Of a stretch of 64,000 bases of DNA, positions 1-64,000 are shown piece after piece. The stretch spans positions 28,819 through 92,818 of the forward strand of contig JAXDTZ010000014.1 in assembly GCA_034089705.1 (NCBI GenBank), written 5' to 3'. Made by a program: the position numbers and the translations under genes. Each line of letters starts with the position of its first letter. Positions within the stretch are counted from its first letter, which is position 1. The notes beneath the pieces were generated by a model. That model was not told where the DNA came from. It searched no databases and worked only from the letters and a program-made list of their open reading frames with translations. The DNA comes from Candidatus Enteromonas sp. GTDB lineage: Bacteria; Bacillota_I; Bacilli_A; RFN20; CAG-826.

Positions 1-127
1 TCCCATATCCCAGAATCCATGCCCAAAGGTAGGTCGTGCGTTCGACCGCCCCTTCTTTTAATCCAAGTAGCGAAGAAGCGAGGGCGACGAGGGTGATCCC
101 CGCCCCGATAAGGACGGAGACGCCCAT
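1..127 (-). CDS. N-terminal fragment of a hydrophobic (membrane/secreted) protein, truncated by window start
   Basis: ATG at 127..125 on minus strand opens an unbroken frame to position 1 (MGVSVLIGAGITLVALASSLLGL...); hydrophobic N-terminus; no clear RBS; missed by the >=60 aa ORF track. Confidence 0.25.
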   Translation of the reverse strand, partial: MGVSVLIGAGITLVALASSLLGLKEGAVERTTYLWAWILGYG

Positions 128-180
128 GGTTTTGGAGAGAGAAAGCGCGGAAGAGCGCGGAGAAGAGTCGCGACTGGGGT

Positions 181-2289
181 TCATATGGCCTCCTTTGCGG
201 CGGAAACGAGAGTGCTGCGGGCGGGAACAATGATTTTCCCTCCTTCCGAATGGGCCTCTTTTGTTGAAAGAAGGACGGTTTGGTTGCCTTCTAAGGTGAA
301 AGGAATGTCGTGGTCGGTGGGATTAAAGAAGAATTCCAAATGGGTGAAGGGCTCAATCAGGCACTTATGGGTCGCGATTAAGCGGACGCAGCCATCGAAA
401 TCGGTGACGATGATGCCCCCATCAATGACCTTCGGATCGTAAACGTGGAGGAAGCGGGTGCGTTTGCGGAACAAAATGAATTTCGAAAGGGTTTCGACCA
501 TGTCGTAGCGTTCGTCCACGAGGAGCCCGGAAAGTTTGTTGTAGTCGTCCCCTTTGTTGTAGGTGTTTTCTTCCCCCCATTTGGAAGCAGCGATCTCTTG
601 CCCCATGTGGAGGAAAGGAACCCCGAAACTGAGCAAAACGGCGGCGCTGGCAGCCAAGACGAGTTCTTTTTTCTCTTGCTCGCCGAGGTCTTTCCTTCGG
701 GAAGAAAGAATGTCGAAATAGGTTCCGTTATCGTGGCATTCGATGTAATTGATGCTTTGCCTCGCGTCGAGGAACATCGGATTTTGGAAAAAGGGAAGCG
801 AAGAAGAAACGAGGGAGAATTTGAATTCGGGAATCGAATAGAAATCCCCGGAGAAGAAGCGTTTCGTGGCTTCGCGGTACGTATCGTTGAAGAAACCATA
901 CCCGGGAAGGAGCTTATAATTTTGCATTCTGCCGAGAGGAATCTTGGTTTCACCCCCCATGTTCCAACCTTCCCCGTATAACAAGAAATTGGGTTTGATC
1001 GCTTTGGCTTTCGTTTCGATTTCTTGGAGGGTTTTGACATCGATGATCCCCATGAGGTCGAAACGGAACCCATCCACGCGATAGAACTTCACCCACCAGA
1101 GGGCGCTATCGACGATGAGTTTCCTCACCATCGGGCGTTCGGTGTCGAGGTCATTCCCGCATCCGCTGGTATTGGCCCTTCTCCCGTCGCTGTTTCTTCG
1201 GAAATAGTAGTTCGGAACGGCTTTTTCGAAGATGCTGCGGGTGCTTTCGTAAACGTGATTGTACACCACGTCCATCACGACTCCGATGCGCGTATCGTGC
1301 AAAACGGAAATCATCCGTTTGCATTCCTCAATGCGGGAATAAGGATCGCGGGGATCGGTCGCGTAACTGCCTTCCGGGACAAAATACTGCATGGGGTCAT
1401 AACCCCAGTTGTAACGGGAGGAAGGATGCAGTTCGTCGACGGTCTGATAATCGTAGATCGGGAGGAGTTGGACGTGGGAGGGCCCAAGGGTTTTGAGATA
1501 ATCCAAAGCCGCAGGATGGCCTCCGATGGTCTTTCTGCCTTTTTCCACGAAGCCGAGGAACTTCCCCTTGTGCTCGATGTCCGTTTTCAAGGAAATCGTG
1601 AAATCGCGGACATGGGTTTCGTAAATCACCGCATCGGTGGGGGAAGGAATCACGGGAAGGGCGTCTTCGTTGTTTTGGATATGGTCAAAACGGGAGAAAT
1701 CAACGACCGCGGAAGCGCGCCCGTTTTCGACGCTCGCTTTGGCGTAGGGATCGGGGATTAGGTGCATCGTTTCGCTGTTGAGGACCGCGTATAGGTATTC
1801 ATACCCGTCCAAATCGCCTTCGATTTCCGCCACGAAAACCCCGCAATCGAGGCGCGTCGCTTCTTTGGCGAGGTAGGTTTCCTTGCTCCCGGCCTTGCGG
1901 AAACGGACTTCCACGAAACTCGCGACCGGGGCGAAAATTTTAAACACCGTTTTTTCTTTGGAGTAATTAGCGCCCAAATCATCGCCTTCGTAATGGTAAC
2001 GTTCGTCGAATCCTTCAAAGCTCGGGAATTCGTTCACGTCGAGATTCACCAATCCGAAGGGTTCGAGGCCAACAAAATAATGGTGGCCGAGTTCCAGGGG
2101 CTTGGCCAAATCGTAATCCCGAACGTAAAGCAGACCAAGGGAGGTTGATTTGGAAGGGGTCAACGCGATGGGTTCCTGCGAATCGATGATCAAGCAAGGC
2201 TTGGCGGAAGACAAAGGAAGGGAAGTAAAGGCCGCGATTCGGATTTTGTTGGGAGCGACGAGTTTGGCTCCGAGAAAAGAATTCTTCAT
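181..2289 (-). CDS. pulA: type I pullulanase (GH13 debranching enzyme)
   Basis: 702-aa ORF with GH13 catalytic-region motifs (YNWGYDP, DGFRFDLMG, GEGWN, VYNHV, ECHDN) and N-terminal CBM41/48-like region. Confidence 0.85.
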   Translation of the reverse strand: MKNSFLGAKLVAPNKIRIAAFTSLPLSSAKPCLIIDSQEPIALTPSKSTSLGLLYVRDYDLAKPLELGHHYFVGLEPFGLVNLDVNEFPSFEGFDERYHYEGDDLGANYSKEKTVFKIFAPVASFVEVRFRKAGSKETYLAKEATRLDCGVFVAEIEGDLDGYEYLYAVLNSETMHLIPDPYAKASVENGRASAVVDFSRFDHIQNNEDALPVIPSPTDAVIYETHVRDFTISLKTDIEHKGKFLGFVEKGRKTIGGHPAALDYLKTLGPSHVQLLPIYDYQTVDELHPSSRYNWGYDPMQYFVPEGSYATDPRDPYSRIEECKRMISVLHDTRIGVVMDVVYNHVYESTRSIFEKAVPNYYFRRNSDGRRANTSGCGNDLDTERPMVRKLIVDSALWWVKFYRVDGFRFDLMGIIDVKTLQEIETKAKAIKPNFLLYGEGWNMGGETKIPLGRMQNYKLLPGYGFFNDTYREATKRFFSGDFYSIPEFKFSLVSSSLPFFQNPMFLDARQSINYIECHDNGTYFDILSSRRKDLGEQEKKELVLAASAAVLLSFGVPFLHMGQEIAASKWGEENTYNKGDDYNKLSGLLVDERYDMVETLSKFILFRKRTRFLHVYDPKVIDGGIIVTDFDGCVRLIATHKCLIEPFTHLEFFFNPTDHDIPFTLEGNQTVLLSTKEAHSEGGKIIVPARSTLVSAAKEAI

Positions 2290-2302
2290 GAGATCACCTC
2301 AA

Positions 2303-5089
2303 TTATTCGTTATCCCCGGGAAGGGTCAATCGGTCCTTCGGGGCAGGAGTTTCATCTAGATTGTGACGGAGAACGGGGCAGCCTTTGGCACTGTTTCCTT
2401 GGCTTGGCCCGATGATGCCTTCTTCTCGCAGCCTTCGGAAGAGCTTGGAAGCCCGGGGATAGCCGACGTTGAAAGCCTGGGTGATTTGGGAAATCGAGGT
2501 GGAATCCCTCGCCATCACGTATTCCCTCACCCGACGGTAAATGCTCTCCTCGGTCATCCCATTGGCGTTCATGGATGGAGGAGTTTCTTCGGCAAGGGGC
2601 GCATCCGGGGTTTCTTCCTCTTCCTCGAGATTCAAGAAACGATCAAAGAATTGCTGGGGCCGTTTGGAGGCCGCGTCGTTGACGATGCGGTGGATTTCGG
2701 AGACTTCGATCAAGCATCCTTGGGCCCTGGTGAAGCCTTGGGCGCTCACTTCCCCCGAAGAAATCAGCATATCTCCGTATTTTAAGAGGGTTTCGGCTCC
2801 TCCTTGGCCTAAAATCGTCATGGAATCGACGACGCTTTGGACTTTTAAGGCGACGCGGGTCGTGAAGTTGGCCTTGATCGTTCCGTTGATGACTTTGGAA
2901 TCGGGGCGTTGGGTCGCGATGATCAAATGGATGCCGGCGCTTCGGGCTTTGGAAGCGAGGCGCAGCACCGGAGAAGTGACCTTCTCTTTTTGGGTTTCGA
3001 CGAGGTCGGCGAATTCGTCGACGATGCAAATCAGATACGGCATCGGGGGGAGGCCATGCTCCTTGCAATAATAGCCGTTATAGGATTCCACGTCGCGCAC
3101 TTCCGCTTCTTGGAAGATTTTGTTGCGCTCCTCCATTTCGTCCACGAGCCTCCCCAAGGCCGCGCCCGCTTGGGCGACGTCGCTGATGAGCGGGCAGGCG
3201 AGGTGGGGGTCTTTCCGATACATCGTGGTTTCCGTGCCTTTGGGGTCGATGAGGATCAAGCGCAAGGCATCGGGGGAATTCCGCATGAGCAGGGCGCAAA
3301 TGATCGAATGCATGAAAATGGATTTGCCGCTTCCGGTGGCCCCGCAAACGAGCATGTGGGGGAATTTGCGCAAATCCCCTTGGACCAGGCGGTTCTTGAT
3401 GTTGATGCCAAAAGGAATCATCAAGGGCGATTTGGTGGAAAGCTGCTCCATTATTTCGCGGAAAGGCACCGTGCGTCTCGTGGAATTGGGCACTTCCACC
3501 GCATAATTGTCCGTTCCGATGACGCGGTCGTTAAACCGGCAGAATTCCCCATAGAGTTTGCGGTCCAAGTTGGGGATGATCCGCGTGATGGAAGAAAGGG
3601 GAAGGCCCGGGCCGGGTTTGATTTCGTATAAGGTGACGGAAGGGCCGATCGAATAATCGACCACGTGGACGTCGAGACCGAATTCTTGGAAGAAAGAGTC
3701 GATGATTCCGGCGGTTTTGTTGCATTCTTCCGCCAAAGTGGCTTCCGTTTCTTCCGCGGTGGTGCTCTTCGGTTCGGTCAAATCCAATCCCGGAAGGGCG
3801 TAGGCCATTTGTTGAGCGAGTTCTCCATAACCGGCGAACGGCGTGTAACGGAATAACGGTTCGGGAGTCGGGGTGAAATGAGGCGCTTCTAAAGAAGGGG
3901 TAGGAACGCTTACCGAAGCGGGCGGAGGAGGAAGAGGAGTCTCTTCCTTCGTCGAGGTGGGCGCGAACGTAGCTTCCGGGGCTTCTTCAGGAGTAGGAAG
4001 GGGAGAAGGCACGGGGTCTAGCAAGGGGATTTCTTCCATCTCCGGAGCAAAAGAATCCGGTTCTTCTGCTTCAGAAGGAGAAGGGAGGGGAGTCGAAGGA
4101 ACTTCTTCTACCGGAAGAGTTGGCGAAGGAACGGCGATTTCTTCTTCGCTATCTTCTTCGCTCAAATAAGCGGGGATCAAGCCGCTGCGACGGGGAGGAA
4201 GGTCGTGCATGTAAGCCGGAGGCAAACCGCTTCCCTCTCCCAAAGGACTGTACCGTGGGGGTTCTGGACGAGAAAGGGGCATCGTCTCCGTAGATCGATA
4301 TGGGGCGGAGGAGGCGCGGACGAAACCCCCGAATTCCTTTCGGGGGGAATCCTCCGTTTCCACAAAGGGAGAAGCGGGCTCTTCCTCTTCTTCGGGAGGG
4401 AGGGGAGGCATCACGAAAACTTCTTTCTTTTCTTCCATAGGAGGCATATCGGGCTCACTTTGCAAGAAAGGAGGAAGGGTTTCTTCGGGTTCTTCTTCCT
4501 CTTCCGCGCTTTTTCTGGCTTTGGACAAGGCCTTACGGGCGGACAGGTAGGCGAAAAGTTTCCGAAGCAATGGCGAAAAATAAACCGTCAAGGAAAAAAT
4601 GAAGAGTAGGGTCACCGTCAAGACGGTCAAGAAAACCAAATCGGCTTGCTGGAGGGAAACCGCGAAAAGGAACCCGAGCATCCCCGTTCTGGTTTCGGGG
4701 GAAACAAAGAGCCCAAATGGGGTCTTTCCGGCCTCGAAAAACCCTTCCATAAAGGAAGGAAGGCTCGTCGGATCCTCATAAGCCCATGGGCCAATGAGGC
4801 CGAATAAGCCCGAAAGGGCGAGGCTAAGCAAGATGGTTCCAAGCCAAAACGGAAGGGGCAAACGGGCGTTTCCCCGTTTTTCTTTGGCAAACAAAGCGAT
4901 GCCCTGGGCAAAAAGGAAGGAAGGAACCAAAAGGTAACTCCCCATCCCGAAAAGGAGCATCAGCAGATAGCCAACCCCGTAAAACCGGGAGAAGGGGGCG
5001 AGAAGGAAGAACAAAGAAAGCAGCAATAGGAAAATCCCGCCCATTCGGGTCAAAGACGTTTTGCTTGGCTTCCCTTTTCTTTCCTTCAT
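2303..5089 (-). CDS. ftsK: DNA translocase FtsK/SpoIIIE
   Basis: 928 aa; N-terminal multi-TM region, long P/E-rich linker, C-terminal motor with Walker A (GATGSGKS), Walker B (IVDEFADL) and winged-helix gamma domain. Confidence 0.9.
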   Translation of the reverse strand: MKERKGKPSKTSLTRMGGIFLLLLSLFFLLAPFSRFYGVGYLLMLLFGMGSYLLVPSFLFAQGIALFAKEKRGNARLPLPFWLGTILLSLALSGLFGLIGPWAYEDPTSLPSFMEGFFEAGKTPFGLFVSPETRTGMLGFLFAVSLQQADLVFLTVLTVTLLFIFSLTVYFSPLLRKLFAYLSARKALSKARKSAEEEEEPEETLPPFLQSEPDMPPMEEKKEVFVMPPLPPEEEEEPASPFVETEDSPRKEFGGFVRASSAPYRSTETMPLSRPEPPRYSPLGEGSGLPPAYMHDLPPRRSGLIPAYLSEEDSEEEIAVPSPTLPVEEVPSTPLPSPSEAEEPDSFAPEMEEIPLLDPVPSPLPTPEEAPEATFAPTSTKEETPLPPPPASVSVPTPSLEAPHFTPTPEPLFRYTPFAGYGELAQQMAYALPGLDLTEPKSTTAEETEATLAEECNKTAGIIDSFFQEFGLDVHVVDYSIGPSVTLYEIKPGPGLPLSSITRIIPNLDRKLYGEFCRFNDRVIGTDNYAVEVPNSTRRTVPFREIMEQLSTKSPLMIPFGINIKNRLVQGDLRKFPHMLVCGATGSGKSIFMHSIICALLMRNSPDALRLILIDPKGTETTMYRKDPHLACPLISDVAQAGAALGRLVDEMEERNKIFQEAEVRDVESYNGYYCKEHGLPPMPYLICIVDEFADLVETQKEKVTSPVLRLASKARSAGIHLIIATQRPDSKVINGTIKANFTTRVALKVQSVVDSMTILGQGGAETLLKYGDMLISSGEVSAQGFTRAQGCLIEVSEIHRIVNDAASKRPQQFFDRFLNLEEEEETPDAPLAEETPPSMNANGMTEESIYRRVREYVMARDSTSISQITQAFNVGYPRASKLFRRLREEGIIGPSQGNSAKGCPVLRHNLDETPAPKDRLTLPGDNE

Positions 5090-5092
5090 GGC

Positions 5093-6763
5093 TTATTCCA
5101 CTTCTACGAGCAAGGGGATGACGAGGGGGTCTTTTCCCAGTTGCCGCCTGGCGGCGCGGGAAATGCGTTCATGCATGTTTTGGCGGAGTTCGGAGATGTT
5201 GTATCCGCCGGGACGCATGAATTCGGCGATGGTGGCTTCGAAAACCCGGATGAATTCCCGTTCGACGGATTCGAGTTCGCGCCCCATCGGGAACCCTTTG
5301 ATCTGCAAATCGGGCCCCGCGACGACGTCGTTGGCGCTCCGAGAGAGGGTCGCGGCCAAAATGACCAATCCTTCTCCCAAGCGTTGGCGGTCGCTTAAGA
5401 CTTCTTTGGAGACATCCCCGATGCCGGAGCCGTCAATCATGATGTCGCCATGAGGAACCGCTCCATCGAGAAGTTTGGCGCCTTTTTCATCGATCTGCAG
5501 AGTGAGCCCATTTTCGAGGACGAACACGGAATTGTGGTTCAAATTGATGCCCATTTCGAGGGCGAGGGAGGCGTTGGCGAGCAAATCCTTGAAGAGGCCT
5601 TTGACCGGAATGTAATATTTCGGCTTCAAAATCGAGGCCATCATTTTGAGGTCTTCTTCCGAAGCGTGCATCTTGAGGAACGCTTTCTTGGGGACGATCG
5701 TCACCTTGGCCGGGGAACGATAGAGTTCATCCGCCGCGTCGACGTATTCGATTTCGGTATTGTCGTTGGAGGGATTGGCCATAATGAAATGGTCGGTTTC
5801 CTTCAGGCGAACGCGGCGATCTTCGTTTTGCCCGGAAGCGAGCAAGGCGATTCGGTTGAACAGCTTCGATCCATACCCAAGCATGATGATGACGAGTTCG
5901 GGATCGCGGATGCGGAGAATGTCATCCAAAGAAGCGTAATTGGTCGGGGGAATGATGAGCTGCCCAGCGCTTGCCATTTCGTCGATCGCGGATTTGGTGG
6001 AAGCGTCATAGCAAATGACTTTTTTGCCATAGGCTTTCGACAAACGGATGATTTCCTCGAGGTTGTAGAGGTTGGCTTGGGACAAGGAGACGAATATGCG
6101 CCCTTCCGCGTTTTTGAAAATGGAATCGATGTGCGGCGTCAGTTTGTACAAAGGGGCTGTGTACCCGGCTTTTGACGCGTAAAGGGATTCGCTAAGAAGC
6201 GCAAGGGTGGGGACTTCGGCGAGGTTGGCTATGGCGTTCATGTCGCACAAATAGGCCGGGTCGGCGCTATTTTCAATCACGAAATCGCCGGTGAAAACGA
6301 TGTTTCCCAGGCTCGTTTCGATCGCGAGCCCCGAAGAGTGCGCGATATTGTGCGCGGTATGGAAGAAATGAAATTTCCGGCCTGCGATTTTGAATACGTC
6401 CGTCGCTTTAACCGGGCGAAGATCGTAATGGATATCCTTCTTTACGTGGAGGGTGAAAATCTCCAAAAGCTTCAAAGTGACCGAGCTTCCGTAGATCGGA
6501 GCGGGCACTTCTTCGTAAATGAAAGGCAACGCCCCGATTTCGTCGTCGTGGCCATGGAGCAAGATGTAAGCTTTCACGCGCTCCTTGTTTTCGATCAAGA
6601 AGTCGATACGGGGGATCACGTAATCCACTCCAGGCATCGTTTTATCCGGAATGAGGGCTCCGGTTTCCACGACGAAAATGTCGTCGTTGATGCAAACGCA
6701 GGTCATGCATTTGCCAATTTCATCTAACCCGCCGAGGGGGATAATTCGAATGGTATCGTTCAT
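5093..6763 (-). CDS. rnj: ribonuclease J (metallo-beta-lactamase/beta-CASP RNase)
   Basis: 556 aa; GGLDEIGKNC-like start, HGHDDEIGALP zinc motif, beta-CASP and C-terminal domain; 3 nt from ftsK. Confidence 0.9.
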   Translation of the reverse strand: MNDTIRIIPLGGLDEIGKCMTCVCINDDIFVVETGALIPDKTMPGVDYVIPRIDFLIENKERVKAYILLHGHDDEIGALPFIYEEVPAPIYGSSVTLKLLEIFTLHVKKDIHYDLRPVKATDVFKIAGRKFHFFHTAHNIAHSSGLAIETSLGNIVFTGDFVIENSADPAYLCDMNAIANLAEVPTLALLSESLYASKAGYTAPLYKLTPHIDSIFKNAEGRIFVSLSQANLYNLEEIIRLSKAYGKKVICYDASTKSAIDEMASAGQLIIPPTNYASLDDILRIRDPELVIIMLGYGSKLFNRIALLASGQNEDRRVRLKETDHFIMANPSNDNTEIEYVDAADELYRSPAKVTIVPKKAFLKMHASEEDLKMMASILKPKYYIPVKGLFKDLLANASLALEMGINLNHNSVFVLENGLTLQIDEKGAKLLDGAVPHGDIMIDGSGIGDVSKEVLSDRQRLGEGLVILAATLSRSANDVVAGPDLQIKGFPMGRELESVEREFIRVFEATIAEFMRPGGYNISELRQNMHERISRAARRQLGKDPLVIPLLVEVE

Positions 6764-6776
6764 GAAAGCCTCCTAA

Positions 6777-7337
6777 TCAGTACAAATCGAGAGTCGCCAA
6801 GGGCAAATCGTCATCGAGTTTTCGGATCTCGAGCCGAAGCCCATCCATCACCCCGTACGTCGGGGGGTTCCCGTTTTTGGGGAAAGAGGGGGATCCGGGA
6901 TTGAAATAGACGACGCCGTCGGCTTTTTTTAACATATAGACATGGGTGTGCCCGAAGAAGAGGATGTCTCCCCGTTGCACTTCGAGCAAATCGCTCGTGA
7001 GCAAATCCCCATGGATCAAATCGCAGCGAAAACCGTTGAGGTAATGCACTTTCGAATCGCTGGAAATATCGAAGTGCAAGAGGGTTTGGTCCACCCTGGA
7101 ATCGCAATTGCCCCGCACGGCGATGATGCGGCGGGACCATTTGTTGAACAAGGCGGCGCAACCCATGGGATCGTAATCGAGGGGCACGCCGTTTCGGGGT
7201 CCGTTATTGAGAGCGTCCCCCAAAAAGAGAATCTGGTCGGGTTGGAAGGTGGCGAAAAGAGTATCGAGCTTTTTCAAAACTTCGATACGTCCATGGGTAT
7301 CCGAAATGATCAGGGCCCTCAACGCTTCTTCCTCCAA
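6777..7337 (-). CDS. YfcE/MJ0936-family metallophosphoesterase
   Basis: 186 aa; motifs ISDTHG, GDALNNG, VRGNCDS, GHTHV typical of calcineurin-like phosphodiesterases. Confidence 0.75.
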   Translation of the reverse strand: MEEEALRALIISDTHGRIEVLKKLDTLFATFQPDQILFLGDALNNGPRNGVPLDYDPMGCAALFNKWSRRIIAVRGNCDSRVDQTLLHFDISSDSKVHYLNGFRCDLIHGDLLTSDLLEVQRGDILFFGHTHVYMLKKADGVVYFNPGSPSFPKNGNPPTYGVMDGLRLEIRKLDDDLPLATLDLY

Positions 7338-7349
7338 AATACGGGCGGA

Positions 7350-7721
7350 TCATTCTAACAAATCCCGCGTAGCGACCAAGTCTACGCCCGTACCGCCGAT
7401 ATTATGCACAATGACGTCGCCCAAATGAATGGGAACGTGAACAAATTGGCGGTTGACCTCGTGCATCAAATGGAGTTGGGATTCTTTGGGGATCGGCCCG
7501 GTCGTCTTGACGGGGCAAACCCGAAATACCACCGAATCGCATTTCACGGTGGTGGTGAGGGTGCGCATGGGGTGCGTTACTTCTTGGCGCCCATAGGCCG
7601 CCCCACGAGGGCAGAAATTGCCCGTGACGTTTCCGTTTTCGTCCACGACGAGGGAACACCCCCGCGGGCAAACGATGCAAGTTAATTCGGTTTTCATTGG
7701 ACCTCCTCCTTGCTCAGGCAT
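7350..7721 (-). CDS. DUF1667 domain protein (Cys-rich partner of GlpA-like dehydrogenases)
   Basis: 123 aa; CxxC pairs (CIVCPRGC, CPRGAAYG); overlaps the upstream oxidoreductase by ~28 nt as in clostridial glpA clusters. Confidence 0.65.
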   Translation of the reverse strand: MPEQGGGPMKTELTCIVCPRGCSLVVDENGNVTGNFCPRGAAYGRQEVTHPMRTLTTTVKCDSVVFRVCPVKTTGPIPKESQLHLMHEVNRQFVHVPIHLGDVIVHNIGGTGVDLVATRDLLE

Positions 7722-8947
7722 TCGACGATGAGGTCGCCTTCTTTGGAAAGGAGTTTCTTCGGCAAGCGGAAGATTTCCATTTCGCTAGGAACCATCGCGA
7801 GTTTCGGCGTCTTCTTAAGGATGGTCCCGTTTTGGGAATAGGTGATGACGACGTTGCGGCAAGGCTTTCGGACGCGGAATTTGATGGGGACCGTCCCTTC
7901 TTCTCCTATGGCGATCCGGCCAGGAACCACGTAAGAGATCCCTTTTCCGGGCTTGGCGGAAATATAGGTTTTCTCTTCCAATCCGTTCAAAAGATAAGAT
8001 GCGGCGGCTTTCCCTGCTTCTTTCCCTTCTTCCACCACGTAATCGACGAGGTCGTGGACGTGGAGGACGTTCCCGCAGCTGAAGACGCCGGGGATCGTCG
8101 TTTGGAGGGAATCGTCGACTTCCGAACCGCGGGTGGGGGATTTTTTTGCCCCCATCTTGTTGAGGAGGCCGTTATTGGGGAGTAGGCCCACCGAAAGCAG
8201 GAGGGTATCGACGTCGAAGCGCTTTTCCGTTCCGGGAATCGGCTTCAGGGATTCGTCCACCTGGCTGATTTCCACCCCTTCGAGGTGGCGTTTGCCATAA
8301 CAATTGGTGACGGTGTGGGAAAGGTACAAGGGGATGTCGAAATCCTTGAGGCACTGCTGGATGTTGCGGGCGAGGCCGTTGGAATAGGGCATGAGTTCCG
8401 CGACCCCCAAAACCCTGGCCCCTTCGAGAGTCATCCTTCGGGCCATGATGAGGCCGATGTCCCCCGATCCGAGGATGAAAACGCGCTTGCCGACCATATA
8501 GCCGTATTCATTGAGGTAAAGTTGGGCTTGGCCGGCGGTGATGATGCCCGCGGGGCGTTCCCCCGGGATGCCGATCGCCCCGGCGCTGCGTTCCAAGCAT
8601 CCGCTCGCCATGATGATGGCTTTGGCTTGGACTTCTTCCGCTCCTTTGGGGGAGATGTAGGTCACCACTTTGGTAGGGGAGATGGCGACGACGCTGGCTT
8701 TGGTTTCGCAGCGAATATCGCGTTTTTTGGCTTCGCGGACGAAACGGGTCAGAAATTCTGGGCCGGTCAGCTCTTCTTTGAATTCGTGGAGGCCGAAGCC
8801 GTTATGCACGCATTGGTTCAGGATGCCGCCGAGCACCTTTTCCCGCTCGAGGACCAGAATATCGCGGACGCCTTGGTCGAATGCGGATACCGCCGCGGAA
8901 AGGCCGGCCGAGCCGCCTCCGACAATCAGCAAATCAACGGTTTTCAT
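7694..8947 (-). CDS. FAD/NAD(P)-binding pyridine nucleotide-disulfide family oxidoreductase
   Basis: 417 aa; two Rossmann dinucleotide-binding motifs (VGGGSAGLSAA; ILGSGDIGLIMA); 4-nt overlap with upstream gene. Confidence 0.8.
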   Translation of the reverse strand: MKTVDLLIVGGGSAGLSAAVSAFDQGVRDILVLEREKVLGGILNQCVHNGFGLHEFKEELTGPEFLTRFVREAKKRDIRCETKASVVAISPTKVVTYISPKGAEEVQAKAIIMASGCLERSAGAIGIPGERPAGIITAGQAQLYLNEYGYMVGKRVFILGSGDIGLIMARRMTLEGARVLGVAELMPYSNGLARNIQQCLKDFDIPLYLSHTVTNCYGKRHLEGVEISQVDESLKPIPGTEKRFDVDTLLLSVGLLPNNGLLNKMGAKKSPTRGSEVDDSLQTTIPGVFSCGNVLHVHDLVDYVVEEGKEAGKAAASYLLNGLEEKTYISAKPGKGISYVVPGRIAIGEEGTVPIKFRVRKPCRNVVITYSQNGTILKKTPKLAMVPSEMEIFRLPKKLLSKEGDLIVECLSKEEVQ

Positions 8948-10383
8948 TCTTTGGACTCCTCCGCTAAAACATGGGATCCCGCTCGGGAATAGAGGACTTC
9001 GAGAGGCGAAATATGGAAGTGCTTAGCCAACAATAAAAGCACCTTGGGTTGGCAGAAGCCGCCTTGGCATTTGCCGAATCCCGCCCGCGTCCTCTTTTTG
9101 ATGGCGCGGATGGAACGGGCAGGAACGGAACGGGAAAGCACGTCTTCGATTTCTCCGAGGGTCACTTTTTCGCAATGGCAAATGACTTCGCCATAATGGG
9201 GATTCGATTCAATGAGGGCGTCGCGTTTTTGCTTGTTGAGCTTCAGCGGATGGACGTAGGGACGGACGCAGGGGTTCCAATCCAGCTTCTTTTGGAGCCC
9301 AAGAATCGGGGCGACGAGCGTTTCGGCCACGTATTGCCCAATCGCGGGGGCGGAAGCCAAACCCGGGGATTCGATGCCGGCGACATTGATGAATCCGGGG
9401 ACTGCTTTCGATTCCTCGATGATAAAGTCATGGGTCGTGGGAGTGGCACGAAGGCCCGAGAACACGCGAATCTGTTCGGGGAAGGGGATGGAGGGAATCA
9501 TTTTCAAAGCCGACGCCTTGATTTTCCCAAGCGTCGCCGTGTCGGTGGAAAGGTCTTCGGCTTCCATCGTAAGTTCGCTCGAAGGTCCTACGAGGTAATT
9601 GCCCGAAGTGGTCATCGTGACGAGAACGCCTTTCCCTTTCTTGGTGGGGAGAGGGAACACCACGTGGCGCACGAGGCCCGGGGCATAATGGTCGAGAACG
9701 AAATATTCCCCTTTCCTCGGGGTAATATCCCAAGGGACTTTTTCCACCATGGTGGCGATGCGGGCGCTTCCTAAGCCCGCGCAGTTGATGACCATTTTGG
9801 TTTCGTAAGAACCCCGTTCGGTCGTCACGGTGAAGGTTTCCCCGCGTTTTTCAATGGAAACCACTTCCTCGCTCAAATGGAGTTTCACCCCGTTGTCCAC
9901 GGCGTTTTCCATCGCGTGGATCGTGAGGGTGAAGGGATTGACGATGCCGGCGGTTGGGCAAAGCAGCGCCCCGGCGATTTCGGGGTTCAAGTTCGGTTCG
10001 ATCGCGAGGGCTTCTTCTTTGGAAAGAAGTTGGGTCGGAACACCGTTTTTCGCCCCGTTTTCGGCCAAGGCTTGCAGCCCAGGCAAATCTTCGGGATTCA
10101 TTGCGACGTTGAGGGACCCGACGTTCCCGTATTCAAAGTCGAGTTCTTTGGACAGGGCGGCAAACATCGCGCAGCCCTTGACGTTGAAATAGGCTTTTTT
10201 GGTGCCGGGGACGGGATCCACCCCGGAATGGACGATTGCGCTATTGGCCATCGAAGTCACGTCGCATACGTCGCATTCTTTTTCGAGGACCAAGATTTTA
10301 GCGGAATACTGGGAGAGATATCGGGCCACGAAAGCGCCGATGACCCCACCACCTACGATAATGATGTCTTTCATATGTGCCAT
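8944..10383 (-). CDS. FAD-dependent glycerol-3-phosphate dehydrogenase-like oxidoreductase with C-terminal BFD-like [2Fe-2S] domain
   Basis: 479 aa; N-terminal GGGVIGAFVA FAD motif, DAO-family core, C-terminal CHCEKVTLGEIED...CQGGFC BFD motif; alternative start ATG at 10374. Confidence 0.8.
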   Translation of the reverse strand: MAHMKDIIIVGGGVIGAFVARYLSQYSAKILVLEKECDVCDVTSMANSAIVHSGVDPVPGTKKAYFNVKGCAMFAALSKELDFEYGNVGSLNVAMNPEDLPGLQALAENGAKNGVPTQLLSKEEALAIEPNLNPEIAGALLCPTAGIVNPFTLTIHAMENAVDNGVKLHLSEEVVSIEKRGETFTVTTERGSYETKMVINCAGLGSARIATMVEKVPWDITPRKGEYFVLDHYAPGLVRHVVFPLPTKKGKGVLVTMTTSGNYLVGPSSELTMEAEDLSTDTATLGKIKASALKMIPSIPFPEQIRVFSGLRATPTTHDFIIEESKAVPGFINVAGIESPGLASAPAIGQYVAETLVAPILGLQKKLDWNPCVRPYVHPLKLNKQKRDALIESNPHYGEVICHCEKVTLGEIEDVLSRSVPARSIRAIKKRTRAGFGKCQGGFCQPKVLLLLAKHFHISPLEVLYSRAGSHVLAEESKE

Positions 10384-10488
10384 TATTATACATTAGTCTT
10401 TGACTAATAACAGCACCATCCCTCTCCTTTTTCTTTCTTTTTTCTAACAAGGCGGATAACATCAATAGCAACGGCTTCATTTCCCATT

Positions 10489-11553
10489 ATGGCAAGCATC
10501 CCAACCAAGAAATTCTTCGAAGCCATTGTTAAAGCAATGGAAGAAAACATCGATTCCGACGCCTTTTTCAACGAAATCCTCTTTCGCCTGGAAGAAAACG
10601 AGCGCGATGAAATCGCGTTAAAAAGCAAAACCGGCCAGAATCCGGGAATTTCCGCGAAAGAAGTCTTGTATCCCCTTCTTGGGAAAACGGAAAGGCAGAT
10701 TCTTAAAACCGCGCTTGGCTTTTCGGGGCTTTCGGAAGTTCAAACCCTCTCTGCCAAAGAACTCGGCAAAGACCCTTATTTTTCATTGCTTTCGAAAGTG
10801 GAGGAGGCCTCCTTGGGATCCATTCGCTTCGGTTGGGAAACCTTGGAGGCGAATCGCTTTTTCCTCGCGGGAGATAAGCGCTCCGCGGACGAAGTTTTTC
10901 ACGAATATTCTCCTCTTGGAATCTTAGATGAACCCCTGGACTATCCGGTTTTGGAAAAAGACGGCGTCCCTTGGATGAGCCTTGTCCCCCACGAACTGTT
11001 GACGATGAAAGAGCCAATCCGCGAAGCGAAGGGGAAGGTCGCGACCTGCGGGCTCGGGCTTGGCTATTTTGCCTTTTCCGCATCCCAAAAAGAAGACGTT
11101 TCGGAAGTCCACGTTTACGAACTGGACCCCGAAATCATCGACTTTTTCCAAACGCGTCTTCTTCCCTTGTTCCCTCATAAAGAAAAGATCGTCATCCATC
11201 AAAAAGACGCCTTCTCTTATGTAGAAGACGGGCCTTACGATTTCGTTTTCGTTGACACCTACCATAACGCGGATGACGGGACGCCCCAATACCTCCGTTA
11301 TTTGGCGTTAGAAAACGGAAAAACTCCCGTTGCTTATTGGATTGAAGGGACGCTTCTTTGCTATTTCCGGAGAGCGGTCATTTATTCCCTCGCTTGTTGG
11401 GGCGAAAGCGAATCGTTCCTGAAAGAAGAGATTCCCCTCATCTATGCCTCTTGGCGTGCCTTAAAAGCGACCGGGATTCCCAAAAACCTCGGGCGTTTCC
11501 TGTCCGATGATGGTCTCAAGGAATTCGCCCAATTAGTAGCGAGCAAAATATAG
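10489..11553 (+). CDS. spermidine synthase-like class I SAM-dependent transferase family protein (function uncertain)
   Basis: 354 aa; GLGLGYFA (GGGDGG-like) motif, VYELDPEIIDF and DFVFVDTYHN blocks resembling the polyamine aminopropyltransferase fold; no obvious RBS. Confidence 0.5.
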   Translation: MASIPTKKFFEAIVKAMEENIDSDAFFNEILFRLEENERDEIALKSKTGQNPGISAKEVLYPLLGKTERQILKTALGFSGLSEVQTLSAKELGKDPYFSLLSKVEEASLGSIRFGWETLEANRFFLAGDKRSADEVFHEYSPLGILDEPLDYPVLEKDGVPWMSLVPHELLTMKEPIREAKGKVATCGLGLGYFAFSASQKEDVSEVHVYELDPEIIDFFQTRLLPLFPHKEKIVIHQKDAFSYVEDGPYDFVFVDTYHNADDGTPQYLRYLALENGKTPVAYWIEGTLLCYFRRAVIYSLACWGESESFLKEEIPLIYASWRALKATGIPKNLGRFLSDDGLKEFAQLVASKI

Positions 11554-11597
11554 AAGAAAAGAAAATGGCAACCAAATGGCTGCCATTTTTTGTTGAA

Positions 11598-13829
11598 TTA
11601 TCGCTTCCCGTTGCGACGGTCATTTCCGCGGGGGTGGGAGGTAAACTTCCCTCCGCGACGATCGTTGCTGTTATGGGGGCGGGATTCGCGTTCCGGGCGT
11701 TCGACGTAGCCTTCGGGCTTCTCCTCGAATTCGCGGTGCGAGACTTTGACCTTGCCTTTTTCGTCAAGTCCGATGACGACGACTTTGAGCTTGTCTCCGA
11801 CGGAAACGAGGTCGCTGGCGTTATCCACGTAATCCCATTTGAGGCGGGAAACGTGGCAGAGGCCGTCGCAATCTCCGAAGAGGTTGACGAAGCATCCGTA
11901 ATCTTCCACGCGGGTGACGGTTCCTTCGAAGATCTCCCCGACATGGGCTTCGCGGGTGATTTCGTCGATCATGGCTTTCGCCTTCTCGATCATCTTGCGG
12001 TCGCTGTGGTAAATGGTGATGGTTCCATCTTCTTCCACGTCGATCGCGGCGCCGCCGCATTCGCGGACCATGCCTTGGATGGTTTCTCCGCCTTTGCCGA
12101 TGACATCGCGGATCTTATCGGTCGGAATCTTGAAGGTGACCATCTTCGGAGCGTATTCCGAAACTTCCTTGCGGGGTTCAGGAATGGCTTTGGCGATGGC
12201 GGCGCGGATTTCCGCACGGGCGCGCTTGGCTTGCTCGAGGGCTTCAGAGAGGACTTCGCGGGTGACGCCGTGGATCTTGATGTCCATTTGAAGGGCGGTG
12301 AGGCCTTTCGCGGTGCCGGCACATTTGAAGTCCATGTCGCCGAAGTGGTCTTCTAAGCCTTGGATATCGGTGAGGATGGTGTAGGGGTGATTGCCATCAA
12401 AGGGGCCCGAGGAGATGAGGCCCATGGCGATGCCGGAAACGATGCCCTTGATGGGGACGCCCGCCGCCATGAGGGACATGCAGTTGGCGCAGATGGAGGC
12501 TTGGGAAGAGGAACCGTTGGATTCGACGACGTCGGCGACGCAGCGGATCGTGTAGGGGAATTCCTCTTCGCTCGGAAGGACGTAGCTAAGGGCGCGCTCG
12601 CCGAGTTTCCCGTGTCCGATTTCGCGGCGGCCGGGGCTTCCCATGCGTCCGATTTCGCCCACCGAATAAGGCGGGAAATTGTAATGGTGCATGAAGCGGC
12701 GCTCTTCTTCGCTCGTGAGGTTGTCGATGAGTTGCTTGTCGGCGAGAGGCCCAAGGGTGGTCGTTCCGATGACTTGGGTTTGGCCGCGGGTGAACATGGC
12801 GGAACCATGGGCGCGGGGAAGGAGGTCGACTTGGCAATCCAGCGGGCGGATTTCGTCGACTTTGCGTCCGTCGGGGCGGATCTTTTCTTCCGTGATGAGG
12901 CGGCGGACTTCAGCGGCGACCATGCCTTCGAGGATGTCGAAGACCATGAGCATCGACATCTTGTGGTCGTGTTCGTCTTCGTATTCGCGGTGGTCGTAAT
13001 CGTCGATGATTTCCTTCTTCAAAGCGTCGACCGCGTCTTGGCGTTCGAGTTTATCGACGATGGAAATGGCCTTCTTGAGGCGTTCTCCAATGCGGGATTC
13101 GATGTCGGCTTTGATGACGGGATCGGCGGAATAGAGTTGGATTTCGCGCTTGGGCTTGCCGATTTCGGCGATGATGGTCTTTTGCCAGGCGCAGAGTTTC
13201 TTGATGGCTTCGAAGCCGAACATGATGGCGTCGAGCATCTCTTCTTCCGGGACTTCCGCGGCGCCGGCTTCGACCATCATGATGGCCTCTTCGGTACCGG
13301 CGACGGCGAGGTCGATGTCGGAAACCTTCTTTTGCTCTTCGGTCGGATCGATGATGAGTTGCCCATCGACGCGTCCGACGTAGACTCCAGCCACCGGCCC
13401 GTCAAAGGGGATGTCGGAGATGCAGAGGGCCAAGGAGGCGCCGAGCATGCCGGTCATTTCCGGGGTGTTGTCGCGGTCGCAGGACATGACCGTGGCGACG
13501 ATTTGGACTTCGTTGCGGAAGCCATCGGCGAACAAGGGGCGAATCGGCCGGTCAATCAAACGGGCTGAAAGGGTCGCGTGTTCTCCAGGGCGGCCTTCGC
13601 GGCGGAGGAAGGATCCGGGGATTTTGCCAACGGCGTAGGATTTTTCTTCGTAGTTGACGGTAAGGGGGAAGAAGTCCCCTTCTTTGGGTTCATCGGCGCA
13701 GCAGGCGGTGGCTAGGACCACGGTGTCGCCGAAACGCACGAAAACAGAACCGTCGGCCTGTTTCGCGATTTCGCCGGTTTCGACGGAAAGCTTCCGTCCG
13801 GCGAATTCGGTTTCAAAAACTTTTTTCAT
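11598..13829 (-). CDS. pnp: polyribonucleotide nucleotidyltransferase (PNPase)
   Basis: 743 aa; two RNase PH domains, KH and S1 domains; unusual basic C-terminal tail (RESRPHNSNDRRGGKFTSHPRGNDRRNGKR). Confidence 0.95.
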   Translation of the reverse strand: MKKVFETEFAGRKLSVETGEIAKQADGSVFVRFGDTVVLATACCADEPKEGDFFPLTVNYEEKSYAVGKIPGSFLRREGRPGEHATLSARLIDRPIRPLFADGFRNEVQIVATVMSCDRDNTPEMTGMLGASLALCISDIPFDGPVAGVYVGRVDGQLIIDPTEEQKKVSDIDLAVAGTEEAIMMVEAGAAEVPEEEMLDAIMFGFEAIKKLCAWQKTIIAEIGKPKREIQLYSADPVIKADIESRIGERLKKAISIVDKLERQDAVDALKKEIIDDYDHREYEDEHDHKMSMLMVFDILEGMVAAEVRRLITEEKIRPDGRKVDEIRPLDCQVDLLPRAHGSAMFTRGQTQVIGTTTLGPLADKQLIDNLTSEEERRFMHHYNFPPYSVGEIGRMGSPGRREIGHGKLGERALSYVLPSEEEFPYTIRCVADVVESNGSSSQASICANCMSLMAAGVPIKGIVSGIAMGLISSGPFDGNHPYTILTDIQGLEDHFGDMDFKCAGTAKGLTALQMDIKIHGVTREVLSEALEQAKRARAEIRAAIAKAIPEPRKEVSEYAPKMVTFKIPTDKIRDVIGKGGETIQGMVRECGGAAIDVEEDGTITIYHSDRKMIEKAKAMIDEITREAHVGEIFEGTVTRVEDYGCFVNLFGDCDGLCHVSRLKWDYVDNASDLVSVGDKLKVVVIGLDEKGKVKVSHREFEEKPEGYVERPERESRPHNSNDRRGGKFTSHPRGNDRRNGKR

Positions 13830-13919
13830 TCCAAATTCCTTTTTTCAAACGCGATTAGTCTACCACGGCTGTTGCGATAGTCCTAGGGCGAAATTGAAAC
13901 TTTATGAAATAAAGCAAAG

Positions 13920-13949
13920 AAAAAACCTCCCGGATGTCCCAGGGAGGTT
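13920..13949 (-). terminator. rho-independent terminator / rpsO-pnp intercistronic hairpin
   Basis: minus-strand transcript AACCUCCC-(10 nt)-GGGAGGUU followed by U6, 8 nt downstream of the rpsO stop. Confidence 0.6.
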
Positions 13950-13956
13950 CGCCGTC

Positions 13957-14226
13957 TTATTTGCGGAGACCAAGCTTCGCGATGAGGGCCGAATAGCGTT
14001 CGGCGTCGTTTTCGCGGAGGTAGTCAAGAAGGCTGTGACGCTTGCCGACCAAGATGAGCAGAGCGCGGCGGGCGCCGGCGTCTTGCTTGTTGGCTTGGAG
14101 GTGGGCGGTGAGATCTTTGATGCGAGCGGTGAGAAGGGCGATTTGGACTTCGGACGAACCGGTGTCTTTTTCGTTCTTGCCGTACTTCTTGATGATCGCG
14201 GAGGTCTCGGCTTTCGAGAGTGCCAT
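13957..14226 (-). CDS. rpsO: 30S ribosomal protein S15
   Basis: 89-aa [16 protein letters not shown]...; AAAGGAG RBS 9 nt upstream of ATG at 14226 (longer track ORF starts further upstream). Confidence 0.95.
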
Positions 14227-14310
14227 GGTGAATTTCTCCTTTCTTTGGACTTGGCGAATCCCACGCGGAATCAAGGAGATTGGTGTCCGCGACGGATTGC
14301 TGCAGGTGTA

Positions 14311-14339
14311 ACAATAGTGGAAAGCGAGGCGTTTGACAA
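14311..14339 (-). promoter_or_regulatory. candidate sigma-A promoter for rpsO (-35 TTGTCA, 17-nt spacer, -10 TATTGT)
   Basis: minus-strand reading of 14339..14311; ~77-nt leader to the rpsO start. Confidence 0.35.
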
Positions 14340-14450
14340 GCGAAAATCGCCGAAATGGTAACGAAATTGGTAAGAGGACTCCATTTGGTGGTTGCGAGCG
14401 CGCATGCGGGGGACTAAAATTTGCCCCGGCTAACCCAGGAGGTCCCTATT

Positions 14451-16277
14451 ATGAACATGAGAAACATCGCCATCATCGCCCACGTCGACCATGGCAAAAC
14501 CACCCTCGTCAACGCCCTTCTCACCAAATCCGGGACCTTCCGCACCAACGAGGAAGTCGCCGACCGCGCGATGGACAGCAATCCCCAAGAGAGGGAACGC
14601 GGCATCACCATTTTGGCCAAGACCACCTCGGTCATGTACCGCGACACCAAAATCAACATCGTGGACACCCCGGGGCACGCGGATTTCGGCGGGGAAGTCG
14701 AACGCATCATGCACATGGTCGATGGGTGCTTATTGCTCGTCGACGCGTTCGAAGGGACGATGCCCCAAACCCGTTTCGTTTTGAAAAACGCCCTGGAAAA
14801 CCACATCAAGCCGATCGTCGTCATCAACAAAGTCGACCGCCCGAACGCCGACCCCCAAAAAGCCGTCGACGAAGTCCTCGACCTCCTTATTCAACTCGGA
14901 GCCCCCGATGACTTGCTCGAATTCCCGGTCGTCTACACGAGCGCGCTGAACGGAACTTCTTCTTATTCTCCGGACCCCGCGAGCCAAAAGGAGGGGATGG
15001 ACCCCGTCTTCGAGACGATTCTAAAAGAGATTCCGGAACCCACCTGCGACCCAAGCGCCCCCTTCTGCTTCCAACCCGCGCTTCTAGATTACAACGGATT
15101 CGTCGGGAGAATCGGCATCGGCACCATCCGGGGAGGCAAAGCCAAAGTCGGCGACACCATCCAAGACATCGATGAAAATGGGCAAACCCACGACTTCAAA
15201 ATCATGAAGCTCTTCACCTTCCACGGCCTTCGCCGAGTCGAGGTGGACCACGTCGATTGCGGCGACATCTGCGCGATCGCCGGTTACGACCAAATGAACG
15301 TCGGGGACACCTTCTGCGCCCGGGGAGGCACCGCGCTGCCCCGTCTTCGCGTCGACGAACCGACCCTCCAAATGGAATTCGGGACCAATTCTTCCCCCCT
15401 TCGCGGGCAAGATGGGAAATTCGTGACCGCCCGCGTCATCGAGGACCGCCTCTTCCAGGAAGTCCAACGCGACGTCTCCCTCCGTTTCCGCCGCATCCCC
15501 AACACCGAAACCTGGGTGGTCTCGGGCCGGGGCGAACTCCATCTCGGGGTTTTGATCGAAACCATGCGGAGAGAAGGGTACGAACTCGAGGTTTCCAAAC
15601 CCCACGTCATAATCAAGGAAATCGATGGGCAAAAATGCGAACCTTACGAAGATTTGCAAATCGACGTCCCCAGCGAATACGTCGGGGACATCATGCAGAC
15701 CCTCGGGGAACGGGGTGCTTCCCTCCTCGACATGCTGGAAGCCAACGGCCAAAGCCGCCTGACCTACGTCATTCCTTCCCGCGGCCTCCTTGGCTTTGTC
15801 AACAACTTCCTCACCCTCACCAAGGGATATGGCATCATCAACCACACCTTCAAGGAATACCGGCCCATGTACGCCAAATCCGTCGGGGAACGCCAAATCG
15901 GGGTCCTCGTTTCGGTGGATAACGGGGCCAGCACCCCGTATTCGATCGAAAAAGTCGAAGAGCACGGGACGATGTTCATCCTTCCCGGGACCATTTGCTA
16001 CGAGGGGATGATCGTCGGGGAGCACCGTTACCCGACCGACCTCGCGGTCAACGTCACGGCCGCCAAACCGCAAACCAACATCCGTTCCTCCAACAAGGAC
16101 CAAACCGTGGTCTTGAAATCCCCCCGCAAGATGTCGTTGGAGGCTTGCCTCGACTACATCAATTCCGATGAACTCGTGGAAGTCACCCCGACCGCCTTCC
16201 GCATGCGCAAACGCATCCTTTCCACCCCGGAACGGAAGAAATTCGACGCGAAGAAAAAAGCCGAAGCGGCGAACTAA
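14451..16277 (+). CDS. typA: translational GTPase TypA/BipA
   Basis: [20 protein letters not shown]1 motif, [13 protein letters not shown]; AGGAGG RBS 8 nt upstream; track ORF starts earlier at a TTG. Confidence 0.93.
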
Positions 16278-16280
16278 CGA

Positions 16281-16310
16281 AAACGGCAGCAACCCGCTGC
16301 CGTTTTATTT
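16281..16310. terminator. bidirectional rho-independent terminator between convergent typA and ribF
   Basis: AAACGGCAGC-AACCC-GCUGCCGUUU hairpin flanked by A-run and U-run; overlaps the ribF stop codon. Confidence 0.7.
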
Positions 16311-17204
16311 ACCAAGCAAATCCAGGCTTCTTAGCCAGGCTTCGTCGGTTTGGAGTTGCGTTTTCAATTCTTCCAATCCGGAGAATTTCTTTTCGCCCCT
16401 TCCCGAAGCAACAAACGACAAATAGACCGTTTTCTCGTAGCAATTCCCGGAATAACCGAGCAAATGGGCTTCCACCAAAACTTCGTCCAATTCCCCGAAC
16501 GTGGGATTTTTGCCCACGTTGATGAGGGCTTCGTAGGGTTTGCCCAGCAGATAGCAGATCCCTCCGTATATCCCTTCTTTTGGCAAAAGATAGGGAGCTT
16601 TGAGGCGGAGGTTCACCGTGGGGTATCCGATGGTTCTTCCCCGGGCTTTCCCATGCACCACCGTTCCGCAGATTTCGTAAGGGCGGCCCAGCAATGCGGC
16701 GGCTTCTTCGACTTTTCCTTCGCGAATGAGGGTTTTGAGCCGCGTGGAAGAGATTTTAGTTCCGTCTTCGAGAACGAGCGGGAGGACAAAAGTCCGGAAG
16801 TGGCGCTTCAGGTCTTCCGGAGTCCCTTTCCCCTGGGCCCCGAAAGCGTAATCTTCCCCGACGACCGTTTGGCTCACTCCGAGGGGAAGGAGGAAATCCG
16901 TTATGAATTCTTCGGGGGAAAGGGCGAAGAATTCGGGGGTGGTGTCCAACACATAGGCAAAATCGATCCCCGTGCCGTAAAGAAACCGAATCTTGTCTTC
17001 GAGGGACATCAAGCAGCTCCCCCCCTCCCCTTTAAAGGGCATGGAGGAAAATAACAACACGGCGCTATCGCCGGTCGCGCAATACCGGGCCTTATTTAGC
17101 AGGGCCTGGTGGCCGCGGTGCATCCCGTCGAAAAACCCGAGAACCATCGTGAGGTTCTTCCGTTTTTCCGGGAGATTTGGATAAGTGAAACGAACGATTT
17201 CCAT
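16305..17204 (-). CDS. ribF: bifunctional riboflavin kinase / FMN adenylyltransferase
   Basis: 299 aa; GFFDGMHRGH nucleotidyltransferase motif and C-terminal riboflavin kinase domain; start overlaps truB stop by 1 nt (TGATG). Confidence 0.9.
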   Translation of the reverse strand: MEIVRFTYPNLPEKRKNLTMVLGFFDGMHRGHQALLNKARYCATGDSAVLLFSSMPFKGEGGSCLMSLEDKIRFLYGTGIDFAYVLDTTPEFFALSPEEFITDFLLPLGVSQTVVGEDYAFGAQGKGTPEDLKRHFRTFVLPLVLEDGTKISSTRLKTLIREGKVEEAAALLGRPYEICGTVVHGKARGRTIGYPTVNLRLKAPYLLPKEGIYGGICYLLGKPYEALINVGKNPTFGELDEVLVEAHLLGYSGNCYEKTVYLSFVASGRGEKKFSGLEELKTQLQTDEAWLRSLDLLGK

Positions 17205-18064
17205 CAGAAGAGTCCTCGGAAAGCGACATAGAGGTCCTTTTCCTTTTTGGTATAAACCGCGACGGCCTCGCCGCGATGGGTCAATAGTACTTCTTTTTCT
17301 TCCTTGGGAAGAGACAAGGCAACCCCGTTTTTGGCTTTACGGTAGTCCTCTTCCCCGAGTTCCACTTGGGGGAGGTGGGCAAGATAAGGAAGCGGGTTTT
17401 TGAGCGCTTGGAAGTCCACTTTCGAGAGGGGGATGGCATCTTTTACGTCGTAATAGCCGACTTTGGTTCGGCGAAGGGAAAAAAGATAGCCTAGCGTTCC
17501 AAGGGCTTTGGCGATGTCTTCCCCCAGCACGCGGATATAAGTGCCTTTGCTCACTTTGGCTTCGAATCGAAGGAAGGTATCCCCCAGTTCCAGCAAACGG
17601 AGGGAATCGATATGGACGGGGCGGGGGGCGCGTTCGATCTCTTGGCCTTTATGGGCCAAAACGTAGAGGGCTTGGCCTTGCACCTTGATGGCGCTTGTCA
17701 TCGGGGGAATCTGTTCCCCATCCCCCAAAAAGGAAGAAAAGACCGCTTCCACGGATTCTTGGGACAAGGCCGGAATGGGCTTTTCCCCGTTCTTTTCCCC
17801 GTCTTTGTCCCCCGTGGTCGTGGAAGTTCCGAGTTCCAACCTCGCTTCGTAGGTTTTTTCCCCATCATCGAGGAAAGCGAGGGTTTTGGTGGCCTTGTTG
17901 ACCGCGACGATGAGCAAACCCGTGGCGAAAGGGTCGAGCGTCCCGAGGTGCCCGACTTTTTTGGTGCGGAACATCTTTTGCATCGCGTTATCGATTTTGC
18001 GGGAGGAAATGCCTTCTTCTTTGTCGATGAACAAGAGGCCAGAAGGGGAGGAAAGGGAATTCAT
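17204..18064 (-). CDS. truB: tRNA pseudouridine(55) synthase
   Basis: GLLFIDKEEGISS ... HLGTLDPFATGLL catalytic Asp motif; ATG at 18064 preferred, in-frame GTG at 18100 possible. Confidence 0.88.
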   Translation of the reverse strand: MNSLSSPSGLLFIDKEEGISSRKIDNAMQKMFRTKKVGHLGTLDPFATGLLIVAVNKATKTLAFLDDGEKTYEARLELGTSTTTGDKDGEKNGEKPIPALSQESVEAVFSSFLGDGEQIPPMTSAIKVQGQALYVLAHKGQEIERAPRPVHIDSLRLLELGDTFLRFEAKVSKGTYIRVLGEDIAKALGTLGYLFSLRRTKVGYYDVKDAIPLSKVDFQALKNPLPYLAHLPQVELGEEDYRKAKNGVALSLPKEEKEVLLTHRGEAVAVYTKKEKDLYVAFRGLF

Positions 18065-18153
18065 GGAACATAATATACCCGATATTGCTTCTCTTTTCAC
18101 CCATTCGAGTCTTGAGAAGACTTCGAAAACGGGTATGATTTTACGGAATCATT

Positions 18154-19284
18154 ATGCGAAGCATTCGAAAAGTTTTGGCGGCCCTTCGAAAAGCGGATGA
18201 ACTCTTCTCCTTGATCGACGAGAAGGACCGCATCGCCTTGGGCATCTCGGGAGGAAAGGATTCCTTGGCCTTGCTTTTGGCCATGAGCCTCTATTCCAAA
18301 TTCTCCAAGAAGGATTTCACCATCGTCCCCATCACCCTCGATTTGGGGTTCGACGGGTTCGACGCGGATCCTCTTTTGGAATATTGCCAAAGCCTCGGCA
18401 TCTCCCTGCACGTGGAAAACTGCCAGGAGGTCTATCCGATTTTGAAGGCCAACACGAAGCCGGGGGGCCATATCCCTTGCTCCATCTGCTCCCGGATGAA
18501 AAAAGCCGCGATCAACGAAGCGGCGAAGAAATACGGTTGCAACAAAGTGGCCTTCGCCCATCACAAGGACGACGCGATCGAAACCCTGTTCATGAACATG
18601 ATCCACGGGGGTAGGGTCGCGACCTTCGAACCCAAGATGCACCTTGACCGCGCGGGGATCACCTTCATTCGTCCCTTGGTTTTGGCGGAAGAGAAGGATC
18701 TTGCCTCCCTTGCGAAAGAAGAATCTCTCCCGGTGGTCAAAAAAACCTGCCCCGCGGACGGGTTCACCGAACGGGAATGGACGAAACAGCTGCTGGCTTC
18801 GATTTACCAAAGCCGACCCGAAGCGGTCGCGAACTTGTCCAAAGCCTTATACAATTACCAGGATTTCGGCCTCTATTTTTCCCATATCGAAACCAAGGAA
18901 AACGACGGGAGCCCCTATTCTTTGAAACCTTGTTTGTCCGCCAACGACGCCTTGGATTACGAACATTTCGCCCAGAAAAACGGGTTAAAAGGGCTCGTCC
19001 CGGGCTGCGTCCACGTTTTGCTCTTGAAGGCTCACCGCCTCATGGGGGCGATTTCCTATTCTTCCCCTCGCCACCACGAGATCGAAATCGTAGCCTGCGA
19101 CGCGATCGACAAGAACGACCTGAAGGAATTCCTCCTTCGGTTCGAAACTTCCCTCGCCAAAAAAGAAAACCCCTTGGACATCCAATTCCTCGGATACAAG
19201 AACAAGGGGGTTTTCGAGCGCTTGGGGTACCAAAAATTCTCGCGGAACGGCAAGAACGCTTATCGGAAGAAAATCATTCGCTGA
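18154..19284 (+). CDS. TtcA-like PP-loop ATPase (tRNA 2-thiocytidine synthetase family) with C-terminal extension
   Basis: 376 aa; SGGKDS PP-loop, CSICS and CPADG cysteine pairs in N-terminal ~240 aa; ~130-aa C-terminal region of unknown fold. Confidence 0.7.
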   Translation: MRSIRKVLAALRKADELFSLIDEKDRIALGISGGKDSLALLLAMSLYSKFSKKDFTIVPITLDLGFDGFDADPLLEYCQSLGISLHVENCQEVYPILKANTKPGGHIPCSICSRMKKAAINEAAKKYGCNKVAFAHHKDDAIETLFMNMIHGGRVATFEPKMHLDRAGITFIRPLVLAEEKDLASLAKEESLPVVKKTCPADGFTEREWTKQLLASIYQSRPEAVANLSKALYNYQDFGLYFSHIETKENDGSPYSLKPCLSANDALDYEHFAQKNGLKGLVPGCVHVLLLKAHRLMGAISYSSPRHHEIEIVACDAIDKNDLKEFLLRFETSLAKKENPLDIQFLGYKNKGVFERLGYQKFSRNGKNAYRKKIIR

Positions 19285-19723
19285 GGAAAGCGAGGGCGTG
19301 CGACGCCGCTTCCTTGGGTTTGCTGGAGATTTCGCGGTATACGAGGATTCCTTCCTCGTTGATGATAAAGGTGCTGCGGAGGACGCCGGGCTTAAAAACG
19401 CCAAGGGTTTTCTTTTCCCCATACGCCCCGAGGTAACGGATGAGTTCCTTCTCCGTGTCCAAAAGAAGGGAGAAGGGCAAGGCGTATTTGTCCTTAAACC
19501 GGAGGTGGGACGCCTTGGAAGAAGGGCTGACTCCATAAACTTCGTAGCCGAGTTTTTTGAATTCCTCGTAATGGGCGGCGAAATCTTGGGCTTCGATTGT
19601 GCACCCGGGGGTTAAATCCGCGGGATAAACGTAAATGACGGATTTGCGAAAAGACGCGACCTCCCGTTCGGCTTGGTTTTTCACACTCGGGAACTCAAAA
19701 CGATCACCAATCGAAATTGACAT
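19274..19723 (-). CDS. bcp: thioredoxin-dependent thiol peroxidase (Bcp/PrxQ-type peroxiredoxin)
   Basis: 149 aa; AhpC/TSA fold with peroxidatic Cys context VYPADLTPGCTIEAQDF; convergent 11-nt overlap with the TtcA-like gene. Confidence 0.8.
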   Translation of the reverse strand: MSISIGDRFEFPSVKNQAEREVASFRKSVIYVYPADLTPGCTIEAQDFAAHYEEFKKLGYEVYGVSPSSKASHLRFKDKYALPFSLLLDTEKELIRYLGAYGEKKTLGVFKPGVLRSTFIINEEGILVYREISSKPKEAASHALAFLSE

Positions 19724-20504
19724 GTTTTTTCTCCTTTTCTGGTTCTTCTTTCAGTATAAAGACCCAATGGGAATTTGTCGAAGAAAACGGATCGTAAACT
19801 AGTCCACTAGGAGTGAGGGAAAGGATTTCTTCTTTGGTTTGCGCCTGCCTTAGAGCGATCTCCCTCGCCATGGCTCCGCGGCATTGCTTGGAAAAGACGG
19901 AGGAAGAAACCCGTTTACCGCCCTTTTCAAGGAAAAAAGAAACGTCGATCACTTCGCTGGGGTCGAGGTATTTCCGGAGGGGCTCGAAGTATTCTTGGCT
20001 CGCGAGGTTGAGGTAAGGTCCGGGGGCATCGATTAGCGTTGCGATTTTCTCTCCAAAATAACGGGCTAAGGATTGGCCCTCCACCTTGTAAGGGTCTCCA
20101 TAATCCAGGCGATAAAAAGGGATGCCATCCATCGGGAGCAATAACCCATAAGCAGCGGAGAAGATCCGGAGGTGCTCTTGGAGGAAAGACAGGCTAACTT
20201 GGGGCAATGTTTCGGGGCTTAAGGAAACGTAGGCCACCCCGTCGTAACGGAAAATCGCGGGGCATAAACCAGGGTTTTGGAACCGCGACACGACGGAGGA
20301 AGCGATGGCGTCCGAGCAACGATAAAACCGTTTCGCCTCGGGCACGTCCATGGCGCGAAGTTTGGCCAAAATGGCGTTCCCTTCTTTTAGTAGCGCCGGG
20401 AGAGAAGAGTAGGGGAAGGAAGATTCCTTCATGGATTTGGCGGGGGATAAAAATAGCAGCATAATTGTGAAAAACCCAGGACCGAAAGGCCCTGGGGGAG
20501 TCAT
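19704..20504 (-). CDS. yaaA: peroxide stress protein YaaA (DUF328/UPF0246)
   Basis: contains the YaaA N-terminal signature MLLFLSPAKSM after a 14-aa extension; ATGA overlap with the rbfA stop supports the 20504 start (alternative ATG 20462). Confidence 0.78.
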   Translation of the reverse strand: MTPPGPFGPGFFTIMLLFLSPAKSMKESSFPYSSLPALLKEGNAILAKLRAMDVPEAKRFYRCSDAIASSVVSRFQNPGLCPAIFRYDGVAYVSLSPETLPQVSLSFLQEHLRIFSAAYGLLLPMDGIPFYRLDYGDPYKVEGQSLARYFGEKIATLIDAPGPYLNLASQEYFEPLRKYLDPSEVIDVSFFLEKGGKRVSSSVFSKQCRGAMAREIALRQAQTKEEILSLTPSGLVYDPFSSTNSHWVFILKEEPEKEKKHVNFDW

Positions 20505-20872
20505 TCTTCGCCTTCTTCCTTCGGGAAAGAAGCGATTTGGGCGCTTTCCCGGGCGAGGGCTTCTTCGATGCGCGAAGCCGAGAGGGAGGTTTCGTCGAGG
20601 ACGAAGCGCACTTTCGGGACCTTGTAAATCGAGAGTTTCTTCGCGAGGGAAGAACGGACGAACCCCTCGGTTTTCTTGAGTTCGGCGATCTTTTGATGGG
20701 GGTATTTCTCCCCCAAGAAGGTGACGTAGACGTCCGCGTAAGAATAGTCGTCGCTGACGATGACTTCGTTGACGCAGACGAGGCCGATGCTCGGCTTTTT
20801 GAGCTCGCCGCGGACGATTTCGGCGATATAACGGGAGATTTCCGATTTGATTCGGCCGGATTTGTTCGCCAT
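20501..20872 (-). CDS. rbfA: ribosome-binding factor A
   Basis: 123 aa with the RbfA KH-like core; immediately downstream of infB with 1-nt overlap. Confidence 0.9.
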   Translation of the reverse strand: MANKSGRIKSEISRYIAEIVRGELKKPSIGLVCVNEVIVSDDYSYADVYVTFLGEKYPHQKIAELKKTEGFVRSSLAKKLSIYKVPKVRFVLDETSLSASRIEEALARESAQIASFPKEEGEE

Positions 20873-22743
20873 TAAGCGGCTCCCTTCTCCACCATCTCGT
20901 AGCCTTCGACGATGTCGCCGGCCTTGATGTCGTTATACCCTTCGACCATGAGTCCGCATTCGTAACCTTCCTTGACTTCCTTCACGTCGTCTTTGTAGCG
21001 GCGAAGGGAGGCGAGTTTGCCATCGTAAACGACGACGCCGTCGCGGATCAAGCGGATCTTCGAGGAGGATTTGATGCAGCCGCTCGTGACGTAGCTGCCC
21101 CCGATGGTGCCGACTTTGTCCATCTTGAAGATGTGGCGGATTTCGGCTTGGCCGGTCACTTGTTCGGTGACTTCCGCCTTCGCCATGCCTTTCATCAGGG
21201 CTTCCATGTCGTCGAGGAGTTCGTAAATGATCTTGTGGAGGCGGATTTCCACGTGGTTCTCTTCCGCTTTTTGGCGGACGCGGGCGTCGGGGCGGACGTT
21301 GAACCCGAAAATCAAGGCGCGGGAGGCCGAAGCGAGCAAGACGTCGTTGTCGGAGATCGCTCCGGCGGAAGCCATGAGGACGTGGACGTGGATGGTGTCG
21401 CTCGACATCTTCTCCAAATTGACCTTCAAGGCTTCGGCGGTGCCGTCGCTGTCGGCTTTCACGAGGATGTTGATGTCGGTGATTTTGCCCGCGTTAACGA
21501 GGTTATTGAGGTCGGCGAGGGTCATCGCGGCGGTTCCGCTGCGCTCCTTTTCCTGTTTGGAAAGGGCGCGCTTTTCGGCGATTTCCTTGGCTTGCCGCTC
21601 TTCGGGGAAGGCCATGAATTTGTCTCCGGCTCCCGGAACGGCGCTCAATCCGATGACGGAAACCGGGGTGCCCGGTCCGGCGGATTTCAAGACTTGGCGG
21701 AATTCGTTGGTCATGCGGCGGATTTTTCCATACGTCTCGCCGACGACCACGTAATCCCCGGCGGTCAAGGTTCCGTTTTGGACAAGAAGGGTGGCTTTGG
21801 GCCCTTCTCCGCGGGAGAGTTCGGATTCAAGGACCGCTCCGATCGCGTAACGGCTGGGGTTGGCCTTGAGTTCGAGCATTTCGGCTTTTAAGAGAATCAT
21901 GTCGAGCAAATCGTCGATTCCCATGCCTTTTTTGGCCGAAATCTCGACGCACATGACGTCTCCCCCGTATTCTTCGGCGATGACGTCGTGCTGCATGAGT
22001 TCCTCTTTGACGCGATGGGGGTCCGCGCCCGCCTTATCCATTTTATTGATGGCGACGATGATGGGGACGCCCGCGGCTTTGGCGTGGTCGATGGCTTCGA
22101 TCGTTTGCGGCATGACCCCATCGTCGCCGGCGACCACGAGGACGACGATGTCGGTGACGGAAGCCCCACGAGCGCGCATCGCGGTGAACGCGGCGTGCCC
22201 CGGGGTATCGATGAAGGTGATCTTCTTTCCGTGGACTTCCTTTTGGTAGGCGCCGATTTCTTGGGAAATGCCTCCGGCTTCGGTGTCGACGATGTGGGAG
22301 GAGCGGATCGCGTCGATCAACGTGGTTTTGCCATGGTCGACATGGCCCATGATGGTGACGACCGCGGGGCGTTCGCGCAAATCCTCTTCGGCGTCTTCGA
22401 CTTCGAGGTCTTCGAAATGCTCTTCATCGACGATCTTCTCTTTTTTGAAGTCGTAACCGAATTCCAAGCAGATGGTGCCGATGGCTTCGTCGTCGAGGAT
22501 TTGGTTGATCGTGACGGCCTTTCCGTTCAAGAAAAGGAATTTGATAATCGCGGGAGTCGGGACGTTGATGGCTTTGGAAAGCTCCGCGACGGTCAGGGGT
22601 TTGGAATAAACGAAAACCCCTCCGTTCACTTTCGCGTATTGGTCTTTCTTCTGGCGGGGTTGGAAATTCGACACGCGGGAATTGCCGCTAGGCTTCCCTT
22701 TCTTTTGGTCGCTTTTCTTGGCTCCGTAATTCGGTTTTTTCAT
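20872..22743 (-). CDS. infB: translation initiation factor IF-2
   Basis: GTPase G-domain ([19 protein letters not shown]), domains II-IV; AAAGGAG RBS before ATG 22743, ATGA overlap with the L7Ae stop; track ORF extends 7 codons upstream. Confidence 0.95.
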
Positions 22744-23039
22744 TCGTCTTCTCCTTTCTTCCATTTTGCTTCAAGGGCCCGGCTTGCTTTCCGGTCCTTG
22801 ACGTAAACGGCGGTGAGTTCGGGGTAGCCTAGGGCGCTCCCGAGCTCGGATTTGCTCACCCCTCGGAGGATGGTCGTTTTGGCGCGGAGGGCTTTTTCCT
22901 CTAGCCGCTTGGCGGTGGCAGAGTTTCCACTAGCCAAAATCAAGACTTCCCCTTCTTTGAGGTGATGGAGGATCGTTTCCCCGATGAGCGTCTTTCCTCC
23001 GCGGTTCAGAAGGCCAAGGAAGAGCAAGGCTTCATTCAT
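22740..23039 (-). CDS. ylxQ: L7Ae-family ribosomal-protein-like protein (YlxQ)
   Basis: ~100 aa L7Ae/L30e fold between ylxR and infB, the conserved Bacillota position; start ATG 23039 overlaps the ylxR end (ATGAATGA). Confidence 0.78.
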   Translation of the reverse strand: MNEALLFLGLLNRGGKTLIGETILHHLKEGEVLILASGNSATAKRLEEKALRAKTTILRGVSKSELGSALGYPELTAVYVKDRKASRALEAKWKKGEDE

Positions 23040-23286
23040 GGATGAGTTCCTCCAACTGGGCAAGGACTCCTTCTTGGAGCGGGGGGAGTTTCTTTTTCAA
23101 AAGCAGCCTCCCATCCCGCAACGCCCGGATGGTTTCCGCGGTTTTGGCCACGTAATACCCTCTTCCGGGGAGGTTTTGGGAAAGATCCAGAAGAAGAAAC
23201 CCGTCTTGGGCGACCAGACGGAAAAGAGAGGATTTCGCCTCCTTTTTCCGCGTGATGAAGTCGGTGCGCAAAACGGGTTTTTCCAT
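23032..23286 (-). CDS. ylxR: YlxR/DUF448 RNA-binding protein
   Basis: 84-aa protein immediately downstream of nusA (2-nt gap), conserved operon position. Confidence 0.78.
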   Translation of the reverse strand: MEKPVLRTDFITRKKEAKSSLFRLVAQDGFLLLDLSQNLPGRGYYVAKTAETIRALRDGRLLLKKKLPPLQEGVLAQLEELIHE

Positions 23287-23288
23287 GC

Positions 23289-25145
23289 TTATTTCTCGTC
23301 GTCGTAATATTCGTCGTAATCTTCGTAGTCGATGTCATCGTCCGGCAAGTCGGAATCGAGGGAGGCATTGCGGTCCTCTTCTTCCATTTGGGCGAGTTCT
23401 TGCTCGGTGTAGATTTCCATTCCGCTGCCGGGGATTTTCGGGGCGGCTTCGCGTTTGACTTCTTCTTCGGAAATCTTGCGCGGGCGCTTAGAACCCTTGG
23501 AGTAGGAAGGCTTGGAGGAAGAATGGCGGCTGCTTTCGAGCTCCTCTTCGAGGGCGGAAAGGGTGGTCGTGGTTTTGACTTCGCGCTTTTCTTCGACCGG
23601 TTCGGGGATCGGCGCAGCTTCGGGAGCAACCGGCGCGCCTTCTTCCGGGGTCGCCTCTTCGGTAGCGGCATCGCGAGCTTGGGCGGCCAAGGCGCGTTGG
23701 CTTTGGAGGGCGGCGAGGGCGGCGGCGGCGGGGTTGATGGCTTCCGCGGGGAAGTCGCTTTCGCTGGCGCTGGCCTTCGGGGTGACCGCGGGCATCTCGG
23801 GAAGGGGTTCGACGCGGGCGAGGCGGGAAGCGCGTTCGGCTTCTTCCTTCTTGCGGCGTTCTTCTTCGAGGGCGGCGAGGCGTTCGGCTTCTTTGCGTTC
23901 CGCTTCCGCGCGGGCTTCTTCCTCGCGCTTCTTCGCTTCTTCGGCGGTCTTGCGGCGGTATTCCTCTTCCGCGGCCGCCTTCTTCAAGCGGGCCTCTTCT
24001 TCTTCGGCTTCCTTGACGGTGATGAAGGAGATGCCGCTTGCGAGGGCTTCGTTCAAGCCAATGAGCTCAATGCGATACCCGGTGAGGCGGGAAGCGAGCG
24101 GGAGGTTTTGGCGATAACGGCCCATTTGTTGGCGGTAAACTTCTTCGGCGAGGACCACTTTGGCGAACTTGTTTTCTTCGTCGATCGAAACCCCGAGGGC
24201 GAGGATCGGGCGAACCGAATCCATGATGAATTTCGGGGCGTAATCGCTCCATTCGATGATGTCGATCTTTTCCTTGTTGCGGGAATTGCCGAGCTGGTTG
24301 ACGATCTTCGTGATGCGGCTTCCGCCCGGACCGATGCAGGCGCCGGTGGCGTCCACCCCTTCTTTGGTGGAGGTGACGGCGATTTTGGACCGAATGCCCG
24401 CGGCGCGACTGATGCCTTTAATGACGACCGATCCGTCGTAAATTTCGTGGATTTCCTCTTCGAACAAGCGCTTGAGGAAGCCTTCGGAGGCGCGGGTGGC
24501 TTCGATCATCGGCCCGCGTTTTTTGCCATTGACGTCTTCGCTGGGGCGAACTTCTTGGATGTAAACCTTGATGGGGTCGCCTTGCTTGAAGTATTCGTCG
24601 CGGATGAGTTCGCGGCGGGTCATTTCGATTTGGGCGCGTCCGATGTCGACGACGACCGTGCGATCATCGGCTTTGAGGACGGTTCCGGTCACCATTTCCC
24701 CGATGTGATCTTTGTAGATGTCGTAGAGTTCGGCGCGTTCGGCTTCGGCGAGGGAACCGCGGAAATAGTTCATCATCGCTTTGGTCGCGGCGTTGGAGAT
24801 GTCGTCGAAATCCGCGGGGATCGCAAAGCGGTCTCCGGGGGCGTAGGTGACGCCTTCCGGGGCCATTTCGTTGGCTTCGGATTCTTCGATCTGCAAATAA
24901 TCGTCTTCGACTTCGTCGTCTTTGCGGACTTCCTTGATTTGGGCGAGGAAAAGTTCGCCGGTTTCCGGGTTGATGTGGCATTCGACGACGGCGTCATCGC
25001 CTCCGCCGAGCACGCGAATGTAACCTTTGATGAGCGCGCTTTCCAAAGCGGAGAGGACGGCGTCGAGGGGAAGGTGTTTTTCCAGGGCGACGGCCTTGGC
25101 GGCGCTGAGCAAGTCGATTTGCTCGTCCTGTTTCTTCTTGGGCAT
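23289..25145 (-). CDS. nusA: transcription termination/antitermination factor NusA with long charged C-terminal extension
   Basis: N-terminal domain, S1 and KH1/KH2 core, then ~250 aa of E/K/R/A-rich and acidic low-complexity tail ending DDIDYEDYDEYYDDEK; AAGGAG RBS 8 nt before ATG 25145. Confidence 0.93.
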   Translation of the reverse strand: MPKKKQDEQIDLLSAAKAVALEKHLPLDAVLSALESALIKGYIRVLGGGDDAVVECHINPETGELFLAQIKEVRKDDEVEDDYLQIEESEANEMAPEGVTYAPGDRFAIPADFDDISNAATKAMMNYFRGSLAEAERAELYDIYKDHIGEMVTGTVLKADDRTVVVDIGRAQIEMTRRELIRDEYFKQGDPIKVYIQEVRPSEDVNGKKRGPMIEATRASEGFLKRLFEEEIHEIYDGSVVIKGISRAAGIRSKIAVTSTKEGVDATGACIGPGGSRITKIVNQLGNSRNKEKIDIIEWSDYAPKFIMDSVRPILALGVSIDEENKFAKVVLAEEVYRQQMGRYRQNLPLASRLTGYRIELIGLNEALASGISFITVKEAEEEEARLKKAAAEEEYRRKTAEEAKKREEEARAEAERKEAERLAALEEERRKKEEAERASRLARVEPLPEMPAVTPKASASESDFPAEAINPAAAALAALQSQRALAAQARDAATEEATPEEGAPVAPEAAPIPEPVEEKREVKTTTTLSALEEELESSRHSSSKPSYSKGSKRPRKISEEEVKREAAPKIPGSGMEIYTEQELAQMEEEDRNASLDSDLPDDDIDYEDYDEYYDDEK

Positions 25146-25173
25146 GGGTGTGTACTCCTTAATGTGTTGATGA

Positions 25174-25629
25174 TCAGAATTCAATGGCGAGGCGGGCCTC
25201 GTCGATGGTCGAATAGGGGAAGGAACGCTCGACCACGCGCGTTTTTACCTTTTGGGTCAAGACGACGGTTTCCCCGACGCTTTTTAAGGTTCCTTCGAGG
25301 ATGTTGTCCCCTTGGACCGGGGTCGAGAGGTGCAGGTGGACGTACCGCCCGAGGTAAGCGGGCAATTCTTCGAGGGCGATGCGTTTTTCCGCCCCCGCGC
25401 TGGAGAGGTCAAGGGTGTAGGCCCCGGGAATGGGGTCCTTTTCATCGAGCAAGGCGCTCACGAAGGAACTGAGTTCCACGATGTCTTCCAGCCCGATGGG
25501 GGCGGGACGGTCCACGACGACTTCGAGGACGGATTCCTTGGCTTGTTTGAATTTAACTTCGTAAAGGGAATAGCCTTTTTGCTTCAAAGGCTCGGTCAGA
25601 ATCTCAGAGACGACTTTCGCTTCGTTCAT
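25174..25629 (-). CDS. rimP: ribosome maturation factor RimP
   Basis: ~150 aa RimP (YlxS) fold directly upstream of nusA; GGAGG RBS before ATG 25629/25632. Confidence 0.85.
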   Translation of the reverse strand: MNEAKVVSEILTEPLKQKGYSLYEVKFKQAKESVLEVVVDRPAPIGLEDIVELSSFVSALLDEKDPIPGAYTLDLSSAGAEKRIALEELPAYLGRYVHLHLSTPVQGDNILEGTLKSVGETVVLTQKVKTRVVERSFPYSTIDEARLAIEF

Positions 25630-25657
25630 CATTACCTCCTGGGAAACCATCAAGAAA

Positions 25658-25676
25658 GGGTGGTTTGCAACCACCC
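25658..25676 (-). promoter_or_regulatory. perfect stem-loop in the rimP-nusA leader (candidate attenuator/terminator-like element)
   Basis: GGGUGGUU-UGC-AACCACCC (8-bp GC-rich stem) on the minus strand, followed by CUUUCUU, ~25 nt upstream of the rimP start. Confidence 0.45.
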
Positions 25677-25757
25677 AAAAGTTTTCTTGGCTTTACGGAA
25701 CCGCGACGGGATTTCCGCAACGAAAGTATACCGAATCCTTTTCCCTTTGGGAAGAGG

Positions 25758-26672
25758 TCAATTTCGCTTCTTTTGCTGGTGGAACAAGGTGGCCAAAAGA
25801 TAAGCCATCGGGGGAAGGATGTTGATGAGGTAGAGAAGAATTGGGCCAATGGGCAAGGAAACCAAAAAATCCAAAGGGAAGGCGAAGGTGAGGGATTCGG
25901 CGATCGCTTGGGGGTCATAGGCGGAAGCAAAATAGCCATAAATCGAGAACGCAAGCCCTAGGAGCAAGAAAATCGATCCGGCCTTCATGGTGACTTGGAA
26001 ATGGCGGAAGCCATCGAGTTTCCGCAAGAAAAATTCGTAAAAGGCGAGTTCCACGAGGGGCAAGAGCATGAGCATGTACCAGGGGAGGGTCGCGAAGAAA
26101 TGGGCGAAAGTGAAGTCGTAAGTGAGGAAAAAGAGGGTGATGGGGACGGAGAAAAAGGCGGCGATTCCGCAATACAGGGGAATCAATAGATCGAGGATTA
26201 CGATTCGCTTCCAAAGGGGGATGGGAAGGAATTCCACTTCGTCGTTCTTCGCCTTTTTGATGCCATAGAGGAACCAAAAGAGGCCAACAAAATCAAATAA
26301 GAAACCAAAAATCATGCTGTCGAGGGGGTAAATCCAGGTGATTCCGCCCTCCACCAAAGAATCGAAGGTTCCGTTAGCGAACAAAAGAATCGAAGAAATG
26401 GCGCTTCCGGCCCCAAATAGGCAAGTGAGGGCCCCACCAAGGACAAAGGCTAGGCGATAGGTGGTCTTGCTCCTTGGATGGAGGGCGACGTGCACGGAAA
26501 CCCCAAAGGAAAGCAAGGCGAAAGTGATGAAAAACAAAGGAAGGTAACGAAGGAAGACCGGGGCGTCGCTCGCGAGTTGGCTCACTAGCCCGGGAAGAGA
26601 AACCGAAAGGGCCATTCCTCCCAAAGCAAAGAAGATGGCTTCGAGAACCTCCAACACCCATTTCCGTTTCAT
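25758..26672 (-). CDS. polytopic integral membrane protein (unknown function)
   Basis: ~304 aa with ~9 hydrophobic segments; start ATG 26672 forms an ATGA overlap with the upstream metallophosphoesterase stop. Confidence 0.6.
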   Translation of the reverse strand: MKRKWVLEVLEAIFFALGGMALSVSLPGLVSQLASDAPVFLRYLPLFFITFALLSFGVSVHVALHPRSKTTYRLAFVLGGALTCLFGAGSAISSILLFANGTFDSLVEGGITWIYPLDSMIFGFLFDFVGLFWFLYGIKKAKNDEVEFLPIPLWKRIVILDLLIPLYCGIAAFFSVPITLFFLTYDFTFAHFFATLPWYMLMLLPLVELAFYEFFLRKLDGFRHFQVTMKAGSIFLLLGLAFSIYGYFASAYDPQAIAESLTFAFPLDFLVSLPIGPILLYLINILPPMAYLLATLFHQQKKRN

Positions 26673-27796
26673 GCGAACACCTCCTCTTGGGAAAACCCGT
26701 TCCCCCCTTCGTAAGAATCTTGGTAACTTTGGTAGCAACGGGTGAAATGGACGCTGCCATCCACGGCGATTTCGCTTAAGGTTCCTCCGATCATCCCTTC
26801 TTGGAAGTAGAGGCCATCCCCGGTTTTTAAGCCGTATCCAATGGCGATTTTGGGGGAAGTCTCCTCCAAGGAATATTCGGCGATGAAATCGTTGACGTGA
26901 TCATGGCCGAAGAAGACCCCTTTCCCGTTATGCTCGCTCATTTTGGCGAACATCGAGGTCCTCTTGTATCCGACGTAGCTTCGGGAAACCCCGAGTTCTT
27001 CGCTGGAAATGCTGTCTTTTTCGAGCATCACCCCCGAATAACGCGACAAGAATCCCGGGGCGCTCCCCGTTCCCGGGCGTCCCTTTCCTTCTTCGAGGCT
27101 TTCCCCTTTGTCTCCGGCGAGGCGGAAGGCGAATTCGAGTTCGTGCAGAGGGATATGGCAATAGACCAGGTTCGGAACGTTTTGGGCTTCTTCTTGAACT
27201 TCTTCGTACCAGCGGATTTGGTCATCGTGGATGACGTCGTAATCGTAACGGGAGGCTTGGAGTTGGGTATAGGAATTGCTGTCGATCAAAACGATGTTCC
27301 ATTTGGTTTCCTCCCCTTTTGTGAGGGAGATGGCGAAATTGGAATCTCCGGAGAGTTCGTCGTCGACTTCTTTGCAGATCGCGTATTCGCTTTTTAAGAA
27401 GGCGTCCCTCCAAGCGTTGCGGTGGTAAAAGCCTTGCCGATCATGGTTGCCATAGGTGGTCGCGTAACGAAAATGGTGCTTTTTGGCGAGTTCGTCCATC
27501 GTGGAGACGAAGGAAGAGATCGTTTTGGTGTTGGCGAGCATCGAGTTGTCGCCGGTAAAGACGACGAGGTCCGGGGAAGAGTTCGTCAGCAAGGCGTCGA
27601 GATAGGCTTTTTGGCGGGGAACATCCGTCCCGTAGGTCCAATGCAAATCGGTGAGTTGGAGCACCTTCGCGGTGTCTTTGCCCGAAAAGACATCCAACGT
27701 TTCTATATAAGAAGATAAAGGGATTTCGCCTTTGCCGCAGGAAGCAAGCAATAAGGGGAAAGCGCCCAATAACAATGCGATGGTTCGGCGTTTCAT
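26669..27796 (-). CDS. lipoprotein calcineurin-like metallophosphoesterase
   Basis: 375 aa; lipobox LLLASCG; metallophosphoesterase motifs (TDLHW, GDNS, GNHD, GHDH); ATGA overlap with the upstream gene. Confidence 0.75.
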   Translation of the reverse strand: MKRRTIALLLGAFPLLLASCGKGEIPLSSYIETLDVFSGKDTAKVLQLTDLHWTYGTDVPRQKAYLDALLTNSSPDLVVFTGDNSMLANTKTISSFVSTMDELAKKHHFRYATTYGNHDRQGFYHRNAWRDAFLKSEYAICKEVDDELSGDSNFAISLTKGEETKWNIVLIDSNSYTQLQASRYDYDVIHDDQIRWYEEVQEEAQNVPNLVYCHIPLHELEFAFRLAGDKGESLEEGKGRPGTGSAPGFLSRYSGVMLEKDSISSEELGVSRSYVGYKRTSMFAKMSEHNGKGVFFGHDHVNDFIAEYSLEETSPKIAIGYGLKTGDGLYFQEGMIGGTLSEIAVDGSVHFTRCYQSYQDSYEGGNGFSQEEVFA

Positions 27797-28716
27797 GAAA
27801 GATCCTCCGTATTGGTCTTGACCGAGCAGTGGCGTTTGGCCAAGAAGGTTTCGATGGCCCGTTCAGTATAGGGCTTGGAATACAAAGAGTCGAGGTATTG
27901 GGAAAGCGCGATGCGTTCGCCCCGGGTTTTCTCATCGAAAGCAAGACCGCGGAGAAGCGGGGTGAGTTGGTCTTTTCCATAATAGCAAGGCGCGTCGAAG
28001 AAAAAGGAACGGTACGCGGGGTTGTTCGGAAGGAACAAGGGCTTATGGAAGCGAATGGCGAAAAACGCCGACAAGGGGAAATCGGAAAAACTCGGCAAGG
28101 GGAGGATGGCGTCGCTATGGATGGCGTAAGGCAAAACCTCGTCCAAAGACTTCGCGGGGACGAGGGAAAAGTTGGCTTTCTTTTTGGGTTCTTTGGCCAA
28201 GGGGTTAAAAAGAACCAATTGGAAATCGGGGTTTTCTTTGGCCAAATCCATGGCGAAATCTTCCCCTTCCCCGTATTCGCTAAAAAGGAACACGCGGAAC
28301 CGGGCGGAAGAGTTTTGGAATAAAGAGGGGATTTCGCAGGAAGAGTTGACGGGAAAATCCAAGAAAGGTGGGATGAAAACCACTCTTTTTCGGTTCTCCC
28401 GGGTGATAAGCTCTTGGCTTAAGACCATGGCGAAGGCGGAACGTTGGAGCCTCACCCAATCCCAAAGCCGGCGAAATCGGTTTTTCGAAGATCGGGAAGA
28501 GACGAGGAAACTGATACGATCTTTCTTGGATGGGATCCGCTTCGATCCTTCCTCTTTGACAACCAAGGCACGGGAAGAGGATTTCGGGGTCATTTTTTCA
28601 TAAGCCCCATCCAGAAAGTGAGCATATTCTTGAAGCGCCAAATCCCCCAAAAAACGGGAAGCTTTGTTTCCGCGGATGGGGTAGATGGAGAAAAAAGGCG
28701 AGTTCGGCATACCCAT
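27793..28716 (-). CDS. hypothetical protein, first gene of a translationally coupled 3-gene operon
   Basis: 307-aa ORF with no motif I recognise; codon usage like neighbours; upstream region carries promoter-like and palindromic elements. Confidence 0.5.
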   Translation of the reverse strand: MGMPNSPFFSIYPIRGNKASRFLGDLALQEYAHFLDGAYEKMTPKSSSRALVVKEEGSKRIPSKKDRISFLVSSRSSKNRFRRLWDWVRLQRSAFAMVLSQELITRENRKRVVFIPPFLDFPVNSSCEIPSLFQNSSARFRVFLFSEYGEGEDFAMDLAKENPDFQLVLFNPLAKEPKKKANFSLVPAKSLDEVLPYAIHSDAILPLPSFSDFPLSAFFAIRFHKPLFLPNNPAYRSFFFDAPCYYGKDQLTPLLRGLAFDEKTRGERIALSQYLDSLYSKPYTERAIETFLAKRHCSVKTNTEDLS

Positions 28717-28725
28717 ATTATCCCC

Positions 28726-28771
28726 GATTTTCCCCGAATGGGGAAGATGGGGAAAATCCTTGAATGTTCAA
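28726..28771 (-). promoter_or_regulatory. pair of palindromes in the upstream region of the 27793-28716 operon
   Basis: GATTTTCCCC-(13 nt)-GGGGAAAATC perfect 10-bp inverted repeat (28726..28758) followed by TTGAATGTTCAA (28760..28771). Confidence 0.35.
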
Positions 28772-28950
28772 TATTGGATGGCAAGAAAAGTTTCGGCCCC
28801 CGCAAAAAAATCAAAAAAATTAACCTGGGACTGTCCAAAAGTTACTGATTCGCCGCGACTTGTTCCTAGTTCCGTTGGAAATATGCTAAATTAAGCGGGC
28901 AAAAAGGGGAACGGGAAAGGAAACTTTCTCGTTATGCTTCGCAAAAAAGG

Positions 28951-28990
28951 GGAGCAAAAAGGTCACCGCGAATGGGGTGACCTTTTTGCA
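28951..28990. terminator. rho-independent terminator downstream of the nucleotidyltransferase gene
   Basis: A5-GGTCACC-GCGAATGG-GGTGACC-T5 hairpin; A-run and T-run on both sides. Confidence 0.7.
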
Positions 28991-29002
28991 TGAATGAATC
29001 GG

Positions 29003-29914
29003 TTATTTGTCCCAAAGCGGACGGGGGTATTCCCCGCGGTCGACGAGGGCTTTGATGGAGGCGACCACTTCCGGCTTGTCTTCGCGATAGGTGACTCCAT
29101 ACCAAACGGCGGAGGTGTCAAGGACGGCGACTTGGGCGCCTTTTTCCTTCATGGCATCGCTTACGAGGGAAGGGAGGAGGTATTCGCAATCGTTGAGGTG
29201 GTCTTTGTTGGCCTCCAAGAATGGGGCGAAGCCTTCTTCGATGTGCTGCATGATGTCGCTTGTGAAGCAGAACATATTCATGGAAACGAGGGAATCGGGA
29301 TCGATGTAATGCTTGGTTCCGCCTTCTAACGGGGTCGCGGCGATCAATCCATTCTCGTGTTCGAGCTTGGATTCGACGAGTTCCACGAGGCGGTTGTTTT
29401 CATCCATGACGAGGACTCCGCGCTTGACGGAACCGTTCTCGGTCATGGTGTTTTTGGCGCGATATCCGATGTTCGCGTAGACGTTCTTGCTGCCTTTGGG
29501 CAGGGAAGAGAGGAATTTCGCGGCGACTTCAAACGCATCGCGGCCATAGAAATCGTCCGAATTGATCATGACGAAGGAATCCGAGCCGACGACGTCTTTG
29601 CAGGCCAGAATCGCTTGGGCGGTGCCAAGGGGTTTCACGCGTCCCTCGGGGAGGGTATAGCCTTCCGGCAAGAGGGAGAGTTTTTGGAAAACGTAATGGG
29701 TTTCGATCTTGTCTTCGACCCGTTTGCCGATGGTGCTTTTGAAAATTTCGAGGTTCTCTTCTTTGATAATGAAGATGACTTTGTCAAAACCGGCTTTTTT
29801 GGCGTCGTATATCGAATAGTCGATAATGAAATTTCCCGCTTCGTCGATCGGTTCGATTTGTTTGAGTCCGCCGAAGCGGCTGCCCATTCCGGCAGCAAGG
29901 ATAACGAGGTCCAT
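29003..29914 (-). CDS. sugar-phosphate nucleotidyltransferase (NTP_transferase family, LicC/GlmU-N-like)
   Basis: 303 aa; N-terminal LAAGMGSRFGGLKQ pyrophosphorylase signature, GTAQAIL motif. Confidence 0.72.
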   Translation of the reverse strand: MDLVILAAGMGSRFGGLKQIEPIDEAGNFIIDYSIYDAKKAGFDKVIFIIKEENLEIFKSTIGKRVEDKIETHYVFQKLSLLPEGYTLPEGRVKPLGTAQAILACKDVVGSDSFVMINSDDFYGRDAFEVAAKFLSSLPKGSKNVYANIGYRAKNTMTENGSVKRGVLVMDENNRLVELVESKLEHENGLIAATPLEGGTKHYIDPDSLVSMNMFCFTSDIMQHIEEGFAPFLEANKDHLNDCEYLLPSLVSDAMKEKGAQVAVLDTSAVWYGVTYREDKPEVVASIKALVDRGEYPRPLWDK

Positions 29915-29986
29915 GATGAATTGCTCCTAAACGTCATCATTGTACGCGCAAAATACGAGCGCGCAAAGTTCAAAAATGCCCTATGA

Positions 29987-30799
29987 CTATTTCTTTTTGC
30001 CCTTTGGGGCGAATCGTTCTTTCCAGGCGGAACGCCGGCGTTCCTTTCGATGGATTTTTTCGGCTTGGGCGCTTGCGGTTCTCTCTTCGCCCAGCTTCTT
30101 TTTCTTGGCTAGGAATTCTTCGTGGGCTTCGTCGAGTTCCTTCCGGAGCTTGGTCTCGTAAGGGCCCGCTTCTTTGGGGAGTTCCACGGTGGGAACGTAA
30201 CCCGCGAAGCTGTCGGCGACTTTGGAAATTCCGGATTTCCATTTGTTGGAAATGGATTCTTTGACGTAATCGACGACGAGGTTTTTCACGTCATCCCCCA
30301 AGGTTTTCCGATCTTCTTCTAAGGATAAGCGAAACAGATCGATATAATGGAACACGAAGGATTTGAGCAGTTCGAAGCCGATTTGGACGACGACGAGGAC
30401 CACCATCCCGATAGCGAGGAAGCGCTCGGCGTCATGGACTTCGAGGAAGCAAATGCTCACGAGGGAAATCATCGCGGCGATGAAGCGGAGCCCGATGATG
30501 CAATAGGACAAAAAAGCCCGGACTTGCTCATGGGAATAGCGGCGTTCCAGTTCCCGATTCGATTTCCCCGAAAGGTAAACGGCGAACACCGCGACGGAAA
30601 TGCCGGCGATCAAAGAATAGATGCTGAGGCGAACCCAATGGGCTTGGGTCGCGTGGATGAAAATCGAATAACCGAAAAATAAGAGGGAAACGCAAAAGGA
30701 AATGATTCCGATCGCGAATACGATTTGGGCGATGTTTTTCTGGAGTTTGTCTAGCAAGGCTCGCGTGTAAGTTAGAGGTTCGTTTCCCATCCTTATCAT
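29987..30799 (-). CDS. membrane protein with 4-5 TM segments and a charged K/E/R-rich C-terminal tail
   Basis: 270-aa ORF; hydrophobic helices in first 160 aa, then coiled-coil-like charged tail ending RFAPKGKKK. Confidence 0.55.
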   Translation of the reverse strand: MIRMGNEPLTYTRALLDKLQKNIAQIVFAIGIISFCVSLLFFGYSIFIHATQAHWVRLSIYSLIAGISVAVFAVYLSGKSNRELERRYSHEQVRAFLSYCIIGLRFIAAMISLVSICFLEVHDAERFLAIGMVVLVVVQIGFELLKSFVFHYIDLFRLSLEEDRKTLGDDVKNLVVDYVKESISNKWKSGISKVADSFAGYVPTVELPKEAGPYETKLRKELDEAHEEFLAKKKKLGEERTASAQAEKIHRKERRRSAWKERFAPKGKKK

Positions 30800-30942
30800 T
30801 ATATTGCTTCTTGCTCATTTTGGGGAAACGCAATTCCGCCTTAAATTAAGGGAGAACGGGGTCGAATTCGGGGGATTCGATGGCTCTTTAAAAAGTTAGC
30901 GACGTCATTCATTTCGGGGATAGCGGCTTCCGTCAATCCAGG

Positions 30943-30948
30943 TATAAT
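30943..30948 (+). promoter_or_regulatory. consensus -10 box (TATAAT) placed 7 nt before the ABC ATPase start codon, implying a leaderless mRNA
   Basis: CCAGGTATAATCTAAACCATG; no Shine-Dalgarno between the -10 and ATG 30956. Confidence 0.45.
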
Positions 30949-30955
30949 CTAAACC

Positions 30956-31957
30956 ATGATTGAAGTAAAACACGTCAAAAAGTATTTCTCGCGCCCTTTT
31001 CGCGAACCGGGGTTGATTGGCGCCGTCAAAAGCCTTTTCACCCGCAAGAAAATCATCACGAAAGCCGTCGATGACGTGTCATTCGCCATCACGGACGGGG
31101 AGATCGTCGGTTACATTGGCTCCAATGGGGCGGGGAAAAGCACCACCATCAAAATGATGACGGGGATCTTAACCCCAAGCGAAGGGGAAATCCTTTACGA
31201 CGGCAAGCGCCCTTATGACCATCATGACCGCCGCTCCTTGCTCAAAGACATCGGCGTCGTTTTCGGGCAGAGAACCCAGCTTTGGTGGGATTTGCCCTTG
31301 CGCGATTCCTTCGATCTTTACCGAGATATCTACGAAATCCCCAAGGACGAATACGAGGCGCGCGTCCAATATCTCAGCGAATTGCTCGGGCTAGAGCCCC
31401 TATGGATGTCCCAGGTCCGGACCATGTCCTTGGGCCAACGGATGCGAGCCGATTTGGCGGCGAGTTTGATCCATCGCCCGAAAGTTTTGTTCTTGGACGA
31501 ACCGACCATCGGCCTCGATGTGCTCGTCAAAGACAAAATCGTCGAAGCCATCCATTCCATCAATCGGGATTTCGGGACCACCGTCATCTTGACCACCCAC
31601 GACATGAAGGACATCCAGAACCTTTGCGAGCGAATCATCATCCTCGATGAAGGGAAAATCCTCTATGACGGGCCGCTTTCCACCATCAAGGAACGCTTTG
31701 GCGACATTCGGAAACTCCGCCTTTTGACCGAAGATGAAATCGATCTTTCCGCCCTCCAAGGGGCTTTCCCTGGAGTGCAGGAAATCAAAAAGAGCGAGGA
31801 CGGGTATTCGGAAATCGCTTATAACGCCTCAAAAGTTTCCCCCGAGGACTTGCTCCAATACCTCATCGGCAAGATTCATTTTACCGACATCAAAATGGAG
31901 GAAACGAGCCTCGCCGATATCGTCAAGCGCATCTACGCGACCAAGGAGATCGGATGA
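30956..31957 (+). CDS. ABC transporter ATP-binding protein (DrrA/ABC-2 type with C-terminal accessory domain)
   Basis: Walker A GSNGAGKST, signature LSLGQRMR, Walker B LFLDEPT; ~90-aa C-terminal extension. Confidence 0.9.
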   Translation: MIEVKHVKKYFSRPFREPGLIGAVKSLFTRKKIITKAVDDVSFAITDGEIVGYIGSNGAGKSTTIKMMTGILTPSEGEILYDGKRPYDHHDRRSLLKDIGVVFGQRTQLWWDLPLRDSFDLYRDIYEIPKDEYEARVQYLSELLGLEPLWMSQVRTMSLGQRMRADLAASLIHRPKVLFLDEPTIGLDVLVKDKIVEAIHSINRDFGTTVILTTHDMKDIQNLCERIIILDEGKILYDGPLSTIKERFGDIRKLRLLTEDEIDLSALQGAFPGVQEIKKSEDGYSEIAYNASKVSPEDLLQYLIGKIHFTDIKMEETSLADIVKRIYATKEIG

Positions 31958-32808
31958 GAAAATACCGCGGATTCATCAAAGCGAGCTTCCTTGAGGTTTT
32001 TGCGTTCCGCTTCGACATTTGGAGTTGGATCGTCCAAGACATTTTGACGGTCATCTGCACGGTTTTCCTTTGGCTCGCGATTTACGCCCAACAAGATTCC
32101 GGGGCGTCGATTTCCGGGTACAAGGAAGCCGAATTGATTGGGTATATGGTCTTCATTTCCCTCAGCCTCACTTGGAGCGGGGCCACCAACACATTCCGAA
32201 ACGTCGGGGACGACATTTACCAAGGCAACATCGCCAACAGTTTGACCAAGCCGATCCATTACCGGAGATGGCAATTCTTCAACGCGATTGGGCAAATGCT
32301 CGCGAACTTCACCCTCTTTTTCCTTCCGATGTTAGTGGCGAGCGCGCTATTTTTGCAGTTGATCTTCGCTTCTAGCGGAGGGCTTGGGGCGATCTTCTCC
32401 TCCTTTTCTTGGTGGAACGTCCCTTTCTACCTCATCGCTGGGCTCCTCGCCCTCGTCATTACCGACAGCCTCGATTTCATCATCGCCCAACTCAGTTTCC
32501 TCACCAAATCGGTTTTCGGATTGATGATCATCAAATCCACCATCTTCGCGTTTTTAAGCGGGGGAATGATTCCTTTTTCCTTCTTCCCCAAAGGCGTTCA
32601 AGAAGCCCTTGCCTATTTGCCGTTTGCCTCTTTGGCTTCCACCCCCGTCAACCTGCTTTTGGGGCGATATAGCCTGACGAGTTCCGTTCCTTTGCAAAAC
32701 GCTTGGTTCGTTTTGGGGCTGAGCGCCTTATACGCGATTGCCCTCTACGCGGCAAGCGAGATGGCGTGCGCGAAAATGATCCGCCACGTCGAAAGCGCGG
32801 GAGGTTAG
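31954..32808 (+). CDS. ABC-2 family transporter permease
   Basis: 284 aa, 6 predicted TM helices; ATGA overlap with the ATPase stop. Confidence 0.8.
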   Translation: MRKYRGFIKASFLEVFAFRFDIWSWIVQDILTVICTVFLWLAIYAQQDSGASISGYKEAELIGYMVFISLSLTWSGATNTFRNVGDDIYQGNIANSLTKPIHYRRWQFFNAIGQMLANFTLFFLPMLVASALFLQLIFASSGGLGAIFSSFSWWNVPFYLIAGLLALVITDSLDFIIAQLSFLTKSVFGLMIIKSTIFAFLSGGMIPFSFFPKGVQEALAYLPFASLASTPVNLLLGRYSLTSSVPLQNAWFVLGLSALYAIALYAASEMACAKMIRHVESAGG

Positions 32809-32809
32809 C

Positions 32810-33664
32810 ATGATCCGGAAATACTTCAAACTCTACCCGCATTACCTCGCGATGGCGGTGAAAAGCAAACTGATTTACCGCCTCGATGCGGCCCTTGGCA
32901 TCATCGGGTTCTTCTTCAGCAACGGGGCGACCTTCCTTTCCCTTTATTTGGCCTTGAGCTCCATCGGCGGGCTCGGGAAATGGAGTTTCATGCACATCAT
33001 TTTCCTCTATGGGTTCTTGATGATTCCGATGGGCATCGACCACATGCTGACCGACCGGCTTTGGAATTACGGAGGCTGGCTCATCCATAATGGCGAACTC
33101 GATCGCATTTTGATGAAGCCGTTGAATCCCCTCTTCCAAATGTGCGCGGAATTCTTCCAAGAAGGGGGCATCGGGGAGATTGTCCTCGGCGTGGCCTTCA
33201 TCGCCATCAGCGCCCCCAACATCTCGGTGACCATCTCCTTCTCGAGCGTCATGGCTTTGATCGTCGGGGGATTTTTCTCGATCTTCATCTATTTCGCCAT
33301 CAAACTTGGGTCAATGAGCGTCGCTTTCTACACCCATCGTTCCATCTCCTTGATGTCGGCGCTTTACAACGTCAAGGATTTCGGGCGTTACCCCGGGAGC
33401 ATCTACCATTCGTCCCCCAAGAAAGTTATCGGCAACGTCTTCTACAATATCTTGCTGTTCCTCTTGCCTTTTGGCTTAGTTGGATATCTGCCGGTATCCT
33501 GCATTTTGTTCCCCGGCGACCCCATTCCCTTCTTGTGGTTCTCCATTCCCCCTTCTTCTTGGCTCGTCGCCGGCATCATCGCCGTGGTGGCGATCGCTCA
33601 CTTCTCCTTTGCCTATTGGTTGTTCCGGCGAGGCATTCGCCGTTATGGCTCCGCCGGGTCGTGA
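32810..33664 (+). CDS. ABC-2 family transporter permease (second subunit)
   Basis: 284 aa, 6 TM; GGGAGG RBS; 1 nt after the previous stop. Confidence 0.8.
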   Translation: MIRKYFKLYPHYLAMAVKSKLIYRLDAALGIIGFFFSNGATFLSLYLALSSIGGLGKWSFMHIIFLYGFLMIPMGIDHMLTDRLWNYGGWLIHNGELDRILMKPLNPLFQMCAEFFQEGGIGEIVLGVAFIAISAPNISVTISFSSVMALIVGGFFSIFIYFAIKLGSMSVAFYTHRSISLMSALYNVKDFGRYPGSIYHSSPKKVIGNVFYNILLFLLPFGLVGYLPVSCILFPGDPIPFLWFSIPPSSWLVAGIIAVVAIAHFSFAYWLFRRGIRRYGSAGS

Positions 33665-33684
33665 TTGTTTTTGGGTTAGTTTCC

Positions 33685-33715
33685 TTGCAAAATTTCAGGG
33701 TTACTATATAGTAAC
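33685..33715 (+). promoter_or_regulatory. sigma-A-like promoter (TTGCAA-16 nt-TATAGT) with a perfect 16-bp palindrome GTTACTATATAGTAAC over the -10 box
   Basis: -35 at 33685..33690, -10 at 33707..33712, palindrome 33700..33715, ~25 nt upstream of the first lipoprotein gene. Confidence 0.5.
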
Positions 33716-33741
33716 TGGGTTTGAAAAGGAAAAGATGTCGT

Positions 33742-35661
33742 ATGAAAAAATATTCTTCTGCCTTATTTGCGTTAGCGGCTTCTGCGTTGCTGCTCGTTTC
33801 TTGTAGCGTCGGGAACTCCGCTTCTTCGCTTGATTCTATTGCCCCGTCGAATTCGGAAACTTCGAAGGAGCCAACCCCCGACTCCTCGAAAGAGACGAGT
33901 TCGGAGGATTCCGAATCGCTGGTTTCTTCCGAAGAAGAGAGCAAAAGCGAAACGGTCACCGAACCGAGCGAAGAGCCCCAGGAATTCACGATTTCCCTCG
34001 TGGGGGATCCTTCTTCCGTAGGCGTCGAGGTGCAAGCCCCTTCTTCCGCGATCGAAGGGTCGACGGTCACTTTGGAAGTCACCGTTAGTGAGGGCCATAT
34101 CCTCGAATACATCCGTCTTTACGCCCCAACTAGCGCCGGTGGCGGGGTGCGCGTGAGCCCGGACGAAAAGGGAGCCTATACGTTTGTGATGCCTTCCCAA
34201 AATCTCACGATTTATTACAAAGGCGTCGTGGGATACACCGTCTCATTTGCCAGTGACCACGCGAGCGCCGTTTTGGCGGAAGATTCCGCGCCTTATGACC
34301 TTTTTGGGGAAGGCTATCCCGTCTACGTCATGAAAAACACCGTGGAAGAAGGGTATTCCTTCACCGGCTTCACCGTGGAAGATGAAAACGGGAATTCCAT
34401 CGAAACTTGGAACGACCGCATCGACCAAGTGGGATTCCTCATGCCCGCGGGCAACGTGACCGTCACTGCCCACGCGGTGGCGGTGGACGCCGTTTTCGTC
34501 GAACTGGCCGAGACCTATTCCAACGGATGGGCCATTGACATGAACGAACCCGCGAGCGGATTCGAACTTCAGATCGACATCGACGGGCGCATCACCCTCA
34601 AGACCGACTGGGCGGATCCCTATTGGACGGGCATCGCGACCTATTCGGGGGGAGTTCTTTCCGCTGACCTTTGCCATTTGACGGGCGATGGGTATTATAC
34701 CGACGCGTTCCGCCATTTCGACGCGACCTTCCATCAGGACCGCGATTACGTGACTGCAAAACTCTCGAGCGGGGAAACCGTTTACAACTACCTCTTCGCC
34801 AGAACGAGCGAAGCGATGGTGGTGAAGAAGATCTTCGCTTCCGATGCCTTGGATGGGGGATACGTCTTGAAGCACCGCATCGCCCTGGTAAGCGCCGCCA
34901 GCGGCGACTTCTTCTGCTATACGACCCCAGACCGCAAGGCCAGCTATTCCTTCTTGCGCGCTTTCGAAGCCTCGAGCGGCGAAGAAGTCCATAACCTCTT
35001 TAAAGGCGGGAACTACGTCTTAAAGGACGCTAGCGGCAACGAAGTCGTCGCGGTGAGCTATGACGGAAGCAAAATCTCCGTTTCGGGGCTCGAAAGGGGG
35101 ACCTACGCGGTCGATGAGTCCACCTCCATCTCCTTGGACGGGTTCGGAAATTACTCCAAAGGCGAAGAAACGGGAACCTACGTGCTCAAAGGCGACCAAT
35201 TGAAGCTCTCAAGCGGGGAAGAATACACGATCGACCGCGAAGCAAAAACGGCCACGCGCGTAGAAAAAACCGCTGCCCATCCTTTTTCAGGCAAAACTTA
35301 CGCGACAAGCGAAACCAATCCCATCAAGATTTTCGAAGAGAGCTATGACGATTACGCACCCAACGATTTCCAATTCCTCATCCAATTCGGACTCGGGGAA
35401 GGGGAGATCGAACAAGTCTCCTTCTTGCGGCTAGGAGACCCCTGGCCCCAAGTGGGCAGCACGAAAACCCTCACGACCAACATTTCCTACACCTATAGCG
35501 AAACCACCGGGCGTTTGACGGCAAGGCTGGGAAACGACACCGCGACGATGGTCTACGACGCGGAGAGCGATTCCTTCCGTTATTCCGGCACGATCTGGTA
35601 TTCCAATCAAGGGGATTACCAGACGAACAACAAAGACCTCACCTTGACCCTTAAGGCATAA
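33742..35661 (+). CDS. lipoprotein (640 aa) with S/E-rich linker and two copies of a recurrent ~85-aa module
   Basis: signal peptide with lipobox LLVSCS; AGGAAA RBS; modules ending TFVMPSQNLTIY and FLMPAGNVTVTAHA. Confidence 0.8.
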   Translation: MKKYSSALFALAASALLLVSCSVGNSASSLDSIAPSNSETSKEPTPDSSKETSSEDSESLVSSEEESKSETVTEPSEEPQEFTISLVGDPSSVGVEVQAPSSAIEGSTVTLEVTVSEGHILEYIRLYAPTSAGGGVRVSPDEKGAYTFVMPSQNLTIYYKGVVGYTVSFASDHASAVLAEDSAPYDLFGEGYPVYVMKNTVEEGYSFTGFTVEDENGNSIETWNDRIDQVGFLMPAGNVTVTAHAVAVDAVFVELAETYSNGWAIDMNEPASGFELQIDIDGRITLKTDWADPYWTGIATYSGGVLSADLCHLTGDGYYTDAFRHFDATFHQDRDYVTAKLSSGETVYNYLFARTSEAMVVKKIFASDALDGGYVLKHRIALVSAASGDFFCYTTPDRKASYSFLRAFEASSGEEVHNLFKGGNYVLKDASGNEVVAVSYDGSKISVSGLERGTYAVDESTSISLDGFGNYSKGEETGTYVLKGDQLKLSSGEEYTIDREAKTATRVEKTAAHPFSGKTYATSETNPIKIFEESYDDYAPNDFQFLIQFGLGEGEIEQVSFLRLGDPWPQVGSTKTLTTNISYTYSETTGRLTARLGNDTATMVYDAESDSFRYSGTIWYSNQGDYQTNNKDLTLTLKA

Positions 35662-35667
35662 CCATTT

Positions 35668-37500
35668 ATGAAAAAACAAGCATTATTTCTCTTATCTCTT
35701 TCCTTTTTGCTCGCTTCTTGCGGGCTAAACGCTTCCAGTTCTTCTTCCGATTCCATCGAGGAATCGCCCGTTTCCAGCGAATCCCTCCCTTCGAGCGAAT
35801 CGGTGGATTCTTCCCTTTCAAGCGATGAGCCGTTTTACCCTTCCATCCCCGGGACTCCCGAGATGGACGATGAAGCGGAGCACGACGCGGGAGGCCTGAG
35901 CGAACTCGACGTCCGCGAGGCGCTTCTCGAAGCTTACGAATCCAAGAAGACCCTGCGTTCCAACGTGGTAAGGAGCCAAGTCTACCTTCGGGGCAACACC
36001 GAAGGGTATGGGGTGGAACTCACCGAAACCCATTACGACTTCTACGAATCCCCGACCTATGGGACCATCATGACCGGTCGGGCCGAATATCGAAAGGGAA
36101 GCGGGGTTTATTCCCCCGTGATCGACCAAGATAGCGGCTACGGGTACCACATCCAAAGCTACGTGGACGGGGGATACCTCCATTACCTCGAAAAGGCCGA
36201 CGAGGGGGTCACTAGCCGCGTCAGTTACGACAACGTTTCGAAGAACAACCGCTACAACAACCTTTACACGATTTATTCGGCGAACCGCGACCTCGCCATC
36301 ATGGAAGACGTGCTCGATGCGATCGACAAGCAATACGGTTCCGCTTCCGAAACCGCAAGGTACATCGACACGATTGGGGATTCGATCATCTTCAAAATCA
36401 CGACTCACGAATACTCGCCCTACACCTACTACAATTACGACGATTTCTTCTATGTCCACCTCGACAAAACGACGAAAAAAGTCACCCGGGTGGATAGCGG
36501 ATTCCTCGTCTACGACCTCGGCGGGGATTTGAAAAACGAAGAGGCGATCCAAGCCATGCGAATCGATTCCGTTTCCCAATTCGATTACGAGAAACGGCCC
36601 GAGTTCCAAGGGACGCTCTACAACGAAAACGACGTGGAGAAGGTCTATGGACTCGCTCCCCAGCACAAAGTGGACTACTCCTCTTGGGAAGATGGGGTCT
36701 TGAGCACCGATCGTAGCGTCGAGATTCTCCAAAACCTCCAAACCTTCGCCGAAGGCACGACTTCTTCTACGGCGACCTTCCATTACGGCGGTTTCGTCGA
36801 TCCCCAATCCCAAGCCGACGAAGACAGCGGGGAATACGCCATCTTAGGCGAAGCTAGCGGCACCGCCACGACCACCCTCTACGAAGGGGATTTCGCCGAA
36901 ATCCAAGGACAGATCTCGCTCGTCAACAAAGAGGGAACCAAGGAAATCTCGATGGTTTCCCAAACAATCGCCGACGACGAAGGGATGCGCATCGCGACGG
37001 CGTATTCGGATGTGTTAAAGAGCCATAAACACGTTTTCAAAGCCAGCGAAGTCTCCGACACCGACCCGTATTTGGGCATCTCTCCCATCTATCGTCCGGA
37101 AGTCTTCCATCCTTTTGAAATCGCCGCCGGATGCGGGCTCAATTGCGACAAGAATTCCCCGATCAACGACGACAGCAACACCTACACTTCCGCGGGGGCC
37201 TTGAGCAAATCCGGGAATGTGATCACGGGCAAACTCACCAAGGTGTACCACAAGAACGTCTGGACGCCTTATTGGACTTACAGCGCTTCCTTTACCATCG
37301 AAGATGGCTTCTTGAGTTCCATCACTTTGGACGTTTCTACCTACCGCGAAAGCGATACCGCGCATTACGAATTCGATTCTTCCTTTGCCTTCGCGATGAA
37401 AAAAGGCGAGCCGGTTCTCCCCTTCTCTGGGGACATCCTTGATGTTTCTTCGTTAAAAGAAGGATCGGTCATGGCCAAGAACGAATGGATTTACATGTAA
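35668..37500 (+). CDS. lipoprotein (610 aa), unknown function
   Basis: MKKQALFLLSLSFLLASCG lipobox followed by S/E/D-rich low-complexity linker; 6 nt after the previous gene. Confidence 0.8.
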   Translation: MKKQALFLLSLSFLLASCGLNASSSSSDSIEESPVSSESLPSSESVDSSLSSDEPFYPSIPGTPEMDDEAEHDAGGLSELDVREALLEAYESKKTLRSNVVRSQVYLRGNTEGYGVELTETHYDFYESPTYGTIMTGRAEYRKGSGVYSPVIDQDSGYGYHIQSYVDGGYLHYLEKADEGVTSRVSYDNVSKNNRYNNLYTIYSANRDLAIMEDVLDAIDKQYGSASETARYIDTIGDSIIFKITTHEYSPYTYYNYDDFFYVHLDKTTKKVTRVDSGFLVYDLGGDLKNEEAIQAMRIDSVSQFDYEKRPEFQGTLYNENDVEKVYGLAPQHKVDYSSWEDGVLSTDRSVEILQNLQTFAEGTTSSTATFHYGGFVDPQSQADEDSGEYAILGEASGTATTTLYEGDFAEIQGQISLVNKEGTKEISMVSQTIADDEGMRIATAYSDVLKSHKHVFKASEVSDTDPYLGISPIYRPEVFHPFEIAAGCGLNCDKNSPINDDSNTYTSAGALSKSGNVITGKLTKVYHKNVWTPYWTYSASFTIEDGFLSSITLDVSTYRESDTAHYEFDSSFAFAMKKGEPVLPFSGDILDVSSLKEGSVMAKNEWIYM

Positions 37501-37515
37501 ACGAGGTTTTCCGAC

Positions 37516-39042
37516 ATGAAAAAACGCATTTTGTTCCTTTCTTCTCTCCTCTCCCTCGCTTCTTGCAGCGCGGGGGGAATTTCTTCGAGCAAACCCCAAG
37601 AAAGCGGCCTTTCTACCTTCGATAGCGCCCTTTCCAGCGAATCGGCGGAAGAATCTTTGAAAGAAGAAACTTCTTCCCTTTCCGAGAAAGAGCAATTCCT
37701 TTCTTATTTGACTTCCTTGAATGAAACCCATCGCTACACCGCTCGCCTTTCCTATTCCGTCCTTTCGGAAGACGGGGAAGAGCACATGTTCCCGTATGGG
37801 ATTCAAGAGCAATACGGCGATCAGGCCCTTCTTTGGTTGGACGAAGAGAGGGCCATCAATTCCGGGGTCCTCATCAACGGGGAACAAGGGGTGTTCGATT
37901 TCTCGATCGTAAACGGCGAGTTGGTCTTAGGGAACTTCTCTTTCTTCGATGCCGGAGAGCCCATGGGAGAGCTCTACAGCACCCCCATCGACTTCGCCAA
38001 CCCCCGTTATTGGGTGGAAGACGAGGAAGGCGGATTCCACAGCAATTCCCGCCAAGTTTCTAGCGCCCTGGCTTCCTTAAGCGGCCTTCAGGACTTGGAG
38101 AACTACTATGGCGTCGAATTCAGCGCCGGGACAGCGTTCGCCTCCCTTTCCGACAACGGATTCTCCGTGCGGATGGATGCCTTGCTCGAAGGCGAAGTGG
38201 CCGCAAGAGGCTATATTGAGGTCGTGGATATCGGCGAAACGAGCAACCAAATCGTGGAGGATTATTTGAAGAATCCCCGCGTCGTTACCGCGAGAACGCA
38301 GTGGAGCGACGACGATCTGACCACCATCTCCCACTACTTTGCGGGCGATCTTCCCTTTCCCGAAGGGGCGAGCTACACCTTGTCGGTGAATTCGCTCGAC
38401 GATTACCTCGAAGTCATCATCGCCGATTGCGCTTCCGGGGACCTATCCGCCTCTTATAAAGCGCAGCTCGAAGCTCTCGGATACCACGTCGAATTTAAAT
38501 CCGAACATAGCCAATACGTCGCGGAGAAGGAAACCGTCGGGGAGAAGGAAATCGCCACCGACCTCGTGATTTTCTCCTATTTTTCCCAAAGCGAGATCGA
38601 ACAAGCCTATGGCAAAGAAACCGCGGAATTCTATCCTTATGGGCGCTTCCAAATCGAAGCCTACACCGACACCGTGGAAATCCACACCTACGAAGAAGGA
38701 ATCGCCGCGTTAGCAAAATACAGCCAATTCCCCACGCCGAGTTTTTCTGACGTGAGCCACACGGTCATCAATGACCTCACCGAATCCTTCGGGGCGTATC
38801 TGAGCGCCTACGTCACCGTTTCCTTCTATTGCGAGAACCAAACCGTCGCCACCGCCAACCTCAACGCTTACGCCGAGGTTTTGAAGGAAGCCGGTTTTAC
38901 GCTCGATGCCGATTCCACCGAAACCCACATCGCCTTGACGAGCAGCACCGGAGAAAAGGCGAAATACGTCGACCTCAACTTGGCATTGACGGAAGATAAT
39001 TCTTACCTTGGATATTTTGAGGTCACGTATATCGCGGAGTAA
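37516..39042 (+). CDS. lipoprotein (508 aa), unknown function
   Basis: MKKRILFLSSLLSLASCS lipobox, S/E-rich linker. Confidence 0.8.
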   Translation: MKKRILFLSSLLSLASCSAGGISSSKPQESGLSTFDSALSSESAEESLKEETSSLSEKEQFLSYLTSLNETHRYTARLSYSVLSEDGEEHMFPYGIQEQYGDQALLWLDEERAINSGVLINGEQGVFDFSIVNGELVLGNFSFFDAGEPMGELYSTPIDFANPRYWVEDEEGGFHSNSRQVSSALASLSGLQDLENYYGVEFSAGTAFASLSDNGFSVRMDALLEGEVAARGYIEVVDIGETSNQIVEDYLKNPRVVTARTQWSDDDLTTISHYFAGDLPFPEGASYTLSVNSLDDYLEVIIADCASGDLSASYKAQLEALGYHVEFKSEHSQYVAEKETVGEKEIATDLVIFSYFSQSEIEQAYGKETAEFYPYGRFQIEAYTDTVEIHTYEEGIAALAKYSQFPTPSFSDVSHTVINDLTESFGAYLSAYVTVSFYCENQTVATANLNAYAEVLKEAGFTLDADSTETHIALTSSTGEKAKYVDLNLALTEDNSYLGYFEVTYIAE

Positions 39043-39044
39043 CC

Positions 39045-40826
39045 ATGAAAAAGAAAACATTCGCTATTTGCAGCATTTCCTTCCTTCTTCCGCTTGCTTC
39101 TTGTGGCCCTGCCGCTAGTGAAATCTCTTCTTCCAGCAAGTCAGAGATCCCTTTTGTCATGCCCCAGGGCTTGTTTCTCCGTTTGGAGATTGGGGAAGCC
39201 AAGGCCGTGGATTTGGCCGAAACGATTCAAGGGGATTTCACCCTGGCAAGCGAATCGCCCAACATCCTTCTTTCCGGGACCAAAGTCATCGGAATGGATT
39301 ACGGACCTTTCGAGGTGAAAGTCTTGCACAACGATGAACAGCACCGGATTTCCGGAGAAGTCATCACCAAGCAATCCAAGGAAATGGAAATCTACCTTAG
39401 CGATCTGCAATCGACTTACGTCGCGTTCGATTCCTTTTCCGGGGTCACCTTAAGCGGGGACGATTATTATGCCTTCATGATCGGGCAAGACGAGAATTCG
39501 GGAGCCTATCTTTATTCCGGCGGAATCCAGGATCCTTCTTCTTCCCTCTATATTCCTTTTTATCTGGGGTCCACCCCACTCCAGGAACTCGGGGAGGAAA
39601 TGGTTTTCTCCAAGGCCAGTTATTACGCGGGCTATGAACGGAGCAAAGAGAGCCTCTCCATGGAAGGATGGACTTTGTCGTTCTATGAACTCGAGGAACA
39701 GCATGACGGGAGCGGGGATTCCACCGGGGAATTCGTCTACCTTCCCGAAGACCCTTCCCTCGTTTATTCCCTTTACCGTTCGTTGCTTGGGTCAGAAAAC
39801 CCCTTGCCCAACTTGATTTTTTCTTATGGGGGCGCTGCTGGCCTCAGCTTGAAGCTCACCCCTTCCTCCTTGCGGATTTTGCCAATAGACCAAAAGAAAA
39901 ACCCGATTTCTTCCGTTTCGGTCTCGGGGTATAGCATCCCCACCGAAATCCATCTTTGGGGGAGCGATCTCATGATTCCCGCTTTCGAGGAGTGGCGGAA
40001 CAAACCCACGATTCCCCCGCAATTCCCACGAAACGAATTGCCGGAATATTTCCAATCCCTCCAAAAGGCGGATTCCTTTACTTACACCATCGATGCGAGC
40101 TGGCAAAACCCCGAAACGGGGGCCAAGACGGCTTCCCCATCCACTTTCGTATTCTCCGACACGGGGACGACCATGTTCAGTTCCTTTGCCCTAAAAGGGG
40201 TTTATCAGGGTTCGGCATTAGAAAAAACCGTGGTGGAAATCGAAGAAAAAGCCACCTCTTTGTCGGGGCATCTCCCCAAGAAAAGGGATCGAACCTTGGA
40301 ACGCATTTCCTCTTCCGCCGTTGGGAAAAGCTTTCAGACGTGGAAGGGCGAAGAAACCGAAGAAGGGTTCCTTTACGGGAACCGGAGCTCGGTTCCTTCC
40401 CGTTATTCCGATTTCTTTTCCGCGAACATCCTCCCCGGGGCACTAGCCGCCTCTTCGTTATGGGACCAAGCCTCGATCGTGGCCAAAACAAGCGAAGAAG
40501 ACGGAACCATTCGCTTCGTTTACACCCCGAATGGGTCCGACTTCTCTTCCTATTCCTACAACTCTTTCCTCGGGGGAATCCCTTACGCCTTCCATGGCAT
40601 GGATTACGGGGATCTGAGTTTATGCGGATTGCTTTATCTCTATTATTTGGAATTCGCCTGGACGAGTTGCGCGTTTGAACTTGCGGTGAACCCCCTCTCC
40701 CAAGAGTTCTCTTTCTTAGTCGAATTCCAGTATTCTTCCGAGCTCGTTTACCGTTATTCCTTGTCCATTTTCGGCATCAATTCTTCTTCCTTATCCCCCG
40801 AAGCCCTCCAGGCGATCGAGGGGTAA
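39045..40826 (+). CDS. lipoprotein (593 aa), unknown function
   Basis: MKKKTFAICSISFLLPLASCG lipobox; 2 nt after the previous stop. Confidence 0.75.
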   Translation: MKKKTFAICSISFLLPLASCGPAASEISSSSKSEIPFVMPQGLFLRLEIGEAKAVDLAETIQGDFTLASESPNILLSGTKVIGMDYGPFEVKVLHNDEQHRISGEVITKQSKEMEIYLSDLQSTYVAFDSFSGVTLSGDDYYAFMIGQDENSGAYLYSGGIQDPSSSLYIPFYLGSTPLQELGEEMVFSKASYYAGYERSKESLSMEGWTLSFYELEEQHDGSGDSTGEFVYLPEDPSLVYSLYRSLLGSENPLPNLIFSYGGAAGLSLKLTPSSLRILPIDQKKNPISSVSVSGYSIPTEIHLWGSDLMIPAFEEWRNKPTIPPQFPRNELPEYFQSLQKADSFTYTIDASWQNPETGAKTASPSTFVFSDTGTTMFSSFALKGVYQGSALEKTVVEIEEKATSLSGHLPKKRDRTLERISSSAVGKSFQTWKGEETEEGFLYGNRSSVPSRYSDFFSANILPGALAASSLWDQASIVAKTSEEDGTIRFVYTPNGSDFSSYSYNSFLGGIPYAFHGMDYGDLSLCGLLYLYYLEFAWTSCAFELAVNPLSQEFSFLVEFQYSSELVYRYSLSIFGINSSSLSPEALQAIEG

Positions 40827-41139
40827 AAAGGCCGAAATCCAATTTGTCGACCGATACCTGAAAGCGCTTTCAAAAGTACGTGTTATTTTTTGGCGTTTAT
40901 TCTGTCAATGAAAAACGGAAATTTCTTCAATCATCCTGACGAATAACCAAAATTTATTTGAAACCGCGCATTATTCAACGTTTTTAAATTTGAAGGGAAG
41001 TTCGTCAATTCTAACTTGATAAATTAGAAAGAGCGAAAAATGTCAGTCAAAACCGTTTTTCACGCAGGTACGCGTAAAAAAACCCTTGACCGATTTCAAA
41101 CGGCTTTTATTGTAAATTTGTTACTCTCAGGAGGATTCC
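40827..41139 (+). promoter_or_regulatory. 313-bp AT-rich intergenic spacer; probable internal promoter/regulatory region for the giant lipoprotein genes
   Basis: GC far below flanks; TTGACC (41086..41091)-16 nt-TATTGT candidate; AGGAGG RBS 7 nt before ATG 41140; small palindrome GAAAGCGCTTTC near 40858. Confidence 0.4.
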
Positions 41140-44100
41140 ATGAAAAACAGAAAAACCATGTTGTTTGTCCTCTCCACGGTGGCTCTTCTCGGCCTTGCCG
41201 CCTGTGGTACTCCAAACAGCAGCCTAACCCCCTCTGAGGAAGAATCGTCGACGATTAGCTCTGACGTCGAAGAAAGCGTTGGCTCGGAATTCGTATCCGA
41301 ATCCGATTCCGAACCTCAAGTTCGAAAATACGCCATCATCGACGATGCCGGGGACCACGTCTTCCTCAAAAACCTCCCCAGCGAAGCCGCGATGGGAGAA
41401 AAGATCACTTTCTCCATTGAAGCGGCCGAACCGGGATACGCCTTCACGGGAACCGTAAAAGGCACCTTCTTCGACAAATCGGCGGAGTTCCCCATCGCGA
41501 AGAACGAAGATGGAACTTACAGCTTCAAAATGATTTCCGCCGACGTCACAATCGTCGCCGAAACCGAGCCGATGGTCGTCCGTCTCAACTACGACCTCCC
41601 CGCGAACCGGGATCTCGCGGTCGACTTCTACCAAAAGGTCGATTTGCACACCTATGCGACCGCCGAATACCGCGCGGTTGCCGGCGTTTACCAGGGCGCC
41701 TGCAAAGACGGGACCTACGATCGTTTCTTCCGCCTCACCCTTGGCTACGACCGCACGTTTGTCATCGTGCGCGCCTCTTCGGAAGCCAACTTGGAGCAAT
41801 CCCCGGAAGTCACTTTCACCGGGACATATGTTTCCGAAGACCGCGGAGATGGTAACTACATCATCACCGTTCAGTACGAAACCTGCGATTCCGGCTATTA
41901 TTCCTCGCTCACTGGGGAAATCTACGTTACCTCGAACGCGGAAGGGCGCGCGGTCACCGCGATTGACCTGATCACCTCCGCCAGCGGAAGCTACCGTTAT
42001 GGTTTCCAAACCGGAAGCGGCGCTTTCATCGAAGGAGCCAAAGAATTCGAAGAAGGGACTTATCGTTACATCAAATGCGACGGGAAGCCCCAATACGGCT
42101 ACTACCAAGACGCGCTCTACGTGAAGCCGATCGCCAACAATTATTACGAAGAATCCGTCGTCATGGTCGATGACACGGTCTGCGAGAAGAACGAGGACGG
42201 ATACTATGTGGCCTCGCTTCCCTTCCATACCGCCACGATCAAAGTCGACAAACGCGTCCGTTATTCGCCCATCGTCATCCAGAAAGACAGCGAATATGTT
42301 AATGTTCGCGCCTATACCCGCGCGGAAGCCAAGGTGGACGGGGAAGTTGTCAAAGACGAATCTGGCAACACCGTTTACGAATACACCGAGGTCACGGAAG
42401 CCAAATACCAAGACGAAATCTACTTCAAGATCGAAGTGGACGAAGTGGAAGGATTCAAATTCAACGGCATGCGCGTCCGTTACGGCAGCAAGGCCTCCGA
42501 TTTCGTTGACACCCTGACCCACGCCTCCCAATTCACTCAAAACGCGGATGGCTATTATCACGCCTCTTGGACCAAGATGACCGACATGGACTATGGCATG
42601 ATCGCCACCGTCCAAACCGCCACCGCCTGGGCCACGGGGGATGACGCCGCCTTTGTCGTCACCGGGCAATCCCGCCAATTCGGCAGCACCCTCACGAGCG
42701 AATTCTCCGTGAACGAATACGGCGAAGCGGCCTTCGGAACCAAGAAATTCTTCTTCGGGAAAGACGATTATGACCCCGCCACCGGAAAAGTGGCTTGGCA
42801 CGCCTACCAAGAATCCGTCACCTACGACGGATATTACGAAGGCGGCCTTTACGTGGTCAGCGCCGTCAATACCTCAACTTCGATCAACAACGTTTATTTC
42901 GGCGTCAAGAACCTCTATGACGAAGAAGAAGCCGCGCTTCCCATCACTTACACCGAAACCAAAACGGCGGCCGGAGATTTCGCGATTGTCGACATCGCCC
43001 AAGGCGAATCCACCAAGACCGTCGTTCTCGGCGACTTCGATCCGGAAACCGGAACCGATGATAACGGCGTTTTCCACGATGCCATCACGGTTCATGGGAA
43101 CTACGAACTTCGCGTCCTCAATGGCGCGGAGAGCTACACCACTCCGGGCGCGGTTGTCGATGTTATGGACGGCGAAACCGTCCTCGCGACGTACAAGAAT
43201 TACAACTCGGTCCTCAAACCGTTCGTCAAAGGAACCGCGGGAACCTTTACCGCGGAAGGCCTTCCGACCATCGTTACGGACGGCTTTGGCGGCGTGACCA
43301 TCACCGCCAACCCCGGATCGGAAGAAGAAACGGTTGTGAACGCCTTCTTGACCTCCAGCGAAGCCACGGAAGAAGGCAAGGAAAACCTTTCGGTCTTGGC
43401 TACCAACGCGGACGGACACGTGGTCCTCTACGCCGTGACCCTCGACGTGGAAGCAAAAACCTATGTCGCTGGGAAAACCTTCGGCACCGTCATTTCGGGC
43501 AAAAACTATCGCGGCGTTTCCATCAATAACACCACTGCAGGAGTTTCCGGAGGCAGCGTCTACCTTCTCACCATCGGGGAAGGGGACAAACTTGGCACCG
43601 CCGTCTTCTATCAAGGGTCTTCGAGCACCGCTTACAAAGACATGGCCCTTTCTTCGGATGGCTCCATCACCGTCACGACCCCGGATTCCACGAATTATAA
43701 GGTGAATTTCACCGCCGACGGATCCTCGGTCATCGCCCGTCACAGCAATCCGAATAATTCCTCCGTCATCCTCACCGACAAGATCACCGCCACCTATGCG
43801 AGCTACTTTACCTTTAATAAGGTGAACGTCGCTGGCGGCGTCTTGGTGGAATTCACCCCATCCTATTCGAGCTATGGCACGCGAACCGGGCATCCGTTCT
43901 TCGTCCGGGAACTCGGCAACAACTGGGACATCGAATTCGTTGACGTTACCTACGCCGAAGGAAGCGAACAAGCCTTCGAAAAGGAAGGCGCGCGCTTCTC
44001 CTTGACTTTGGATGGCGAAGAATACGGGCCGTATTACAATACCGGCACCGCCATCGTCGCCGACGTTTCGGGAACCTATGTCATCGACGAAACCACCAAT

Positions 44101-44706
44101 TTGGAGATTGTCGGCGATAAGGTGACCTACAACGGGATGACCAAGACCTTCACCTTCGACACGACGACCAATACCGGTTCCTTCACGAATTTGGAAACCA
44201 CCGAGGAAGGCTCTTTCTTCAAAACCTATGAATTCGTTTTGGATACGGAAGCCATGACCGCCACCATTGAAGTGGTCAGCTCCGTTGCCATGGTGATTCC
44301 GACCATCGCCGACGAAGGATCCCTCTCTGGCTATGTCTGGACGCAGCAAGAGGATGGTTCTTGGGTTTCCCCGGGCGCCTTCAAATCCAACACCGCATGG
44401 CTCAACATCACCTGCGATACTTCCGGAACCTTGACGTTCGATTATCAAATCGGTTCTGAAGCCGGTTACGATTACCTCACCATCCAAACCAAGGTTGGCG
44501 ATGGATCCTGGACGACTCTCTCGGGATATTCTACCAGCGACAAATCCAGCAATTCCGGCGTTGTTTCCGGCTCGATCACTTTGGAAGTCGAAGCTGGGAC
44601 CGTGGTCCGCGTTGGCTATTACAAAGATAGCAGCGGGGATAAAAACGGCGACACAATCGTCGTTTCCAACGTCCTCATTGCCCCTTCGGCCGTGACCGAA
44701 GAGTAA
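41140..44706 (+). CDS. giant surface lipoprotein (1,188 aa), paralog A
   Basis: lipobox LGLAACG, S/E-rich linker, N-terminal recurrent module (…DGTYSFKMISADVTIVAETEP), long beta-rich body, conserved C-terminal ~115-aa domain (…DYLTIQTKVGDGSWTTLSGYS…). Confidence 0.85.
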   Translation: MKNRKTMLFVLSTVALLGLAACGTPNSSLTPSEEESSTISSDVEESVGSEFVSESDSEPQVRKYAIIDDAGDHVFLKNLPSEAAMGEKITFSIEAAEPGYAFTGTVKGTFFDKSAEFPIAKNEDGTYSFKMISADVTIVAETEPMVVRLNYDLPANRDLAVDFYQKVDLHTYATAEYRAVAGVYQGACKDGTYDRFFRLTLGYDRTFVIVRASSEANLEQSPEVTFTGTYVSEDRGDGNYIITVQYETCDSGYYSSLTGEIYVTSNAEGRAVTAIDLITSASGSYRYGFQTGSGAFIEGAKEFEEGTYRYIKCDGKPQYGYYQDALYVKPIANNYYEESVVMVDDTVCEKNEDGYYVASLPFHTATIKVDKRVRYSPIVIQKDSEYVNVRAYTRAEAKVDGEVVKDESGNTVYEYTEVTEAKYQDEIYFKIEVDEVEGFKFNGMRVRYGSKASDFVDTLTHASQFTQNADGYYHASWTKMTDMDYGMIATVQTATAWATGDDAAFVVTGQSRQFGSTLTSEFSVNEYGEAAFGTKKFFFGKDDYDPATGKVAWHAYQESVTYDGYYEGGLYVVSAVNTSTSINNVYFGVKNLYDEEEAALPITYTETKTAAGDFAIVDIAQGESTKTVVLGDFDPETGTDDNGVFHDAITVHGNYELRVLNGAESYTTPGAVVDVMDGETVLATYKNYNSVLKPFVKGTAGTFTAEGLPTIVTDGFGGVTITANPGSEEETVVNAFLTSSEATEEGKENLSVLATNADGHVVLYAVTLDVEAKTYVAGKTFGTVISGKNYRGVSINNTTAGVSGGSVYLLTIGEGDKLGTAVFYQGSSSTAYKDMALSSDGSITVTTPDSTNYKVNFTADGSSVIARHSNPNNSSVILTDKITATYASYFTFNKVNVAGGVLVEFTPSYSSYGTRTGHPFFVRELGNNWDIEFVDVTYAEGSEQAFEKEGARFSLTLDGEEYGPYYNTGTAIVADVSGTYVIDETTNLEIVGDKVTYNGMTKTFTFDTTTNTGSFTNLETTEEGSFFKTYEFVLDTEAMTATIEVVSSVAMVIPTIADEGSLSGYVWTQQEDGSWVSPGAFKSNTAWLNITCDTSGTLTFDYQIGSEAGYDYLTIQTKVGDGSWTTLSGYSTSDKSSNSGVVSGSITLEVEAGTVVRVGYYKDSSGDKNGDTIVVSNVLIAPSAVTEE

Positions 44707-44718
44707 AGGAGAACCCCA

Positions 44719-47700
44719 ATGAAACCATCGAAATTTCTTCTTGTTTTATCGGCGCTCGGGGCGATGACTCTCGCCTCCTGCTCCGTCGGGACGGATCCGG
44801 CTCCCAGTTCTTCTGAGCCGGTTTCCTCCCTTCCTAGCGACGTTAGCTCCGAAAGTTCGGTTTCCAGCGAATCGAGCGAACCGAGCGAACCCGAGGTCGA
44901 AAAATTCGACATCGTCGACGCCGTTGGCGACCACATCTTCGTCCATGGCCCCGTCCAGGCAGCCGAAGGCGAAGCCGTTTCCTTCCGCATCGACGTCGAG
45001 ATCGGGTATTCCTTCAGCGGAGTTATCGTGGCGAAGGATTCGGAACAAAACGTCCTCGACCTCGCCTTGAACGATGGGGAATACACGTTCACGATGCCGG
45101 CCTCCGCGGTCACCATTTCCGCCGAAACCATGGCCGCTTCTTACCTCCTCTCCTACTCTACTCCGGAAGAGCTTTCCCTCTCTGCTTATGAAATCGTGAA
45201 GGAAACCGAACTCGCGACGGAGGACCGGGAAGCCGTCGCCGGCGTTTACACCGGAACCCTCCAATATTACGACTATGGTTACGCGAATTGTGGACCCCTC
45301 ACCATCACCCTCGGGTACGATGGCTCCATCCACTTTGTGGAAGCCACCAGCGCCAGCGACTCCAGCGTGAAGTATGAAGCCGAAGGCGTTTATGAAGTCG
45401 AATGCCTCGGCGACGATACCTACGTCGTTCGTTTCGACCTCAAAACCGAAACCGGGGTTGCCGTGACTGGAAAGATGAAAATCGTCTCCAAAGTCGTTCC
45501 CGAAAGCGAGGTAGAAGGCGTTAATGTCCCCGAACACCGCGAAAGGACCTACACCGCCTCTTCCACTTACTACCTTGAAGTCAGCGGCAAGAAATACAAC
45601 CAAGGCAGCATTTCCGCCACGGGCGAAGCCGCGGAACTCGATCCGGAAAAAGACGTCTACCGCAAACTCGATGCCCTTCCCCAAGTTTGGGACTATTTGG
45701 ACCACTTCTATCTGAAGTCTTCCATCACTGACGAATACGTCGCCGGCTCCCTTTCGCTGAACGGGGAAGTGCTCGAAGCCAACGAAGAGGGTTATTACCG
45801 CATCGACATGCCGCATCACGCTTCGCGGATCGAATTGACCAAAGCCACCCGTTACGCTCCGATCGTTTCGGAAACCGATTGCCCGGGGCTCGAACTCAAA
45901 TCCTACGTCAAAGTGGTGGACGAACCGGTGGAGGAAGGCGGAGAAGCCACCTACCATTACGAAGAGGTCACCCAAGCCAAATTCAACGACCAAATCTATT
46001 TCAAAGCCGTGGATAAGGCCGACAGCGAAGTCCGTTATGGCTTAATCGGCATGACGGTCACCTATGGCCCGGGTTCGAGCAATTCCGTCAACTCCGTCTA
46101 CTCCATCAAGCTGAACGCCGATGGGTATTACGAATCCACTTGGCTCAAAATGTCCAATATGGATTTCGGCATGAGCGTTTCCTTCGTCGCGAATCCGGAA
46201 CTCCCGGAAAGCGAAGAACGTTTCGCCCTCGGTGCCGCCCTCACGGGTTTCGACTCCTATTCCTCCACAAAGGATTTCGCCGTGAACGAATTCGGCAAAG
46301 TCCTCTTCAACGGTTCGGAATATTACTACTCCACCGATGACATCGCCGAAGACGGCAGCGTCACCATGCACCGCTATACCTATGACGCCAGCCACGACAT
46401 CAAAGCCTACCGTCATAACGGCACCTGGGTTTTCCTCAAAGATTTGTCCAGCAACAAGCTCTCCTACTACGCCATCGGCGAAGCGGGAATTCCCGGCGCA
46501 GAGGGGGAAGAAGACCAAAAACCGTCCTTCTCCTTCTTGATGGATGCCTCGAGCGCTTCTAACGCTTCGACCGCCTTGGTGAACGTCACCCATGCCGACG
46601 GAACCTCTTCTTACGTCCAAATCGCCGACCTCGATCCGGAAACCGGCAAGGATTCCGAAACCGGCGTCGATCACGATGCCAAAACCATCCTCTGGGACGT
46701 AGACGTCGAGATCCTCAACGGGAAAGCGAGCATCGCCGACAAGGATGCCATCTTCGACATCAAGAAGGATGGCGAGATCGTGAGCACCCACATCAATGAA
46801 GGCGGCGTCATCGCCTCCTACGAAAAAGGGCCGAGCGGCACCTTCACCCGCGGTGAAGACGTGATCGTTTCTAACGGTGCGGGCCTCGTCACCTTCAACG
46901 GAGTCAATGTCCTGAGCTCCGCTTATGGCAATAGCGACGAAGGGAAAACCATCTCCTTCCTCGCCAAAGATGGCAATGTCGTTCGCCTCTACACGGTCGT
47001 CGTGGACGAAACCGCGAACACTTTTGCCCCGGCGAGCGGCAAGTCTTATGGAACCCCGGTCACGGGCGTTCGTCGCGGCGGATATTACAGCACCAGCGCC
47101 ACCATCAACTCTTCTAGTTATACGGTGAACCTCGGCGCGACCACCGAAACGGGAGAATTCGCTGAAGAAACCGCCGATGGATGCTATGTAAAAGTCGGTT
47201 GGACCGCTTATATTGGCACCTACAAGGTCAACTCCGATGGAAAAGTCGTCGCAAGCGTCGACGCTTCCGGAAGCACTTACAACTATGTCTTCGACTTCTC
47301 GGATGACGGTGAACTCGCCTTCTTCTACAAAGATGGCGATTCCTCCAAGTTCTACCTCTACTCCACCTTGGCGACGAGTGCCATGTCCTCGTCCAACACC
47401 AAACTCCTCGTTTCGAACTTCGGTTCGAAGAAGGTCTTCGCCTTGGTGCAAAACGGTTCAACCGCCGGCATCAGCGAATCGACCAACGTCCTCGTGCAAA
47501 ACGGATCGGAATACGCGCTCGGTAAGGTAACGCTTAGCGGCGAATTCGCTTCCTGGCATACCGAAGGAGCCACCTTCACTCTCACCGTCAACGGCGCGAC
47601 GAGCGGAGAACTCTCCTATGTCGGCGGGGAAATAAAGGCCAACATCACCGGCGATTACACCGTGGAAGGACACGACAACCCCGTTCACATCGACAATACG

Positions 47701-48273
47701 GGGACGATCACCGTCGATGGAGTGGATTACGTCTTCACGATGAAGGATGATGGGACTTTGAGTTACACCATCATGGATATTCAAGAGGAAGCGGGCAAAA
47801 TCGTGTTCACGACTTACACGGTGACCTACGATGTGGAAGCGAAAACCGCGACCATTGCCCAAACGGGCGTCCGCGAAACCGGGCTCTTCATTCCTTCCGA
47901 TGCCGGAAGCGATACGAGCAAGGTTTGGACGGAATCCGAAGGCGTTTGGACCTCTCCGAGTGGATTTAGCAGCAAAGCCATCTACCTCAACGTCGAATTC
48001 TTCGGCGCGGGGACCTTCTCCTTCCACGCCAAGATTTCTTCCGAGTCCGGGTGGGATTACCTCACCATCCAGACGAAGGCGGCCGGAGCCACTTCCTTCA
48101 CCACCCTTTCTGGATACTCCTCTTCCGAAAAGAAAGCGAATTCCGGGGAAAAGGAATTGGACATCACCATCGAAGTCACCGCTGGCATGGTGGTCCAAAT
48201 CGGCTACTACAAAGATGGCAGCGGAAATTCCGGTTCCGACTGCATCGTCGTCTCCAACATGGTTCTTGCTTAA
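44719..48273 (+). CDS. giant surface lipoprotein (1,184 aa), paralog B (tandem duplicate of 41140..44706)
   Basis: lipobox MTLASCS; collinear similarity to paralog A (KFDIVDAVGDHIFV / KYAIIDDAGDHVFL; AVAGVY; RYAPIV / RYSPIV; WDYLTIQTKAAG…VVSNMVLA); AAAGGAG RBS. Confidence 0.85.
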   Translation: MKPSKFLLVLSALGAMTLASCSVGTDPAPSSSEPVSSLPSDVSSESSVSSESSEPSEPEVEKFDIVDAVGDHIFVHGPVQAAEGEAVSFRIDVEIGYSFSGVIVAKDSEQNVLDLALNDGEYTFTMPASAVTISAETMAASYLLSYSTPEELSLSAYEIVKETELATEDREAVAGVYTGTLQYYDYGYANCGPLTITLGYDGSIHFVEATSASDSSVKYEAEGVYEVECLGDDTYVVRFDLKTETGVAVTGKMKIVSKVVPESEVEGVNVPEHRERTYTASSTYYLEVSGKKYNQGSISATGEAAELDPEKDVYRKLDALPQVWDYLDHFYLKSSITDEYVAGSLSLNGEVLEANEEGYYRIDMPHHASRIELTKATRYAPIVSETDCPGLELKSYVKVVDEPVEEGGEATYHYEEVTQAKFNDQIYFKAVDKADSEVRYGLIGMTVTYGPGSSNSVNSVYSIKLNADGYYESTWLKMSNMDFGMSVSFVANPELPESEERFALGAALTGFDSYSSTKDFAVNEFGKVLFNGSEYYYSTDDIAEDGSVTMHRYTYDASHDIKAYRHNGTWVFLKDLSSNKLSYYAIGEAGIPGAEGEEDQKPSFSFLMDASSASNASTALVNVTHADGTSSYVQIADLDPETGKDSETGVDHDAKTILWDVDVEILNGKASIADKDAIFDIKKDGEIVSTHINEGGVIASYEKGPSGTFTRGEDVIVSNGAGLVTFNGVNVLSSAYGNSDEGKTISFLAKDGNVVRLYTVVVDETANTFAPASGKSYGTPVTGVRRGGYYSTSATINSSSYTVNLGATTETGEFAEETADGCYVKVGWTAYIGTYKVNSDGKVVASVDASGSTYNYVFDFSDDGELAFFYKDGDSSKFYLYSTLATSAMSSSNTKLLVSNFGSKKVFALVQNGSTAGISESTNVLVQNGSEYALGKVTLSGEFASWHTEGATFTLTVNGATSGELSYVGGEIKANITGDYTVEGHDNPVHIDNTGTITVDGVDYVFTMKDDGTLSYTIMDIQEEAGKIVFTTYTVTYDVEAKTATIAQTGVRETGLFIPSDAGSDTSKVWTESEGVWTSPSGFSSKAIYLNVEFFGAGTFSFHAKISSESGWDYLTIQTKAAGATSFTTLSGYSSSEKKANSGEKELDITIEVTAGMVVQIGYYKDGSGNSGSDCIVVSNMVLA

Positions 48274-48288
48274 TTCCCATTAAGCAGC

Positions 48289-48323
48289 AAAGCCGAGTCC
48301 TTCGAGGCTCGGCTTTTTCTTTT
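48289..48323 (+). terminator. rho-independent terminator after the giant lipoprotein pair
   Basis: AAGCCGAGUC-CUUCGA-GGCUCGGCUU 10-bp stem followed by UUUUUCUUUUCUU. Confidence 0.75.
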
Positions 48324-48451
48324 CTTCGATATTTGCTTCCTTATTTTCCATTGACGTGAATTTTTCAAAACGATATTCCATATTTCTCGCGCGCGTGTAT
48401 GATATTTTTCGTGCGCCCGTTTTGAGCGCTTGTCCATAATCGAGGTCACTT

Positions 48452-49675
48452 ATGAAACGAACTCCATTTCCTTATCTCCTTCTTGCCGGCTTATTGCTTG
48501 TTGGCTGCAACGCTTCTTCCGGGAAAGATAACAATTCCCAATCTTCCGAATCGGTTTCTTCCCTCGTTCCCAGCGTTAGCGAAGAAGAGAGCGCCTCTTC
48601 TGTAGAAGAAACTTCTTCTAATGCGGAAATCCCTAGCGTTTCTTCTTCGCAAGAAGAGAGCGCTGAGATTTCCTCCGAAGAAATCGCTTCTAGCGAAGAA
48701 GCCTCTTCGTCCATGGAAGAAAGCAGCGAAATCACCACTTTCGCCATCGCCAAGAAAACCGCCGGTTTTTCCATCGTCTTCTTGGGCGAAGGATTTGATC
48801 CAAATAAGGTCCAGCTTGGAGAAACCGTTCGTTTTACCTTGAGCGCTTTGGCGGATTATTACGAACTGAGCAAAGTCTATTACGCCACTTCGGACAACCT
48901 CAAAATCGATATCGGCCAAAATGAAGGGGTGTACTCCTTCCCCATGCCAAGCGGGAATATCACCATTCACGTGGAAAGCATCCGGAAATACGGATTAACC
49001 GTCGACTCGCCTTTCGCGACCCTCACCTTCTTGAACGAAGAGGAAACTTATTACAAAAGCGGAACGCGGATTTCCTTCTCGGTTGCCCCCATGGAAGGCT
49101 ATAGCCTCCGCAAAATCGAATACCGGTTCGACACTTCCTCTTTCGAATTGAACCCCACGGAAGAAGGGAACTACTCCTTCTCGATGCCGAGCGCCAACGC
49201 GACCATCGTCGTCACCGCGACCGAAATCATCGATGCCTCCCAAGATCCTTGGGCGGGAAAAGACGTGACTTACGGGGCTGAATTGATCCGAACTTACGAC
49301 CAAAAACTGATATGGACCCTTCATTTCAAGGGAGATGGAACGCTGGATTATCAGTCCCTCCTTTACGTAGATTATGGCGATTATGGCGATTATTACGAGG
49401 CTCCGAACGGGCAATTTGGGCCGGGAAGCATCCTTAGGGCGTGGGAATTCAACAAAATCGCGGCCGAGGAAAAAAACGCGACCTACTCGATCAACGAGGA
49501 AACCGGGTATTGCGAAGTGAGCCTTCCTACCGGTTATGCGCAGAACATGGCCACCGCGTCCTTTGAACTTTCTTCCGAACTTACCAACGGAGTCCCTTCG
49601 AAAATCACCTTGAAGAATTCCTTCTCGAACCACGATTTCGCCCCAGTCAAAGGAACGGTGTTCACCATCCAATAA
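48452..49675 (+). CDS. lipoprotein (407 aa) with two copies of the recurrent ~85-aa module
   Basis: lipobox LLLVGCN; S/E-rich linker; modules ending VYSFPMPSGNITIHVES and NYSFSMPSANATIVVTAT; own promoter-like region (TTGACG … TATGAT) at 48352..48400. Confidence 0.8.
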   Translation: MKRTPFPYLLLAGLLLVGCNASSGKDNNSQSSESVSSLVPSVSEEESASSVEETSSNAEIPSVSSSQEESAEISSEEIASSEEASSSMEESSEITTFAIAKKTAGFSIVFLGEGFDPNKVQLGETVRFTLSALADYYELSKVYYATSDNLKIDIGQNEGVYSFPMPSGNITIHVESIRKYGLTVDSPFATLTFLNEEETYYKSGTRISFSVAPMEGYSLRKIEYRFDTSSFELNPTEEGNYSFSMPSANATIVVTATEIIDASQDPWAGKDVTYGAELIRTYDQKLIWTLHFKGDGTLDYQSLLYVDYGDYGDYYEAPNGQFGPGSILRAWEFNKIAAEEKNATYSINEETGYCEVSLPTGYAQNMATASFELSSELTNGVPSKITLKNSFSNHDFAPVKGTVFTIQ

Positions 49676-49687
49676 GGAGATGCCCCC

Positions 49688-52600
49688 ATGAAAAAAACCA
49701 TTTTATTTTCTTTAGCCGCCGCTTCATTGCTCCTTCTTGCTTCTTGCGGAGGAAACAAGCCCGAAGCGCCTTCTAGCGAAGATTCTTCTTCCGAATCCAT
49801 CGTGAAAAAATACACCGTCCATTTCGACTTGAACGGAGGGGTGTTGCCAAGTGGAACGACCATCGAAGACCAACTCGTGGAAGAGGGGCATTGGGCGACC
49901 AAACCCTTGATTTCCCCGAGCAAAGCCCACAGCACCTTCTTGGGTTGGTTCACGGAGGACGGGTTCCAATGGAACTTCATGTCCCCCGTCATGGGCAACC
50001 TCAACTTGTTCGCCCATTATTCGGTGAACGAGGAATCCAAAGTCACCTTGACCTTCAACCCGAATAACGGCGAATCCTCTTACACGGTCGATACCTTCAT
50101 CGGGGATACCATTTCCACGAAGATCCCCTCCAAAGAAGGATTCGTCTTCAAAGGTTGGTATTACGGGGAAGGGAACCGCTTCACCGGTTACGTTTCCGAA
50201 GAAGTGGCCAAAGCCAAAACGTTGACGGCCCAATACGTCCAACAGGATTTCAACTACTATTTCGAGGTGAACGAAGACGACACGGTGACCATCACGGGCA
50301 TCCGCGACGTCAACTCCGTCGTCGTGTCCTTCCCGAACCAAATCAACGGGCGCGCGGTTACCCGAATCGGGAAAACCGCCCTCCAAAGTCGGATTTACGT
50401 CGAATCGGTCACCATTCCCGCCTCCGTGAAAGAGATCGAACCCCAATTTTGCAATGGGGCGAGGAGAATGGCGAGTTTCGAAGTCGAAGCCGGGAATACG
50501 GCGTACAAAGCGGAAAACGGAATTTTGTACAATGCCGATTTCACCGTGCTCGTCCGCGTGCCGGCGAAAGCCTTTTTGAGTTCTTCTTGCGTCATCCGTT
50601 CCTCGGTCAAGGAAATCGGGGCGTATGCCTTCTACGACCAAAAAGACGAAGGCATCAATAACGTCACCTTCCCCGAAACCTTAGAAACCATCGGGGAATA
50701 CGCCTTCTATGGCTGGAACAAAGCCACGAACCTCGCCTTCCCGGATTCCCTGAAAACCATCGGAAGCCACGCCTTCTGCGCGTTTGACACCGCCGAAAAG
50801 CTCACGATCAAGTGGGGAAATGGGCTAGAGGAAATCGGGGAGGCCGCCTTCTTCGGCCAATACGTCCACGACATCCTCGTCCTTCCCGAGGGATTAAAAA
50901 AAATCGGGGTCCACGCGTTCTCTTGCACGAATGGGGGCAACGCCATCACGAGCGTCGTCTTGCCTTCGAGCCTTGAAACCTTCGAAGGCGGGGTCTTCGC
51001 CAATTGCTATGGCATCGCCAAAGTCTCGATGAACGGGGAAAGCCCCGCCTACAAAGTCGAGGACAACATGCTGCTTAGCAAAGACGGCAAAAAACTCGTT
51101 TGGGTTCCTAGCGACCACAAGGGCAACATCGTCATCCCCGAGGGCGTGGAAGAAATCGGGGAATACGCCTGCGGGGAAATCCGGTACTACGATTCCCTGA
51201 CCTTCCCTTCCACCTTATCCAAAATCGCCCCTTACGCCTTCTTCTACAACGCGACCCTCACCAGCATCGAAATCCCTTCTTCGGTCAAAGAGATCGGGGA
51301 AAGCGCCTTCGACCGTTGCGAAAAGCTCGCTTCGGTCCAATTGAACGAAGGGCTCCAGCGCATCGGGCGGTACGCCTTTGCCGAGATTTCCGCTTCGAGC
51401 ATCTCCTTCCCCTCAAGTTTGAAAACGATCGGGGAGAACGCGTTCTTCGGATGCCGTTTCTCTTCCATCTCCTTCGCGGAAGGACTAGAAGAAATCCAAG
51501 ACGGGGCCTTCTATTTCCTCACCTCGAGTTACGAAGAAGATTCCTACGATTCCTATACTTCCTCTTTGGTGAATCTCTCCTTCCCCAATAGTTTGGTTTC
51601 CATCGGCGACCGCGCGTTTGCTAACCACGAAGCCCTCAAATCCATCACCTTTGGGAATGGATTGACCCACTTGGGGAGCGAAGCCTTCAGCGGGGCGAAG
51701 CCCACCCAATTGAGCGTTGCTTCGGGAGGAAACCTCGTCGTGAAAGACCTCGGGCTCTATTCGAGCGACTTCTCGACCCTCTTCTACGAATCTCCGGGAA
51801 AAACCGGCGAACTCTCCTTGCCTAGCGGCTTGAAGACGATCGCCCCCTACGCGTTAAGCAAAGTCGAAGTCACGGGAATCACCCTCCCGAATACCTTGGA
51901 AATCATCGGGGAAGGGGCGTTCTATGGCGCGTTTGACCGTAGCAGCGACATCTCTTTGACCTTCCCTTCTTCCTTGAAAGAAATCGGGGAAGGGGCGTTC
52001 TATGGCGCGAAAACCGATTCCATCGATTTCTCCACCGCCACCTCCTTAGAGACCATCGGGGCTTCCGCGTTCGAAATGAACGACGGCATTCAGGATCTCC
52101 ATTTCGCTTCCTCCTTGAAGGAAATCGGCAAAGATGCTTTCTATGCCTGCCCTACCACGAGCCTGCATTTCTCCGAAGGCCTCCTTTCGATCGGGGAATC
52201 CGCCTTCTTCGGGAACAAAAACTTGGGAGGGGAAGTCGTCCTCCCCGCCTCCTTGACTTCTTTGGGCGATTCGGTCTTCGGATCTTGGGGGAACACGACC
52301 GCTTCGGGGAACGAAATCACTTCCTTGCGGGTCGCGGAAGGATCTTCTTCCTTCTTTAGCGAGAACAACGTTGTCTACAACGCTTCGAAAACCGATGTTT
52401 ACGCGGTTGCGGGAAAGGCTAGCGGAACCATCTCCTTGCCTAGCACCGTGACGACCATCCATCCCTTCGCCTTGGCCGACGCGACTTTGGTCAGCGGCTT
52501 CTCTTTGCCCGAAGGCCTCCTCCACATTGGGGATTACGCCTTCTCCGGGGACGTGAGCGTTTCCCTCCTCACCCTTCCTTCGACCGTTTTGACCATGGGC

Positions 52601-52732
52601 GAACGCCTCTTCCATTCCTGGGGGACGAACCAAACGGTCAAAATCCCCCATAGCCTCGATTATTGCGAACGGCATTACCAATCCTATTGGAGGGATTCGA
52701 GCCGGGCGAACTTCGTATACGACGGGGAATGA
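49688..52732 (+). CDS. BspA-like leucine-rich-repeat (LRR_5) surface lipoprotein with two N-terminal Listeria-Bacteroides (Flg_new) repeats
   Basis: lipobox LLLASCG; YTVHFDLNGG…GWF…W.F and TLTFNPNNG…GWYY repeats; >20 tandem ~23-aa IG.YAF…SL repeats. Confidence 0.85.
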   Translation: MKKTILFSLAAASLLLLASCGGNKPEAPSSEDSSSESIVKKYTVHFDLNGGVLPSGTTIEDQLVEEGHWATKPLISPSKAHSTFLGWFTEDGFQWNFMSPVMGNLNLFAHYSVNEESKVTLTFNPNNGESSYTVDTFIGDTISTKIPSKEGFVFKGWYYGEGNRFTGYVSEEVAKAKTLTAQYVQQDFNYYFEVNEDDTVTITGIRDVNSVVVSFPNQINGRAVTRIGKTALQSRIYVESVTIPASVKEIEPQFCNGARRMASFEVEAGNTAYKAENGILYNADFTVLVRVPAKAFLSSSCVIRSSVKEIGAYAFYDQKDEGINNVTFPETLETIGEYAFYGWNKATNLAFPDSLKTIGSHAFCAFDTAEKLTIKWGNGLEEIGEAAFFGQYVHDILVLPEGLKKIGVHAFSCTNGGNAITSVVLPSSLETFEGGVFANCYGIAKVSMNGESPAYKVEDNMLLSKDGKKLVWVPSDHKGNIVIPEGVEEIGEYACGEIRYYDSLTFPSTLSKIAPYAFFYNATLTSIEIPSSVKEIGESAFDRCEKLASVQLNEGLQRIGRYAFAEISASSISFPSSLKTIGENAFFGCRFSSISFAEGLEEIQDGAFYFLTSSYEEDSYDSYTSSLVNLSFPNSLVSIGDRAFANHEALKSITFGNGLTHLGSEAFSGAKPTQLSVASGGNLVVKDLGLYSSDFSTLFYESPGKTGELSLPSGLKTIAPYALSKVEVTGITLPNTLEIIGEGAFYGAFDRSSDISLTFPSSLKEIGEGAFYGAKTDSIDFSTATSLETIGASAFEMNDGIQDLHFASSLKEIGKDAFYACPTTSLHFSEGLLSIGESAFFGNKNLGGEVVLPASLTSLGDSVFGSWGNTTASGNEITSLRVAEGSSSFFSENNVVYNASKTDVYAVAGKASGTISLPSTVTTIHPFALADATLVSGFSLPEGLLHIGDYAFSGDVSVSLLTLPSTVLTMGERLFHSWGTNQTVKIPHSLDYCERHYQSYWRDSSRANFVYDGE

Positions 52733-52734
52733 TT

Positions 52735-53880
52735 ATGAAATGGTTTTCTTTTCTTCCTAGCCTCGCCTTGCTCCTTTCTTCTTGCGAGCAGCCCTCTTCT
52801 CCTTCTTTCACCACCTTTCACCAAAACATCGTTTCGGGCGATTCCACGGTTCTTTTCGAGGTGAAAAAAGACGCAGAAGGCAAGATAACGGCCCCCGCGG
52901 TCCCTTTATACAAGAACTACGTATTCGACGGATGGTACCCCTCCCCCAAAGGCGGGGAGCGATTCGATTTTTCTACCCCAGCCCCGAGCGATTTGTACGC
53001 CCATTGGGTCGTCTACAGTGATTTGAGCGACGGAGAGAAACTCACCCGTTACATCTCCCGCATCCAAGACCTCTGCCCTTTGGTTTCCTCGACCCGAGGG
53101 TATGTGGAAACCGCCGTCCAATACAGCACCGCGGAAGGGATTTTCACTTCCGTCGACATCTTGCGCGCGAAGCGGTACCAAGACATCACGGTCATCGACC
53201 ATTATTACCCGAAAGTCTGCGATTCTTCGAGCGATCTTTCTAACGAGGAGATCCAAGCCGGATACACCCCTGAGCAAATCAACGAAAAGAACCGCACCCT
53301 CACCGAGCAAGACTTTTTCGAGAATGGGAATTTCTACACCATCTTCGATTACAACGAAACCCATCCCAACTTCGACTCCGGCTCCCAAGACGGGAAATAC
53401 GTGAGCAAAGGAAAAGAAGATGAAGTCGACGCTTTCTTGAACATCGATTTCTCCAGTTATTTCATGGGATACCTCTCCCGCCTTGCGGGGCTAGTGAACG
53501 CGGAAGATTCCCCCATGGCCCCCGTTTCCTCCTTAAACGAGGAATTCGGGAACAACAGCTACTGGATCTCCGAAGTCAACGTCTCCGCCTTGGACGAGAC
53601 CAAGGAAAGTGGGGCTTTTGCCTTCGCTTACACCTCTTCCGCCCAAATGACCAGCGGAAACCTTTGGACCGAGCTCATCCAATCAAGCGTCGAATTCGCT
53701 TTGGTGAAAGGGAAAATCCTCCACGCGCAGGTGTCCAAAATGGTTTCCTATTACGTCGATGGGGATTGCATGATGTACTCCAACAGCCTCTCCGTCTTCG
53801 ATTTCGAAGCCTGCGAGGCCTACCTCCCCTTCGAAGGGGAACGCTTCTCCCCCGCCTCTTACCCCACCTACGAAGAATAA
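52735..53880 (+). CDS. lipoprotein (381 aa) with one Listeria-Bacteroides-type repeat
   Basis: MKWFSFLPSLALLLSSCE lipobox; …YVFDGWYPSP…LYAHWV repeat; 2 nt after the LRR protein stop. Confidence 0.72.
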   Translation: MKWFSFLPSLALLLSSCEQPSSPSFTTFHQNIVSGDSTVLFEVKKDAEGKITAPAVPLYKNYVFDGWYPSPKGGERFDFSTPAPSDLYAHWVVYSDLSDGEKLTRYISRIQDLCPLVSSTRGYVETAVQYSTAEGIFTSVDILRAKRYQDITVIDHYYPKVCDSSSDLSNEEIQAGYTPEQINEKNRTLTEQDFFENGNFYTIFDYNETHPNFDSGSQDGKYVSKGKEDEVDAFLNIDFSSYFMGYLSRLAGLVNAEDSPMAPVSSLNEEFGNNSYWISEVNVSALDETKESGAFAFAYTSSAQMTSGNLWTELIQSSVEFALVKGKILHAQVSKMVSYYVDGDCMMYSNSLSVFDFEACEAYLPFEGERFSPASYPTYEE

Positions 53881-53990
53881 GCCATTCGTTTTGCTGTTTC
53901 TTCGCTCCAATCATCCTTCCATTCTTTTTCCAAAGAAATGCGGTTTGGTTTTCGGAAAGAACCCATTCGATTAAGAGGTTTTGACGAAAG

Positions 53991-54027
53991 CAAAAGACGA
54001 ATCCCCATTCGGAATTCGTCTTTTTTG
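53991..54027. terminator. bidirectional rho-independent terminator between the lipoprotein array (+) and the Hpt gene (-)
   Basis: CAAAAGACGAAU-(11-nt loop)-AUUCGUCUUUUUUG. Confidence 0.7.
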
Positions 54028-54067
54028 TTGATGCGTAAAGAATGGAGGGTTGTTTGGCAAACGAGGC

Positions 54068-54415
54068 TCAATCGAGTTGCTCGATCGCCCGTTCGGTTCT
54101 TTGGAATTCTTCGACCAATGCCCGATAGGCATCTTGGTAACCTACTAAAACCCGAGGACGGAGGATTTCGGTGAGCTCGATCGCTTTTTTCGAGAGTTCG
54201 TCCAGGTGGAGGTTGAGCGACACGCCTTTTAGGGTATGCGCGGCGCGGAAGGCGGTTTCGGGGTCGCTTTCGGCAATGCCTTTGGCGAGGTTTTTCATCG
54301 ATTCGTCCTTCTGGAGCATCTTTAAGAGGCGGGCGATCACCGCGTCGCTGCGGACGGCGGAGAAAATCGCGTTGTAGTCTCCGTGGAGTTCTTCGTAAAC
54401 TTGTTTCGGCGTCAT
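54068..54415 (-). CDS. stand-alone histidine phosphotransfer (Hpt) domain protein
   Basis: 115 aa; four-helix Hpt with AAHTLKGVSLNL phospho-His motif; ATGA overlap with the upstream response regulator. Confidence 0.8.
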   Translation of the reverse strand: MTPKQVYEELHGDYNAIFSAVRSDAVIARLLKMLQKDESMKNLAKGIAESDPETAFRAAHTLKGVSLNLHLDELSKKAIELTEILRPRVLVGYQDAYRALVEEFQRTERAIEQLD

Positions 54416-56808
54416 GCTTCTTCTCCTTCGTCGATGATGTGGAAGGTCCCTTTGCTTTCCTTGGCGAGGTAGAGGGCGGAGTCGGCTTTTTCGAATAGCT
54501 CGGCGACTCTTCCTCTCCCACGGACGGCTCCCGCGGAGGCCTTCAAGGCGAGCCCTTGGACGGACTCGGCGCGGATATGGGACAAGATGGATTCGAGTTT
54601 GGTTTCTAGGACGCGTCGCGGCATGTCCTCGAATAAGAGGAGGAATTCATCCCCGCCATACCGGATGATCTCGTCTTCCGCGCGAACGCAGGAGCGGATC
54701 GCGTCCACGACTTTTTTGAGGGCTTCGTCCCCGGCTTCGTGGCCGTAAGTGTCGTTGATTCTTTTGAAGTCGTCCATGTCGAGGATGGCAAGGCAATAAT
54801 TTCCGATCCGGTCCTTGGCTTTTTCGTCGTAAAACCGGCGGGTTTTGCATCCTAGCGTAGAATCGCGGTATAAGGCATAGGAAAGCGCGGCGACCGAATA
54901 GAGGCCTTCGTCTTCCTTAGAGAAGGAAGCGACGGAATCTTCGTCGATCCGCGAAATCATTTCCAGGGTGTAGGGCGCATTGAGGATCGTCAAAGGACGG
55001 GAAACCACGAAATAGAGTTCCCGGGCGTGGAGACGGAAGGCGCGGGTGGTTTTCTTGGGAATGAGCACGGGCTTGCCTTTGATGGCTTGATCATCCCAGA
55101 AGGGGGTGAAATCCATCGTGGCGAGGAATTTCCCTTCTTCGAGGCGGTACTCCTTCTTGAGTTCGTAGGAAATCAAACGGACCAAATCGAAGTTCTGTTG
55201 TTCCGCGTGGAGAAGGCTTTCGGCCTGCTCGAGGCTCAGATTCTCTTCGTCGAGAAGAGTTGGGGAATCGATGCGGGAAGAACGGGAAGAGAGTTCGTCG
55301 AAAGCGTGGACGATTTCGGAAGCGTCGGCGATTCTGCCGATGGCGAGGTAGGCCGAGCGGCGTTCGGAGAAAATGGCTTCCCCGATGACGTGGAACCATT
55401 TTTCCCCATGGGAGAAATGCAAGAGGAGATCAAATTCGAAGGAGGGCTCTTCCGGGGTCGTTTGCTGAATCGCTTTTTCCACGGTTCGGGCGGCTTCTTG
55501 GTTGCGGGAACCGAAAACCGAAGAGACCGAGAAGGGGTCGTTGATGGTCAAGGGGAAGCCGAACTTCTTTTGGGAAGCGCGGTTGAAGGTGATGGTTTGG
55601 TGGTCTCCGAGTTCGAACCGGAACCACGCTTCGTCGGTGAGGTTCGCGAATCGGTCGCGGAGTTGGCGTTCTTGCAAAAGCAAGGAGGCATCCCGTTCGT
55701 CGCTTACGGAAGCATCCGAAGACCAAGCGGAAGCGTCTTCCTCTCCGGAAGCGTCGAGTTGAGCGATGATTTCGGGAATCTTGTCCTGAATGGCTTCGAA
55801 GCATTGGAGCAAGAAGGGGGAGAATGCCCCGCATTCCCCGTTTTTGATCATGGCGATGGCTTCTTCGTGAGAGAAGGCGCGCTTATAGCAACGGACGCTG
55901 GTGAGGGCGTCGTATACATCGGCGAGGCCCACGATTTGGGCCCAAACGGGAATGGCGTCGCCTTTCAGGCCGTCGGGATATCCCCTTCCGTCGTAGCGTT
56001 CGTGGTGATGGAGGCAGATATCGTGGGCGAAACGGACCAATTTCTCGTTTTGGAAGGCCCCGAGGCTTTCGAGGAGCTCCGCGCCTTTGCGGGAATGGGT
56101 CTTTATGATTTCGAATTCCTCTTGGGTCAGACGGCCCGGCTTATTGAGGATCTCTTCGGGGATGGAAATCTTCCCGATGTCGTGGAGGGAAGAAGCCATC
56201 TTGATCAAGGGGATGTCCCCACGAGAAAAGGGATATGCTTGGGTGGATTGGAGGACTTGCTCGCAAAGGAGCTCGGTCAAAGCGTTGATGTGCAAGACGT
56301 GGAGCCCGCTTTCGGCGTTGCGGAATTCGACGATGTGGGAAAGGATCGCGATCATGAGTTCGTTGTCCTTTTTCCTCGCGGCGAGTTGGGCGTTCACTTC
56401 CTCCATGAGAGCTTTTTGCTTGGCGAAGAGGAGAATGGTGTTTTGGATGCGGCGGAGAACGATTTCGCGTTCATAGGTGGAACGGGGGATGTAATCCACC
56501 GCCCCGAGGTCATAGGCCCGTTTCATGGTTTCGCTGCCGGTTTCGGCGGAAATCATGATGACGGGGGTTTCTTCGATATAGCCTCTCTCCCTCATGAGGC
56601 GCAGGACTTCTAGGCCGTCGCATCTTGGCATGATGATGTCGAGCAAGATGACCGAGATTTCCTCTTTGTGGGCTTCGTAGACTTCCAGGGCCTCTTGGCC
56701 GTCTTTCGCCTCAAGCACCCCAAAACCGCCTTCGAGCATGGTCGAAAGAATGACGCGATTGATTTCTTCGTCGTCTACGATTAACACGGTTTTTCGATTG
56801 CTGGCCAT
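54412..56808 (-). CDS. response regulator with REC, HD-GYP phosphodiesterase and GGDEF diguanylate cyclase domains
   Basis: 798 aa; REC (VLIVDDEEINR…LLDIIMPRCDG), HD-GYP (HDIGKI…HHERYDGRGYPDGL), intervening sensor-like region, GGDEF (RYGGDEFLLLF). Confidence 0.85.
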   Translation of the reverse strand: MASNRKTVLIVDDEEINRVILSTMLEGGFGVLEAKDGQEALEVYEAHKEEISVILLDIIMPRCDGLEVLRLMRERGYIEETPVIMISAETGSETMKRAYDLGAVDYIPRSTYEREIVLRRIQNTILLFAKQKALMEEVNAQLAARKKDNELMIAILSHIVEFRNAESGLHVLHINALTELLCEQVLQSTQAYPFSRGDIPLIKMASSLHDIGKISIPEEILNKPGRLTQEEFEIIKTHSRKGAELLESLGAFQNEKLVRFAHDICLHHHERYDGRGYPDGLKGDAIPVWAQIVGLADVYDALTSVRCYKRAFSHEEAIAMIKNGECGAFSPFLLQCFEAIQDKIPEIIAQLDASGEEDASAWSSDASVSDERDASLLLQERQLRDRFANLTDEAWFRFELGDHQTITFNRASQKKFGFPLTINDPFSVSSVFGSRNQEAARTVEKAIQQTTPEEPSFEFDLLLHFSHGEKWFHVIGEAIFSERRSAYLAIGRIADASEIVHAFDELSSRSSRIDSPTLLDEENLSLEQAESLLHAEQQNFDLVRLISYELKKEYRLEEGKFLATMDFTPFWDDQAIKGKPVLIPKKTTRAFRLHARELYFVVSRPLTILNAPYTLEMISRIDEDSVASFSKEDEGLYSVAALSYALYRDSTLGCKTRRFYDEKAKDRIGNYCLAILDMDDFKRINDTYGHEAGDEALKKVVDAIRSCVRAEDEIIRYGGDEFLLLFEDMPRRVLETKLESILSHIRAESVQGLALKASAGAVRGRGRVAELFEKADSALYLAKESKGTFHIIDEGEEA

Positions 56809-56897
56809 TGTCTTCCCCTAACCTTTGCTAATGATACAACAATTCATGGGAAAACCCCAATTTTCGGTGTCATATCCCTCGCAGTCTCCCGAAAGTG

Positions 56898-56906
56898 TGC
56901 TATATT
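56898..56906 (+). promoter_or_regulatory. extended -10 promoter element (TGcTATATT) upstream of rubredoxin
   Basis: TGCTATATT 33 nt upstream of ATG 56939; AAAGGAA RBS 7 nt before the ATG. Confidence 0.4.
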
Positions 56907-56938
56907 TACTTTGTGGCAATGCCAGAAAGGAATCGACC

Positions 56939-57097
56939 ATGAAATACGTTTGCCCGATGTGCGGTTGGGAATACGACGAGGAAGCCGGGGCTCCGGAATA
57001 CGGAATCGCCCCCGGAACCAAGTTCGAAGACCTTCCCGAAGACTTCTCCTGTCCCCTTTGCGGGGCGCCGAAAGATTCGTTCGGAGCCGCCGAATAA
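56939..57097 (+). CDS. rub: rubredoxin
   Basis: 52 aa [14 protein letters not shown]…[11 protein letters not shown] with two CxxCG knuckles. Confidence 0.9.
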
Positions 57098-57103
57098 GGA
57101 AAC

Positions 57104-57128
57104 GGACCCCGGAAGGGGTCCTTTTCTT
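57104..57128. terminator. bidirectional rho-independent terminator between rubredoxin (+) and tcdA (-)
   Basis: GGACCCC-GGAA-GGGGUCC followed by UUUUCUU; A-rich on the opposite side. Confidence 0.8.
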
Positions 57129-57143
57129 ATGTTCGATTCATTA

Positions 57144-57845
57144 CTATTTCATTAATTTTTGAATGGCGTACGTGGCCAGCAAGATGCCCGCGGAAGCCGG
57201 GGCGAAGGGATTGGAAGCCGGGGTGCGGGGGTTATTGTCCACGGGATGGACCGGGGTGAGGGGCGGTTCTTCGGAATAAACGACCGGATAGAAAGGGAGG
57301 TTCCTTTCCTTGGAGAGTTTCCGCATCACCTTGGCGAGGGGATCCCCTTTCGTGGAATAGATGTCCCCCACCACAAAACGTTCGGGATGCTCTTTGTTCC
57401 CGGCCCCCATGCAGGAAATGATGGGGACGCGGTGTTCCAAACAGGTTTGGATGAGCAACAATTTGCTGGATACCGAATCGATCGCGTCGAGGACGAAATC
57501 GAAGGAAGAGAAATCGAATTCCCCGATGGTGTCTTCCGAAAAGAAGAGGGAATAAGGATGGACGATCGTTTCGGGGAAGATATCTAGGACTCTTTGACGG
57601 GCCACTTCGGCTTTCTTGCAAGACAAGGTCTTCCGCGTAGCGAGGATTTGGCGGTTTAAGTTGCTTGGCTCGAAAGAGTCAGCGTCCACCAAGGTCAATT
57701 CCCCGATTCCAGCGCGGGCGAGGATTTCCAGGGCATATCCCCCGACTCCCCCTAGGCCGAAAAGGGCCACGTGGGCGGAACTCAGTTTCTGCAACGCCTC
57801 TTCCCCGTACAAAGCGAGGGTTCTTTCCTTCCCTAGCGATTCCAT
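57144..57845 (-). CDS. tcdA: ThiF/MoeB-family tRNA threonylcarbamoyladenosine dehydratase (TcdA/CsdL-like)
   Basis: GLGGVGGYALEILARAGIG Rossmann motif; start at M24 (ATG 57845) with GGAGG RBS; first codons overlap the end of the upstream gene. Confidence 0.78.
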   Translation of the reverse strand: MESLGKERTLALYGEEALQKLSSAHVALFGLGGVGGYALEILARAGIGELTLVDADSFEPSNLNRQILATRKTLSCKKAEVARQRVLDIFPETIVHPYSLFFSEDTIGEFDFSSFDFVLDAIDSVSSKLLLIQTCLEHRVPIISCMGAGNKEHPERFVVGDIYSTKGDPLAKVMRKLSKERNLPFYPVVYSEEPPLTPVHPVDNNPRTPASNPFAPASAGILLATYAIQKLMK

Positions 57846-60673
57846 GGTTCCTCCAAGAAGAGGAGAGCGCAAAGGCCGACGGCTTTGCTGGAGAGTAGCC
57901 TCCCGGAAGCGCAAAAGGCCTTCATTTCTCCGGATTTGGATTTTAAAGAAAGGTCAAACGCGTCGAATTCTTCCGTTTTCCCTTCCGGGACCTCCTTCTT
58001 TTGGAGGCGCGAAAGAATCTCTTTCCCTTGTTCTGGGCAAAGGGAGAGGAAGTCTTCGTTGCGTTGGAGGAAATCGGATTCCCCTTCAAATCCAAGAGCG
58101 GTCCAAAGGTATTCGTTGGAATAGATGATCGATCCATCCCCTAGAGCGGAGAAATAGAGGATTCCTCCGGGGATGTTGGAAAGGAAATCCGCGCGTTCGT
58201 AGACCGAAGATACGTCGCGGAACAAAGCGAAATAAACCTCGGATTCCCCTTCGTTTTTGAGGTAATGGGTTTCCACGTTCAACACGATGGGCTTTTTCGG
58301 GGTTTGGAAGCGGATGGCGGCGGATCTCCCATTCTGGAAGAAGAGAGAAGCGAACTGCTCGCGGTCTTCTTCGCTGCAGCCGATTTTCGAGAAATCCCCA
58401 ATCGAAGGATCCCCTTCGTTCCAATCAAGGGAAAGGAGGCGCACGAAGGTGAGATTGGCGCTGGTTAGGCGGACTTCCCCTTCCCGTTTTTCGAAGAAGG
58501 CGATGGGGCCAACGAGGGAAGCCACCGCTTCGTCGGGATAATCGACGTCGATGAGGATTCTCGCCACGTCGCTTCGGCGGAGGCGGTGGAAGGGCAATTC
58601 AAACAGAGCGTTTTTCCTCGGTTCGTAGGCTTCCATCAAGGCCTCGAATTCGTTTTCGGGCAAAGGGAGGGAGAAATAGAACCCTTGGATAACGTCGCAC
58701 CCGCTGCCGCGGAGGAAGAGGAATTGTTCGCGGGTTTCCACCCCTTCGGCGATGACCGTCATCCCCAAATCCTGAGCCAAATCCATGACGTGGGTCAACG
58801 TGATTTCCGCGCGGGGGTTTCCGATCAAATCGATGAGGGATTTGTCGATTTTGATCACGTCGAAATGGAGGATGTCCATGGAGTAGAGCGAAGAATACCC
58901 GGCTCCGAAATCGTCCATGTCGAGGACGAATCCTTTTTGGTAGAGGGCATCCGCAAAATCCTTGACGTCTCGAGAAGAGATGGCCGCGGTTTCGGTGATT
59001 TCCAAGGGGACGAGGTTCAGCGGGACCCCATATTCTTTGGCGATTTGGCTATAGACTTCCGCGACGGGAAATTGGAACAAGGTGTTTCGCGACAGATTGA
59101 CCGAGATGGGAAAGAGTTTTCTCCCCAAGGCGATGTTCTTGGCTTGGAAAGCGCAGACGGCGGAGAAGACATAACGATCCATCGCGATGATTCGTTCGTC
59201 GCGTTCGAATACCTTGATGAATTCGGTCGGGGAGAGGATTTCCCCGTTCTTGATCCAGCGAACCAAGGCTTCCGCGCCAAAGAGTTCTCCTGTTTTGGCG
59301 GTGTATTTCGGTTGGTAATACAAAACGAATTCTCGGTTTTCGATGCCGGATTCGAAATCCTCTTGGAATTTGAGTTCGCGAAACAGATCGTCTTGCATCG
59401 TCGGGGAATACACCGCGGCGGCAATGGGGGTTTTCCCGTTCAAGGAAGAAAGGGCCAAACGCCCCCGATTGATGGCTTCGTTGAGGGAAATGCCTGCGGG
59501 GAGGCTCTTCACGATGCCGAACCGGAAATGGAGGTTCCGCAAGGGGGCGTGAAGGGTTATTCGATCTTTGGATTCTTCGATGGTTTGGAGCGAGATGCGG
59601 TCATTGGAATGGGCCAACAGGCAAATCCGATCCCCTTCGTAGCGCCCGACGAAGATGGCTCCGGGGGTGAGGTAGCAGCATTTGGCGAGGTATTGGATCA
59701 CCGCGTCTCCGCTAGAAAGGCCGTAGACGTTATTGATCGTTTTGAGATCCACGATGTCGGCGAGGATCAAATCCAACGCCTCGTCTTTGGCGGAAGAGAG
59801 ATAGTGTTCCGCTTTCGTGACGAAAGCTTGGCGGGTGAGGATTCCCGTGAGTTCGTCCCGTTCGAGGGAAGTGATCTTGTTCTCCTCTTGTTGGATCAGC
59901 ACGATATTGCGGGCGAATCGAACGATGGCCTCTTCGCTTCGGGAAGAGGGTTCGGCGCAGATGGCCCCGAAAGAAGAAAGGAGAGAAACTTGTTCTTCGG
60001 TTTGGGAATCCAAATAGCAAAGGACAGGCAGGTTATTTAGTAGCGGGCATTGGCTTTTGTGGCGGATGAAGCGATAGATGTCCTCGGTAAGGGAAGGGGC
60101 GAAGAAAAGGAAGGCGGAATATTTGTTGTGGTCTTTTTCGATTTGACGGAAGGACTCCTGGGTGAGTTCGAAGGGAGTCACTTCAAAGGATTGCTTCAAA
60201 AAAGAACTGACGGGGACGAGATGGGAGTCATAGACGAGCAGGGATTGTTCGTTTCCCCCAAAGCCGGTGAGGCGGCTGAGGGAACGCGAAAGGACGTAGG
60301 AATCTTCATAGCCGAAACCCACGATCGCCTTTTTGGAGTCGTCTCCTTTCCGGACGGCTTTGGCCTTGATGAAATGGATGCCGTCATCTTTTACAATGCG
60401 GTAATGCAGGGTGAAGGTGGGGACTTCGGAGATCAGGGCTAGGCAGTTCTTGGGATCGAACGAAGCGAGGAATTTTTCCTTGTCCCCGGGATAGACGATG
60501 CGTTCCGCGTATTCGTAAACGAAGGAAGAGAGGTCGCTTTTTTGGCCATCTTGGTGCAAGGGGCTTTGATTTCCTTTCACAAAAGTGAACGAAAGCGTCT
60601 CGAAATCGACTTCGACGACATCCTCGAAATCCAACGAGAGATAACAAGAAGGGGACATGTTCTGGGAATCCAT
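57833..60673 (-). CDS. PAS - degenerate GGDEF - EAL - PAS-PAS c-di-GMP phosphodiesterase
   Basis: ~946 aa; GGDEF motif degenerated to RYEGDRI; intact EAL signatures (AEALVRW, EITETAA, DMDDFGAGYSS, EGVETREQ, QGFYFS); PAS-like segments at both ends; track ORF starts at upstream TTG 60691. Confidence 0.85.
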   Translation of the reverse strand: MDSQNMSPSCYLSLDFEDVVEVDFETLSFTFVKGNQSPLHQDGQKSDLSSFVYEYAERIVYPGDKEKFLASFDPKNCLALISEVPTFTLHYRIVKDDGIHFIKAKAVRKGDDSKKAIVGFGYEDSYVLSRSLSRLTGFGGNEQSLLVYDSHLVPVSSFLKQSFEVTPFELTQESFRQIEKDHNKYSAFLFFAPSLTEDIYRFIRHKSQCPLLNNLPVLCYLDSQTEEQVSLLSSFGAICAEPSSRSEEAIVRFARNIVLIQQEENKITSLERDELTGILTRQAFVTKAEHYLSSAKDEALDLILADIVDLKTINNVYGLSSGDAVIQYLAKCCYLTPGAIFVGRYEGDRICLLAHSNDRISLQTIEESKDRITLHAPLRNLHFRFGIVKSLPAGISLNEAINRGRLALSSLNGKTPIAAAVYSPTMQDDLFRELKFQEDFESGIENREFVLYYQPKYTAKTGELFGAEALVRWIKNGEILSPTEFIKVFERDERIIAMDRYVFSAVCAFQAKNIALGRKLFPISVNLSRNTLFQFPVAEVYSQIAKEYGVPLNLVPLEITETAAISSRDVKDFADALYQKGFVLDMDDFGAGYSSLYSMDILHFDVIKIDKSLIDLIGNPRAEITLTHVMDLAQDLGMTVIAEGVETREQFLFLRGSGCDVIQGFYFSLPLPENEFEALMEAYEPRKNALFELPFHRLRRSDVARILIDVDYPDEAVASLVGPIAFFEKREGEVRLTSANLTFVRLLSLDWNEGDPSIGDFSKIGCSEEDREQFASLFFQNGRSAAIRFQTPKKPIVLNVETHYLKNEGESEVYFALFRDVSSVYERADFLSNIPGGILYFSALGDGSIIYSNEYLWTALGFEGESDFLQRNEDFLSLCPEQGKEILSRLQKKEVPEGKTEEFDAFDLSLKSKSGEMKAFCASGRLLSSKAVGLCALLFLEEPWNR

Positions 60674-60705
60674 AGCACAAGAAAAATCCAACGATAAAAG
60701 TATAC

Positions 60706-60724
60706 CCTATATTTCAAATATAGG
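60706..60724. promoter_or_regulatory. perfect 19-bp palindrome CCTATATTT-C-AAATATAGG in the divergent promoter region
   Basis: 9-bp arms around a single central C; 33-51 nt upstream of the GGDEF-EAL ATG; contains TATA-like -10 candidates on both strands. Confidence 0.4.
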
Positions 60725-60893
60725 AATTCGAAAATGATTCTTTTTTCTTGCGCCGAGGAATCCAAAACCCTTCTCCTTTTCGAAACAGAGGATCGATTCA
60801 TTGCCAAAAAACAAAAAAGAATGGGGACAGGTATGCGAATTCGGGGGATTTTGGCAAACGAAAGAAGAAAGGAATAATGAAACGGAAAGGAAA

Positions 60894-61400
60894 ATGGATT
60901 ACAATCCTTGCATGTTCCACATCGTCCTCGTTGAACCGGAAATCCCGCAAAACACCGGGAATATCATTCGCTCCATCGCCGCGACGGGCGCAATGCTCCA
61001 TTTGATTGAACCCTTGGGATTCCAAATGGACGAAAAGCACCTAAGACGCGCGGGACTCGATTATTTCCCTTTGGCGAAAATCCTCATTCACCCTAGTTTT
61101 GAAGAATACGAGGCGCGTTATCCGGAATCCCGGAAGTTCTTCTTCTCTTCTCACGCGACCCAAAGTTTTACGGAAGTGTCTTACCAAGACGGCGACCATT
61201 TGGTGTTTGGTAAGGAATCCGTGGGATTGTCCAAAGAAATCGTGGAACGTTATTCATCAAATCTCGTTCGCATCCCCATGAAAAAGGAAGCCCGTTGCAT
61301 CAACCTCTCGAACGCGGTCGCGGTGGGTTTGTTTTTCGCTTTGTATCAAAATGGGTTTCCAGGCCTAGAATCTTCTTCCCCTGACCCTTATTTGCCCTAG
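60894..61400 (+). CDS. trmL: tRNA (cytidine/uridine-2'-O-)-methyltransferase TrmL (SpoU-TrmD class)
   Basis: MFHIVLVEPEIPQNTGNIIRSIAATG closely matches the TrmL N-terminus; ATG 60894 (or 60912) preferred over the long TTG-initiated track ORF. Confidence 0.85.
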   Translation: MDYNPCMFHIVLVEPEIPQNTGNIIRSIAATGAMLHLIEPLGFQMDEKHLRRAGLDYFPLAKILIHPSFEEYEARYPESRKFFFSSHATQSFTEVSYQDGDHLVFGKESVGLSKEIVERYSSNLVRIPMKKEARCINLSNAVAVGLFFALYQNGFPGLESSSPDPYLP

Positions 61401-61729
61401 TCCCCTCGATGAAGGGAAACTTCTTTGGAAAATCCGTTCGGGAATCGATGAGATAGTTTTTCGATGTTTTTATCGAAGATTTCCTCCAAGGGAATCTCCA
61501 AATAGGTGGCGAGTTCGGCGAGATACCAAGCGACGTCTCCGAGTTCTTCCACTATTTTTTCTTTTGAAAGAGGATGGCCCTGCGCGAGGTGTTTTTTCAC
61601 GAGGTCGATCACCTCGCCGGATTCCCCGCATAACCCCATGACCCCGTTGATGAGCAGGTCGTTCCCGGTGAGTTCGGGGTTGATGAATTTTTTGGCTTCT
61701 TCTTGGTACTTATTGGGTTTCATTGGCAT
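61397..61729 (-). CDS. small MazG-like nucleotide pyrophosphohydrolase
   Basis: 110 aa; EELGDVAWYL EExxE/D metal-binding helix typical of the MazG/YpjD all-alpha NTP-PPase fold; convergent CTAG stop overlap with trmL. Confidence 0.72.
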   Translation of the reverse strand: MPMKPNKYQEEAKKFINPELTGNDLLINGVMGLCGESGEVIDLVKKHLAQGHPLSKEKIVEELGDVAWYLAELATYLEIPLEEIFDKNIEKLSHRFPNGFSKEVSLHRGD

Positions 61730-61862
61730 TCCTCATCGAAATTTTGATTCTTCTTCCCCTTGGATGCAAGGGGATATGGGGAAAAGGCAATAGCCAAACA
61801 ACCAAAGGAAGGCAACTCGATAAAGGAGATGTCGAAAAGGAGCCTCAGGTAAAAGAGAATGC

Positions 61863-62792
61863 CTAGTTGCTTAAGCGATATGTACCAAATTTGAAAACTT
61901 TATCTTCCACATTCGTTTGGCTTTCGCCATGATGGTACAGTCCATCGATGACTATTGCCCCATCCGTTAATTCAAAATTGCCTCGTAGATAAAAAACTGG
62001 CGGGTAATCGCTAGAAAACGTCATATCGTATTTGTCGCGGTCTTCGCGCCTTATGTGCTCATAGGGGTCATGGTCAATATAAAGATATATTGTCTTTTTA
62101 TCAGCGGAAGTCCAGTAGACTCCTTCCACCACTTCATCTCCGTTTTTATATTGAAATAAAGCGTGAATATAGGGTTTCGGTATGACGCATGTCATAGATA
62201 CATTTTCATCTAATGAATATGTTCCTTCCGGGATCTGATATTGTTTTGCGTATTTGTAATTATCTTGATCCCGTTTATGTTCTTTGCCTTCTAGAACATA
62301 GGTTCCCAGTTTATAGGGGAGCTCGCTGATTCTATATACATGCGTATAGATTCTCCCATCATTCATGCCTTCGTATCTTTCTTCTTTGATGGTCGTAAAT
62401 TGGGTGAAATCGGTCTCGAAATCATCTACATAGGTATAAAGCCAGTCTTTCTTTTCCGCGCCGTCTCTAGATAAAACAAAATTGACCGTAAAAGTATTTG
62501 CGCCATCATTTGGGTCATAAACGACTCGATAATGGCCTTCATATTTATCTTGACCATCTTCCACATATTTAAATGACATGGCGTCTTTGCTTCCGTCAAA
62601 TTCAAAGAAAGTATCCGATTGATCTTTCAATATCCATTTGCCGGTTGATGAATCAAGCTCTTCATCGTATTCGATGGTGCTATCGCTTTGATTTGCAGTT
62701 CCGTTAAATAAGCCGCATGCGGTTAATGAAAAGCTAGTCAAAAGGCAAAAAGCAGAAGAGAGAATAGTTACTACCTTATTACGCACAATCAA
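61863..62792 (-). CDS. lipoprotein (309 aa) encoded in a low-GC segment
   Basis: signal peptide with lipobox SLTACG; AT-rich codon usage unlike the rest of the window; no linker or module shared with the main lipoprotein array. Confidence 0.7.
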   Translation of the reverse strand: MIVRNKVVTILSSAFCLLTSFSLTACGLFNGTANQSDSTIEYDEELDSSTGKWILKDQSDTFFEFDGSKDAMSFKYVEDGQDKYEGHYRVVYDPNDGANTFTVNFVLSRDGAEKKDWLYTYVDDFETDFTQFTTIKEERYEGMNDGRIYTHVYRISELPYKLGTYVLEGKEHKRDQDNYKYAKQYQIPEGTYSLDENVSMTCVIPKPYIHALFQYKNGDEVVEGVYWTSADKKTIYLYIDHDPYEHIRREDRDKYDMTFSSDYPPVFYLRGNFELTDGAIVIDGLYHHGESQTNVEDKVFKFGTYRLSN

Positions 62793-63091
62793 AGCCTCCT
62801 TCTTTTGGCTTTCATTTTAAATTTTCAATGCCGTTTTTACTACTCTTATTCCATGAGTGTCTTTGTCTTCCGACGCAGCGGACGCGTGGAAAGGAATCGA
62901 GCCAATGGCAATCCCTCTTTTTTTCGGCCGTATGCGCTAAAAAAAGAAAAGTCGTGGCTTTGGGCGGAATAAGCCCCTGATTTCCGTATCAAGGGCTAGA
63001 TTCTAAAATTGTTTGTAAATAACAATATAAAATAGATAGGCTAAATGCCCTAGGTGTAACAACAAATTTGATCCACTGGTGGAAGATAAGA

Positions 63092-63520
63092 TTAAATTAG
63101 GGTTAATAAATAGCCCAGTATTGGTCCAATGAATATTGCGATATAGATTAGAGTGATCCATGGTTGATATTCAACGTAGAATTGCTTGAATGTCAAACTC
63201 CACGGATGCTTGATAATCACCCAGCCAAAAACATCGAATACAATACAAATCGAAACCCATATTGCTCCAGTAATGAATGCTTCTGCTATTGTTGGATTGG
63301 ATAATCCGTTCATGTAGATGAATCCAAACACTGTGAAAATGACAATATTGTACAAAGGATGCCATGGTTTGGTTTTCTCATATCCTTCTCCCATGGACTC
63401 TTTATCCATTGGTTTCATATGGAGAACGTAAATATTGAATATTGTATGAAGCATTCCAATTAATGTGACAATGATATAGGCAATCCAAAACCATAGCATT
63501 GAGAGTCCGAAATCTTGCAT
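63092..63520 (-). CDS. small integral membrane protein (142 aa, 4 TM), low-GC
   Basis: GGGAGG RBS 9 nt upstream of ATG 63520; four hydrophobic helices. Confidence 0.6.
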   Translation of the reverse strand: MQDFGLSMLWFWIAYIIVTLIGMLHTIFNIYVLHMKPMDKESMGEGYEKTKPWHPLYNIVIFTVFGFIYMNGLSNPTIAEAFITGAIWVSICIVFDVFGWVIIKHPWSLTFKQFYVEYQPWITLIYIAIFIGPILGYLLTLI

Positions 63521-63561
63521 TATTTACAACCTCCCGATAGCCATTTTATTTACCCAGTGTT

Positions 63562-63894
63562 TTATAGTCCCGTCATTTTCCAAGATGCGAATATATTTTT
63601 GAATTGAAGTTTATTTAAGCCTAGAATTGCGATTAACTCCATAGTCGTAATATTAGGATTATTTCTCATTTCCGATACAATTCTATTCATATTTAATCGC
63701 GACTTGTTCACTTTTTGCTCACTTTCTTGCTCGCTTTCTTGCTCGCTTTTGGATGTTTTGCGAGCAACAACACGATTATATTTTATCGAAACTTTTATAT
63801 AATCGGGTCCAAAATAGAAAGCGTCTTTGCCATAAGCGTCAACAATTAGACTTGACCGTCTCGGAATGGCATTCCGAAAAGTACCGGAAACCAA
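63562..63894 (-). CDS. hypothetical protein with C-terminal winged-helix/HTH-like segment and internal SEQE repeat
   Basis: 110-aa ORF; C-terminal NPNITTMELIAILGLNKLQ resembles a wHTH recognition region; start codon uncertain. Confidence 0.45.
   Translation of the reverse strand: MVSGTFRNAIPRRSSLIVDAYGKDAFYFGPDYIKVSIKYNRVVARKTSKSEQESEQESEQKVNKSRLNMNRIVSEMRNNPNITTMELIAILGLNKLQFKNIFASWKMTGL
63715..63750 (-). repeat. three tandem copies of a 12-nt unit (TTGCTCRCTTTY) inside the 63562..63894 ORF
   Basis: ttgctcactttc / ttgctcgctttc / ttgctcgctttt on the + strand; encodes SEQESEQESEQK in-frame. Confidence 0.6.
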
Positions 63895-64000
63895 CGGTTT
63901 ATTGTTTTTTGAAAAAATTAATCATTGCTCTTTAATGCTGCATATTCCTCTTCCAAACTTAAAACAAAGGACTCATTAGGGTAAAGATGTAAATCAAAAT

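Follow-up and report, generated by a model that had tools for sequence, protein, structure and literature searches.

The low-GC segment at the 3' end of the 64,000-nt stretch of Candidatus Enteromonas sp. DNA analyzed here (hereafter, the window) is well supported as DNA that was horizontally acquired from unrelated gut bacteria. This segment is very probably a patchwork that was put together by two or more acquisition events at a variable spot of the chromosome, rather than one uniform island. The features recognized in the segment and at its host-side flank are as follows:

61397..61729, minus strand: MazG-like NTP pyrophosphohydrolase gene; host-side flank and outermost host-like gene (GC 0.48, GC3 0.59)
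61730..61862, no strand: 133-bp spacer with the host/foreign junction, common to near-conspecific contigs but not to the AT-rich relatives or the congener
61863..62786, minus strand: imported lipoprotein gene (307 aa; GTG start at 62786, mechanical ORF start at 62792)
62888..63008, no strand: 121-bp joint between two imported blocks, matching none of the loci fetched and locally GC-richer
63009..63547, minus strand: "4-TM cassette", i.e., a leader of approx. 27 bp with a GGGAGG ribosome binding site, a gene of 142 aa and a conserved tail of 83 bp
63092..63520, minus strand: 4-TM membrane protein gene within this cassette, from a very strongly conserved family
63524..63894, minus strand: remnant of a disrupted winged-HTH gene (110-aa ORF at 63562-63894 plus a frameshifted continuation to a TAA at 63524-63526)
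63703-63749, no strand: 12-nt tandem repeat (TRF; 4.0 copies, 88% matches), read in frame as SEQESEQESEQ
63918..64000, minus strand: 3' end of an AT-rich ORF leaving the window (26 codons plus stop; GC 28%), with FDLHLYPNESFVLSLEEEYAALKSND before the stop

The drop in GC content that had been predicted by eye for the 3' end was borne out. The window has a GC content of 53.0% overall and of 53.7% in positions 1-60000, as compared to 37.6% in positions 61800-64000; as 2.2-kb windows within positions 1-60000 have a mean GC of 0.537 (sd 0.021, minimum 0.486), the terminal 2.2 kb (0.376) are located at z = -7.7. Nothing near as low was observed in the rest of the window, where the lowest 900-bp host window has a GC of 0.456, and the host background of approx. 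58% in the original prediction was an overestimate (53-54% measured). GC content descends in steps towards the 3' end, from the EAL/GGDEF gene (0.525), SpoU (0.472) and MazG (0.480) to the lipoprotein gene (0.389), the 4-TM gene and the HTH ORF (0.357 each) and the final 106 bp (0.283). All three predicted ORFs (lipoprotein, 4-TM and 110-aa) were found, on the minus strand, and their codon usage is AT-rich as predicted, with a GC3 of 0.374 for the lipoprotein gene, 0.392 for the 4-TM gene and 0.324 for the HTH ORF as compared to 0.662 ± 0.059 for the 33 host genes encoding 150 aa or more. Low GC content extends to the intergenic DNA as well. The gaps of 300 bp described as unusually long for this genome were only partly confirmed; the gaps measure 133, 299 and 41 bp as compared to a host median of 16 bp, but gaps of 250 bp or more also account for 4 of the 43 in the host. 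The low-GC block extends up to position 64000, the final one of the window, so that its far boundary is, as predicted, outside the window. The foreign DNA would run from the spacer upstream of mazG (approx. 61730-61860) to the end of the window, in the chromosome (approx. 53-54% GC) of a host that is an anaerobe from a poorly sampled group, and beyond the two imported blocks there would be further AT-rich DNA, with another ORF end, continuing past the window.

The closest relatives of the imported genes are found in distant genomes, i.e., on contigs with 26-37% GC where the genes are 87-94% identical at the nucleotide level and have unrelated neighbours. Host core genes, on the other hand, are much less similar to anything sampled than the imported genes are; for example, the best match of the host TrmL among GTDB species representatives is 57% identical at the amino acid level, with no synteny in those relatives. 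One might suppose that the genes are native and have a low GC content due to their function (i.e., membrane or secreted proteins with AT-coded residues, or weak expression), and the 4-TM gene is indeed 5-15 GC points below its surroundings in many metagenome loci, so that its deficit is partly intrinsic to the protein. We nevertheless consider the probability of a native origin to be vanishingly small, as the deficit affects third codon positions (0.32-0.39 versus 0.66), which amino acid content does not explain, intergenic DNA is affected too, the high identities are to genes in AT-rich genomes with unrelated neighbours, and relatives of the host do not carry these genes at this place. Exact look-ups found no record identical to the 4-TM, lipoprotein or MazG protein of the window.

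On the host side, the segment is bounded by the MazG-like gene, whose predicted identity was confirmed by a MazG domain (PF03819, 3.1e-10, 40.6 bits versus a cut-off of 22). This gene is 96.8% identical at the nucleotide level in a conspecific contig (L031), and in a congener (L024) its product is 81% identical at the amino acid level and syntenic (MazG, GGDEF/EAL, ThiF). MazG matches phrog_229, yet it belongs to syntenic host DNA; outside the segment, the window consists of chromosomal core DNA, with infB, ftsK and pullulanase. The end of one near-conspecific contig (L008, from SRR29133982; 97% nucleotide identity) and the start of the conspecific one (L031, from ERZ11466799) overlap by 63 bp at 61734-61796 and match each other and the window, and thus three independent assemblies give one join. 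A chimera of assembly or binning, in which a contig of 53% GC would have been misjoined to the DNA of a lower-GC organism near 61730-61860, is therefore highly improbable, even though composition changes at the window edge and neither short contig alone spans the whole join (L008 reaches 61734 and L031 begins at 61796). The low-GC genes are, moreover, compositionally intermediate (GC3 of 0.37-0.39), and a substitution bias from AT to GC is specific to the window lineage, as expected from residence in a GC-rich genome.

Gene content upstream of MazG differs among relatives of the host. The near-conspecific contig L008 keeps the lipoprotein gene and departs from the window near 62887, where it carries, in place of the 4-TM block, a RhuM-like fragment (PDC-S05, 1e-25) with a GC3 of 0.23. 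In the congener, L024 has no homology to the window upstream of MazG, and L024-L030 carry a TetR-like fragment, a 77-aa ORF and the 3' part of a tRNA there; this comparison is with the nearest syntenic relatives, which are only approx. 72-80% identical at the nucleotide level (approx. 72% for the congener), and not with a close empty site. The original prediction had named universal presence of these genes at this position among relatives as evidence against acquisition; this was not found. The tRNA 3' part is located approx. 730 bp upstream of MazG (Rfam tRNA/tmRNA clan match, E = 5e-4), its anticodon loop, CTTGAAA, was assigned by eye to Ser-UGA, and contigs from seven samples break at this tRNA. 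The spot may be a recombination or integration hot spot adjoining tRNA-Ser, as in the congener.

The first of the two imported blocks would be a single-gene block encoding a surface lipoprotein. The protein is a bacterial lipoprotein, with a signal peptide (predicted as an N-terminal helix at residues 6-28 in the model) and the lipobox L-T-A-C (...SFSLTAC(26)G, consistent with [LVI][ASTVI][GAS]C), and C26 is invariant in 34 homologues. Its structural model shows two tandem putative lipocalin-like beta-barrels. At the cell surface, the protein may bind a ligand that is small or hydrophobic. The closest named systems are Tp0751 of Treponema pallidum (PDB 5jk2) and the lipocalin-like proteins 4gzv and 4qrl of Bacteroides; unlike these, the lipoprotein in the window has two barrels in tandem, with only 10-16% sequence identity, and, unlike known calycin lipoproteins, it is outside any Pfam family. 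No match to the lipoprotein was found in plasmid records.

The lipoprotein family fits the composition of very AT-rich (26-30% GC) uncultured Bacillota. The gene in the window is 87% identical at the nucleotide level to those in three loci from the AT-rich lineage (L001-L003), over the gene alone (-49 to +6), and homology with L001 ends at 61857. As the GC3 of this gene in L001 and L004 (0.21 and 0.16) matches that of its neighbours (0.16-0.21), the gene appears to be at home there, in genomes of 27% GC. Substitutions on the window lineage are strongly directional, with 48 W>S versus 3 S>W in the lipoprotein gene and 11 W>S versus 2 S>W in the 4-TM gene; this bias from AT to GC represents amelioration inside a GC-rich host, i.e., the process that the 1997 model of Lawrence and Ochman reportedly describes for imported DNA. 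The lipoprotein copy would have been resident long enough for its GC3 to drift from approx. 0.2 to 0.37. While gene import at a variable chromosomal spot is of an ordinary and known kind, the locus clearly documents that genes have passed from gut Bacillota of very high AT content into a poorly sampled lineage that is much richer in GC, and it catches amelioration part-way, with layers of different age side by side.

The second block carries the 4-TM gene and has sharp boundaries. Homology to L008 ends near 62887, while homology to L020, L022, L023, L033 and L113 ends at 63009/63010, on the other side of the joint. The block starts and ends at the same positions in four other contexts, with 93.5-95% identity in the coding part, and it is 90-91% identical at the nucleotide level as a whole, and 93.5-94% in its coding part, to L020/L021/L032, L022/L023 and L033/L113, among which the neighbours of the block differ on both sides. 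Unrelated genes directly precede it, i.e., an AlbA_2-HATPase_c_4-HTH gene, an AAA_14-DUF4143 gene and an HTH stub adjoining tRNA-Arg. The contigs encoding 96%-identical 4-TM proteins represent AT-rich genomes, where the gene has a GC3 of 0.30-0.34 as compared to 0.14-0.21 there; as the gene is compositionally foreign in these genomes also, they may not be the donors of the block. Overall, the GC3 of the 4-TM gene is 0.29-0.39 irrespective of that of the host (0.14-0.66).

Two widespread uncharacterised protein families are carried by the segment, one with the tandem, putatively lipocalin-like lipoprotein and one with the strongly conserved 4-TM protein. The 4-TM family, in which 55 columns are invariant, comprises more than 1500 clusters (70-96% identity). 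Many His, Asp, Glu and Trp residues are among the invariant ones, and the AF2 model of the protein is a bundle of four helices (pLDDT 89) for which no specific structural match was found. The protein may be a functional membrane enzyme or transporter. The protein matched nothing in Pfam (where distant family members also lack a match), NCBIfam, PHROG or PADLOC, and no PDB sequence; PADLOC likewise showed nothing for the lipoprotein. Relatives in plasmid records are only 35-39% identical at the amino acid level and annotated as hypothetical, on megaplasmids of the Bacillus cereus group, and a literature search on those accessions found nothing. The wider family (70-80% amino acid identity) occurs on contigs of 26-70% GC with no conserved neighbour. 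A conserved two-gene module consisting of a regulator or ATPase and the 4-TM protein (e.g., for defence) was rejected, as the neighbours in 80 loci represent 50 upstream and 53 downstream clusters.

As a separate observation, the 4-TM gene acts like a cassette with sharp boundaries and without known mobilisation machinery. Like integron gene cassettes, the block comprises a single ORF, preceded by a very short leader and followed by a conserved 3' tail that is also short, and its ends are the same in four or more unrelated contexts; unlike these cassettes, upstream ORFs run into the block. No integron integrase or cassette array was found in any of the 4-TM contexts examined, and an attC-like hairpin in the 83-nt tail was rejected, as the tail folds no better than shuffled sequences on either strand (z of -1.4 to +0.1); the block thus does not qualify as an integron gene cassette. 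That the gene, its leader of approx. 27 bp and its 83-bp tail, which bears direct repeats, form a self-contained mobile single-gene cassette moving by an undescribed mechanism is a distinctly doubtful proposition. If this reading were true, the window would show one place where a widely travelling cassette has landed, bringing with it the gene for a membrane protein that is strongly conserved and uncharacterised. A family that moves as a sharply bounded block merits dedicated study.

The core of the original prediction, a horizontally acquired segment that extends past the window, is supported by four independent lines of evidence (composition, high nucleotide identity to genes from genomes of very different composition, differences in gene presence between the window and both the near-conspecific and the congener, and the substitution bias from AT to GC). 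Its suggestion of mobile-element or phage character was not supported, and, rather than one island, the segment is better described as a mosaic, in which debris accompanies two or more single-gene blocks that were acquired separately. The principal alternative, which we regard as unlikely, is that the three ORFs are cargo of one integrase-borne genomic island, ICE/IME or prophage at a tRNA-Ser just past the window. The position of the tRNA in the congener and the contig breaks there would fit this alternative, as would the AT-rich DNA persisting to the final base and the HTH stub and 4-TM gene directly adjoining tRNA-Arg in L023. The two blocks differ, however, in nearest relatives, in divergence (87% versus 94%) and in degree of amelioration; L008 holds one block without the other; and the near boundary shows neither a tRNA fragment nor a direct repeat. 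Neither protein has viral or phage relatives or a meaningful PHROG match, and plasmid DNA gave no match.

Searches for mobility functions, as proposed in the original prediction, detected no recombinase ORF in 61700-64000 and no integrase, transposase or other mobility gene, tRNA, tRNA-Ser remnant or att-like flanking direct repeats above chance within the window; the segment thus does not show the characteristics of a classical integrase-mediated island, ICE or IME, as far as the visible part is concerned (its far end is outside the window). No Rfam family was found, and promoter- or terminator-like sites did not exceed the shuffle expectation. Against PHROGs, the lipoprotein and the HTH ORF showed only weak matches (best E values of 0.0024 and 0.11, respectively), which for the lipoprotein were to uncharacterised families, and the 4-TM protein showed none. 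Comparison to 50,697 phage records gave no DNA or protein match, 2.9 million viral contigs (IMG/VR) contained no relative of the lipoprotein or the 4-TM protein, and plasmid records showed no DNA match to the segment; a phage or plasmid origin was thus rejected.

Among known systems, the segment resembles genomic islets and islands of the flexible genome at tRNA-proximal hot spots in its atypical GC and GC3, its presence or absence at the strain and species level, its debris, a tRNA near the locus in a relative and its directional drift from AT to GC. It differs from them in that neither an integrase nor att repeats nor a tRNA can be seen in the window and in that the patch, of which approx. 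2.2 kb are visible, is built of separate single-gene blocks. We infer that entry would have been piecemeal, by recombination, rather than by a single integrase-borne element, and that the second block would have brought along the broken winged-HTH gene that precedes the 4-TM gene elsewhere.

This HTH-like gene had been likened to mobile-element or phage-derived genes on account of its repeat; it is a disrupted remnant and not an intact gene of a mobile element. Compared to L022 and L023, it has one A fewer in the A-run right after the LGLNK codons (aligned as AAAGAAAACTTC against AAATAAA-CTTC), and this 1-nt frameshift could be a sequencing error. The frame-repaired peptide matches HTH_24 at 7e-6, while the unrepaired ORF matches nothing, and the remnant is probably non-functional. 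At the same position, L023 carries a 66-aa HTH stub and L020 a 442-aa AlbA_2-HATPase_c_4-HTH protein that ends exactly at the start of the 4-TM gene. The remnant shares position, orientation and (after repair) the C-terminal winged HTH with AlbA_2 (Schlafen-like)-HATPase_c_4-wHTH regulators; unlike these, it has no AlbA_2 or HATPase_c_4 domain and its HTH is frameshifted. As the winged HTH alone is detectable, and only after repair, we regard the gene as a remnant and not as a member of this class. The remnant showed no similarity to the L020 protein in tblastn, with nothing significant for its N-terminal 55 residues, and a likeness by eye between the N-terminal part of the ORF and the end of HATPase_c_4 has no statistical support and is proposed on position only.

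No relative of the terminal ORF was present among the fetched loci, and an exact DNA search of metagenome contigs with the repeat region found nothing. The predicted 12-nt repeat in the HTH-like gene is real, with a period of 12. It is composed of GYGARCAA octamers; at 63760-63775, one copy is inverted. L023 shows the same octamers in an arrangement that is different and inverted, and the homology of the window to L023 is interrupted in this repeat, at 63722.

The 3' end of the window (61800-64000) had a GC content of 37.6%, as compared to 53.0% for the whole window and 53.7% for its first 60 kb. This terminal block (z = -7.7 against the 2.2-kb windows of positions 1-60000; mean 0.537, sd 0.021, minimum 0.486) represented the sole such GC outlier, the rest of the window being nowhere near. 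The abrupt GC drop described in the original prediction was thus confirmed; the background figure of ~58% GC given there was too high. GC content fell in steps toward the window end, across the following features:

EAL/GGDEF gene, GC 0.525
60801-61400, plus strand, SpoU-type methyltransferase gene, GC 0.472
61397-61729, MazG gene, GC 0.480
start at 62786, minus strand, lipoprotein gene, GC 0.389
63092-63520, minus strand, 4-TM membrane protein gene, GC 0.357
63562-63894, minus strand, HTH open reading frame (ORF), GC 0.357
last 106 bp of the window, GC 0.283

The three ORFs of the segment, the lipobox and the MazG domain matched their earlier description, as did the AT-rich codon usage of these ORFs, with GC3 values of 0.374 (lipoprotein), 0.392 (4-TM gene) and 0.324 (HTH ORF) as compared to 0.662 +/- 0.059 for 33 host genes. 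The SpoU (0.545) and MazG (0.586) genes had lowish GC3, yet within about 2 sd of the host genes. The gaps between the genes had also been regarded as unusually long (300 bp); a single gap was of this size (299 bp), the others measuring 133 and 41 bp, and this argument is weak, since 4 of 43 host gaps were also at least 250 bp long.

Horizontal acquisition of the segment, which we regard as very probable, was borne out by its composition, by relatives in AT-rich genomes, by an amelioration bias and by content differences among relatives. The data are best explained by a patch of acquired DNA that was put together in two or more events at a variable spot, with mazG on one side and, probably, a tRNA-Ser gene on the other. 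In an older event, the lipoprotein gene would have been imported from AT-rich Bacillota, and in a later one the 4-TM cassette would have arrived along with a decayed HTH gene. More AT-rich DNA would continue past the window end, in agreement with the placement of the island boundary outside the window. The segment would belong to a well-known kind, i.e., a flexible-genome islet with amelioration, and the earlier finding is correct but ordinary.

The lipoprotein comprises 307 aa from the GTG at 62786, a start in keeping with the spacing to the RBS and with its closest relatives, which are also 307 aa long. All 112 homologues were unnamed, and no family match was found in Pfam, NCBIfam, PHROG or PADLOC. 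A relative with 85% aa identity (P0002) was present in contigs L001-L003 (27% GC), whose DNA was 87% identical to the window, limited to 61857-62841 (-49 to +6 of the gene), and a relative with 63% aa identity was found in a contig with 29% GC (L004). As the GC3 of the gene in L001 (0.21) and L004 (0.16) equals that of its neighbours (0.16-0.21), the family is at home in AT-rich genomes. Polarised with L004, substitutions on the window lineage numbered 48 AT to GC vs. 3 GC to AT, as compared to 6 and 11, respectively, on the L001 lineage; the bias on the window lineage is the mark left by amelioration within a GC-rich host. L001-L003, three independent Logan contigs, each start exactly 147 bp upstream of the lipoprotein gene, and the AT-rich genome, too, may thus have a repeat or a variable junction at this place.

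The remainder of the window is ordinary chromosome (e.g., IF-2, FtsK, type I pullulanase, c-di-GMP signalling proteins and an LRR adhesin). Two adjoining plus-strand ORFs of about 1185 aa (41140-44706 and 44719-48273), with no NCBIfam match at 1e-10, neighbour the LRR adhesin-like protein (1014 aa, 49688-52732), with which they may form a large surface-protein cluster. The host lineage is poorly sampled; among 185,579 GTDB species representatives, the top TrmL relative was 57% identical, in a non-syntenic Bacillota MAG of 51% GC. Closer relatives were reached via MazG homologues. A near-conspecific contig (L031; ENA ERZ11466799), 96.8% nt identical to window 60011-61796, spans the EAL 5' end, SpoU, MazG and 67 bp upstream. 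A congener (L024-L030, from seven SRR81981xx samples; about 49.5% GC; MazG 81% aa identical) is syntenic with the window at about 72% nt identity (MazG, GGDEF/EAL, ThiF, rubredoxin, response regulator). The SpoU/TrmL-like methyltransferase gene, located between the MazG and EAL genes in the window and L031, is missing from this congener, where a 388-bp spacer of 36% GC (L024 1129-1515) keeps 35 bp 97% identical to window 60809-60843; this represents a second insertion or deletion difference beside the low-GC patch.

A second near-conspecific contig (L008; SRR29133982) was 97% nt identical to window 61734-62887, with complete divergence beyond. There, a truncated RhuM-like gene (172-507; PADLOC candidate defence family PDC-S05/S23, 1e-25) replaces the 4-TM block. 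With a GC3 of only 0.23, vs. 0.36 for the adjoining, already ameliorated lipoprotein gene, the RhuM-like gene is a fresher import, and this contrast indicates layers of differing age. Over 63 bp (61734-61796), L008 at its end overlaps L031 at its start, and both agree with the window; therefore, the join between the lipoprotein and MazG genes is backed by three assemblies from three samples, and an assembly chimera is highly improbable. Upstream of MazG (positions 1-800), the congener carries a 77-aa ORF (a membrane-protein fragment), a TetR-like fragment and, about 730 bp from MazG, the 3' part of a tRNA (Rfam tRNA/tmRNA clan, E = 5e-4) that ends in ...GCCA, has the anticodon loop CTTGAAA and, read by eye, is probably tRNA-Ser-UGA; all seven contigs terminate inside it. 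Gene debris is thus present at the equivalent spot in the congener too. As L008 and the congener carry other content, the same genes do not occupy this position in all relatives; that these are native low-GC genes is the least credible reading, with a very low probability.

A single classical integrase-borne island, which appears rather unlikely, received no support from the visible part. Integrase, tRNA and att-like direct repeats were looked for in the window and none was found: the ORFs of the segment included no recombinase, and the window contained neither a tRNA gene nor a tRNA-Ser remnant, and neither direct repeats in flanking position nor a member of any Rfam family. Promoter- and terminator-like sites were not more frequent than in shuffled sequence. 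The suggested derivation from phages or mobile elements was not substantiated either, as the segment had no match at the DNA level among plasmids or phages and its proteins had no relatives in phage genomes or IMG/VR.

The HTH-like gene is not intact. Compared to L022/L023, two contigs with a close 4-TM gene copy, the window is one A short in an A-run (AAAGAAAACTTC against AAATAAA-CTTC), and therefore the continuation TSIQKYIRILENDGTIKH... after LGLNK lies in another frame, stopping at 63524, immediately ahead of the 4-TM start. The unrepaired ORF had no family match, while the frame-repaired peptide matched HTH_24 (7e-6). Its counterpart in L020 encodes a complete AlbA_2-HATPase_c_4-wHTH protein (442 aa) and has a stop overlapping the start of the 4-TM gene; the window retains the C-terminal piece only, the start of which, a TTG, is weak and closely preceded by an in-frame stop. 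Judged by position, the N-terminal 55 residues may derive from HATPase_c_4, a similarity that was not statistically significant. The 12-nt repeat encoding SEQE is real (63703-63749; 4 copies, 88% matches), with nothing specific to a phage or mobile-element origin. It is located in the linker and is made up of GYGARCAA octamers set 12 bp apart; an inverted copy (TTGCTCGC) lies at a distance of 13 bp (63703-63775 overall). In L023 (~300-365), the same octamers are arranged in inverted fashion, straddling the start of a 66-aa HTH ORF, and homology with the window breaks within the repeat, at 63722; the repeat is thus unstable. Beyond mere linker-coding sequence, the octamers could represent an operator for the HTH protein.

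The 4-TM block was found in at least four unrelated contexts, with a coding part 93.5-95% identical among copies (93.5-94% for the window copy vs. the others).

Contexts of the 4-TM block
Window 63009-63547: upstream, HTH remnant; downstream, lipoprotein gene
L020 1671-2211 (same context in L021 and L032): upstream, AlbA_2-HATPase_c_4-HTH; downstream, MatE
L022 81-621 (same context in L023): upstream, tRNA-Arg and 66-aa HTH stub; downstream, P-type ATPase
L033 284-821 and L113 1538-2077: upstream, AAA_14-DUF4143; downstream, M18 aminopeptidase (L033 only)

The block ends are constant, from about 27 bp before the ATG to 83 bp past the stop (window 63009/63010), and upstream ORFs of differing families stop within the shared leader in different frames. 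The 83-bp tail contains an imperfect direct repeat; a stable hairpin was looked for in it and not found. Block GC3 was 0.29-0.39, with neighbouring host genes at 0.14-0.21, 0.40-0.45 or 0.66, so that the block is compositionally foreign in AT-rich genomes also, and substitutions on the window lineage were again biased (11 AT to GC vs. 2 GC to AT). Among 80 metagenome loci (26-70% GC), the gene had no conserved neighbour (71 upstream ORFs in 50 clusters; 69 downstream ORFs in 53 clusters). In these comparisons, the gene appears to be mobile, its end points being fixed and no machinery for its movement being recognisable. This cassette, whose membrane protein is highly conserved and uncharacterised, is the one feature that could merit more work.

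The 4-TM protein (142 aa) belongs to a large unnamed family with > 1500 clusters at 70-96% identity, in which 55 alignment columns are invariant; at 50% identity, it contributes 251 clusters, all of them stand-alone proteins of about 140-170 aa. No Pfam family was matched, distant members included, and the protein was modelled as a four-helix bundle, for which the structure comparison gave no specific neighbour. Conservation is unusually high for an unannotated small membrane protein (70-80% identity across contigs of 26-70% GC), and the invariant residues, including H25, N29, D39, E45, E48, K51, W53, H54, D96, H105, W107 and Q119 (alignment A2), suggest an enzyme or transporter. The only plasmid matches for the segment proteins, at 35-39% identity, were to hypothetical proteins encoded on megaplasmids of the Bacillus cereus group, i.e., to the distant 4-TM relatives of B. 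toyonensis and B. cereus (L114/L115), which are located in accessory neighbourhoods with GNAT acetyltransferases, an IS4 transposase, an erythromycin esterase and an AbiH gene.
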